From IMG/VR virus record IMGVR_UViG_3300046786_000349, positions 1 to 39,764 of that record: DNA of 39,764 bases; one strand, 5' to 3'. Of the stretch, positions 1 to 39,764 are shown piece after piece. Within the stretch, counting starts at the first letter, position 1. Each line of letters opens with the position of its first letter. This DNA comes from a virus. Lineage: Duplodnaviria; Caudoviricetes. The translations under genes and the position numbers were made by a program. Under the pieces are notes generated by a model, which had not been told where the DNA came from, searched no databases, and saw only the letters and a program-made list of their open reading frames with translations.

Positions 1-2
1 TG

Positions 3-1115
3 CGCGACACCATCCAAAGCAACCGTGATTTCAATGCGGTATTCCCAGATTGTCAACTAGCCACTGACCAGCGCAACGCACAGACATGGGCACTCTTGTG
101 GGCGCACAGAGCCACATACAGAGCCGCTGGTGTTGGTGGTGGTATTACTGGACGCGGTGCAGACCTTATCCTGATTGATGACCCTGTAGCAGATGAAGAA
201 GCAGTCTGGACAGAAGATAGACGTGAAAGTCTATGGCGTTGGTATCAGTCAAAACTTCGTACTCGTCTTGAGCCTGGCGGACGCATTATCCTGATTATGA
301 CCCGTTGGCATGAGGACGATTTGGCAGGACGTCTTATTGAAGAGATGAAGCACGCTGGTGAGCAGTGGAAGATTGTAAGTTTTCCTGCAACCGCAGAACC
401 AGATGAATCAGATGGTGTCGATACTCTTGGGCGCAAGTATGGTGAAGCATTATGGCCAGAACGCTATGACGTCAAGGAACTAGCGGGTCTGCGATCAGCG
501 GTTAGTGAGCGCGTTTGGAATAGTCAGTATCAACAAAGACCATCGACACAGCAAGGCAACATGATACTTGCTGACAATATCCTAGAAGGAAATCCACCTG
601 AGATGAAGTCACAGGTACGCGGCTGGGACTTAGCATCTACCAAGGGTAAAGGTGACTTTACCGTAGGTGTACTTGTTGGACTTGGCGAGGATGGTAACTA
701 CTGGATTCTTGATGTTGTCCGTAAACAGTTAGCCACCAATGAGCGGGACGAAATGATACGTGTCACTGCTATGATTGACGGCATGGAAGAGACTATTCAG
801 AGATTTCCACAAGATCCCGGTGCGGCAGGTAAGTCTCTCGTTGCAAGTATTACTCGCATGTTGTCTGGTCATAGACTACGGTTCAAGCCCATTTCAGGTG
901 ATAAAACAATTAGGGCAGACCCAATGTCATCACAGGTAAACCAAGGGCATTTCCGCATGGTCAAGGCTGAATGGAATAGTATCTTGGTAGATGAATTGAA
1001 GATGTTTCCTAACGGAAGGCACGACGACATCGTGGACGCTTTAGCCGACGCATTCACAACGCTCGCTGAGGAAAACACAAAGAGGCAAGTTAGTGTGAAT
1101 TGGGATGTATTCTAA
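3..1115 (+). CDS. terL: Terminase large subunit (5'-truncated)
   Basis: Frame is open from the window edge. Walker B-like LILIDDP, MTRWHEDDLAG, nuclease motifs GWDLA and HDDIVDA; directly upstream of portal. Confidence 0.93.
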   Translation, partial: RDTIQSNRDFNAVFPDCQLATDQRNAQTWALLWAHRATYRAAGVGGGITGRGADLILIDDPVADEEAVWTEDRRESLWRWYQSKLRTRLEPGGRIILIMTRWHEDDLAGRLIEEMKHAGEQWKIVSFPATAEPDESDGVDTLGRKYGEALWPERYDVKELAGLRSAVSERVWNSQYQQRPSTQQGNMILADNILEGNPPEMKSQVRGWDLASTKGKGDFTVGVLVGLGEDGNYWILDVVRKQLATNERDEMIRVTAMIDGMEETIQRFPQDPGAAGKSLVASITRMLSGHRLRFKPISGDKTIRADPMSSQVNQGHFRMVKAEWNSILVDELKMFPNGRHDDIVDALADAFTTLAEENTKRQVSVNWDVF

Positions 1116-1195
1116 GCAAGTGTATAGACTTGACATGGAGTATCTGATTTACTTATGGCTTTTATATAGGTCTGTATACTTTTTAGTGAGGCGGC

Positions 1196-2635
1196 ATGGC
1201 ATTCTGGGATAAAGCTCTACATAAACTTGGCATAAAGAAAATCAATGAGTTGTCCATTGGCGATGATACGCCTTTGCCACGCTATGCCTATGGTCAGTAC
1301 ATAACTGGTTTCCAGTCATTCTCTGACCTACTTAGTCCATACAGGACACTTGATCCAGCTCAAGCCAATGAAGGACGCGACAATGCGATTGTCAGCATTT
1401 GCATTAACTTTATTGCTACGTCTTGGCAGCAAGCACCTGTATCGGTTGGTACGCGTGACGGTGTCAACTATAAAGGTTTAGAGAAGCAGCATCCACTTGA
1501 GAACCTCATTGAGTTTCCGAATGAGCATTATGGTGGAACGCAGTTAATATGGGCTGTACTTACAGACGTCATCCGTAAGGGTAACGGTTATATCTATATA
1601 ACCCGTGATCGCTTAGGTACACCTATCCATTTATTGTGGGTACCTGCTCGTTGGATTCGTCCTATTCCAGATGACAATGGATACTTAAAGCATTACGAGT
1701 ATTCACCATTTGGCAAGTTGATGATCCTGAAGAAGGAAGATGTCGTACACGTAAAGTATGGAATTGATGAGCGTTTACCTCTTCAAGGCGTTTCGCCTCT
1801 TGCGCCTTTGTATCGTGAAATCATTACGGACAACTCGTACTCTGACTTTAGTGCTGGACTTGCTTCCTCCGGTGGTGTACCTCCGGTCGTATTTACCCCC
1901 AAGATTCTAAAGTTAGAGGGTGGCGAGCAAGCTGCACCAATGACTCCAGAGCAAGCGGACAACATGACACGTCGCTTGCAAGAGAAAATGTCTCGTGAAC
2001 CGGGTAAACCTCGTTTTATTCCCGGCGCATTGGACATGCACCAACTTGGATTCAAGCCAGATGAGATGGCACTAAACGATGTTCGGTCAATGCCTGAGAC
2101 ACGTATTCCAGCTGCATTAGGTCTCGACCCGTTAGCACTTGGTCTTTGGACTGGTGTGCAACGCGCTACGTTTAATAATAAACAAGAATCAATCAAACAG
2201 TCATGGCGTGGTGGGATTCTGCCATTCATGAAGATGTTTGCTTATGAGTTGACCCGTAAGGTTCTGCGTACATATCCAGACAGCGAAGACCTTTGGGTGT
2301 TCTACGATACATCCGGAATCTTGGAACTGAAGTCCGATGTGCTTGACTCTAGACGTGAAGCACGCGCAGACGTCCTTGCTGGAATCATTACAGTTGATGA
2401 AGCACGCGAAGAAGTTGGTAGAGAACTGTCGTTCCACGAAGCCATGCAATCTGACATGGAAAGCGTGGAAGCACGTACTGAGTATCTGGCTACAACAGAA
2501 GCTCCGGTTGTTACACCGTCATTGGCAAGTACCAAGCCGAGAAGCGAGGATGTATCACGTAGGCAGCAAGCTAGTGAGGAGATACATATCCCGTCCCCTT
2601 CGGACTTGGAAAAGGTTGGTGGATCAAGCAGATGA
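1196..2635 (+). CDS. Portal protein
   Basis: 479 aa after TerL; GNGYIYI, DVVHVKY, GVSPL and ITVDEAREEVG motifs of HK97-family portals. Confidence 0.92.
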   Translation: MAFWDKALHKLGIKKINELSIGDDTPLPRYAYGQYITGFQSFSDLLSPYRTLDPAQANEGRDNAIVSICINFIATSWQQAPVSVGTRDGVNYKGLEKQHPLENLIEFPNEHYGGTQLIWAVLTDVIRKGNGYIYITRDRLGTPIHLLWVPARWIRPIPDDNGYLKHYEYSPFGKLMILKKEDVVHVKYGIDERLPLQGVSPLAPLYREIITDNSYSDFSAGLASSGGVPPVVFTPKILKLEGGEQAAPMTPEQADNMTRRLQEKMSREPGKPRFIPGALDMHQLGFKPDEMALNDVRSMPETRIPAALGLDPLALGLWTGVQRATFNNKQESIKQSWRGGILPFMKMFAYELTRKVLRTYPDSEDLWVFYDTSGILELKSDVLDSRREARADVLAGIITVDEAREEVGRELSFHEAMQSDMESVEARTEYLATTEAPVVTPSLASTKPRSEDVSRRQQASEEIHIPSPSDLEKVGGSSR

Positions 2636-4002
2636 ATAACGAAGTCTTGTGCTGGATTGGAGATGCTGTGAAGGCATCGTCCGACGGTCGCTTTGCAGGT
2701 TACTTGGTACGCTTTGACAATCAAGGTAATGCCAACGACACCACTGGTGAATACTTCACCGCAAAGACAGATTTTGGACGCCCTCTAAAGAGCGGAGATG
2801 AGTTTGACCTAAACCTTTATTACGGTCACGGATTCACCGACGTCTTTGGTAATCAAGTTATTGGTCGTGGCAAAGTAAAGATGGATGATGCCGGCCTATG
2901 GTATGAAGGTCAGATTGACATTAGTAACCGCTATATGGCTAAGGTAAACCAACTGCTACGCGAAGGCAGACTTGGACTTAGTAGTGGTGCTGCACCACAT
3001 CTTGTTGCTTACTCCAAGAAGAGTGCTGATCGCAAAGAGATTCTTTCTTGGCCTATCGCAGAAGCAAGTCTAACTCCATGCCCAGCAGAGCCACGTAACT
3101 CTGTCGTCCCAGTCAAGTCTTTGATGGAAGTGACTGTCAAGGAAGAGAAAACGTTCAAGCCTACGTCTGCAATGAAGTCAGCTGCCAAGCGTGCTATTGC
3201 TTGGCGTGAAGGTGGACATGATGGTGCAACAGCAGTAGGTTGGGCGCGTGCGAACCAGATTGTCAAAGGCGAGTCTTTGTCTGCTAGTACTGTCATGCGC
3301 ATGTATAGTTTCTTCTCTAGACATGAGGTAGACAAGAAGGCTAAGGGATTTAGCTCTGGTGAAGAAGGCTTTCCTTCACCGGGCCGAGTTGCTTGGGATG
3401 CTTGGGGCGGAGACCCTGGGTTCGCTTTCGCTAAACGTTGTCGTAACACTATTCTAAAGAATAAGAGTATGTTTGGTGCATATGACCCAGACGATATGGA
3501 AGAGGAAGAAGACGACGAGGAAAAGTCCTCTAAGGTTGAAATGGAATACGAAGACGAAGGCATCGAGGAAGACGAGCAGGGAGAAGAAGCCGAAGACTCC
3601 GGAATGCTAGGAAGCATCGATGATGAGATGTCTTTGTATGGCCTACAGCTTTTAATGGGTCGTCTTATGACGTATATTGCAGGTAACCCAGATGAGCCAG
3701 AGATGGTTGGTGAAGCACTAGATGAGTTTGCGGAAAAGGCAAAGATTCTAGTAGGACACATTGACGCAATGGGTGAAGATTTTATGGCTCAAGTCAAGTC
3801 TATAGAATTGACAACGGTCAGGGATTTTGAGAAGTGGCTACACACAAGTGGGCGTTTCTCGAAGAGCGATGCAAAGATAATTGCATCACAAGGCTGGAAG
3901 CAGCGGGATGTCGCGAAAGCCGAATCACAGTCAGCATTGGTGGAAGCTCTGAAGGCTAGTGCTGAAGTAGATAACAAAATCTTTGAGCTATCAATCAAGT
4001 AA
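2632..4002 (+). CDS. Prohead protease with inserted domain and acidic/scaffold-like C-terminus
   Basis: Between portal and capsid; FAGY, YYGH, GLSSG and EASLTPCPAEP match HK97-type proteases; then a separate ~100 aa domain and an E/D-rich tract. Confidence 0.82.
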   Translation: MNNEVLCWIGDAVKASSDGRFAGYLVRFDNQGNANDTTGEYFTAKTDFGRPLKSGDEFDLNLYYGHGFTDVFGNQVIGRGKVKMDDAGLWYEGQIDISNRYMAKVNQLLREGRLGLSSGAAPHLVAYSKKSADRKEILSWPIAEASLTPCPAEPRNSVVPVKSLMEVTVKEEKTFKPTSAMKSAAKRAIAWREGGHDGATAVGWARANQIVKGESLSASTVMRMYSFFSRHEVDKKAKGFSSGEEGFPSPGRVAWDAWGGDPGFAFAKRCRNTILKNKSMFGAYDPDDMEEEEDDEEKSSKVEMEYEDEGIEEDEQGEEAEDSGMLGSIDDEMSLYGLQLLMGRLMTYIAGNPDEPEMVGEALDEFAEKAKILVGHIDAMGEDFMAQVKSIELTTVRDFEKWLHTSGRFSKSDAKIIASQGWKQRDVAKAESQSALVEALKASAEVDNKIFELSIK

Positions 4003-4013
4003 GGAGAGATCAT

Positions 4014-5333
4014 ATGGATCTTAACAAGATTGTCGAAGGCATCAAAGCCAAGTCGGCAGAACGCGATCAGATTCTTGGTAAGGCTGATTTCAGTTTTGAT
4101 GATTTGGCTAAGGTCAAGTCGATCAATGACGCAATCGGTGTTGCTAAGGAACAGTACGAAGCAATCAAGACTGCACAGGATGAAAAGCAGTGGTTCTCTG
4201 AGCCATCGAACGAGATTCCTGGCAACGTCCATTATGCTAAGGCTGGACACGTAGACCTCGACCGTAGCCGTTCGGCCATGGAAGTCAACCACGTTGGTGA
4301 AGGTTCCTTTACCAAGAGTGTTTGGGCACACATGAACACCGATGGTTACAAGCAAGCTTTCCATGAATACCTTCGTAAGGGTATTACCGGCATGGGTGCT
4401 ACAGCTCGTAAAGACCTCGAAGTCGGACTTGACCCACAGGGTGGATACTTTGTAACACCTGAAATCATCAACCGTGTTGTTAGCCGTCTGGCTACACCTA
4501 CGCGTGTTGCTGGTCTCGTTACTCAGCTTTCTACCAGCCGTGATGCTGTTGAGATGCCTAAGGTCAACTACGTTGACAGCAACGACATCTACTCCACTGG
4601 TTTCCGTGTTACATACACAGGTGAGCAAGCAGCAACCGATGAAGGACTTGTAGACGACTCCGACCTCTTTGGTCAGACTCGCATCGATGTCTACACCGGT
4701 ATGATGAAGAGCCGTATCACCCGCAACATGCTGGAAGACTCGGCTATCGACATCCAGGGATGGATTGCAGATAAGTTTGATGAGACCATCGCTCTTGAGC
4801 GTGATCGCATGATTATCAGCGGTACTGGTGTAAACCAGCCACTTGGTATTCTCTCTGCAATCGGTACAGCTGATTCACCGCGTATTGTCAACTCTGGTTC
4901 TGCTTCTGCACTTACTGCCGATGGTCTTATCGACCTTATCGACACATTGCCAGAACAGTACAACGAGAACATCCGTGTTGTCATGAACCGTGTTAGCACG
5001 AAGCGCAGTGTGGATAAACTCAAGGATCTTCAGAACCGCTACCTGTTTGCCTATGGCTACCAGGATTCCGGTCTTGCTGGAAGCCGTGTTGACACACTCC
5101 TTGGCTACCCTGTTGTGTACAGTGGACTCATGCCTAACGTAGCAGCCAACGCATTCCCTGTCATCTCTGGTGACTGGTCTGGTTACTACTTGGTCAATCG
5201 CCTCGGACTCTCCATCCAGGTTCTTCTTGAGCGTTACGCTGAGAACAACAAGGTTGGACTCGTTGGACGCTTCCGCCATGGTGGACGCCCAGTCGAGAAC
5301 TGGAAGCTGATTGCCCATAAGGTATCTGCTTAG
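4014..5333 (+). CDS. Major capsid protein, HK97 fold
   Basis: AGGAG RBS; helical N-terminal delta-like region, GGYFVTPE, GTGVNQPLGI, TLLGYPV, GDWSGY. Confidence 0.95.
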   Translation: MDLNKIVEGIKAKSAERDQILGKADFSFDDLAKVKSINDAIGVAKEQYEAIKTAQDEKQWFSEPSNEIPGNVHYAKAGHVDLDRSRSAMEVNHVGEGSFTKSVWAHMNTDGYKQAFHEYLRKGITGMGATARKDLEVGLDPQGGYFVTPEIINRVVSRLATPTRVAGLVTQLSTSRDAVEMPKVNYVDSNDIYSTGFRVTYTGEQAATDEGLVDDSDLFGQTRIDVYTGMMKSRITRNMLEDSAIDIQGWIADKFDETIALERDRMIISGTGVNQPLGILSAIGTADSPRIVNSGSASALTADGLIDLIDTLPEQYNENIRVVMNRVSTKRSVDKLKDLQNRYLFAYGYQDSGLAGSRVDTLLGYPVVYSGLMPNVAANAFPVISGDWSGYYLVNRLGLSIQVLLERYAENNKVGLVGRFRHGGRPVENWKLIAHKVSA

Positions 5334-5338
5334 TGAAA

Positions 5339-5360
5339 TGGGGAGGGTAACACCTCCCCA
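5339..5360 (+). other. Stem-loop after capsid gene (no U-tract)
   Basis: TGGGGAGG-GTAACA-CCTCCCCA; possible mRNA stabiliser or weak attenuator. Confidence 0.55.
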
Positions 5361-5377
5361 ATGAAAGGATAACGATT

Positions 5378-5824
5378 ATGGTTCTTCGCCAAATCCAAAA
5401 AGAGATCAAGCACATTCGCTTGAAGCCAGACGGCACAAACTTTAGTGCGGCTGCTGGCACTACCAACATCAACAGTGATAGTGCAGATGTCGTAGGATTT
5501 AACAACATCTGTTTTGAATACCTACTTGGAAGCATTGTTTCTGGTGCTGCAACAAGTGCAAAGCTTCAGTGGTCGGACGACAACACGACGTTTACCGATG
5601 TCGTTGGTGGCTCGGTTACAATTGCTGACACAGACGACCACAAGATTGTGTTCTTCGAAGTGCACAAACCAAAGAAGCGTTACTTCCGTATCGCGACTTT
5701 GCGTGCAACACAGAACGCTACTGTTGATGCGCTTGTCGTACAACTCTGGAACGCAACACAGGTTCCTGTAGTGCAGGATGCAACCACTGTTGAAGGTGGT
5801 ATCTTCCTCAACGGCGGATCGTAA
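5378..5824 (+). CDS. Putative capsid decoration/cement protein
   Basis: Follows capsid; beta-rich with KLQWSDDNTTFTDV and KRYFRI patterns typical of post-capsid jelly-roll proteins. Confidence 0.6.
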   Translation: MVLRQIQKEIKHIRLKPDGTNFSAAAGTTNINSDSADVVGFNNICFEYLLGSIVSGAATSAKLQWSDDNTTFTDVVGGSVTIADTDDHKIVFFEVHKPKKRYFRIATLRATQNATVDALVVQLWNATQVPVVQDATTVEGGIFLNGGS

Positions 5825-5839
5825 GTTTAGGCGGTAGAA

Positions 5840-6316
5840 GTGACTCAAATCGAAGCAATCAACTGGTTGACAACATATGCTGACGCTAACCTCGACCCGG
5901 TGCTATCACCAGATGAGTTAGTCCAGCTTGTAAACCGCTACAAGATTGCCAATGACTGGGTTGCTTCTACCCTATTCAACGGCAACTATCGCATCCGCGT
6001 AGCCACTAACAATCGGCTGTATCGCTGTATTGAATCTGGCACTACCGGAGCAACCGAACCTTCATGGCCTACCTTGCGTGCAAGTAAGGTGGGCTATGTT
6101 GTCACTGACAATACTTGTTACTGGCAGGATGAAGGAGATGCACCAACAGACAATTATGACTTGTCTGGCATGGCAAAGGCGGCATGGACACTCAAAGCTG
6201 CTAAGTGTGTTAATGACATTAATACCAGTGACGAATGGTTGCAACTCGAATTGCAACAACGCCACGCACATTGTGTGCGCATGGCTAACACCTTTATGGA
6301 TATGTGGGTTCCGTGA
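5840..6316 (+). CDS. Putative head-tail adaptor with inserted small aromatic module
   Basis: Position; helical ends (LSPDEL, YDLSGMAKAAWTLKAA) flank W..ST...LYRC...GTTG.TEP.WP...VTD...W. Confidence 0.6.
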   Translation: MTQIEAINWLTTYADANLDPVLSPDELVQLVNRYKIANDWVASTLFNGNYRIRVATNNRLYRCIESGTTGATEPSWPTLRASKVGYVVTDNTCYWQDEGDAPTDNYDLSGMAKAAWTLKAAKCVNDINTSDEWLQLELQQRHAHCVRMANTFMDMWVP

Positions 6317-6714
6317 TACCAGTATCTCCCGGTAAACGCGCTGTTCAGTATCTGACTACACAAATGCAAGCCAGATTACTTACTGATACGGCATATGCGC
6401 TTAAGCCGGTAAACACTGGCCCGACCACTAGTATCGGATCCGCTAACGTTCAATATACACTTGTACCTTCTCCGGGCGGTTACAAGTCTTTTCCTTGCCG
6501 AGTACGGTTGCCACGTCAAGCACGTAACGAAGAGTTTGCAGGGAAGAAAACACAGCCACTTTATGATGCCGAGATTATCCTTCCTGCTAGCGCGGAAGTG
6601 ACACAGTATGACCGACTAAAGGTGAATGGCATTGAGTACTTGATTACAGGTAGTGACCCTGGTCGTACAGATGCTATCTTTATTACCGTCAAGGCTGAAA
6701 GGCGCAAAGCATGA
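6304..6714 (+). CDS. Putative head-closure (stopper) protein
   Basis: Position; DRLKVNGIEYLI motif; GTG at 6313 overlapping the upstream stop is an alternative start. Confidence 0.6.
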   Translation: MGSVIPVSPGKRAVQYLTTQMQARLLTDTAYALKPVNTGPTTSIGSANVQYTLVPSPGGYKSFPCRVRLPRQARNEEFAGKKTQPLYDAEIILPASAEVTQYDRLKVNGIEYLITGSDPGRTDAIFITVKAERRKA

Positions 6715-7046
6715 ACATTGCCTACGGTAGGTTATGGTGGGTTGTCATTGGTAGCTTCTTTGCTTCTGCACTACCTGCCTTCAATATGGCATGGGACAAG
6801 ATGCCTTTGACTGAGACTAGCTCGTTTGGTCAGGTAACAAAGGTAGCAAGTATTGCAAGTATTGAGGCGTTACGTGCTGGCATCCCTGCGGTGATTACAG
6901 CGATGATCGCATTCTTTATGCGACAGGATGCTGACTTACCTGCGTTCAAGACTGACGTGAAGACACAAGTGGAATCACAACTGCGTAAAGAGATTGAAAC
7001 CCAGATACTCTCCCGATACACGGAAGCGGGAAAGGACGTTCGATGA
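6711..7046 (+). CDS. Holin-like membrane protein
   Basis: Two hydrophobic segments and a charged C-terminus, 111 aa. Confidence 0.5.
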   Translation: MNIAYGRLWWVVIGSFFASALPAFNMAWDKMPLTETSSFGQVTKVASIASIEALRAGIPAVITAMIAFFMRQDADLPAFKTDVKTQVESQLRKEIETQILSRYTEAGKDVR

Positions 7047-7270
7047 CTATTGAAGTTTGGCATTTGATTGTGGCTGTATTGACGTTGATGATTCCTATAA
7101 TTTTGACGGGTATTCAAGCTGCTATGGGTTTTGCTCGTATGGATGAACAGTTAAGCCACATGCGTGGTGACACGCGTGAGATAAAGTCTGATACCGCTAA
7201 GATGGAAACACGCCTTGGTAAAGTTGAAAGCCGAGTGTCAAACATTGAAGGGCGTATGAACACAAGATGA
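7043..7270 (+). CDS. Small membrane-anchored coiled-coil protein
   Basis: N-terminal TM segment, heptad-like C-terminus; ATGA coupling. Confidence 0.6.
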   Translation: MTIEVWHLIVAVLTLMIPIILTGIQAAMGFARMDEQLSHMRGDTREIKSDTAKMETRLGKVESRVSNIEGRMNTR

Positions 7271-7365
7271 ATACTAATAACTCCGCTGCGGTGTCTAGTG
7301 TGCTGGCGTTCCTCACGATGCCTTTCAAGGGTGTTGAGGCGAACAGTTTGAAGGTGGGCAAATGA
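7267..7365 (+). pseudogene. 32-aa ORF, probable holin 3' remnant (cassette copy 1)
   Basis: MNTNNSAAVSSVLAFLTMPFKGVEANSLKVGK; coupled by ATGA at both ends; paralog of 9951-10073. Confidence 0.5.
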
Positions 7366-7589
7366 ATCTCCAGAACTTCAGGATTGAAAAGGAACCTGCA
7401 CCTTCTACAGACTGGCGTGTCTTTGGTGACATCTTTGACGATTCTGGAATACAAATTGGTACGTTTGGATATGATGGAACATCTGTTAATATCTGGTGGG
7501 TTCAACAGGATGAGGAATTTCAGTCAAATATTGTTTATCAGTTTGCAACAATAATGGCTCAACAGATTGTGGCAGGGACGGCTGAATAA
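7362..7589 (+). CDS. 75-aa acidic protein, fibre-cassette partner (copy 1)
   Basis: Shares MNLQN, FG.DG, WWVQQD and GTAE with 10070-10297. Confidence 0.8.
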   Translation: MNLQNFRIEKEPAPSTDWRVFGDIFDDSGIQIGTFGYDGTSVNIWWVQQDEEFQSNIVYQFATIMAQQIVAGTAE

Positions 7590-9772
7590 TGGCGAATTAT
7601 TACGTTAGACCAGATGGAAGCAATTCTAATGCTGGCACTGGACAAGCAACGAATCAGGCGTGGCAAACTATAACCTACGCTTTGACAAATATGATTCTAA
7701 CAAATGGTGTCAATTATTTATATGTTGCACCGGGGGTTTATCGCGAATCTCCAAGTGTCACCATAACACCATCAAGTACTCAAACTCTGGTCATTCAAGG
7801 TGATCCTTCATGCAGTGTTTTCACGGGACTGAATCAAGACATCGTTTTTATAACAAATTTTGCTAACGACAATACAGAACCTACATTAGGTAATGTTTTT
7901 ACCTGTTCTAAACCATATGTCACACTTAAGAATTTACAAATATGTGGCTTCGGTTATACTCAATTTAGTAATGCTAATAACATAACTTTAGAAAATTGTG
8001 TATTTGCAACGTCAAGAATAATATCAAATAATCCTCGTGGTACTGTTAGGCTTACTACATCTTCAAATAATCCACTCAATGCTACAATTACAAAATGTAA
8101 TTTTTATGGGGATACTGGATTATTCATAGAAGGTCAGACAACTGGAAGTACTTATAACTTTAATACCGTAGTTTCAGATTGTTTATTTATAGTCGCTAGC
8201 GGATTATTAGTGGACGGGCTAAGTTATAACACTGGTACGGCTGGTAATGGCGTGTCTTTGTACAATAGTGTTTTCATTTTTTCAGATCTTGGTTTTTCAG
8301 TTCGATCTACAAATACAAGCAATACGTCATATGCTTACAATAATGTTTTCTATCAAACAATTTCTGGTGGTGCTGCTACGGCATTAACTGCAAATGTCAC
8401 TGGTAGATTGGTTGAAGATTACAATCGTATAGCATCATCCGTTACAAGAAGCAATGTTGCTACAGGGACTAATAGTCGTGCCGGATTAACCGGATTAGAT
8501 CTTAACGCTACGCAAATTACATCAAGTATTGCAACTCCATTTTTTAGCCCTTATCGCAATAGTCCATTGATTGGTGCTGGTACTTCATCAGGCGCACCCG
8601 TAACAGATCAATATGGATTTGCTTGGACAAGTGGAACAGACATTGGTGCATTTTCACGAACGTTGTTATCATCTACATCGTTCTACTTCCCAACGGAGCG
8701 CAACGCTTCCACCATCACAATAGCTCCAGGCTCTACATCCCAATCCATCGAACTCTACCTTGGTGCTACAGGTCTCACAGCCTCCACAAGTGGCTTATCC
8801 GCCTATTACAACCGTACACGTACCGCAGACGTACAGATACCTTTAGTTGCTCGTGTAATTGATGGGTCAAATCCTTCTGGAGTATGGACAGCAGGTGGTT
8901 TTGCTGAAGTCAACGCTAGTACGATGCCTGGCGTATATCGTTTGGATATTCCAAACGAGGCTTTGGCTTCTGGTGTTGATGACGTGACTATCGTAGTCAG
9001 AGGAGCATCTGGCACAAATGGCGCAGTCATGAGCATCAAGTTGTCCTCTGGTGGTCTGACATCTACGCAGACAGCACAAGCAGTTTGGAACGCATTGACA
9101 TCCAGCCACACAACACATGGTACGTTCGGTTGGAATAGTCTACGCGCAGACGCACCAAGCAAAGAAGGATTGGTGACACTACACCAGTCTGGTGGCGTAA
9201 GTAGAATAGATGCTGACGTACACGCTGTACAGAACGACACAGCAGCTGCTACAACATTGAAGGGTGCATTGCTTCACGACGGTACTGGGTACGTGGATGC
9301 CGACGTTGTTCGCATCTCTACAAGCACGGCAGCTGCTAACGAGTTGGAAGGAGCACTACTACACAACGGTACAGACTACATTGACAGTAACCTTCTAAGT
9401 GGTAACTCTACTCGTGTGTATGTTGGTCGGTTTGACTTGAGGCAGACAGGATCGGATGACGTAGATACTATTGAAGTGTTCACGACAGATACACCTTCCT
9501 TTGAGTTGCAGTTGACTGACGGTGATGGCAATGAAGTACCTGTCACGGGTACTACGCTTGGACTGCGTATCTTAGACGTAGCCAGCACTGTGGTAGAGAC
9601 TGGTACGCCAACAGTAGAATACGGTACTGGTGGAATCGTTAGATGGACAGGGCCAGGCACCTACTTGGCTATTGGATGTCCGGTAGGTATGTATCGTTTG
9701 TTTATTGATCGCACAGTGTCAGGTACTACAACAACGTTTGGGCCGTTACAGATAAAGGTACAAGCACAATGA
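7589..9772 (+). CDS. Fibre/spike protein with N-terminal pectin-lyase-like beta-helix (copy 1)
   Basis: YYVRPDGSNSNAG...AWQTI...YVAPGVYRE beta-helix start; N/T/S-rich repeats; conserved middle block; beta-sandwich-like C-terminus. Confidence 0.75.
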   Translation: MANYYVRPDGSNSNAGTGQATNQAWQTITYALTNMILTNGVNYLYVAPGVYRESPSVTITPSSTQTLVIQGDPSCSVFTGLNQDIVFITNFANDNTEPTLGNVFTCSKPYVTLKNLQICGFGYTQFSNANNITLENCVFATSRIISNNPRGTVRLTTSSNNPLNATITKCNFYGDTGLFIEGQTTGSTYNFNTVVSDCLFIVASGLLVDGLSYNTGTAGNGVSLYNSVFIFSDLGFSVRSTNTSNTSYAYNNVFYQTISGGAATALTANVTGRLVEDYNRIASSVTRSNVATGTNSRAGLTGLDLNATQITSSIATPFFSPYRNSPLIGAGTSSGAPVTDQYGFAWTSGTDIGAFSRTLLSSTSFYFPTERNASTITIAPGSTSQSIELYLGATGLTASTSGLSAYYNRTRTADVQIPLVARVIDGSNPSGVWTAGGFAEVNASTMPGVYRLDIPNEALASGVDDVTIVVRGASGTNGAVMSIKLSSGGLTSTQTAQAVWNALTSSHTTHGTFGWNSLRADAPSKEGLVTLHQSGGVSRIDADVHAVQNDTAAATTLKGALLHDGTGYVDADVVRISTSTAAANELEGALLHNGTDYIDSNLLSGNSTRVYVGRFDLRQTGSDDVDTIEVFTTDTPSFELQLTDGDGNEVPVTGTTLGLRILDVASTVVETGTPTVEYGTGGIVRWTGPGTYLAIGCPVGMYRLFIDRTVSGTTTTFGPLQIKVQAQ
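8696..9088 (+). repeat. Conserved block shared by the two fibre genes (copy 1)
   Basis: Encodes ERNAS.ITIAPGSTSQSIELYLGATGLTASTSGLSA...IKLSSGGLTS.QTA.AVW, near-identical to 11383-11760. Confidence 0.9.
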
Positions 9773-9951
9773 GTTGGCTAAGTAAGTTACTAAAGAAGAA
9801 TGCGAATGTCCCTGAAGTCAGGATACCTTTCGGCGAAGCTTTGCTTGCCGAAAACATCATCGAGAATCTAGACTTCTTGTCCACATCTGACCTTGAGAAG
9901 GTGCGTGATGTAGTCATGCTGGCTATTGATAAGCGTAAGGTGAAGAAGTGA
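9769..9951 (+). CDS. Hypothetical 60-aa protein
   Basis: Overlaps both neighbours; amphipathic MSWLSKLLKK start. Confidence 0.65.
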   Translation: MSWLSKLLKKNANVPEVRIPFGEALLAENIIENLDFLSTSDLEKVRDVVMLAIDKRKVKK

Positions 9952-10073
9952 TGGCACTGTACGGAAGCAAAGCAGTAGCGGCTGGTGTCTCCGCTGCGGT
10001 CTCTAGTGTGCTGGCTTTCTTGACGATGCCGTTTACCGGGACGCAAATGAATGCTCTAAAGGTGGGCAAATGA
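9951..10073 (+). pseudogene. 40-aa ORF, probable holin 3' remnant (cassette copy 2)
   Basis: MALYGSKAVAAGVSAAVSSVLAFLTMPFTGTQMNALKVGK; TGATG and ATGA coupling. Confidence 0.55.
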
Positions 10074-10297
10074 ACCTGCAAAACATTGTCATTACACCTC
10101 TTGTCACTAACCCGGCAGACTACAACATCAAAGCCGACATCCTAAATGATGACTTTGTAAAAGTCGCAGACTTTGGTGTTGATGGAATTGATATGTTTAC
10201 GTGGTGGGTGCAACAGGATGTTAATTTCAGATTGAACATAGTCAATCAGTTTATGAATGTTATGGCAGTTCAAATTGTGAACGGAACGGCTGAATAA
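10070..10297 (+). CDS. 75-aa acidic protein, fibre-cassette partner (copy 2)
   Basis: Paralog of 7362-7589 with the same TAATG junction to the fibre gene. Confidence 0.8.
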   Translation: MNLQNIVITPLVTNPADYNIKADILNDDFVKVADFGVDGIDMFTWWVQQDVNFRLNIVNQFMNVMAVQIVNGTAE

Positions 10298-12336
10298 TGG
10301 CAACATATTATGTCCGTACGGATGGCAATGACAGCAATACTGGTCTTGGACCCACAACCGTTTTAGCGTGGCAAACTGTAGGTAAAGCACTCGGTGCAAC
10401 GGGTATTACATCCGGTGATACGGTCTATATCGCACCGGGCGTGTATCGTGGAGCCGTAACAGTTTCTGGCACATATTCTTCTATGACGTATGTATATGGT
10501 GACCCTCTTTGTACACAGTTTGCTGACATCAATGCAGGTGAAGTAAAAGTAACAAACTTTGTAAGTAACACAGCATCTGTTCCAACTAGTCCTGTGTTAA
10601 CAGCTACTTCAAAAGGCAATTTAACATTTAGTGATTTGTATTTTGAGAGTGGCACAGGTGGAGGTGTTTCACTTTCTATTACAGATAATTTCCTGATTCA
10701 ACGGTGTGCGTTTATAACTTCACGCGCTGCTTCTAGTTCAGCACTCAACATAACATCTGGTGTTATTACAACCGGATTGACAATTACAAAATGTATATTT
10801 GTTGGTTCAAATGTTGGATGTAATATTGACCCGACTGTCACATCTGGTCAGAGTGTAAACGTCACTGTAAGTGATTGTCTCGCTCATAGTTTTTCAAGTT
10901 GGGGAATAGTATTTTTCAATGGCGCAAGCACAAATGGAATAGGTGTAAAAATTTACAACTGTACAGCTGTAGGGTCTAATACAGCATTTGGTTTACGTGG
11001 AACAAATAGTAATAGTGGTTCAATCTATAACTCGTTAGCAATCGGTTGTGCAACAGGTCTAAGTGTTTCTGGCAGTAGTGTAAACACACAAGATTACAAT
11101 CGTTTTGTAAACTGTATAACAGGAGTATCTGGAACTGCCGCAGGAGGTACAAACACATCCACTGCTGGTATCTATGGTGTCGATTTTGGATACTCATTAA
11201 TTGTTGGACTAAACCCACTACAAATGTTTGGAACTCACGCATCAAGTCCAAATACATCTTTTGGTACTGCTAGTGGCGCACCAGTCACTGACATGTATGG
11301 CGTGACTTGGAGTGGGACTAGTCCCGATGCGGGTTCATCCACATATAGAAACATCGGTCAAATCGGTGTTTACCTTGCAACTGAGCGCAACGCCTCCGCC
11401 ATCACAATCGCTCCCGGCTCAACATCACAGTCCATCGAACTCTATCTAGGTGCTACAGGGCTAACAGCCTCCACAAGCGGTCTCTCAGCCCGATACAACC
11501 GCACAAGGACTGCAAGTGTAAGCATCCCTCTAGTAGCCCGTACAATCGCTCAGGCGTGGACTTCTGGTGGATTTGCCGAGGTAGACGCAACCAACATGCC
11601 GGGCGTGTATCGATTAGACCTTCCTGATGTTGCTTTGGCTGCTGGTGCTGACGATGTCACTGTAGTGGTCAGAGGTGCAAGCGGTACTAACGGTGCGGTA
11701 ATGACGATCAAACTGAGCAGTGGTGGCTTGACATCAGCGCAGACGGCATCTGCTGTTTGGGGTGCTGACCCATCGCCATACAACGACGCTACGACACTTG
11801 GAGGAGTACTTAATCAAACATCAAGTTTGGCAGTCAGCACAGATGCAACGGTCAATCAAATACCTAACCTTGTTTGGGATGAGCCTAAGGTAAGTCATAC
11901 AACGGCTGGCACATACGGAGACTATCTGGATGCTAAGGTTTCTACTGTTGCAGACACGGCACGCATTCAGTTACGTCAAGGGCCATTCCTTATCAAGCAG
12001 AACGCTACTGAAGGATTGATTACAGAAGTCAACCAGTTCTTGTCTACCGTCCCCAACATGGAGATGGTCTTAATTGACAGTAGTGGTGGTGCTGTATCTG
12101 TCAGTGGATCAACACTTGTGCTTCGTGTAAGGAACCAGGCTGGTACTGCCGTAGTCAATAACGTAACGCCTACCGTTGCGTACGCCGATGGTGGTGTAAT
12201 TCGATGGACTCCAAATCAGTCATGGACTGCTTTGGGGGTTACAACAGCAGGTACATATAGAATCATTGTTGAGCGTACAATGGGTACGACAACAACGACC
12301 TTTGGGCCGTTCCTTGTGCAACTAAGCAGCGGATAA
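10297..12336 (+). CDS. Fibre/spike protein with N-terminal pectin-lyase-like beta-helix (copy 2)
   Basis: YYVRTDGNDSNTG...AWQTV...YIAPGVYRG; same architecture and TTTTFGP ending as 7589-9772. Confidence 0.75.
   Translation: MATYYVRTDGNDSNTGLGPTTVLAWQTVGKALGATGITSGDTVYIAPGVYRGAVTVSGTYSSMTYVYGDPLCTQFADINAGEVKVTNFVSNTASVPTSPVLTATSKGNLTFSDLYFESGTGGGVSLSITDNFLIQRCAFITSRAASSSALNITSGVITTGLTITKCIFVGSNVGCNIDPTVTSGQSVNVTVSDCLAHSFSSWGIVFFNGASTNGIGVKIYNCTAVGSNTAFGLRGTNSNSGSIYNSLAIGCATGLSVSGSSVNTQDYNRFVNCITGVSGTAAGGTNTSTAGIYGVDFGYSLIVGLNPLQMFGTHASSPNTSFGTASGAPVTDMYGVTWSGTSPDAGSSTYRNIGQIGVYLATERNASAITIAPGSTSQSIELYLGATGLTASTSGLSARYNRTRTASVSIPLVARTIAQAWTSGGFAEVDATNMPGVYRLDLPDVALAAGADDVTVVVRGASGTNGAVMTIKLSSGGLTSAQTASAVWGADPSPYNDATTLGGVLNQTSSLAVSTDATVNQIPNLVWDEPKVSHTTAGTYGDYLDAKVSTVADTARIQLRQGPFLIKQNATEGLITEVNQFLSTVPNMEMVLIDSSGGAVSVSGSTLVLRVRNQAGTAVVNNVTPTVAYADGGVIRWTPNQSWTALGVTTAGTYRIIVERTMGTTTTTFGPFLVQLSSG
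11383..11760 (+). repeat. Conserved block shared by the two fibre genes (copy 2)
   Basis: Matches 8696-9088 apart from a short indel. Confidence 0.9.
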
Positions 12337-12338
12337 AC

Positions 12339-12719
12339 ATGAAGTACATAGAAGCCACTAGCAACGTAAGATCGGTGTCACTTAGCATAAAGAGTGGCGT
12401 TGCTTCTGGCTTGCGTCCAGCTGCACAAACGGTAGCACAAAGTGCTAAACGTCATGCTAGCACAAACATTGCATCTGGACGACTCGTACAAAGTATCCGT
12501 GGTCGTAAAGTCAGTAAGTTTGTAGCCGAGGTTATTGCAGACCCACAAGGGACAAACTGGGTTGGGAATAACGTCCACTACGCTATCTTCTTGCACAATG
12601 GACACCGAGCACCAATTGTGGCGTTTCCCGGCAATCCATTCTTAATCAAAGCAATGGTAGAGCAAAAGGACAATGTAGAACGCATTGTCCGCGACACAAT
12701 TAAGCAGGTATTACCTTGA
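12339..12719 (+). CDS. HK97 gp10-like neck/tail completion protein
   Basis: SGRLVQSI, YAIFLHNG and NPFLIKA motifs. Confidence 0.75.
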   Translation: MKYIEATSNVRSVSLSIKSGVASGLRPAAQTVAQSAKRHASTNIASGRLVQSIRGRKVSKFVAEVIADPQGTNWVGNNVHYAIFLHNGHRAPIVAFPGNPFLIKAMVEQKDNVERIVRDTIKQVLP

Positions 12720-13132
12720 GTATCTATGAGCCACGTTTGGCTAGGCAATGGATCAACAGTAAGTTAAACGCTTCCACTGTGCTTAATTATGTCAGTGGTA
12801 TCTATCAAGACCTAGCCGTGCAAGATGCTCGTAGTCCATATGTCATCATTGAGGAGATTGGTGGCTATGACTTAGAAGCTGGCTACCGGCAAGGTGCATT
12901 TATAGAATTTCACGTACTAGTCGTGGGTTTTGCAGGACAAGACGATGACGCCATGTACAACGCTATGGATGTGATAGATACTGCATTAATAAATGCGAAC
13001 GAGACGTACAGTGGGTATCGCGTGATATGCCGATCATCAGGTGTAGTTCCTTCCACGATTGAACTAGGCGATGGGCAGGTTTATTGGCGTACAGTTGGAC
13101 GAACCTGGCGGATATACGTCAGTAACCTATAG
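12716..13132 (+). CDS. Putative tail terminator
   Basis: Position before tail tube; IY.D.A......PYVII pattern. Confidence 0.65.
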   Translation: MSIYEPRLARQWINSKLNASTVLNYVSGIYQDLAVQDARSPYVIIEEIGGYDLEAGYRQGAFIEFHVLVVGFAGQDDDAMYNAMDVIDTALINANETYSGYRVICRSSGVVPSTIELGDGQVYWRTVGRTWRIYVSNL

Positions 13133-13141
13133 GAGAAAATA

Positions 13142-13609
13142 ATGGCACTGATTCTTGAGGATATGTCGATCACCTTCACAATTGGTGATGCGTATACTCC
13201 GGGTACTGCACCAGTTTGGACTGCTGCGCCCACATATGCTTACCTTGGAGTAGCGCGATCAATTGAGATTACGGACGAGTTTGACTCTGTAAATGCTGGT
13301 GGAGCAACGGGTATCAAACGCCGTTATTTTAACCGCAACCAGATGATTCGGATTCGTGGTGTTGTCACGTATAACGCAAACAACGTCCTAAACATCCCGC
13401 AAGCAAAGTCTTTGACGACATACACACTTGGTCTTTACAACATTAAGATTACGGTGAAGAACAACTCAACGCTTACGCCATCGCGTAACTTTGAAGGTGT
13501 TATGCGACGTATGAGCATGTCTACCGACCAAGGTAATCCTCTTATTGAGGAAATGGAAATTGACCTCATGGCAGACTGGGGTGCTTACTCTGCCAGCCAA
13601 GGAGCATAA
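13142..13609 (+). CDS. Putative tail tube protein (paralog 1)
   Basis: AGGAG RBS, position, beta-rich 155 aa. Confidence 0.65.
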   Translation: MALILEDMSITFTIGDAYTPGTAPVWTAAPTYAYLGVARSIEITDEFDSVNAGGATGIKRRYFNRNQMIRIRGVVTYNANNVLNIPQAKSLTTYTLGLYNIKITVKNNSTLTPSRNFEGVMRRMSMSTDQGNPLIEEMEIDLMADWGAYSASQGA

Positions 13610-13611
13610 CT

Positions 13612-14082
13612 ATGGCATTGATTATGGAGGATATGTCGGTACAGATATGGGTGTCAGCACTTCCATATTCACCGACGGGAGCAGCTCCCACTTTTTCCGC
13701 CAATAGCCAAATCATCGGTGTGAGCCGGTCGGTTGAGTATAGCGACGAATTTGATTCCGTCAATGCTGGTGGTGCAGCAGGTATCAAGCGTCGCTATTTC
13801 AACAGGCAACAAATCGTTCGCTTGCGTATGGTAACCACGTACAACGCTGACAACGTCTCTAACTTGTCTGCGATTCGTGGTCTTACTGTCTATTCACCAG
13901 TGGGTTATGTCGGGTATGTGCGCATTAAGAACAACGGTGCACTCGCTACCTATCAGGACTTTGTTGGAGTTATTCGAAGTTTTCGAATGAGTACCGATCA
14001 AGGTAACCCACTGATTGAAGACATCGAGTTAGATGGCATGGCTGATACCACAGGTTGGACAGGTGCAATAACACCTCCATAA
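13612..14082 (+). CDS. Putative tail tube protein (paralog 2)
   Basis: Shares DEFDSVNAGGA.GIKRRYFNR and MSTDQGNPLIE with 13142-13609. Confidence 0.65.
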   Translation: MALIMEDMSVQIWVSALPYSPTGAAPTFSANSQIIGVSRSVEYSDEFDSVNAGGAAGIKRRYFNRQQIVRLRMVTTYNADNVSNLSAIRGLTVYSPVGYVGYVRIKNNGALATYQDFVGVIRSFRMSTDQGNPLIEDIELDGMADTTGWTGAITPP

Positions 14083-14100
14083 GTATAGTAAACTGACTAT

Positions 14101-14535
14101 ATGAAACTAGGTGACATTGTTCAAAACGCTCCTAAGTATGAGCGTCCTACAGTAGAGGTTGATGTAACTGACTGGCTTGGGTCTGATGACGATAAGGTTA
14201 TTCTTACATGGCGTCGTCCAGGTGTACCTCAGATTTATCAATCAAGTATGGACGCTCAAGAGCTTATAAAGCGTTATCCTGACATCCCATTTCCTTTGGC
14301 TATGGACATCTGTGCAATGGCAACAGCGCATGAGAAACCACTACCTTCTGAGGAATGGCCGACTGCATTGTTCTATACGTGGATAGCTCAGAATCACATG
14401 GACTGTTTTGACTATCTGTTCCGTACGTTTAATGAGTCCTTTACTGGTTTGAGTCAGGTACGTGGGTCAAAACCTAACGACCTAAAAAACTCATCGTCCG
14501 AGTGTGCTCCAAGCACTGGAGAAGACACCCCTTAG
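14101..14535 (+). CDS. Tail assembly chaperone (lambda G-like)
   Basis: Between tube and tape measure genes; contains a slippery site near its end. Confidence 0.75.
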   Translation: MKLGDIVQNAPKYERPTVEVDVTDWLGSDDDKVILTWRRPGVPQIYQSSMDAQELIKRYPDIPFPLAMDICAMATAHEKPLPSEEWPTALFYTWIAQNHMDCFDYLFRTFNESFTGLSQVRGSKPNDLKNSSSECAPSTGEDTP

Positions 14536-14663
14536 AGGTAGACCTTCCATACTTTGCTTTGCTTGATCTGATTGAACTTGAGCAGATGGAGCAAAAAGAG
14601 TACGCTCGGATGAAAAAAGAACAAGAGGAAAAATTCAGTGGCAACAGAACTCGGCGACATTAA
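14484..14663 (+). other. Programmed -1 frameshift site and GT-like extension
   Basis: In-frame A AAA AAC at 14484-14490; -1 frame open (LIVRVCSKHWRRHPLEVDLPYFALLDL...) to TAA at 14661-14663. Confidence 0.8.
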
Positions 14664-16566
14664 AATCCTTATTGATGTAGACGTCACTAGGTTTGAAGCA
14701 TCACTGAACAACGCTATGGCCCGCGCTACTAGTGCGTTTAATCGCATGGGTGCGGGCATGTCCTCATCAATCAATCAAACACTTTCCGCTGGTTTTAGAG
14801 CACAATACCAAGCCTTCTCCACGGGATTACAAGATACCTTCCGAAACGCATTTGCGGCGGCTGAACGCGAGCAAGCGCAGTCTATGGCTAGGTTGCAATC
14901 TCGTATGCGACAAAGCATGGGCAGTACGTCCTCGATGACGCAGGTTGGCCAATCTGTCGGTTCGTCCTTTGCTATAGGTTTTAGTAGCCCTATCCTAAAT
15001 GCTGTAAGTGCTATTCATAGTGCGATGTATGGATTGAAAGACATTGGTCAGATGGTTGGAACCGTTACTGGTTTCACAATGGCTGCCAACTTAGGTGGCA
15101 TCCAATCCGGCATTAGCGCACTCATGAAGGACACTCGGCAAGGTGCACAGATTGCTGGACAACTGCAACAGTTGGCAATGGAAACTCCATTTGGAGTTGA
15201 AGATTTTTCAGGCATTGGCCGCAAGATGCTTGCAATGGGTACGCCTGGAAACCAGTTAATACCTCAGTTGACTACACTTGCAGATGCTGTTGCTGCTACT
15301 GGTGGCGGAGCCAGTGAATTAAGAGATATTGCTGAGTTTATTGCAAAGATTCGTATGAATCCTAGGGCGATAGATTCGGATACGTTACTTGGACTTGTAC
15401 GTTCCGGTATGCCATTACGCCAAACAGCAGAGCGTATGGCTGGACGAAGATTTGAGAATGAGCAAGAAGCGACAATGTTCTTGCAGTCTCGCATCAGTGG
15501 ACGCGGTTCTCGTGGCATAGCTGAAATTAATGCCGCATTACAAGCTGAATTCGGTGGATCAAGTCGTGCCCTTGGTCGTACTGACATGGCATCAGTAACG
15601 CAAAGAGTTTCCGAAAGTGCTCAGTCAATGCTTATGGGCACTAGTGGCAAGGGACTAAATGTAGCTCTCGGAGGACTAAACCTGCTCTCGGACGTTATGG
15701 GCACTATTGGGAAACTGAATACCGCAACACTAGGCATACCCGGGATGATTTTACTAGTCAGTACATTTGGGTATTTGAAGAATGCATTTATAACAGCAAA
15801 GTCAGGTCTGGATGCGTTCATCGCAAGTCTCAATAGTTTTACTAGCAGTATCCAAGTTGCACAAGCACGCGGCATGGCGTCAGCTACTATGGGATCCGCT
15901 GCTAGTATTCCTATGTACTTGAGTTCATATGCTCAAATGTCAGGGCAGATGAATCCAGCGTTTTTGGCGGCTAACCAATATGTTAATGGCAAATGGGTTC
16001 CTATTCCGCCTCCTGCCCCGCTTACTCCGATGCAGAAAGTCAGTGCTGGAATCCAAGGCAGAATGACAGCAATGAATGCCGGAATCAACAACTACATGAC
16101 CAACAACCCAAATGCCATAGGAAACATAATGTCGGGTGTGTTAATGTTTGGTGGCGTACTTGCTTCTCAGTCTCTCGCTAATCAGCAAGCTAACTTAATC
16201 GGGAATGAAAAGGCAATGGCTCAGAGTACGCGATTGCAAAATACTCTTGGTGGGGCTGCTTCCGGCGCAATGATTGGTAATTTGATTGGTTCTGCTGTAC
16301 CTGTAATAGGTAATGTCGTTGGAACAATCGCTGGTACCTTAATTGGTGGTGCAGCTGCATACCTAACTTCCGAAGACCCAAGTAAGTTACCGTCAAAAGC
16401 CATAGACGAAAACACCAAAGCGTTGAACAATGCAACTGTGGCTATGACCTTATTAGCATCAAGCATCATCGGTGGTGGCCCGAGAGCATCTGGTGCTGTA
16501 TCTGCAATCGAACTTGAGATGTACATGGCAAGTAGAAATAACATGATGAATGTAGGTATTGGCTAA
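14638..16566 (+). CDS. Tape measure protein
   Basis: ELGDIKILIDVD start, LAMETPF...LADAVAA tape-measure domain, A/G/S-rich, C-terminal glycine zipper. Confidence 0.9.
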   Translation: MATELGDIKILIDVDVTRFEASLNNAMARATSAFNRMGAGMSSSINQTLSAGFRAQYQAFSTGLQDTFRNAFAAAEREQAQSMARLQSRMRQSMGSTSSMTQVGQSVGSSFAIGFSSPILNAVSAIHSAMYGLKDIGQMVGTVTGFTMAANLGGIQSGISALMKDTRQGAQIAGQLQQLAMETPFGVEDFSGIGRKMLAMGTPGNQLIPQLTTLADAVAATGGGASELRDIAEFIAKIRMNPRAIDSDTLLGLVRSGMPLRQTAERMAGRRFENEQEATMFLQSRISGRGSRGIAEINAALQAEFGGSSRALGRTDMASVTQRVSESAQSMLMGTSGKGLNVALGGLNLLSDVMGTIGKLNTATLGIPGMILLVSTFGYLKNAFITAKSGLDAFIASLNSFTSSIQVAQARGMASATMGSAASIPMYLSSYAQMSGQMNPAFLAANQYVNGKWVPIPPPAPLTPMQKVSAGIQGRMTAMNAGINNYMTNNPNAIGNIMSGVLMFGGVLASQSLANQQANLIGNEKAMAQSTRLQNTLGGAASGAMIGNLIGSAVPVIGNVVGTIAGTLIGGAAAYLTSEDPSKLPSKAIDENTKALNNATVAMTLLASSIIGGGPRASGAVSAIELEMYMASRNNMMNVGIG

Positions 16567-18935
16567 TGCCTATTCCACAATGGCGCATAACCTTTGATGT
16601 AGAAAACCGGATGACACAACGTCCAGGTTTTGCACAGTCGCCGTTTGGTACAAACATTACGCAGTACATCAAGTCAAGTGATGATGAGCAGACTTGGCAA
16701 GAGCCTATCACTGGCATGATGATGCTAAAGCCAAGCTTCTTATCTGCCGACTGGTCAACTGCAACACACTGGTATGACGAATCAGTCATTACACGAGATG
16801 AGCCATATTGGGAATTGATGTGGCATGGTGATGGTGGAGATCCAGCATTCAACGGTAAGTTTTTAGCATCTGAAACACCTACGCTTGGCACAAAACTTAT
16901 GCCAGCACTAACTGGTGCGGTGCACGTACCAAAGTACGTAACGACGAGTGGTTATGCAAACGACATCATCCGGATTGGAATGCAAACCGCTACAGGTGCG
17001 GATACATACAAGGATGAGGGCTTTGTTATCAACTGGAAGATTGCCAGTCGCGAGGTAATGACAAACAAGTATCGCAACTGTTTGTTTATCGCTATTGAGA
17101 AACTTGGCATTCACATTGACTTTACAGGCAAGTGCTCAGTGTACTGGTACGACGATCCAGTATCTGGTGTATATACAACAGCTACACTAGTAGATACGTT
17201 TGATATTGGTTCCATCACGGAAATGACGGGTAAATGGCAGACATTGTCGATTATCCCAATTCCGCAGATGGGCGTATTGATTACGAACCATACTACAAAG
17301 TCAACAGTACAGAAAAGTTTTAAGTCATCCGCAGATTCAAAGTCTATTGCAGGAAAACTCGTGCAAGTTCCATTGCGTACCGCAAGTGGAAATCCTTATG
17401 TAGTTGATGCCGGAAAACTGGAAATCGGTTTCAATCCAGATTTCCTGAATCTCACATACCATTACGCTATACACCGCATTCGATATCCAGTCACAGCAGA
17501 AGGTGGAAGTGGTTACCGATTCTTGACGCAGATATATGACCCTGGTTACATTCCTGCGACTTCACCTGCAAGCCATGTCGTTGGCGCATATCAAACAAAC
17601 GCATCTACATCTGCTAGTGTTTCATTGGTGGATCAAGATGTTGGCACGTATGACGTCGGTACAGACAGATTCTTTAGGCACAAAGTGATGTTGTCTACGT
17701 CTAATGCTGTTTACACTCCTATGTTGTACGGTGTGTACTTGCGGTGGGACAACCTTAGAGTAACGCGATCAACAACGCCGGTGCTTATTGACCGATATTC
17801 GCACCTAGAGTTCTTTGACGATGACTTGGCATACGGTGGTGGTCGATTACGTGCGACACATACAACAGAAGCTGAGATTGCTATTGTTGAGCGCGGTGAC
17901 ACTACTTACAAGATTGAGCGCACAGATGACCCTACGGTTGCATCACCTACGTGGGTTGTGCAACAGACGGGATGGGCGCGTTTAGGTTCTTGTGATGTGT
18001 ACCTTGATAATGCCGGCACAAACAGCTTTGCATATCGTTATGAAGCAGACTGGGAACTCACAAGTGAAATTGGTAGGTTCAACGAAATCAATCAATACCT
18101 ACACACGGCTTTTGATGGAAACACCGTAGGTAGTGCAATCAATAACGTGTTGAATGCGGCTGGTTATGACCCTATACCTACGGTAGACCTTCCAGCAGAT
18201 GCAGTCAATACGACGGTTCCTGTGCCACCTCGTGGTCAGAGTTGGCGTCACGGTACAAAGACTGGAGATCGTGGAGACAAGATTATTCGTCAGTTACTTA
18301 TGCTGTTGCGTAAGCAGTTTATTGAGTACCGTTTACGTTGGGATCAAGTCAACTACAAATGGATTCTAGAGCAAAAGCCAGCACACAATGCCGCTACCAT
18401 CTGGAAGTTCGTACCGAATCCTGCTGACCATAATGTAGCAACGAATAAGATATGCGTAGGAGAGTCACCAAAGGTGTACTCGATAAACGTTCAGCCACCG
18501 GAAACAAACTATATCAATGGGGTTGGTACTACTACAGCACAGAATGATGCAGCTCGTGTACCTGCTGCTCATCCTCTGATTAACCGAGACAGTATCTTTA
18601 ATGCTAGTAGTCCTGACTATCTCGGACGCATCATTACATCAATGCCTATATTTGTTCCGTATCTTGAGCCATCTGACATCCTAAAAATGTCAAGGCGTGT
18701 GTATGATGCAGCAGCACAACGTCGTTTCCAACTAAAGGTGTGTTCCTTCTACTACGTCGATGGTTTTCAGCCTGGTGCTCGTTGCCGTATGCTTATGGTT
18801 AATGGTGTTGACACAGATTACGATGACCTTTACATGAAGCGTCGTACGGTCATTATCAGCCGTGACAGTGGTGGTATCGTTGCACCAAAGGTTGAATATA
18901 GCTGTGAATCAAACTATGTGAGTACGGTGTATTAA
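16566..18935 (+). CDS. Minor tail / tail-tip protein
   Basis: 789 aa coupled to the tape measure gene; no family motif recognised. Confidence 0.6.
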   Translation: MPIPQWRITFDVENRMTQRPGFAQSPFGTNITQYIKSSDDEQTWQEPITGMMMLKPSFLSADWSTATHWYDESVITRDEPYWELMWHGDGGDPAFNGKFLASETPTLGTKLMPALTGAVHVPKYVTTSGYANDIIRIGMQTATGADTYKDEGFVINWKIASREVMTNKYRNCLFIAIEKLGIHIDFTGKCSVYWYDDPVSGVYTTATLVDTFDIGSITEMTGKWQTLSIIPIPQMGVLITNHTTKSTVQKSFKSSADSKSIAGKLVQVPLRTASGNPYVVDAGKLEIGFNPDFLNLTYHYAIHRIRYPVTAEGGSGYRFLTQIYDPGYIPATSPASHVVGAYQTNASTSASVSLVDQDVGTYDVGTDRFFRHKVMLSTSNAVYTPMLYGVYLRWDNLRVTRSTTPVLIDRYSHLEFFDDDLAYGGGRLRATHTTEAEIAIVERGDTTYKIERTDDPTVASPTWVVQQTGWARLGSCDVYLDNAGTNSFAYRYEADWELTSEIGRFNEINQYLHTAFDGNTVGSAINNVLNAAGYDPIPTVDLPADAVNTTVPVPPRGQSWRHGTKTGDRGDKIIRQLLMLLRKQFIEYRLRWDQVNYKWILEQKPAHNAATIWKFVPNPADHNVATNKICVGESPKVYSINVQPPETNYINGVGTTTAQNDAARVPAAHPLINRDSIFNASSPDYLGRIITSMPIFVPYLEPSDILKMSRRVYDAAAQRRFQLKVCSFYYVDGFQPGARCRMLMVNGVDTDYDDLYMKRRTVIISRDSGGIVAPKVEYSCESNYVSTVY

Positions 18936-19183
18936 TGAACATTCGAGCACAGATAGATATGCAGCAACAAGCTGCGCAACGTCAGTCGTTCTTGACAGGG
19001 CAGATTAATGGCACCGTTGGCTTCAACTCAGAGCGTGAATTAAATGCCAACGTAGCCACATTCCATGAACTTCCTGTGTACGTCACTCCTAACTGGAACT
19101 TTGTTCAGCAGGATGCTAACGGAAACTTTTACATCTTAGATGGTTACTCATATACGGGTGGCCCGGATGTACCTAGACCCTAA
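18935..19183 (+). CDS. Small tail-associated protein
   Basis: TAATG coupling on both sides. Confidence 0.6.
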   Translation: MNIRAQIDMQQQAAQRQSFLTGQINGTVGFNSERELNANVATFHELPVYVTPNWNFVQQDANGNFYILDGYSYTGGPDVPRP

Positions 19184-22110
19184 TGCCGTACTTAGATGTA
19201 AGTCGTACTGCTACTAGTGCTGCTGATATTTCTATCGCGTGGACATGGACTGTATATCCAACAAACTTAGTTCCATTTACATTACAAATTGGTAAGGTTG
19301 ACGGTTCAGTTGGTGGTCATATGGGATGGTCTGGCACTTGGTCGATGAGTATGACCAACACACCCAGAGCACGTCCAGGTAACCCGTGGACATATCAAAT
19401 ACTTTTGTCTGTAAACGTATCAAATGGTAATGGGCAAACAGCAAGCAATACGATTGTAGTTGCATCTGGCACTCCAACTGTTGATTACCTTGATATTTCT
19501 GGGACAATCACTGGTAGTTGGTCGGCAAGTGTAAACACAAACATCCTATGGAACATTAGTGAAACGGCATACTCTATAACTTCACCGCCAACGCAGTTTC
19601 CGCCATATACAACTTACGAAGTTTACGAAAAAGCTAAGCCTTCGGCAACGTGTACGGCAACGCTAACTCTTGCAGGAACGTCTACAACCGCCACAGGAAC
19701 AGTTGGATCCGGCGGCGGTGCAACTGCTACCCATGACTTTACGGCAGGTTTACAACAGACTTGTGAAGATACCGGGACAGCATCAGCATCAATTACCAAT
19801 ATAAAAGTAAATGGTCTTACACCGTATCAAGTTACACATTCACATTCATACGATGGACAAACTGCTGGAAACTGGTCAACAAGTGGAACATCGGATGCGA
19901 CCGAGCAAACTACAGTTAACCTAACGTCGTCAGCGCGTTTGGCGGCAGTTGCAAGTGTAAACACACGAATGCGTGCTTGGGATGGTGCTTATCCCAATAG
20001 TTTGACATTACGCGTTACCGGATTCGATTACGAAACTTTAGGATACCGAGATATTACAGGAACTGGTTCAATATCCGGTTCCGATAATTTATACAAGTAC
20101 TCGTTTGCATCAACAATAGTTACTTCTTTGGGGTCTAGCAATTTAACAACCGCACTTAACGGAGTGCCACCATGGATTAGCGCGGCAATTACAACAGCTT
20201 CACTTAATGCAAATGGTGACTCTACGAATGATACTCGTGTCTTGTTCAGAGGATGGCGTTTTAATGGTTGGTCTGTTGTAGAGAATTCTACACGTACAAT
20301 TTCTGGTACAGGTAACGATAGAACGTACACGCCATATGAAGGTATGTCTGGCTACCGCTACCTTGACGTACAGGTCAAAGCTCAGTCAGGCACAAGTGTT
20401 CCCGGCGAGATAACACTTCACGATTTCCATAACAACACAAAGACTTGGAATGTTACTGCTGCCACAACAAGTTATGCAACGGTGACGTTGGATTTATGTT
20501 CGCCTGATTCGTACTCACTTGGCAGTATGCCCGACAAGGACTCTAAAGATAATCCGTATCCTCGTAAGAATACGACCAGCACGTCTTTTGCGGGTTCTGA
20601 GAGCGTTGATAGCGCGTATTGGGGAGTTACATCATGCCGCAGGTTACGGGTGTCTAGCGGAGCCATTGACATTGGCACAACCACGCTTAAGTACAACAAC
20701 ACAGACTCGACATATGTTCCCGATACAGTAACATCTGCTATTGAGCGTAAGACAGCACAGATAGTTGCTGAAGCTGGCACGACTACTTACTTCTATGGCC
20801 GTCGTCTATGGCAACAAGATCGTGATGGACGAAACGAAGAAGAATCCGACGTCCACTGGCAGATGACTGTCGGTGGATCTACAGGTGTAACATCGTATGC
20901 AGTTACAATGCTGACCATTGCGCAGATGGCGTCTGAGGTCAATGCTAGTGACGACAGCGTTGTAAGACATCCTGGTTGGAGTATGACGCGATCAGTAGCA
21001 CAACCTGGTGGTGGAACCTGTGCAGCATCACAACCGCCACTGCGTGATTGCTACCTTAACGGCGATACAGGGCTAGCTACATGGTTATATGGCGGCGGCG
21101 CATTACTTACACCGAATGCAACCACAGGTACTGACTTTACCTATGCTCACAAAGTCACCGGCAATATTACAGCGCAGACCTTGTTTGACAAAATAAACGG
21201 CAACTTTCCGCCAGACCTATATGACCCATTCGACATAAACGGCGGTACAGATAGTGCTTTGTATCTTGGAGGCGTTTCGCTACTGCGCGGTATTGCTCAT
21301 GGTGGATTACTTGACACTGCGGGTGACATCGTAACGACTGGTACGGTTGACCTTATTCTAACTAGTGGAGCCTCAAACCGGGGTTCAGACTCCACAATAG
21401 ATGCGGAGGGTAGATACTTTACTGGTACTCCGTGGGGACTTGGTGAATCGAACCATCACGTTGACTACCTAACGAAAAGTATAAACCTGACACCGTTACA
21501 TACTAGTCATCGCCATAGGTCGTGGTTCCGTGACGTTTTGCAGGAAATATATTCTGCAATCGAGGCATTTAAAAACAAGGGATTCTTGATGCTGGGTAAA
21601 GCTACGAAGATCAACGTACGCTGGCAAGACAATCCTTTGACGGACAGATTGCCTGGCACTGTTTTAACTTCGGGCAACATCGTAAAATTACGCGATTCAG
21701 AAAACGTCGGTGACTATATCTTTATTCTGATTAAAAACACGACGACATTTACTCTAAGTTACACAACAGATAATGGCGAAACCAAAGGAGACTATCTCAC
21801 CGTGACTGCTGGTACAGCTGGATTTGAGTGCGACACAAACCGTGGTCTCCTCATCATTATTTATGATGATGGCACTACGGCAGCACCAGGCAACATAAAG
21901 TACAGGATAAGCCGAGATCAAGGGACGACGTGGACTACTGCCGCCAACTGCACAATCAACAGCGTGACGCCGCAGGTAGGACAAGTACTGGACACGAGCT
22001 ACGATCCACACCTTGGTGGAATGTTATATGCAATCTTTGACATCGGCGGAACGAAGAAGGTTTGTCGCTCGACAGACTTAGGAGTTACGTGGGAAGTAGT
22101 CCTGACATAA
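19183..22110 (+). CDS. Large T/S/G-rich tail protein with C-terminal Asp-box repeats
   Basis: 975 aa; TTDNGET, SRDQGTTWT and STDLGVTWE are BNR/Asp-box-like. Confidence 0.7.
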   Translation: MPYLDVSRTATSAADISIAWTWTVYPTNLVPFTLQIGKVDGSVGGHMGWSGTWSMSMTNTPRARPGNPWTYQILLSVNVSNGNGQTASNTIVVASGTPTVDYLDISGTITGSWSASVNTNILWNISETAYSITSPPTQFPPYTTYEVYEKAKPSATCTATLTLAGTSTTATGTVGSGGGATATHDFTAGLQQTCEDTGTASASITNIKVNGLTPYQVTHSHSYDGQTAGNWSTSGTSDATEQTTVNLTSSARLAAVASVNTRMRAWDGAYPNSLTLRVTGFDYETLGYRDITGTGSISGSDNLYKYSFASTIVTSLGSSNLTTALNGVPPWISAAITTASLNANGDSTNDTRVLFRGWRFNGWSVVENSTRTISGTGNDRTYTPYEGMSGYRYLDVQVKAQSGTSVPGEITLHDFHNNTKTWNVTAATTSYATVTLDLCSPDSYSLGSMPDKDSKDNPYPRKNTTSTSFAGSESVDSAYWGVTSCRRLRVSSGAIDIGTTTLKYNNTDSTYVPDTVTSAIERKTAQIVAEAGTTTYFYGRRLWQQDRDGRNEEESDVHWQMTVGGSTGVTSYAVTMLTIAQMASEVNASDDSVVRHPGWSMTRSVAQPGGGTCAASQPPLRDCYLNGDTGLATWLYGGGALLTPNATTGTDFTYAHKVTGNITAQTLFDKINGNFPPDLYDPFDINGGTDSALYLGGVSLLRGIAHGGLLDTAGDIVTTGTVDLILTSGASNRGSDSTIDAEGRYFTGTPWGLGESNHHVDYLTKSINLTPLHTSHRHRSWFRDVLQEIYSAIEAFKNKGFLMLGKATKINVRWQDNPLTDRLPGTVLTSGNIVKLRDSENVGDYIFILIKNTTTFTLSYTTDNGETKGDYLTVTAGTAGFECDTNRGLLIIIYDDGTTAAPGNIKYRISRDQGTTWTTAANCTINSVTPQVGQVLDTSYDPHLGGMLYAIFDIGGTKKVCRSTDLGVTWEVVLT

Positions 22111-22138
22111 AAAACCCCGTCTTAGGGGTGACGGGGTT
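22109..22138 (-). terminator. Intrinsic terminator, minus-strand polarity
   Basis: 9-bp stem AACCCCGTC/GACGGGGTT with A6 on its left, i.e. a U-tract for a minus-strand transcript. Confidence 0.75.
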
Positions 22139-22168
22139 CACTACTGGACTTTGGGGAAATTAAGTAGC
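22109..22168 (-). ncRNA. Candidate small RNA with anti-SD C-rich loops
   Basis: TATACT (22180-22175), 6 nt, then GCUACU-loop-AGUAGU and the terminator; loops contain UAAUUUCCCC and ACCCCUAA. Confidence 0.55.
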
Positions 22169-22192
22169 AGACATAGTATACACAGAAATGAC

Positions 22193-22432
22193 ATGAATAC
22201 CCAAAAGACGCAAACCCATAAAGAATTAACTCGACAACAAAAACGAGTATGGGCCGCCGTCACTCAGCTTGGTTTTCAAGGTGCATCGAAAGTGCTAAAG
22301 AAAAGTGAACGCACACTTGAATGGCACATGTACCGAATATCCAAAGTTCTTGGCACGAGCAACAGACACGAACAAGCAAAGTTGCTTGGGATTCGCATTA
22401 GGATAGAACGCATTAATATTGACAATGCGTGA
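22193..22432 (+). CDS. LuxR/GerE-type HTH protein
   Basis: LTRQQKRV...SERTLEWHMYRISKVLGTSNR; ATG 22193 preferred over TTG 22151. Confidence 0.7.
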   Translation: MNTQKTQTHKELTRQQKRVWAAVTQLGFQGASKVLKKSERTLEWHMYRISKVLGTSNRHEQAKLLGIRIRIERINIDNA

Positions 22433-22448
22433 TAGCCTGTGACATAAT
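22419..22448 (+). promoter_or_regulatory. Sigma70-type promoter of recombination/replication operon
   Basis: TTGACA-18-CATAAT with extended TGn. Confidence 0.65.
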
Positions 22449-22468
22449 GCCTCCATATGGAGGTTAGT

Positions 22469-23125
22469 ATGACGCGAACTAGTGAATCGCTAGACCAAAT
22501 CGCAGTGGCGATGGTCGGTATCCACAATGAACTACGGGCAATAATCAAGGATTCAAAGAATCCACACTTTAAGAGTAAGTATGCATCTTTGGATGTAATC
22601 CTTGATACCGTTCGCCCTATCTTGGTAAAGCACGGTTGTTTCTTGACGCAGACGCTTACGGATGGTTCAAGCCATAACGTCACAATGCGTCGCAAGCAAA
22701 ACAACGAAGAAACAGACCAAGTGATTGAGACATTTCAGGAAACATCGGTGTTCACCATCACCGCAGTATCACGATGCATTCATTTATCCGGTCAGTGGAT
22801 AGAATCATTCAGCATTGTCCCTGTCGCCAAGTTTGACGCACACGGTCTTGGAGCTGCGCAGACATACGCACGTCGTTTCAGCTTGGCGAGCCTGTTGGCT
22901 TTGGCTACAGATGAGGATGATGACGGCAATGCATCTACACACCAGCACGCTCCACGAATGGAAGCACCAAAGCAGGATATCAATATCCAGTTTTGGGCAG
23001 CAGTAAAGAGTAAGTACGGTGATGTTTCCGCTGATCGCAAGAAGGAAATCTATCGTGAGTTGTCAGGTGAGGAAACACCATCACCTGATGGGCTGGCTAG
23101 AGCATTGAAAGCTATAGGGGGTTGA
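22469..23125 (+). CDS. erf: ERF-family single-strand annealing protein
   Basis: KDSKNPHFKSKYASLD and GAAQTYARRFSL...DEDDDGN; GGAGG RBS before ATG 22469. Confidence 0.9.
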   Translation: MTRTSESLDQIAVAMVGIHNELRAIIKDSKNPHFKSKYASLDVILDTVRPILVKHGCFLTQTLTDGSSHNVTMRRKQNNEETDQVIETFQETSVFTITAVSRCIHLSGQWIESFSIVPVAKFDAHGLGAAQTYARRFSLASLLALATDEDDDGNASTHQHAPRMEAPKQDINIQFWAAVKSKYGDVSADRKKEIYRELSGEETPSPDGLARALKAIGG

Positions 23126-23126
23126 T

Positions 23127-23423
23127 ATGGCATTAGTACTCGTAAGTATCTTTTGTTCGTTGCTTGGATTCATCGTAGGTGGTTTTGCTTTGCTTCCACG
23201 GCGTATTGAAGATGACACTATCGTTCAATATGTGAATCAGCGTGGTGAGACAGTTTACGCAAAGACAGTTGGGCATCAGTACGAAGGTACAGACTTTGTA
23301 GCTGTGCAACGATGCGACGCTGAAGGTTTACCTATCGGCATTGTATTTGTATTGGACGCAGATCGTTTGACATGGAAGGACTCAAAGGGGAATAAATGGA
23401 CGAGCAAAGTATTCAACAAGTAG
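23127..23423 (+). CDS. Hypothetical membrane-anchored protein
   Basis: N-terminal hydrophobic helix; AGGGGG RBS. Confidence 0.6.
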   Translation: MALVLVSIFCSLLGFIVGGFALLPRRIEDDTIVQYVNQRGETVYAKTVGHQYEGTDFVAVQRCDAEGLPIGIVFVLDADRLTWKDSKGNKWTSKVFNK

Positions 23424-23944
23424 AAGTATCGGGGGATTGGCTAGTGGACGCAGAAACAGGCGAAATCATTGGTATGTCGCCAGACTCCAACCGTTACATA
23501 TCTCGTGTAGATAATGTTTACGACCTTGAAAAGTACATGGCAAACCTGATGGATATGGAGGCCGATCTTGCAGCTCGCAAGTTGGCACTCGCCGCCATCG
23601 TGGAGAACGCAAACAAACTGATCGGCAATATCCAAGCACGTATTGACTGGTACAAACTAAAGCACCAGGATGAAGTGCGTGCAGTCGCCGAAGGGAACCT
23701 TGCGCGAGGATCAAAGACATACCGATGTGTTTATGGCACGGTATCCTTCCGCAAGAAGAATCCTCGCATTGCAATTAAGGATGACGCACAGGCAATCGAG
23801 TGGGCGGAAGCAAACGTACCCGAAGCCGTTGTAGTCTCCAAGAAGGTGTTGGTCTCTAAGCTTGACATCGAGAACATTCCATCTGAGTCAGATGCGTTTG
23901 AGATTATCCCTGCTGAAGAAAGTATGGCGATCAAGACATTATGA
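23396..23944 (+). CDS. Gam-like / Gp157-like host-nuclease inhibitor
   Basis: VDAETGEI start, coiled coil, KTY...YGTVSFRK and AIEWAE; next to erf. Confidence 0.65.
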   Translation: MDEQSIQQVEVSGDWLVDAETGEIIGMSPDSNRYISRVDNVYDLEKYMANLMDMEADLAARKLALAAIVENANKLIGNIQARIDWYKLKHQDEVRAVAEGNLARGSKTYRCVYGTVSFRKKNPRIAIKDDAQAIEWAEANVPEAVVVSKKVLVSKLDIENIPSESDAFEIIPAEESMAIKTL

Positions 23945-24213
23945 ATTTGATGGAAATACGCACAGCGTTGCATGAAGAGTTTCCTACACATCAATCGTTT
24001 GTTCGTTGGAACCGTCCAGTAACAATGGACGGATTGACCATCATCAATGAGACTCCGAAGGATGCTCCGGATTACATCAGATGGATAAAGATTCTGTGGA
24101 AGGGAGACTACGTTACTAAAATTGAATTTGACCACGATATTCGTAAGTGGTCAGAAAACCGGAGGCATCTGGCCTTCCGACTACACAAGGAGCTAGAAAA
24201 GCACAATGCCTGA
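23941..24213 (+). CDS. Hypothetical protein
   Basis: Overlaps both neighbours in the operon. Confidence 0.6.
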   Translation: MNLMEIRTALHEEFPTHQSFVRWNRPVTMDGLTIINETPKDAPDYIRWIKILWKGDYVTKIEFDHDIRKWSENRRHLAFRLHKELEKHNA

Positions 24214-24565
24214 ATACGCATTTCACAAGCGCAAGCCAGAGCACAAAGGAACACGCATCAACATCGGTTATCGTTCCTTCATGCTTAGGTTTTCCAAGGA
24301 CGAGTTAGAGTTTATTCATGCTGCGGCTGAACGTCGCGGTTTGTATATCTCAGCACTCGCTAGGGAGGCAGCACAGCTTCTCATCGCGGGTCACGTACAA
24401 CCAGTCAAGAAGAGGGCAATCACCCGTAGGGAGGAGCGATTGCAGGTAAACCTGGGCGAGACAGTACATAGTCAACTGCAAGCATTCTGTGATAGCAAGA
24501 AACCACGATGGCTACTAACGACAGTACTCAGATCCGCGATGCTAGATATCGCACGAATGCGCTAA
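24206..24565 (+). CDS. Tandem ribbon-helix-helix DNA-binding protein
   Basis: FMLRFSKDELEFIHAAAERRGLYISALAREA and a second LQVNLGETVHSQL...TVLRSAM unit. Confidence 0.6.
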   Translation: MPEYAFHKRKPEHKGTRINIGYRSFMLRFSKDELEFIHAAAERRGLYISALAREAAQLLIAGHVQPVKKRAITRREERLQVNLGETVHSQLQAFCDSKKPRWLLTTVLRSAMLDIARMR

Positions 24566-24570
24566 AGACA

Positions 24571-24594
24571 GAACCCGGTGAAACACCCGGGTTC
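24571..24594 (+). promoter_or_regulatory. Inverted repeat upstream of replication gene
   Basis: GAACCCGG-8 nt-CCGGGTTC in the intergenic gap. Confidence 0.5.
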
Positions 24595-24615
24595 ATTATT
24601 CACAAAGGGGAAATT

Positions 24616-25437
24616 ATGTGGGTCAAATTGGATTGTAAGTTTCCAATGAACAAGGCTGTGCGTAGGTTATCTTCGGATGCATTCCGATGGTACATCTATG
24701 CGCTTTGTTATTGCGGTGAACACCTAACAGACGGACGACTGGACTCTATGGACGTGGAGACAATTACCGCCTGTATGCGCGTTCCTGAGTCAGCTTTTAC
24801 CGAAGTCATTGCAGCTGATTTAGTACGCGAAACGGACGCATGGCAATACGAAATTGTGGGTTATTCTGAGACCCAAACAAGCCGTGATTATGTTGAAAAA
24901 CGCAGGGCTGATGATCGTGCTCGAAAGGCCAATATAGTTGCACGTCGCAACAATTCCGCAGCGGAATCCGCAGTGGAATCCGTTGTGGAGTCCGCTGAAG
25001 ATTCCACGCGTATAGAATTAAGAATTAAGAAGAAGAATATAGATAAAGATAAAGATATATGTATAAGAGAATTAAATACTAATTCCTCGATTGCAGATGC
25101 AACCGAGAGTCTTACACCTAAACTTTGCGTATCTATGTTTGTGGATCAGTGGACAGCGAAGTACGGACATACACCTACAGGCTCGCTAGCCGCGCTAGGA
25201 AGCCACTTTAAGCGCGTTATTGGTAAAACACCCGATGAGACTATAAAGTCCTCTATTTCGGCGTTTTTTGGGCTATCCGATGCATGGGTTATAAGGAACG
25301 CACACAAGTCTACAATCCTGGTTTCCATGTGGGATTCATTGGTGACTGGAAGTGTGAATACACAGCCTATTCGGAGGACAACAAATCAGGACGTTGCACA
25401 ACAATTCCGTGACAGTATTTTGGAGCAGATTCAATGA
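24616..25437 (+). CDS. Replication initiator-like protein
   Basis: MWVKLD...LTDG N-terminus, R..DR.RK helix, low-complexity linker, helical C-domain; GGGG RBS favours ATG 24616. Confidence 0.7.
   Translation: MWVKLDCKFPMNKAVRRLSSDAFRWYIYALCYCGEHLTDGRLDSMDVETITACMRVPESAFTEVIAADLVRETDAWQYEIVGYSETQTSRDYVEKRRADDRARKANIVARRNNSAAESAVESVVESAEDSTRIELRIKKKNIDKDKDICIRELNTNSSIADATESLTPKLCVSMFVDQWTAKYGHTPTGSLAALGSHFKRVIGKTPDETIKSSISAFFGLSDAWVIRNAHKSTILVSMWDSLVTGSVNTQPIRRTTNQDVAQQFRDSILEQIQ
24951..25086. repeat. Putative replication origin (iteron-like repeats plus A-rich tract)
   Basis: About five degenerate 12-bp GGAATCCGCAGY-like repeats followed by AGAATTA/AGATAA repeats inside the initiator gene, as in lambdoid origins. 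Confidence 0.55.
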
Positions 25438-25841
25438 CACAGATAGCTACTCGCAGTGGTGTTGACCCTGAAGCAATCAAGCACGTTGTAGATCGCATTG
25501 TTCCGATTGTGGCGCGTTATCAAGGCGTCCCGATTGATGAGACGGATTGCAAGTTATACGCTCAGTCTTGTCGTTCATTGGCACAGCCATACAACCCAAA
25601 AGGTTTACATGAGCTTGAGATGCGCATACGTCGTGAGTGTAAGTTCCGACCGACACCCAAGGAAGTCGAAGAATGGGCGGACGAGATTGCAGGACGCCAC
25701 ATAGCGGCCAGTGAAGCTGCTGCACGTCGTGTAGTGACCGCACCGCTGACCATAGAAGCACATCCAGAAGAGACCGAGAGAGCACGCGAGAGATTCCGCC
25801 AGAAGTTCCGTGACTTGATGGCGGGGACGAGGATGCCATGA
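25434..25841 (+). CDS. Putative helicase loader/inhibitor-like protein
   Basis: Follows initiator; CKFRPTPKEV matches the F.PT..E motif. Confidence 0.5.
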   Translation: MTQIATRSGVDPEAIKHVVDRIVPIVARYQGVPIDETDCKLYAQSCRSLAQPYNPKGLHELEMRIRRECKFRPTPKEVEEWADEIAGRHIAASEAAARRVVTAPLTIEAHPEETERARERFRQKFRDLMAGTRMP

Positions 25842-26182
25842 AGTGGAAGGGTAGAAAGTTAAAGTACGATCCGTTAGCCGAGTACAGCGGATATCAGAAA
25901 GAAGCACGTAAGCGTGTACGTCTTTGCATTCAAGATGACCTGATGACGTATAAGGACGCCGGGATATTCCTTCGGATGAATCCAAAGAGTTTACGGGTAT
26001 ACAAACATCGTGGGCTGCTTACCGGGGAACGTATCGGCAAGATATTCCTGCTTCACGGGGCGTCTGTACGGGCATACATGCAAGCAAACGCTCCGGAAGA
26101 ACTACAGTGGTGGCTACAACAGAAACCTGACATCTTGACAGGATCTATCCTAGAGGAGATGAACAGTGAAAGCGACGTGTAA
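25838..26182 (+). CDS. Excisionase/MerR-like HTH protein
   Basis: LMTYKDAGIFLRMNPKSLRVYKHRGLLTGERIG. Confidence 0.65.
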   Translation: MKWKGRKLKYDPLAEYSGYQKEARKRVRLCIQDDLMTYKDAGIFLRMNPKSLRVYKHRGLLTGERIGKIFLLHGASVRAYMQANAPEELQWWLQQKPDILTGSILEEMNSESDV

Positions 26183-26600
26183 AAAGTGCGGAGCTGAAGG
26201 GATAGCGGAGCAAGCACAGCACAGCACGTATGTACTCACCTGCAAAGCATGTGGTGCTTTTGGGTTTGCAGGTAAACCACCGGCTAAGAGTAAGTACGGA
26301 AACCAGCGTGTGTATTCCGTGGAGCATGGAACGTTTGATTCCAAGATGGAATTCAAACGCTTTGGTGACTTGATGATGCTCCTCAAAGCTGGCCAGATTA
26401 CAGACCTAAGACGCCAGGTGAGATACAAGCTTGAACACGAGGGAATCTTCTACGGCATATACATTGCTGACTTCGTGTATCAGCAAGGCGATCAAACCAT
26501 TGTGGAAGATGTCAAAGGACATAAGACACAAGCGTATAGGACGAAAAAGAAATTGATGAAGTCGATACATGGTATTGACATCTTAGAGACATCGTCGTAA
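26166..26600 (+). CDS. DUF1064-like PD-(D/E)XK nuclease with N-terminal Zn ribbon
   Basis: SKYGN, FDSKME, YIADFVY, IVEDVKG; CKKC...CKAC. Confidence 0.85.
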   Translation: MKATCKKCGAEGIAEQAQHSTYVLTCKACGAFGFAGKPPAKSKYGNQRVYSVEHGTFDSKMEFKRFGDLMMLLKAGQITDLRRQVRYKLEHEGIFYGIYIADFVYQQGDQTIVEDVKGHKTQAYRTKKKLMKSIHGIDILETSS

Positions 26601-26642
26601 TATCTGCGTGTTAGCTTACCGCTACTGAAAAGGGGAAATAAT

Positions 26643-26891
26643 ATGGACATCGGTAATAGGTTTCAGATTTTAACTGAATTGAATTCAGTCACTGAATACG
26701 TGCAAGTCTGTTTGAGTTTAAAAGAAGCGTTGGAAACATTTTCCAAACATGTCACATGGTCGTGCACGACGACAGATGAAAGACACGGCCAAAGTGTTTA
26801 CGTTTATTCTCAAGAGTTAGGCGATTTTGTAATAGCCTACGATTCTGATGGTGTCAGAATGAGAAACAAGAAGAGGACGAACAGACAATGA
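26643..26891 (+). CDS. Hypothetical protein
   Basis: AGGGGAAAT RBS; ATGA overlap with next gene. Confidence 0.6.
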   Translation: MDIGNRFQILTELNSVTEYVQVCLSLKEALETFSKHVTWSCTTTDERHGQSVYVYSQELGDFVIAYDSDGVRMRNKKRTNRQ

Positions 26892-27166
26892 CGAACAATG
26901 AGTTGGCGACTGCACTTGGTGTTACACCAGCTGTCACGTCGCGATACGCAAACGGGAAAATTATGCCGTCAAAGAATCGCATTAAAGAGATTGCTGCGAT
27001 CACCGGCGTCACACCTATGCAGTGTGCAGCGATGTACTTAGTGGCGAACATCAAAGCACAGTACGGGAAAGAAGTATTGTTATTGGTTCAAATGTTTGGT
27101 TTGAATGATGTCGATATCGCAGCTGCTGCGCACATCATTACAAGGCACAAAGAGTTAGGGGAATAG
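26888..27166 (+). CDS. XRE/Cro-family HTH regulator
   Basis: MTNNELATALGVTPAVTSRYANGKIMPS...IAAITGV. Confidence 0.85.
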   Translation: MTNNELATALGVTPAVTSRYANGKIMPSKNRIKEIAAITGVTPMQCAAMYLVANIKAQYGKEVLLLVQMFGLNDVDIAAAAHIITRHKELGE

Positions 27167-27168
27167 AG

Positions 27169-27639
27169 ATGAAGAAGTATCTGGACGTTTGGGGAGAGTC
27201 GGGAAGTATTGCAGGAACACTTACGCACATCATCAAGGATCAGCGTGAGACAAACGACATGTTTGTACGCGATGCGCAGTTTACCTACCAGATTTCTGGT
27301 GCTGAGCATACATGCAGTGTCAATGCACGTTTCTACTTGGCCGGTAAGTATGAGCCAGCAAATGTGCTCGTAGAAGTCAACGTACACTTCACACAGGTAT
27401 CGGTAGACACGCATACAAACTACGGTACACGTGTCATGGACACAGTCAGCTTTACAGTCTCACGGGAAACAGACACTGACGTAGAACGCATCTGGATGTA
27501 CACCGCCGATGAGTACGATCAAAACTCACACATCTGGTGGAAGCTAACAGACGAGTACGAAGTGATTGGAAGTATCACCGGGCAGATCCAGAGATGGACT
27601 AAACAAGACGCTTACCATCTGCCAAAGTGGGCTGAGTAA
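27169..27639 (+). CDS. Hypothetical protein
   Basis: TTAGGGG RBS; 156 aa. Confidence 0.6.
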   Translation: MKKYLDVWGESGSIAGTLTHIIKDQRETNDMFVRDAQFTYQISGAEHTCSVNARFYLAGKYEPANVLVEVNVHFTQVSVDTHTNYGTRVMDTVSFTVSRETDTDVERIWMYTADEYDQNSHIWWKLTDEYEVIGSITGQIQRWTKQDAYHLPKWAE

Positions 27640-27801
27640 ACGACACACAAAGTATAGCAATAAGCTATCTCGGCGGGACGGACGGACGTATACGATGTGA
27701 GGGACGCTCATATCCTAATATCGAGCACAGATCGTGTACGTCCACTTCACATAACAAAAGTAAAAGCAGTCACACTTGTTGACGCAAAAGAGGTTATTGA
27801 C

Positions 27802-28290
27802 ATGGAAAAGTGTCCAAAGTGCGGAATTCCAGCAGTGCAGCTATATAACGGGACGTGTATGGAATGTATGTTATTCCAGACTCATCGTGACCCGGAACCT
27901 GTTACTTACGCAGAGAAGCTCAAGGCATTGCTTCAGAATGCGGGTACGGAGTCATTCTTTAGCGGGATGAGCAAGATGTGGTCAGGATCCATCCTGGTTC
28001 GATACTCCGCAATACCGTTTGGCCGTGCACCGATGTACATGTACTTTGATTGCGGACATCTAGTAGCACAAGCTGCGGACGATGACACAAAGCAATTGAA
28101 GGTACGCCACATCGGCATCACAGACATGGCTGCAGATGATTGGCATATTCTTCCGGAAGATATGGAAGCTGAGGCTCCTGTAGAATCGCGTCGAGATCGT
28201 GCCATTGATTTGATCACAAGATGTACGCCCAATGAATGGGCGCGAGTCTTTGCACATTGCGAGCACGCGGAGACCTGGATGCAGCAATAG
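27802..28290 (+). CDS. Zn-ribbon plus Tad2/DUF2829-like domain protein
   Basis: GAGG RBS; CPKC...CMEC, then F...M..M..G....R and TDMAADDWHI. Confidence 0.5.
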   Translation: MEKCPKCGIPAVQLYNGTCMECMLFQTHRDPEPVTYAEKLKALLQNAGTESFFSGMSKMWSGSILVRYSAIPFGRAPMYMYFDCGHLVAQAADDDTKQLKVRHIGITDMAADDWHILPEDMEAEAPVESRRDRAIDLITRCTPNEWARVFAHCEHAETWMQQ

Positions 28291-28735
28291 GAAAAAATCG
28301 GGACGGACGGACGGACGGAGGCGCGTACACATGATGGTGAGCGCGACACATGATAGCGAGCACGGTAAGCAACACAGCTGCCGTGCTTTTCTTTTGTCTG
28401 GATCCACAAAGCAAACGAGCACAAGCCAGGCGGACGCAGAAACGGACGCAGAGCGCAATTCACGAGAGCGGCCATCAGCTCTCTCGCGGGCCAGAGAGAG
28501 ACGGAAAACGTACACGCCGTATATGTGTGGCATGTATGTATTTATGTGTGTGTGCTGGGGTGTGAGAGCGCACCGACATCTGCGTCGCATTGCGTGCGTG
28601 CACATGCGCTCGCGCATCCGCGAGGAAAATTATCCGAGATCTCTCGCGCGCGCGATTCCTTCTATGCAAAATCGATTTTGCCATATTGCCGATATTGCAG
28701 CTATTTAGGCCGCAGCGATCGCGGGCGGTAGTATC

Positions 28736-28780
28736 GTTGCAGGTATCCAGGTTGCAGGTATCCAGGTTGCAGGTATCCAG
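28736..28780. repeat. 15-bp tandem repeat, three copies
   Basis: GTTGCAGGTATCCAG x3, no spacers. Confidence 0.95.
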
Positions 28781-28939
28781 GTATCGCGGGCCGTATGGAT
28801 CGCCCGCAGGGATCAGAATTAGGCGTAGCATGTCAAGCTGCACGCGGGCATTTAGCCTATAGGGCCGCAAATTGTCGGTATACATGCAGCGAGTAAATCA
28901 CGCGGCATTTCTGTTAACAACCTTATTTTTTCCGTGCGC

Positions 28940-28969
28940 TTGACATAATCGAATACATGCATGTATAAC
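28940..28969 (+). promoter_or_regulatory. Strong sigma70-type promoter P1
   Basis: TTGACA-18-TATAAC with upstream T-tract. Confidence 0.8.
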
Positions 28970-29013
28970 CATGCATCAATACCGCCACGGTATGAAATGG
29001 GGAAATTAGGAAA

Positions 29014-29781
29014 ATGAAAACTTTAACCACTGTTAACGCTGCGGGCCTGCTAGAAATGCAGCCACGCGATCGCGCTAGTATCTCGGATTTGGTCGCGGCC
29101 GTGGAAAAATCCGATAATGAAAAAACAGGGCCAGTATCGGCTACATGGGTTGCACAAATTAGCTGCCCGTTATCATGCCCGCACATGGGCGCGGGTTGCT
29201 ATGCCGAAAGTGGTATGGCCGCATTTACCACGAATAGACTTAATAGGGCCGCCGCAGACTACGCGACATTATCGCCCGCGGCCGTTGCAATGATTGAAGC
29301 TGCAGGGATCGACAAATTGACGGGTAAACGTGATTTAAGGCTGCATGTTGTGGGAGACGCGCGGACCGATAAATCAGCGCAAATTCTGGCCGCTGCTGCC
29401 GATCGTTATATTGCACGCGGTGCAGCCAAGGGTAAAAACGTACGTGTCTGGACATACACGCACGCCCGCGATACCAAGCGCGCATCATGGGGGCGTATCT
29501 CGGTTTTGCGATCATGCGAAACATTGACGCAGGTACGCGCCGCGCATGCTGCCGGGTATGCTGCTGCTATCGTGGTACCGGAACATGTACACGATCGCGC
29601 GTATAAGCTTGACGGCGAATATACCGGGATCCCATGCCCGGAACAAACCGGGCGGGCCGCCAATTGTCAAGCTTGCGGCCTATGCATGCGCGATCAAATG
29701 CTGCATGAAAATAAGCGAGTAATTATATTCGCGGCCCATGGGCAGGGTAAACGGAAAATGACACACTTAAAAACGGTGTAG
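29014..29781 (+). CDS. GP88-like Cys-rich protein (possible Fe-S / radical-SAM-like)
   Basis: NEKTG, CPLSCPHMGAGCYA, LRLHVVGD, WTYTH, CPEQ...CQACGLC. Confidence 0.6.
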   Translation: MKTLTTVNAAGLLEMQPRDRASISDLVAAVEKSDNEKTGPVSATWVAQISCPLSCPHMGAGCYAESGMAAFTTNRLNRAAADYATLSPAAVAMIEAAGIDKLTGKRDLRLHVVGDARTDKSAQILAAAADRYIARGAAKGKNVRVWTYTHARDTKRASWGRISVLRSCETLTQVRAAHAAGYAAAIVVPEHVHDRAYKLDGEYTGIPCPEQTGRAANCQACGLCMRDQMLHENKRVIIFAAHGQGKRKMTHLKTV

Positions 29782-29811
29782 CTATACCGGGGAAAATATA
29801 CACGCGTGATA

Positions 29812-29841
29812 TTGACATAACAGAATACGCGCGTGTATAGT
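29812..29841 (+). promoter_or_regulatory. Strong sigma70-type promoter P2
   Basis: TTGACA-18-TATAGT; spacer resembles P1. Confidence 0.8.
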
Positions 29842-29869
29842 TATACATCAAACGTTAGGGGATACGGAA

Positions 29870-29968
29870 ATGCTAATTGGACTTTGGATCGCTGCCGGGA
29901 TAGGCGCGGGCGTATTGATTTGGGGATTGTACGAAATTATCGTTAACGATGCTGTTATCGCAGGTTAA
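29870..29968 (+). CDS. 32-aa single-TM peptide
   Basis: TTAGGGG RBS; MLIGLWIAAGIGAGVLIWGLYEIIVNDAVIAG; below the ORF-track cutoff. Confidence 0.6.
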   Translation: MLIGLWIAAGIGAGVLIWGLYEIIVNDAVIAG

Positions 29969-29984
29969 GGGAGAAAACGGGGAA

Positions 29985-30164
29985 ATGGTTAATTACACGT
30001 TATCGGTATTTTGCGTGCTAAATGTTTTAGCATTTGCACATAATTTGTTTTACTACCGGCCGTTAAGAGCTGCAGCATATGCCAATGTATGGGCCGCTGC
30101 TATCACCGCCGCATTTATCGCATGCATGGTAATTCGTGCAGCGATCAATACTTTGTACCGCTAG
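29985..30164 (+). CDS. 59-aa hydrophobic protein
   Basis: Purine-rich leader before ATG 29985; two hydrophobic stretches. Confidence 0.55.
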   Translation: MVNYTLSVFCVLNVLAFAHNLFYYRPLRAAAYANVWAAAITAAFIACMVIRAAINTLYR

Positions 30165-30188
30165 AATATCACCGGGGAAATTAGGAAA

Positions 30189-30431
30189 ATGGAAAAAATA
30201 CACGTTACGCTACATCTAAAAAATGACTCGTTGCTGCAGCCCGCAAAATGCGCCTATGTCGACAATTGGGCCGATATTGATCGCCTAAAGTCTGGATTAA
30301 TTGACGCAGCTATAACAGGCCTAATTACAAATGACTTTATAACTGGCGCAACGATCACGGCTACACTAGCCGCGACATTTGACGTACGGAAATTTCGGTA
30401 TGACGGGATCAAATGGATTAAGGTGTATTAA
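30189..30431 (+). CDS. Hypothetical early protein
   Basis: Leader GGGGAAATTAGGAAAATG identical to that of 29014. Confidence 0.7.
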   Translation: MEKIHVTLHLKNDSLLQPAKCAYVDNWADIDRLKSGLIDAAITGLITNDFITGATITATLAATFDVRKFRYDGIKWIKVY

Positions 30432-30432
30432 T

Positions 30433-30543
30433 ATGGTGATTCTACTTTGTGCTATCGTTGCAGCTATCGCGGTATTTGCCGCGGTAGCATTCTATGAATT
30501 TTGGGCTGCATTGGATCGCGCGGAAAAATACCACGCGGACTAG
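30433..30543 (+). CDS. 36-aa single-TM peptide
   Basis: AAGGTG RBS; MVILLCAIVAAIAVFAAVAFYEFWAALDRAEKYHAD. Confidence 0.6.
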   Translation: MVILLCAIVAAIAVFAAVAFYEFWAALDRAEKYHAD

Positions 30544-30565
30544 CACGCGATCGAATAGAACTCTA

Positions 30566-30593
30566 ACCCGGGTATCACAACCCGGGTATTTTT
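30566..30593 (+). terminator. Intrinsic terminator of early cassette
   Basis: ACCCGGGT-6-ACCCGGGT (self-complementary arms) followed by ATTTTT. Confidence 0.7.
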
Positions 30594-31398
30594 ATGCCTG
30601 AGATACTCTAACAGCATGCAACATGCCCGCATGCTACGGCCCGCCACAATGCCTATACACGGCCCTAATTACGTATAACGGGCCATTATTCGCCCGCAGG
30701 TATAACAGCCTTAATTCAGACATAACGCGTACCACCTGCAGCTACACTACCGGGATAGCATGCCGGCGATCCAATGGATCCATAATTACTACATGTGGCC
30801 CTATTCTCAGGTAAACAGTCAAGCTTGACATTTACCGCGGCCTATTATCTCAGGTATGCGATCCAACCGATACACGGCCTTGCAGCTTGACATAATGCCC
30901 GCGTGTATCTTATTCCCTGCATGCAGCTACACGGCCCTAAAACGCCTAAATACGGCCGTTATGCATACATCCGAGTATTCGCCCGTGCACGCCTAAAATA
31001 CAGCTACATGCGTCAATTACTACCGTCAATGCGTAACCATCATAAATCGTTAAATTTGGATACTACAGGCCGTTATACGTAACCAAGATAACGTAATAAT
31101 TCCGCTCTTATGTCTGTCGATCGCTGCAGCTACTCGGCAATATTGGCATGAATTAAGGCCGGAATTAGGCAAATACCACCTGCCCGCTCTCTCGCATTCT
31201 AAATCCAACAGTCACAAGGAGAGGACTCTGACAAAAACGAAACCAATCGATTGCAATAGGTAACCAACAATTTTTCTCACTTTCGCATCCTTACCTTTTG
31301 TCACAACCTCTACAGCGTATGATAAAAATACTTATGTTTATTGGAGTTATTTTCATTTTGTCATCTTGCGTAGCTTTCTGAGTCCCTTATATATTTAA

Positions 31399-31463
31399 AT
31401 ATATCTAGAACAAGTAAGAGTTTGAAATTGCTTCTTCTGAAATCTTACTTGTTCTAGATATAT
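31399..31463. repeat. Perfect 21-bp inverted repeat with 23-nt spacer
   Basis: ATATATCTAGAACAAGTAAGA ... TCTTACTTGTTCTAGATATAT in AT-rich noncoding DNA. Confidence 0.95.
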
Positions 31464-31516
31464 AGTCTAATTTATGTAAGGTTTGGTTGACGTTATTGAG
31501 TCAATGGGGAATATGT

Positions 31517-32827
31517 ATGTATAGGTTATTGTTAGGGGATTGTTTGGTTAGTATGGGTTTGTTGGAGGATAGTAGTGTAGATAGTGTTGTGTGTGATCCT
31601 CCGTATGGTTTGAGTTTCATGGGTAAGAAGTGGGACTATGATGTTCCTTCTGTTGATATATGGAGAGAGTGTTACCGGGTATTGAAGCCTGGTGGTTATT
31701 TGTTAGCTTTCGCTGGTACTCGGACTCAGCATCGCATGGCTGTGAATATCGAGGATGCTGGTTTTGAGATCCGGGACATGATCGCTTGGGTGTATGGGAG
31801 TAGTTTTCCTAAGTCCCATAATGTGTCTGTCTCGATTGATAAGTTACATGGTCATGGGAATCGGGGTAAGGCTATCCCTACTGCCAGTAGTTACCAGGCG
31901 TCTGATGTAGAGCAGGAGAATAAGCTTACTAGTAATCCTGTCCCGCCATATGAGGCTAAGTCAGATGATGCCAAGAAGTGGGAAGGCTGGGGTACAGCTT
32001 TGAAACCTTCGCTGGAGCCAATCACAGTAGCACGTAAACCACTAGTAGGTACTGTAGCCAATAATGTATTGGAGTACGGTACAGGTGGCATGAACATAGA
32101 TGCTTGCCGTGTACCTATGGATGCCGCTGATTACGAGTATTTATCTAAACAAGTAGATGCTATCCGTGATCGCGGTGGCACTATGGACAATAGTTGGTCT
32201 AACTGCTCCGACCTGTCTGGTGCTAACCCTGCTAACCCACTAGGTAGATGGCCAGCTAACTTCATCCATGATGGATCTCAAGAGGTACTCGACCTATTCC
32301 CTGATACACAACCTAGTAGATCTGGCGGGATGAGTTACAACAAAGATACTCAACACCTAAATGGTAAACAGCCTCATGCTCGTACCGGGCACGATGATTT
32401 AGGTGGATCCGCTGCACGCTATTTTTATTGTTCCAAGGCTAACAAGGCCGATCGCAATGAAGGCCTAGATGACTTTGAGGAAGACTACAATCGAGGTACT
32501 GGGACACATAACAACGGTAAGTCCAATACGCGTGTAGGTAATGCAGCCGAGCGTGCCGCTGGTATCACTCATGTAGAGTTGCAGAAAGTAAAGAATATTC
32601 ACCCTACGGTAAAACCTACCGACCTTATGCGTTACTTATGTCGTCTTGTAACACAGCCTGGGGGCACAGTACTGGATCCTTTCATGGGTTCCGGTACTAC
32701 TGGTAAAGCAGCTATGCTCGATGGCTTTGACTTTATTGGCTGCGAGATGGATGAGCAGTACTACAAGATCGCGGAAGCAAGAATAAAACACGCTTTGGAG
32801 AGTAACCATTTTCGTGATGTTACGTAA
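31517..32827 (+). CDS. DNA N6-adenine/N4-cytosine methyltransferase, beta class
   Basis: DPPY near N-terminus; HPTVKP and VLDPFMGSGTTG near C-terminus; GGGG RBS before ATG 31517. Confidence 0.93.
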   Translation: MYRLLLGDCLVSMGLLEDSSVDSVVCDPPYGLSFMGKKWDYDVPSVDIWRECYRVLKPGGYLLAFAGTRTQHRMAVNIEDAGFEIRDMIAWVYGSSFPKSHNVSVSIDKLHGHGNRGKAIPTASSYQASDVEQENKLTSNPVPPYEAKSDDAKKWEGWGTALKPSLEPITVARKPLVGTVANNVLEYGTGGMNIDACRVPMDAADYEYLSKQVDAIRDRGGTMDNSWSNCSDLSGANPANPLGRWPANFIHDGSQEVLDLFPDTQPSRSGGMSYNKDTQHLNGKQPHARTGHDDLGGSAARYFYCSKANKADRNEGLDDFEEDYNRGTGTHNNGKSNTRVGNAAERAAGITHVELQKVKNIHPTVKPTDLMRYLCRLVTQPGGTVLDPFMGSGTTGKAAMLDGFDFIGCEMDEQYYKIAEARIKHALESNHFRDVT

Positions 32828-32957
32828 ATGGTAGAGTCCTGACAACGAACCCGACAAGCCTCTCTTAGATGCTCAACCAGTCGGGTCTCTTTATGAGTGG
32901 TTAGTTCCAAAATGGAAACACCCACTTGAACTTGTAAGAAATCCTTACAAGTTGAAC

Positions 32958-32991
32958 AAAAAGACCACCCGGCAAAAGGTGGTCTTTCTTT
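32958..32991. terminator. Bidirectional intrinsic terminator
   Basis: AAAGACCACC-8-GGTGGTCTTT with A- and T-tracts, between convergent units. Confidence 0.8.
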
Positions 32992-33060
32992 GTTAGCAGA
33001 GTATGTATTTACGGCAGCCCGAGTTTACTGGTCTTTCCATAAAGCTCACCTCTCGGTGGC
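32958..33060 (-). ncRNA. Candidate small RNA unit 1
   Basis: TATACT, 6 nt, GCCACC-GAGA-GGUGAG, second stem, terminator; also contains a 15-codon ORF (MERPVNSGCRKYILC). Confidence 0.45.
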
Positions 33061-33086
33061 AAGAAAAGTATACAACATAGATAAAC

Positions 33087-33184
33087 AAAAGCCACCCGCC
33101 GGTCTTATTAGGACACTGTATATAGGGTGGCTCTTGTCTTTACCAGGTAGTTGTTGTTCTCGGTAATACTCACCTTTCGGTGGC
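33087..33184 (-). ncRNA. Candidate small RNA unit 2
   Basis: TGnTACACT, 6 nt, GCCACC-GAAA-GGUGAG, UUACC/GGUAA stem, AGCCACCC/GGGUGGCU stem plus U-tract. Confidence 0.45.
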
Positions 33185-33215
33185 GTCTAAAGTGTACCAG
33201 TTATAAAGGATCTCT

Positions 33216-33461
33216 TTACAACTCGATCTCGTCTTTTTCTTCTAGATCAAGGTATCTAGAGAACGTGCCTGGTAACGGAAATGGCTTACTCAGCATTGCT
33301 TCAAAAGCACTTTCACCAACAGCGTCTTTGATTTCATCAATCGTAGTCTTCATGCTGCTGATTTCGTCCGATGCTCTGCGTACGCTATCGGCAATGCCTC
33401 GAAGCTCATATAGAATCACCCAAAGCATAAAACCAGCAGCCCCTAGTGCGATTGAGTTCAT
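33216..33461 (-). CDS. Small TM plus coiled-coil protein
   Basis: Hydrophobic N-terminus; AAGGT RBS. Confidence 0.6.
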   Translation of the reverse strand: MNSIALGAAGFMLWVILYELRGIADSVRRASDEISSMKTTIDEIKDAVGESAFEAMLSKPFPLPGTFSRYLDLEEKDEIEL

Positions 33462-33502
33462 AAGATTACCTTTGAAGTGTTTCCATTTTGGAAAGAGTTG
33501 AA

Positions 33503-33579
33503 TGGGCCGGCCTGGACTTGAACCTTCATCTTCATCTTGTCTGTTCTAAGATGCTGTTTTACCGTTAAACTAACAGCCC
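33503..33579 (-). tRNA. Aberrant tRNA-like element (anticodon undetermined)
   Basis: Acceptor GGGCTGT/CCGGCCC, D arm GTTT-AACGGTA-AAAC, GGTTCAAGTCC T loop; enlarged anticodon loop and mismatched T stem. Confidence 0.6.
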
Positions 33580-33671
33580 ATATAAGGAGTGCCGGAGTCA
33601 GCTATCAATTACCGATTCAAAGTTATTAAACTGACTCCAACATCATGTCGTGAGTTGCGCAGCACGACGGA

Positions 33672-33905
33672 TTATTCTATATCATTTTCTTTGTTATGGC
33701 TAACTTCTATGCTGACGTTTGGTACATTTTCCATTATGTATGCAATGCGAGTTGCTCGGATGCTGTCGTTGTCTAATGCGTACGGATCAAGACCTCGATT
33801 GCGTAGCCATTTCATGAACCTGCGAGTCTTTATGATGTCGGCAATCAATGTGCCTACGTAGCACATGCCTACTCCTATGAGTATGCCGGTGATTATACTA
33901 ATCAT
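33672..33905 (-). CDS. Small membrane-anchored protein
   Basis: N-terminal TM segment; ATGA overlap with upstream gene. Confidence 0.6.
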   Translation of the reverse strand: MISIITGILIGVGMCYVGTLIADIIKTRRFMKWLRNRGLDPYALDNDSIRATRIAYIMENVPNVSIEVSHNKENDIE

Positions 33906-34090
33906 AAATATACTTCCCAGTCATCGTGGAGTAAGTCTGATATAGCCATTGTGTATTGAGGTTTACTTGCTGTATCGCGCAGCATAACTATGTCATTGTC
34001 CTTGACTACAGCATAGACATCCTGGAGCCAAGTAACGCGTCGCATGAGTAATCCACGCTTCATCATTATCAAAGCTTCGGATCCTGTCAT
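33902..34090 (-). CDS. Tad2/DUF2829-like protein
   Basis: MTGSEALIMMKRGLLMRRVTW ... SDLLHDDWEV. Confidence 0.65.
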   Translation of the reverse strand: MTGSEALIMMKRGLLMRRVTWLQDVYAVVKDNDIVMLRDTASKPQYTMAISDLLHDDWEVYL

Positions 34091-34326
34091 CTATCTACCT
34101 TTATCGTGATGCTACAAGTATGGTCATCCCATTCGCATATTTGCCAGTCATCGGCAAATAAGTCTTTTGCGTGTAAATCCAATGCGGATGACATCCATTG
34201 ATTGTTCGCGCTATACGAAATCACAAAAACGTTTTCGGGCTCATCGTAATAAAGATACTTTTTCCAAGACTCTCTACTGACTGGCTCCCCTTCCATCAGT
34301 GCATCGAGTACATCGCCAAATTTCAT
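34087..34326 (-). CDS. Tad2/DUF2829-like protein
   Basis: MKFGDVLDALMEGEPVSRESW ... KDLFADDWQI; start at 34326 via TGATG overlap. Confidence 0.7.
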   Translation of the reverse strand: MKFGDVLDALMEGEPVSRESWKKYLYYDEPENVFVISYSANNQWMSSALDLHAKDLFADDWQICEWDDHTCSITIKVDR

Positions 34327-34595
34327 CAATCGGCCTTCCTTTCCTTGATAATCGCTGCGATTGCTTCTGTGCTCCATGGAACAGTTGTGTCTGGATGTGG
34401 GACACCTTCAGTGTATAGCTGCTCTCCAATGCGTCGCATACTGATGCCAGACTTGTACATATCCATTATCCGGAGCTGTACTTCCATGCAAACCTGATCT
34501 GTCACTTTAGGTTTACGAGGTTTATTGGTAGGTGTACGCGTAGCAGTCTTGATCGCTGATATCGACCGTGCGTTTATCATCAATCTCTCCACCAT
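34326..34595 (-). CDS. Small DNA-binding protein with recombinase-like HTH
   Basis: GISMRRIGEQLYTEGVP......WSTEAIAAII; no catalytic domain. Confidence 0.55.
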   Translation of the reverse strand: MVERLMINARSISAIKTATRTPTNKPRKPKVTDQVCMEVQLRIMDMYKSGISMRRIGEQLYTEGVPHPDTTVPWSTEAIAAIIKERKAD

Positions 34596-34951
34596 GACCC
34601 ATCTAACTTTGCTTCGTACTGATGTTCAGCGTCCTGTCGAAACGATGAGTTGACTTCATCGTCAAGATGCTGTGCAAGCCATGAAGCAAAGTCTTCGTTG
34701 CTGTACTCTTCACCGTCTTCAATCAAGGTGAGTCCAATCTTGCACACTTCGTGCAAGTGTTCACATCCTTCAATGGAACCGTTAAACGCTGCGTCACGTC
34801 CGTGTTTGTTTATGAAGTCCAGCACGTCCTTGGATACCTTTTCAATGTCCAGTAATTCGTAGCGCACCATCAACACTGTGTCGTTTTCCCACTCAACTTC
34901 GTTTACCCAGTCTTTAGGTAAACCTATCAATGATTCAATATCTACATCCAT
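34580..34951 (-). CDS. Acidic hypothetical protein
   Basis: Likely start MDVDIE at 34951 with GGAG RBS; very D/E-rich. Confidence 0.6.
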   Translation of the reverse strand: MDVDIESLIGLPKDWVNEVEWENDTVLMVRYELLDIEKVSKDVLDFINKHGRDAAFNGSIEGCEHLHEVCKIGLTLIEDGEEYSNEDFASWLAQHLDDEVNSSFRQDAEHQYEAKLDGSWWRD

Positions 34952-35166
34952 CGAATAATCTCCCAATCGTCCCGTAGCACATATGTTTCGTTGTTGAATA
35001 AGTCTGCCACATCTGGACACCAAACATGCCTGTTGCCGTCTGGACGCATCATTACAAGGTAGTTGCCGCCAATGTCTGATAAACGCACATGCATTTCAGC
35101 AGGCCATGCCCTACGACGTATAGCTAGTCCTTCTAGTAGCCGTGGATACGCTTGACCGAATGTCAT
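34942..35166 (-). CDS. Tad2/DUF2829-like protein
   Basis: MTFGQAYPRLLEGLAIRRRAW ... WCPDVADLF.......DDWEII. Confidence 0.7.
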   Translation of the reverse strand: MTFGQAYPRLLEGLAIRRRAWPAEMHVRLSDIGGNYLVMMRPDGNRHVWCPDVADLFNNETYVLRDDWEIIRWM

Positions 35167-35387
35167 TCACATGTCACCCAGTCCAGAGCCATGAGATCCG
35201 CTGATGACAATGTTGTAATGCCAGCAAATACTCTGTTAGATGCTCCATCAAAACGGTATGTACACATCCGTCCATCAACAAGTTGAATAAACCAACGCGC
35301 TTCAAAGCGCATAACCTTCCCACCAGCAAGGATTTCTTTATGTGCCCACAGATAGTCCCTGCGAACACGAGGTGTCTTCTCTATCAT
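35163..35387 (-). CDS. Tad2/DUF2829-like protein
   Basis: WAHKEILAGGKVMR ... LSSADLMALDWV; TTAGGGG RBS. Confidence 0.6.
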   Translation of the reverse strand: MIEKTPRVRRDYLWAHKEILAGGKVMRFEARWFIQLVDGRMCTYRFDGASNRVFAGITTLSSADLMALDWVTCE

Positions 35388-35472
35388 TCTGCCCCTAACT
35401 GCCGTGATAGCATCAAAATGCGTTACACTATTCTATAACACGTTGCAGTTGTATAGCAAGGAGAATGTTTTT

Positions 35473-36555
35473 ATGAACGACGGGTGGCTGGTTTACGCTT
35501 GTGGTGATGAATGCAATCACAACAAGTGTGGCGGGGTAAAGCAGGTAGTCAACAAGTATGACAACGCTGTTGGTTATTACCGAGATGAAGTGGATGCAGT
35601 TCTTTGGATAGCAAAGGATCGCATCTCCAACGTGTTTGTAGATGTGTATGACCGAGTTATTGATATCCTTGCAATGATGCAGATGCCGGACGTGACTGCA
35701 TTCCAGGCTGAGCGTTACTACCAAGAAATTGTCGAGTTACTACAAGATCAAGACAAGTTTGATTCCTACGTCACAAAGGTAACCGATGAAGTCATTGCAG
35801 GTCAGGATGCAGTTATTGCAGCTACATTGCTCATCTATCCTGATGTTGTTCTATACAACATGGGTTCAAAGCCACCTCGTGTAGCACGTCCAAAGATTCG
35901 TAGGCCGAATGCGAATGAGTTTGCCACTGGTTACAGTTATGGTGGATCAAGTCTCCGAGACGTTATTCAAAACACTACCAACGATATCTTTACTCGCATC
36001 TATACCGGAATGCGTGAATCCTATGCAGATCAAGACTTTGATAAGAAGACATGGGTGACATCAGTCAATGACAATATAGACACCATTGACAGCATGATGG
36101 AGAATATCTCCACTACGGAAATTGAAGCTACGACAAGGCGCGTAGCAACCCGTATCAATAACTTGAATGCAGGACTGGTCAAGGGATATCGACGTGTAGC
36201 CGTGATTGACAACAAAACGTGTGTTGGATGCTTGACATTGCACGGTAAGTTGTACTCCCTTCAGGATGAGTTTGAGTCGCATCCACGGTGTAGATGTATG
36301 CTTGTGCCCGTAACTATGTCTTGGATGGAATACGCATCTGTTCAAGGTGGTGCAATGCCTGACTATATGTCTCGTGATGAGATTATCGGCATGTTGCCAG
36401 ACGCAATATTGCAAGACATTCTAGGGCCGGGAAGATACGCCATGTATGAAGCTGGTTTACCACTTGAGAGAATGATATACATAGAACGCACAGAGGAATA
36501 CGGCCCGCTCATTCGTATCACGCCTCTTTCTGTCTTGCGCGAGCAAGGTTTCTAA
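35473..36555 (+). CDS. MuF-like head morphogenesis (minor capsid) protein
   Basis: D.KTC.GC..LHG...HPRCRC.LVP and ILGPGRY; AAGGAG RBS before ATG 35473. Confidence 0.8.
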   Translation: MNDGWLVYACGDECNHNKCGGVKQVVNKYDNAVGYYRDEVDAVLWIAKDRISNVFVDVYDRVIDILAMMQMPDVTAFQAERYYQEIVELLQDQDKFDSYVTKVTDEVIAGQDAVIAATLLIYPDVVLYNMGSKPPRVARPKIRRPNANEFATGYSYGGSSLRDVIQNTTNDIFTRIYTGMRESYADQDFDKKTWVTSVNDNIDTIDSMMENISTTEIEATTRRVATRINNLNAGLVKGYRRVAVIDNKTCVGCLTLHGKLYSLQDEFESHPRCRCMLVPVTMSWMEYASVQGGAMPDYMSRDEIIGMLPDAILQDILGPGRYAMYEAGLPLERMIYIERTEEYGPLIRITPLSVLREQGF

Positions 36556-36577
36556 TCCCTCAATATGTCCAAAACTC

Positions 36578-36603
36578 AGGGTATCTTCGGATACCCTTTT
36601 TTT
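36578..36603 (+). terminator. Intrinsic terminator
   Basis: AGGGTATC-TTCG-GATACCCT followed by a T run. Confidence 0.85.
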
Positions 36604-36649
36604 GTGCTATCGCGTGGTTCAAGTCTATATACTTGCATCCTGTTAGCCT

Positions 36650-37588
36650 TTGATTGTTGTTACTACAAACACCAAAACCTGTAACAATAATCAAAACATG
36701 ACAGTCATCGAACACGTATCCGGAACCAGTTTAAACATTGCAATGATGTCCGATCTACACATTGGGTCATTGCATACCGACTACAAGTTGATTGACAAGG
36801 AATTAAAAAGAGCAGTAGATGAAGATGCCATGATAGCGATCAATGGGGATGTCTTTGACGCTATCTTGCCTGGTGATCGCAAACGCTATCGTGCAAACAA
36901 TCTTCACCCAAGAATGTACACAGCCGGCGATGACATGATTGGTGAAAGCATACGATGGGCTTATGAAATCCTTGCTCCGTATGCTGATCGCATTCTGATG
37001 ATTGGCGATGGAAACCACGATGACTCAGTAGCTCGGTTTCATCATATTGAGCCTGTAAAGCATCTGTGTATTCTTCTAGCCAAAGAGACAGGTAAGTCCA
37101 TTCAATATGGCGGCTACCATGGATTCATACATATTCGCATGGACATAAATGGACAGAACAGGAAGTATGGACACTACGTTATCCATTACCATCACGGAGC
37201 TGGCGGTGGAGCACCAGTAACTAAAGGTGCAATCACATTCTCACGAGCACAGATGTGGCTCGAAGGCGTTGATGCAATATGGCGTGGTCACACGCATAAT
37301 AAACAAGCTGGCCGCGATGCCAAGGTTGTTTACAACATAAACAAAGTAAAGCCTGAGAATAGAGTATGTCATAAAGAAGTACTGACTATTCGTACAGGTG
37401 CGTACATGGACACGTACACCGGAACAACATCAAGCCACCTGATGGAACATGGTCGTAAGGATAACTACGGTGCGCTCATGGATGGGAACGCTTTACCAAA
37501 AGGTGGCATGATATTGAAACTCAAGTGTGAACAAGACTATGACAAGGATAAACGAGAAATCCAAGTTCATAGTCAACTACACATCTAA
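36650..37588 (+). CDS. Calcineurin-like metallophosphoesterase
   Basis: SDLHIG, GDVFD, GNHD, HHG, GHTH motifs; start may be ATG 36698. Confidence 0.9.
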   Translation: MIVVTTNTKTCNNNQNMTVIEHVSGTSLNIAMMSDLHIGSLHTDYKLIDKELKRAVDEDAMIAINGDVFDAILPGDRKRYRANNLHPRMYTAGDDMIGESIRWAYEILAPYADRILMIGDGNHDDSVARFHHIEPVKHLCILLAKETGKSIQYGGYHGFIHIRMDINGQNRKYGHYVIHYHHGAGGGAPVTKGAITFSRAQMWLEGVDAIWRGHTHNKQAGRDAKVVYNINKVKPENRVCHKEVLTIRTGAYMDTYTGTTSSHLMEHGRKDNYGALMDGNALPKGGMILKLKCEQDYDKDKREIQVHSQLHI

Positions 37589-38019
37589 CCTGTACTACCG
37601 AATCCTCCAAGGCGGATTCCTGCATCTAGGTTTGCAGTGCCTTTGTGTTCTAGGATGAGTGCTTGTGCCACACGCATTTTGTTAGTAATCGTAATGTCAG
37701 CAGATCCACAGTTAGTCAGTATGACTTTGATTTCATGACCGACATAGTCAGCGTCAACAATACCTGGTGCATTGAGAACATACACACCGTGATTGATGGC
37801 TAGTCCAGATCGTGAACAGATAGCAAGGAAGTAGTTTGTCGGAAAGTCGGATGTGAGAGCAACACCGACCGGAATCAATAGTCGGTCTCCAGGCTTCAAT
37901 AAAACGTCATTATCCAGTCGTGCTCTTAGGTCAAAACCTGCTGATAGTCCTGTCGCTTGCACGGGAAGATATTCTTGATCTTCAGTATTGATAAGAGTAA
38001 ACACTAGTCTTTTCCCCAC
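37585..38019 (-). CDS. dut: dUTPase (trimeric family)
   Basis: SAGFDL, RSGLA, GIVDADY, RVAQ, R.GGFGSTG. Confidence 0.95.
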   Translation of the reverse strand: MGKRLVFTLINTEDQEYLPVQATGLSAGFDLRARLDNDVLLKPGDRLLIPVGVALTSDFPTNYFLAICSRSGLAINHGVYVLNAPGIVDADYVGHEIKVILTNCGSADITITNKMRVAQALILEHKGTANLDAGIRLGGFGSTG

Positions 38020-38639
38020 ATGGCTTCGTGTATTGTTGGAAGCTGCTCTTCAATAATCAACTTGATGTCATTCGCAATGACTCGGTGCTCTGCTTGCGTG
38101 TCGTCCTGCGTTCTTACATCAACGTAGTGCAGCCAGTCACGAATGTTTCCTGCCATATACAACCGTGTGGATGAGGACATCGGTAACACCATGCGTGCAG
38201 TCTCAGTAGCAAAGCCATTTGCCAGTAAGCATTGATATGCGTCAAAGGCACGTACTACAGCGTCGTTAGCATCGTTGTATGCCTTCTCTTGACTCTCTGT
38301 AAGTTCATCTGGAAGGTCTAAGCTACTTTGACGGTTAGTCGCTCCAGCCATCCTTTGAAGTGGTAGGTAGATGGTCTGCGGAACAGGTGCATACCGTTGG
38401 CTGAACTCTTGGAACGAGAAGCTGCGATGTCTAAGAATCTGTGCACTGATTGCGCGAGTAGTATTGATCTCCACAACCATATGCGCCATCTCGAAGATAG
38501 ACCAATGCTTCTTACGAATGCAATAGCGCAGTAACTTCTCGTATTCACGATTCTCTTGGTTTGGACTACTCACACGAGCGCAGTATGCAATGTGTGCTTC
38601 TGCGTTTGGCGTGATAGTTACTAACTTAGCAAAATTCAT
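38004..38639 (-). CDS. thyX: Flavin-dependent thymidylate synthase
   Basis: HWSIFE, RHRSFSFQEFSQRY, ETARMVLP, TQAEHR. Confidence 0.96.
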   Translation of the reverse strand: MNFAKLVTITPNAEAHIAYCARVSSPNQENREYEKLLRYCIRKKHWSIFEMAHMVVEINTTRAISAQILRHRSFSFQEFSQRYAPVPQTIYLPLQRMAGATNRQSSLDLPDELTESQEKAYNDANDAVVRAFDAYQCLLANGFATETARMVLPMSSSTRLYMAGNIRDWLHYVDVRTQDDTQAEHRVIANDIKLIIEEQLPTIHEAMWGKD

Positions 38640-39762
38640 TAATTCTTTCCCCTATCCAGCGCATGACAGGTACAGCCATGGAATTACCGAGTGCCTTGTA
38701 TCTTGGTCCGTCTGGAGTCTCTGGCATGATGTCAGTGTATCCATCGGGGAAACCCTGGAGCCGTTCACATTCGGTCGGTGTTAGCCTTCGTACTGCCATG
38801 CCGTGCATTATCTGCTGGTCTTGTGTGGTTGATATTGTGTAGGCTTTTTCGTCCTGTCCCATGTAACCACTACCACCTGTTCCAGGCTTTGCTACTCCGC
38901 CGTTTGTACCGGTGTAATGCCCAACACCACGTATTTTGAATGCATGGGCTGGATGCGCTACACCGTGAACCCCGGTAGCGTTCAGCGTGTACATTGGACC
39001 ACCTACCGTGTATCCATCACCATTACCACCATTCATTGGTTGCCGTCCAATGGTGTTCTCTGCAAGGGCTATTGGTTCAACAACGATATCAACAGACCTG
39101 ATATCACCTACATCAAAACAATTAAGCGTGTTGGTTACACCATCAGGTACCCACGTTTCAAAGTCTTCTGCGCTCTGCGCTCTGCGTGACTTACGGAAGG
39201 TGTGCTGTACCAGCGGTGTATTACCACCACCTGTACCCCATCGTGCAGCTACAGTATGACTTGGGTCAACGGGTCCAGTTATCCTGGAATCATTAGGATG
39301 GTTTTCATACATCACTGGAATCAAGGTTTCTGTGTTTGGGTTGTACCTGCAACCAGTGCCTGTCGTAAGGCATTGGGCAGTGTCTTGCCCCGTTTTTCTG
39401 CCCTTCGGAGAATCCCCTCGCAAGCTTTCTGGCTCAAATAATACTTCTGCTGCACGTCTGCTGTCCCCTGAAAAATGTGCGACAACAAAGACTCTTCTAC
39501 GACGCTGGGGGACTCCAAAGTATTGAGCGTCAAGCACTCTGTAGGCGAACCCATACCCGATGTTCCCCAACGCCCCAAGGAAGGAACCAAAGTCCCGTCC
39601 TCCGCTGGATGACAAAACACCGGGGACGTTTTCCCAGATAACCCACTCTGGGCGGTAGTGGTCAACCATTGCAATGAAGGTGAGTGCAAGGTTTCCCCTT
39701 GGATCGTCAAGCCCTTTGCGGAGTCCGGCAACGCTGAAGGACTGGCAGGGAGTCCCTCCAAC
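38626..39762 (-). CDS. DNA cytosine-C5 methyltransferase (5'-truncated)
   Basis: Frame continues upstream of 39669 as VGGTPCQSFS (motif IV); ENV, QRRRR, RRLTPTECERLQGFP, ALGNSM. Confidence 0.93.
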   Translation of the reverse strand, partial: VGGTPCQSFSVAGLRKGLDDPRGNLALTFIAMVDHYRPEWVIWENVPGVLSSSGGRDFGSFLGALGNIGYGFAYRVLDAQYFGVPQRRRRVFVVAHFSGDSRRAAEVLFEPESLRGDSPKGRKTGQDTAQCLTTGTGCRYNPNTETLIPVMYENHPNDSRITGPVDPSHTVAARWGTGGGNTPLVQHTFRKSRRAQSAEDFETWVPDGVTNTLNCFDVGDIRSVDIVVEPIALAENTIGRQPMNGGNGDGYTVGGPMYTLNATGVHGVAHPAHAFKIRGVGHYTGTNGGVAKPGTGGSGYMGQDEKAYTISTTQDQQIMHGMAVRRLTPTECERLQGFPDGYTDIMPETPDGPRYKALGNSMAVPVMRWIGERINEFC

Positions 39763-39764
39763 AA
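39321..39764 (-). CDS. Alternative-frame ORF inside the C5 methyltransferase (possible second subunit)
   Basis: Open for at least 147 codons; ends KYYLSQKACEGILRRAEKRGKTLP.AL. Confidence 0.5.
   Translation of the reverse strand: MLEGLPASPSALPDSAKGLTIQGETLHSPSLQWLTTTAQSGLSGKTSPVFCHPAEDGTLVPSLGRWGTSGMGSPTECLTLNTLESPSVVEESLLSHIFQGTADVQQKYYLSQKACEGILRRAEKRGKTLPNALRQALVAGTTQTQKP

Follow-up and report, generated by a model that had tools for sequence, protein, structure and literature searches.

A likely small-RNA gene of a phage whose C-rich loops mirror a tag at the ribosome-binding sites of early and middle genes

The locus described here raises the question of why a terminator-like hairpin with minus-strand polarity should sit at the end of the tail genes of a phage, on a strand that has no coding gene for 11 kb upstream. 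From the 39,764-nt stretch of DNA that was analysed (the window) it had been predicted that the hairpin terminates a ~60-nt RNA whose loops pair with ribosome-binding sites (RBSs) elsewhere in the genome. All the coordinates given with this prediction check out: TATACT is followed after 6 nt by a 60-nt two-hairpin sequence with a U tract at 22180-22109 of the minus strand (Table 1), and a terminator scan lists the stem of hairpin 2 on the minus strand only. The loops of the element, which both carry CCCC and hold 4-5 C, mirror a tag present at about half of the non-structural genes and at no virion gene; it is therefore likely a small-RNA gene, and its product, as far as the sequence can tell, would switch the tagged genes off together.

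The element has the anatomy of a trans-acting sRNA gene, with a -10 box at fixed spacing, a terminator and no conserved ORF, a -35 box being absent. Between the -10 box and stem 1 there are exactly 6 nt, both in the window and in 14/14 related loci; the letters of this spacer vary among relatives while its length is fixed, and the box reads TATAAT in two of them. The candidate promoter was not called by a sigma-70 scan of the window because it has no good -35, and transcription probably starts at 22168. As a lead only, the promoter resembles -35-less sites found before late genes. The U tract of hairpin 2 overlaps the stop codon of the last tail gene. A leader peptide within the element was considered and rejected: it is not conserved, and a plus-strand ATG is found only in some variants, where the frame closes after three codons.

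Table 1. Positions of the predicted element, its neighbour and its predicted or tagged targets in the window
Feature	Position	Strand	Basis or remark
Predicted -10 box TATACT	22175..22180	-	preceded by TGTG; no consensus -35
Predicted ~60-nt sRNA, two hairpins and U tract	22109..22168	-	folding, conservation, covariance model
Hairpin 1, stem GCUACU/AGUAGU	22140..22168	-	22168-22163 pairs with 22145-22140
Loop 1 carrying UAAUUUCCCC	22162-22146	-	within hairpin 1
Hairpin 2, intrinsic-terminator-like stem	22109..22139	-	terminator scan; pair changes among variants
Loop 2 ACCCCUAA	22129-22122	-	within hairpin 2
Divergent gene for 79-aa LuxR/GerE-like HTH protein, without SD	22193..22432	+	starts 12 nt from -10 box
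G-run before gene 23127	23115..23129	+	not kept in relatives
Predicted target, Mu Gam-like leader	23387..23398	+	cofold -10.6; GGGG kept in 5/5 genomes
Predicted main target, replication initiator RBS and AUG (start 24616)	24607..24618	+	top of 55 cofold energies, -13.9 kcal/mol
Predicted target, gene 26643 leader	26632..26645	+	cofold -12.5
Predicted loop-2 target, TTAGGGG before gene 27169	27155..27171	+	GGGG kept in 5/5 genomes
Predicted target, GP88/DUF7227-like leader	28999..29016	+	12-bp match with one G-U; cofold -13.5; Pfam
Predicted loop-2 target before small ORF 29870	29855..29872	+	TTAGGGG
GGGG tag before small ORF 29985	29979..29987	+	
Predicted target, gene 30189 leader	30174..30191	+	second-best genome-wide loop-1 helix; cofold -12.5
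GGGG tag before DNA methyltransferase (start 31517)	31506..31519	+	
TTAGGGG before gene 35387	35385..35398	-	
GGGG tag before dUTPase (GTG at 38004)	38002..38017	-	
GGGG tag before thyX	38637..38654	-	

The element is kept in all 14 related contigs that span the locus (8/8 from IMG/VR and 6/6 from metagenomes), which are ~73-94% identical in nucleotides around it, where measured, and which yield seven distinct RNA sequences. A covariance model built from four relatives finds the window element with 46 bits (E 1e-7); contigs L098 and L100 end before the locus, so their missing model match carries no meaning. Five base pairs of stem 1 are kept in 7/7 distinct variants, the sole change being G-C/G-U, with loop length and flanks varying and no double-sided covariation among the seven. 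In stem 2, four pair positions have changed on both sides among the same variants, compensatory changes that prove only the terminator; a single position at a stem end has C-A or C-C in two variants. Viral contigs were scanned with two patterns for distant RNA homologues, which returned 27 and 29 loci, with only 4 and 8 relatives among them, and the others were dropped because they were without two-hairpin architecture, related DNA or related genes.

The folding z-score of positions 22109-22167 is -5.1 for the minus strand against -2.0 for the plus strand. In 7/7 distinct variants the minus strand is the more stable, by 2.6-7.4 kcal/mol, and at six stem positions its G-U pairs become A-C on the plus strand. 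This bears on an alternative in which a protein recognizes the tag, as a translational repressor of the RegA or CsrA kind, and it is the plus strand that functions as RNA, a decoy with GGGG loops. The plus strand does fold as two hairpins with GGGG loops and late transcription could read through it, but its lower stability in every variant, its A-C mismatches and its lack of a U tract, together with the finding of no RNA-binding-protein family among the 52 ORFs scanned, make this explanation very improbable.

What, then, could a minus-strand RNA with two C-rich loops recognize? In the window, GGGG lies 3-16 nt before 14/30 non-structural starts as against 0/25 structural ones (Fisher p=3.4e-5), whereas ordinary SD motifs show no such early/late split (9/30 versus 8/25) and neither does the anti-SD energy. 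Since three of the starts (29870, 29985 and 38004) had been picked by eye, the count was repeated blind to RBSs; the ORF caller used for this, which missed ORFs under 55 aa and included one internal ATG, gave 14/31 tagged non-structural and 0/23 tagged structural starts. Among the orthologues of four relatives the tagged non-structural starts amount to 7/16, 8/22, 8/23 and 9/21, and the structural ones to 1/17, 0/24, 1/25 and 1/25. GGGGAAATTA occurs four times in the window, always on the plus strand, once in the element (22153) and otherwise at 24607, 28999 and 30174, at distances of 9, 15 and 15 nt upstream of an ATG. Outside the element, GGGGAAAT is at a start in 5/5 cases and GGGGAA in 10/16, where ~1.2% would be expected, so that the enrichment at start codons on which the original prediction depended is borne out. 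The AGGAG ascribed to virion genes is indeed carried by the capsid gene and both tail-tube genes, and the partial loop-1 matches at 23387, 26632, 29979, 31506 and thyX are all present, with dUTPase (38004, minus strand) as an additional one. For loop 2, the claimed TTAGGGG is found before 27169, 29870 and 35387; a fourth copy (31532) lies within the methylase gene, and the UAA part of the loop is kept only in the subgroup of the window, other relatives having UUCCCC.

The tag is not only a Shine–Dalgarno sequence, because it is conserved while its distance to the ATG shifts between relatives (from 11 to 15 nt across five genomes at gene 27169) and because at GP88 and 30189 it stands upstream of a separate AGGA, with GGGG outside the SD register. 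It is kept in 5/5 genomes at Gam, 27169, GP88 and 30189, and GGGG also at start 24616, where the PHROG replication-initiator profiles begin. Non-orthologous early genes carry it too. In the window genome ERF, with which the early operon begins, is without it, as are RHH, Xre and the Holliday-junction resolvase. A distant second phage, occupying the first 30 kb of contig G001, has neither an RNA-model match nor a tag at any of its 21 non-structural starts. It shares tail-fibre DNA (84% over 398 nt) and, judged by that similarity alone, may share a host.

The copies of GGGGAAATTA could instead be asymmetric DNA sites, like the stoperators of mycobacteriophages, for the neighbouring HTH protein, with the 22153 copy as an autoregulatory operator and the hairpin as an ordinary terminator that stops antisense transcription into the tail genes. 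All copies do point along transcription and one is upstream of an HTH gene, and a few tag-like sites exist away from starts, for example at 29789 (upstream of a promoter) and in a conserved element near 28617. Such an operator does not account for the conservation of stem 1, the constant spacing of the -10 box, a second loop with CCCC or the G-U-compatible differences between element and targets. Moreover, relatives differ by ~6 nt in how far the motif is from the HTH start, and in genome G002 the element and the Rep leader have changed together while the HTH protein, 82-95% identical in relatives, is still 87% identical. We therefore regard the DNA-site explanation as improbable. The HTH assignment itself comes from a Pfam GerE match that is weak and falls short of the cut-off (E 0.049), with which the JGI names of homologues agree.

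A conserved unpaired seed complementary to the target RBSs is present, as judged by sequence and cofolding. When 55 starts were ranked by cofold energy the top four were all tagged (Rep, GP88-like, 26643 and 30189), and the GP88-like leader provides the best genome-wide helix for loop 1. Ranking against shuffled controls, which had been proposed with the original prediction, came out in its favour, with limits. Much of the start signal is plain CCCC against GGGG, because 39/300 shuffles that keep CCCC put as many top matches at starts as the real loop. The flanks of CCCC fit tagged starts better than shuffles do in the window (7/2000 shuffles as good), in G001 (4/2000) and in G004 (42/2000), and not significantly so in G003 (232/2000) or G002 (176/2000), that is, in 2/5 genomes. 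Among the best 15 genome-wide sites, 8 for loop 1 and 11 for loop 2 lie away from starts. Loop 1 had also been described as the exact 10-nt complement of GGGGAAATTA at 24607, 28999 and 30174; the matches are indeed exact, but a weak internal 4-bp helix predicted in the loop of the window leaves only CCCCA open, unlike the relatives, in which loop 1 is largely open.

Loop/RBS covariation in relatives was found in part. G002 is the one relative with a diverged loop 1, and its Rep leader has changed to match, its RNA reaching -16.0 kcal/mol on its own Rep leader versus -7.9 to -8.9 on five other Rep leaders. Cognate pairing beats permuted pairing (p 0.017-0.026, with kinship ignored and the six types amounting to about 2-3 independent lineages). 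The raw cross-genome duplex matrix is governed by loop length, several B-type targets pairing better with C-type loops, and a cognate preference is clean only after row and column effects have been removed. As for loop 2, TAGGGG stands before 5 and 7 starts in two genomes with CCCCUA in this loop, and before 1 (partial genome), 0 and 2 starts in three genomes with UUCCCC. The covariation of seed and target thus consists of the G002 Rep leader and the TAGGGG counts, within only 2-3 independent lineages.

The RNA could be real and yet essentially a replication-control antisense RNA for Rep, the other GGGG leaders being weak SDs or copies of an ancestral leader and serving as incidental targets or none. 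Rep is the top cofold target and the sole one with clear multi-base covariation, and its leader, taken with the hairpin upstream of it, looks like the element's plus strand, the RNA model matching it weakly (17.9 bits, L050). The succession of RHH gene, hairpin and rep gene is also reminiscent of plasmid copy-control loci. We nevertheless consider a Rep-only role rather unlikely, as GP88 and 30189 form the best helices although their GGGG is out of SD register, the tag is kept in all five genomes at four other genes and recurs on non-orthologous early genes, and the TAGGGG counts track the loop-2 type. A separate cis-antisense promoter inside Rep (TACAAT) was rejected, since it is not kept in 4/8 loci.

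We favour, with reasonable but by no means full confidence, the view that the element encodes a ~60-nt trans-acting sRNA which would block the RBSs of the phage's own early and middle genes together. The -10 box at fixed spacing, the two hairpins and the U tract can be read directly from the minus strand, and transcription from the element's promoter would give a stand-alone RNA. In the computed duplexes its CCCC would nucleate on GGGG, loop 1 would extend over AAAUUA(GG/UG) to give a helix of 10-14 bp that covers both RBS and AUG in Rep, GP88-like, 30189 and 26643, and loop 2 would add leaders with TAGGGG and GGGGAA. By analogy with the 6C RNA and the double-hairpin RNAs of Burkholderia, the ribosome would then be occluded, and the G-C pairs would probably make a chaperone unnecessary. 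In the last and weakest step the RNA may accumulate later in infection, perhaps under the control of the divergent HTH protein, a possible regulator of the sRNA promoter; replication and early functions would be shut down while the tag-free virion genes escape.

The original prediction had left the choice between an early-to-late transition and dormancy. Its multi-target switch is consistent with the anatomy, the strand, the early/late split of the tag and the complementarity, and of the two purposes early-to-late shut-off is the more likely, because no tyrosine integrase, resolvase or ParA was found in any of the five genomes scanned, two of which have terminal repeats. With the same pairing and the opposite timing, the RNA would be made in a carrier state as a repressor for immunity or dormancy, at the place where temperate siphoviruses keep cI. 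At the head of the early operon the element indeed diverges from the HTH gene, the replication initiator ranks first among its targets, and RNA-based immunity is known in P4 and P1. Besides the missing integrase, resolvase and ParA genes, the likeness of the promoter to sites before late genes, a lead only, points away from dormancy, which we consider unlikely.

The element belongs to no Rfam family, yet by analogy would work like the 6C RNA and the Burkholderia double-hairpin sRNAs. The latter (ncS03, ncS05, ncS27 and ncS62; Rfam RF02278, Betaproteobacteria toxic sRNA) share with it, in the accessible text of the paper describing them, a length of 57-67 nt, two hairpins of which the second is the terminator, pyrimidine-rich unpaired anti-RBS stretches and predicted multi-target action at gene starts (PMC5688073). 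In that text they are encoded on chromosomes, rich in CU to match the general SD and directed at metabolic genes (PMC5688073), whereas the element is phage-borne, carries CCCC and fits a tag found only on non-structural genes of its own genome. On the RF02278 model it scores 24.2 bits (E 0.013), mostly through the terminator, against a gathering score of 50, and is not a member. The 6C RNA/B11 of Actinobacteria, according to the portion of the work available, pairs through C-rich loops with G-rich RBSs of many mRNAs including dnaB, a replication gene as in our case, and does so without a chaperone, as shown by reporters and mutants; it differs in being host-encoded, in having two loops of about six C and in targets without a genome-private tag (PMC6486639). 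An Rfam search of the element gave no 6C match at gathering score or at E up to 10. Because C-rich double-hairpin RNAs are described in the accessible parts of both papers as pairing with many RBSs and slowing growth when overexpressed (PMC5688073; PMC6486639), the RNA might act mainly on others, either on G-rich host RBSs (host shut-off) or on a superinfecting related phage, with the phage's own GGGG as a weak SD. The weak resemblance to RF02278 would fit, and every RNA variant could, by computation, also pair with the tags of sister phages. Selection on foreign targets, however, would neither divide early from late genes so strictly in the genome of the phage itself nor produce covariation between the RNA and its cognate Rep leader, and a mainly foreign role therefore seems doubtful.

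RsaE is another RNA whose C-rich loops pair with SD regions. The same holds for the C-rich hairpin loops of staphylococcal RNAIII, as far as the accessible text goes (PMC6486639); both are host regulators of other size and fold, and the element has no Rfam match to either.

Among phage RNAs, c4 of P1/P7 and CI RNA of P4 are processed RNAs acting on one operon; the element scores 14.3 bits on c4-2 versus 41, through the terminator only, and is not a member of the C4 clan. P22 sar and lambda OOP and aQ are cis-encoded antisense RNAs for one gene each, and the accessible part of the same source has phage RNA regulators acting mostly on single genes or host mRNAs (PMC12197685); the satellite RNA SviR of PLE acts in trans on several targets, as its preprint states in the part available (bioRxiv 10.1101/2022.04.08.487710). 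The likeness to the element lies in the control of developmental genes by base pairing; in the text available on these RNAs, no single RNA is said to match an RBS tag common to a dozen genes of its own phage. A closer parallel to the tag is offered by the Start-Associated Sequences (SAS) of Cluster K mycobacteriophages, an asymmetric repeat at the RBS position of non-structural genes only, with bases conserved beyond the needs of 16S pairing and an RNA or protein reader left open (PMC3203893). The GGGG tag is likewise an asymmetric repeat at starts confined to non-structural genes, whereas the SAS are 13 bp, contain AGGAG and belong to temperate actinophages, with no reader named in the text available (PMC3203893); here, unlike there, the genome with the tag also encodes a candidate complementary RNA. 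A literature search, whose coverage left out most subscription journals, returned no paper about this RNA and none about a phage sRNA that matches a shared RBS tag.

A wider reading, which we offer tentatively and believe to be possible rather than probable, is that GGGG with a type-specific extension is a private address tag in the RBSs of replication and host-takeover genes. One 60-nt RNA would be the protein-free master switch of the early programme, placed where temperate phages keep a repressor gene, and tag and RNA would co-evolve as lock and key between sister phages. If true, this would identify, for phages in general, the reader that start-associated sequences lack; in the accessible literature, such motifs, repeated at the starts of non-structural phage genes, have gone without an identified reader since 2011 (PMC3203893). 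It would also mean regulon-scale RNA control of phage development and provide a compact RNA/RBS pair for synthetic multi-gene repression. Since the tag is found here alongside an RNA gene that matches it, pairs that covary in nature and a control phage lacking the tag, the question can be tested without the host.

RNA run X1 contains 7% of the sequence words of 21500-23500; over 19000-31500 it gave nine RNA-contig pieces, none of them on the element, and run X2 gave zero, contigs of this kind being unable to reveal a 60-nt RNA. Homologue and Atlas searches named no host, and two scans of GTDB genomes confirmed no relative. The best phage match of the capsid protein is 30.5% identical.

The window is a siphovirus genome (IMG/VR record). 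The element, a predicted two-hairpin RNA, takes up all of the 82 nt that separate the last tail gene from a 79-aa LuxR-like HTH gene (ATG 22193). All the features listed in the original prediction were found at their positions. Since the minus strand contains no coding gene over the 11 kb upstream of the element, the terminator needs a local promoter; a promoter scan did not call the sRNA promoter and a consensus −35 is absent. The folding z of the element is −5.1 on the minus strand versus −2.0 on the plus strand, and the idea that a plus-strand RNA acts as a decoy for a protein appears very improbable.

Features of the element and of the gene blocks around it
Feature	Position	Strand	Remarks
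Structural block	up to 22110		terminase, portal, protease, HK97 capsid, tail genes
Early/middle region	after 22110		HTH, ERF, Gam, RHH, replication initiator, Holliday-junction resolvase, Xre, GP88-like gene, methylase
Minus-strand block		−	includes dUTPase and thyX
−10 box	22180-22175	−	TATACT, then 6 nt to hairpin 1
Hairpin 1	22168-22140	−	
Hairpin 2 (a U tract comes after it)	22139-22112	−	

Protein and pattern scans gave 8 related IMG/VR and 6 metagenome contigs spanning the locus, and the two-hairpin architecture is kept in 14/14 of them, some genomes perhaps being counted twice, with seven distinct RNA sequences when the window is included. The spacing between the −10 box, a perfect TATAAT in two contigs, and stem 1 is always 6 nt, while these 6 nt themselves vary. 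Among the variants, stem 1 (5 bp) changes only by G-C/G-U, and loop 1 (17 to 20 nt) invariably retains UUUCCCC. Stem 2 shows both-sided changes at four pair positions (7 distinct variants), and its loop always contains CCCC, as ACCCCUAA or UUCCCC. Six stem positions have G-U pairs where the opposite strand would have A-C and the minus strand is the more stable fold in 7/7 variants, a strand comparison of pairs that is partly circular because the pairs were defined on the folded minus strand. With a covariance model made from four distant variants, the window's copy scores 46 bits and each genome yields one copy. Among Rfam families, none attains its gathering score on the element (best RF02278, 24.2 of 50 bits). 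We regard the element as a real sRNA-like gene that is conserved and not yet catalogued.

The presumed partner of the loops, a GGGG tag 3-16 nt before the start codon, precedes 14/30 non-structural but 0/25 structural genes (p=3.4e-5), and 14/31 versus 0/23 when ORFs are called blind to the RBS. No such split is seen for GGAG/GAGG/AGGA (9/30 versus 8/25) or for anti-SD pairing energy (p=0.68, with a generic anti-SD motif). In four full relatives the tag is found at 7/16, 8/22, 8/23 and 9/21 orthologous non-structural starts and, in the same order, at 1/17, 0/24, 1/25 and 1/25 structural ones; Gam, Rep (the replication initiator), the GP88-like gene and the genes starting at 27169 and 30189 are tagged in 5/5 genomes. 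Its placement makes the tag more than an SD: the distance of its first G to the start codon ranges from 6 to 15 nt, and in the GP88-like and 30189 leaders it lies upstream of a separate AGGA. The contig of relative G001 (L102-L103) is a chimera of a window-type phage and a second, distant, higher-GC siphovirus (1-30400), with tail-fibre and exonuclease genes common to both. In this second phage a covariance-model search found no sRNA, and 0/21 non-structural starts are tagged; if it has the same host, as the shared tail-fibre DNA may suggest, GGGG would not simply be the host's SD preference. That the leader motif is a DNA operator of the neighbouring HTH protein seems quite unlikely. A hairpin after the capsid gene (5339-5360, arms GGGGAG/CTCCCC) has its GGGG locked inside the stem.

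When helices were scanned over the whole genome, the GP88-like start came first, 30189 second and Rep fourth, and 7/15 top sites are starts. The predicted enrichment over shuffled controls holds against fully shuffled loops (average 1.3 starts, 5/300 reaching 7) but is less distinct against CCCC-keeping shuffles, which average 3.6 and reach 7 in 39/300. Cofolding, which includes intramolecular structure, places Rep (−13.9 kcal/mol), GP88-like (−13.5), 26643 and 30189 (both −12.5) at the top of 55 starts, and the predicted duplex at the Rep leader covers the AUG. When the C run was held fixed and its flanks were shuffled, with the fit scored at the four best tagged starts, the real flanks fitted better in the window (matched by 7/2000 shuffles), G001 (4/2000) and relative G004 (42/2000), with no clear advantage in relatives G003 (232/2000) or G002 (176/2000).

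Loop 1 is most diverged in G002, whose sRNA cofolds with its own Rep leader at −16.0 kcal/mol versus −7.9 to −8.9 with the five other Rep leaders, because this leader differs from them within the extension of the tag and immediately before it, in ways that match the RNA. That the sRNA controls Rep only is an unlikely reading. TAGGGG is complementary to loop 2 of the A/B type (CCCCUA) and precedes 5 and 7 starts in the genomes of that type; the remaining genomes have 1 (in a partial genome), 0 and 2 such starts. Cognate pairing exceeds permuted pairing (p 0.017 for the Rep duplex, 0.017 for GGGGA starts, 0.026 for cofolding) after removal of row and column effects, kinship being ignored and about two or three independent lineages lying behind these values. 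The anticipated covariation of loops and RBSs in relatives is suggested by the G002 leader, the TAGGGG counts and the corrected values, but not by the raw cross-genome matrix, in which no cognate preference is visible, and few lineages are independent. The comparison of relatives lends unusually good support to a putative private RBS code. At 24571-24594, after the RHH/NikA-like gene and ahead of the Rep RBS, a GC hairpin is kept in 8/8 loci with differing loops; taken together with the Rep RBS, its reverse complement is similar to the sRNA, which may point to shared ancestry or to a further region of pairing. A non-coding element, CCGCGA-G(G)GAAATTATC...CTCTCGCG (28617-28665), is conserved in relatives amid divergent DNA, with a different core in B-type loci, and adjoins short tandem repeats; it is possibly an origin, a packaging site or an RNA sponge.

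If transcribed, the sRNA would occlude the ribosome at tagged leaders and thereby shut off replication, along with early functions, in the lytic cycle. No contig from the public RNA data extends over the locus. The shut-off is probable and we favour it over all rivals, since a search of 5 genomes, two with terminal repeats, found no integrase, resolvase or ParA, and since the sRNA promoter resembles −35-less sites ahead of late genes, a likeness that is a lead only, as the pattern also matches inside genes. Both points speak against an immunity or dormancy regulator, which we consider unlikely; of the early-to-late switch or dormancy originally proposed, early shut-off is therefore the part favoured. 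The −10-like sites, conserved and lacking a −35, lie at 1173-1180 and 14082-14089 in the window and at G002 24420, G003 9810 and G004 28451, and precede the portal, the tail chaperone and the late-operon head, early promoters instead being TTGAC-N18-TATAAT-like. That ERF, RHH, Holliday-junction resolvase and Xre are untagged in the window speaks against a full early shut-off; several of them overlap the gene just upstream, and translational coupling could make their expression follow that gene's.

Systems suited to comparison include c4, the P4 CI RNA, RsaE, RegA and plasmid copy-control RNAs. Our literature search found no report of this RNA or of an RNA plus tag arrangement. As far as the available parts of these sources go, the Burkholderia double-hairpin RNAs (PMC5688073) and 6C RNA (PMC6486639) work in the way predicted here, although the sRNA is a member of neither. 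A parallel to the tag is seen in the start-associated sequences of Cluster K, for which the authors did not settle what reads them (PMC3203893). The phage sRNAs in the accessible portions of a review (PMC12197685) and of the SviR preprint are single-target antisense RNAs or host- or helper-directed trans RNAs; action of the present sRNA on foreign targets has, in our estimate, only a small chance of being correct.

Although estimated at 100%, the window is probably incomplete at its ends, since circular relatives have an additional ~3.7 kb between methyltransferase and terminase (SSB, small terminase subunit, probable lysis gene). A tRNA-like sequence at 33500-33580 (−), acceptor-like at its ends and odd in its anticodon arm, folds poorly (z −0.3) and is not called by ARAGORN or Rfam. 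Downstream of the methyltransferase, 32850-32886 matches the Rfam abiF RNA (45.8 bits versus a gathering score of 37). Two tail-tube paralogues, 50% identical, stand in tandem, and a small-ORF/tail-fibre cassette is duplicated (13142-14082; 7243-12336).
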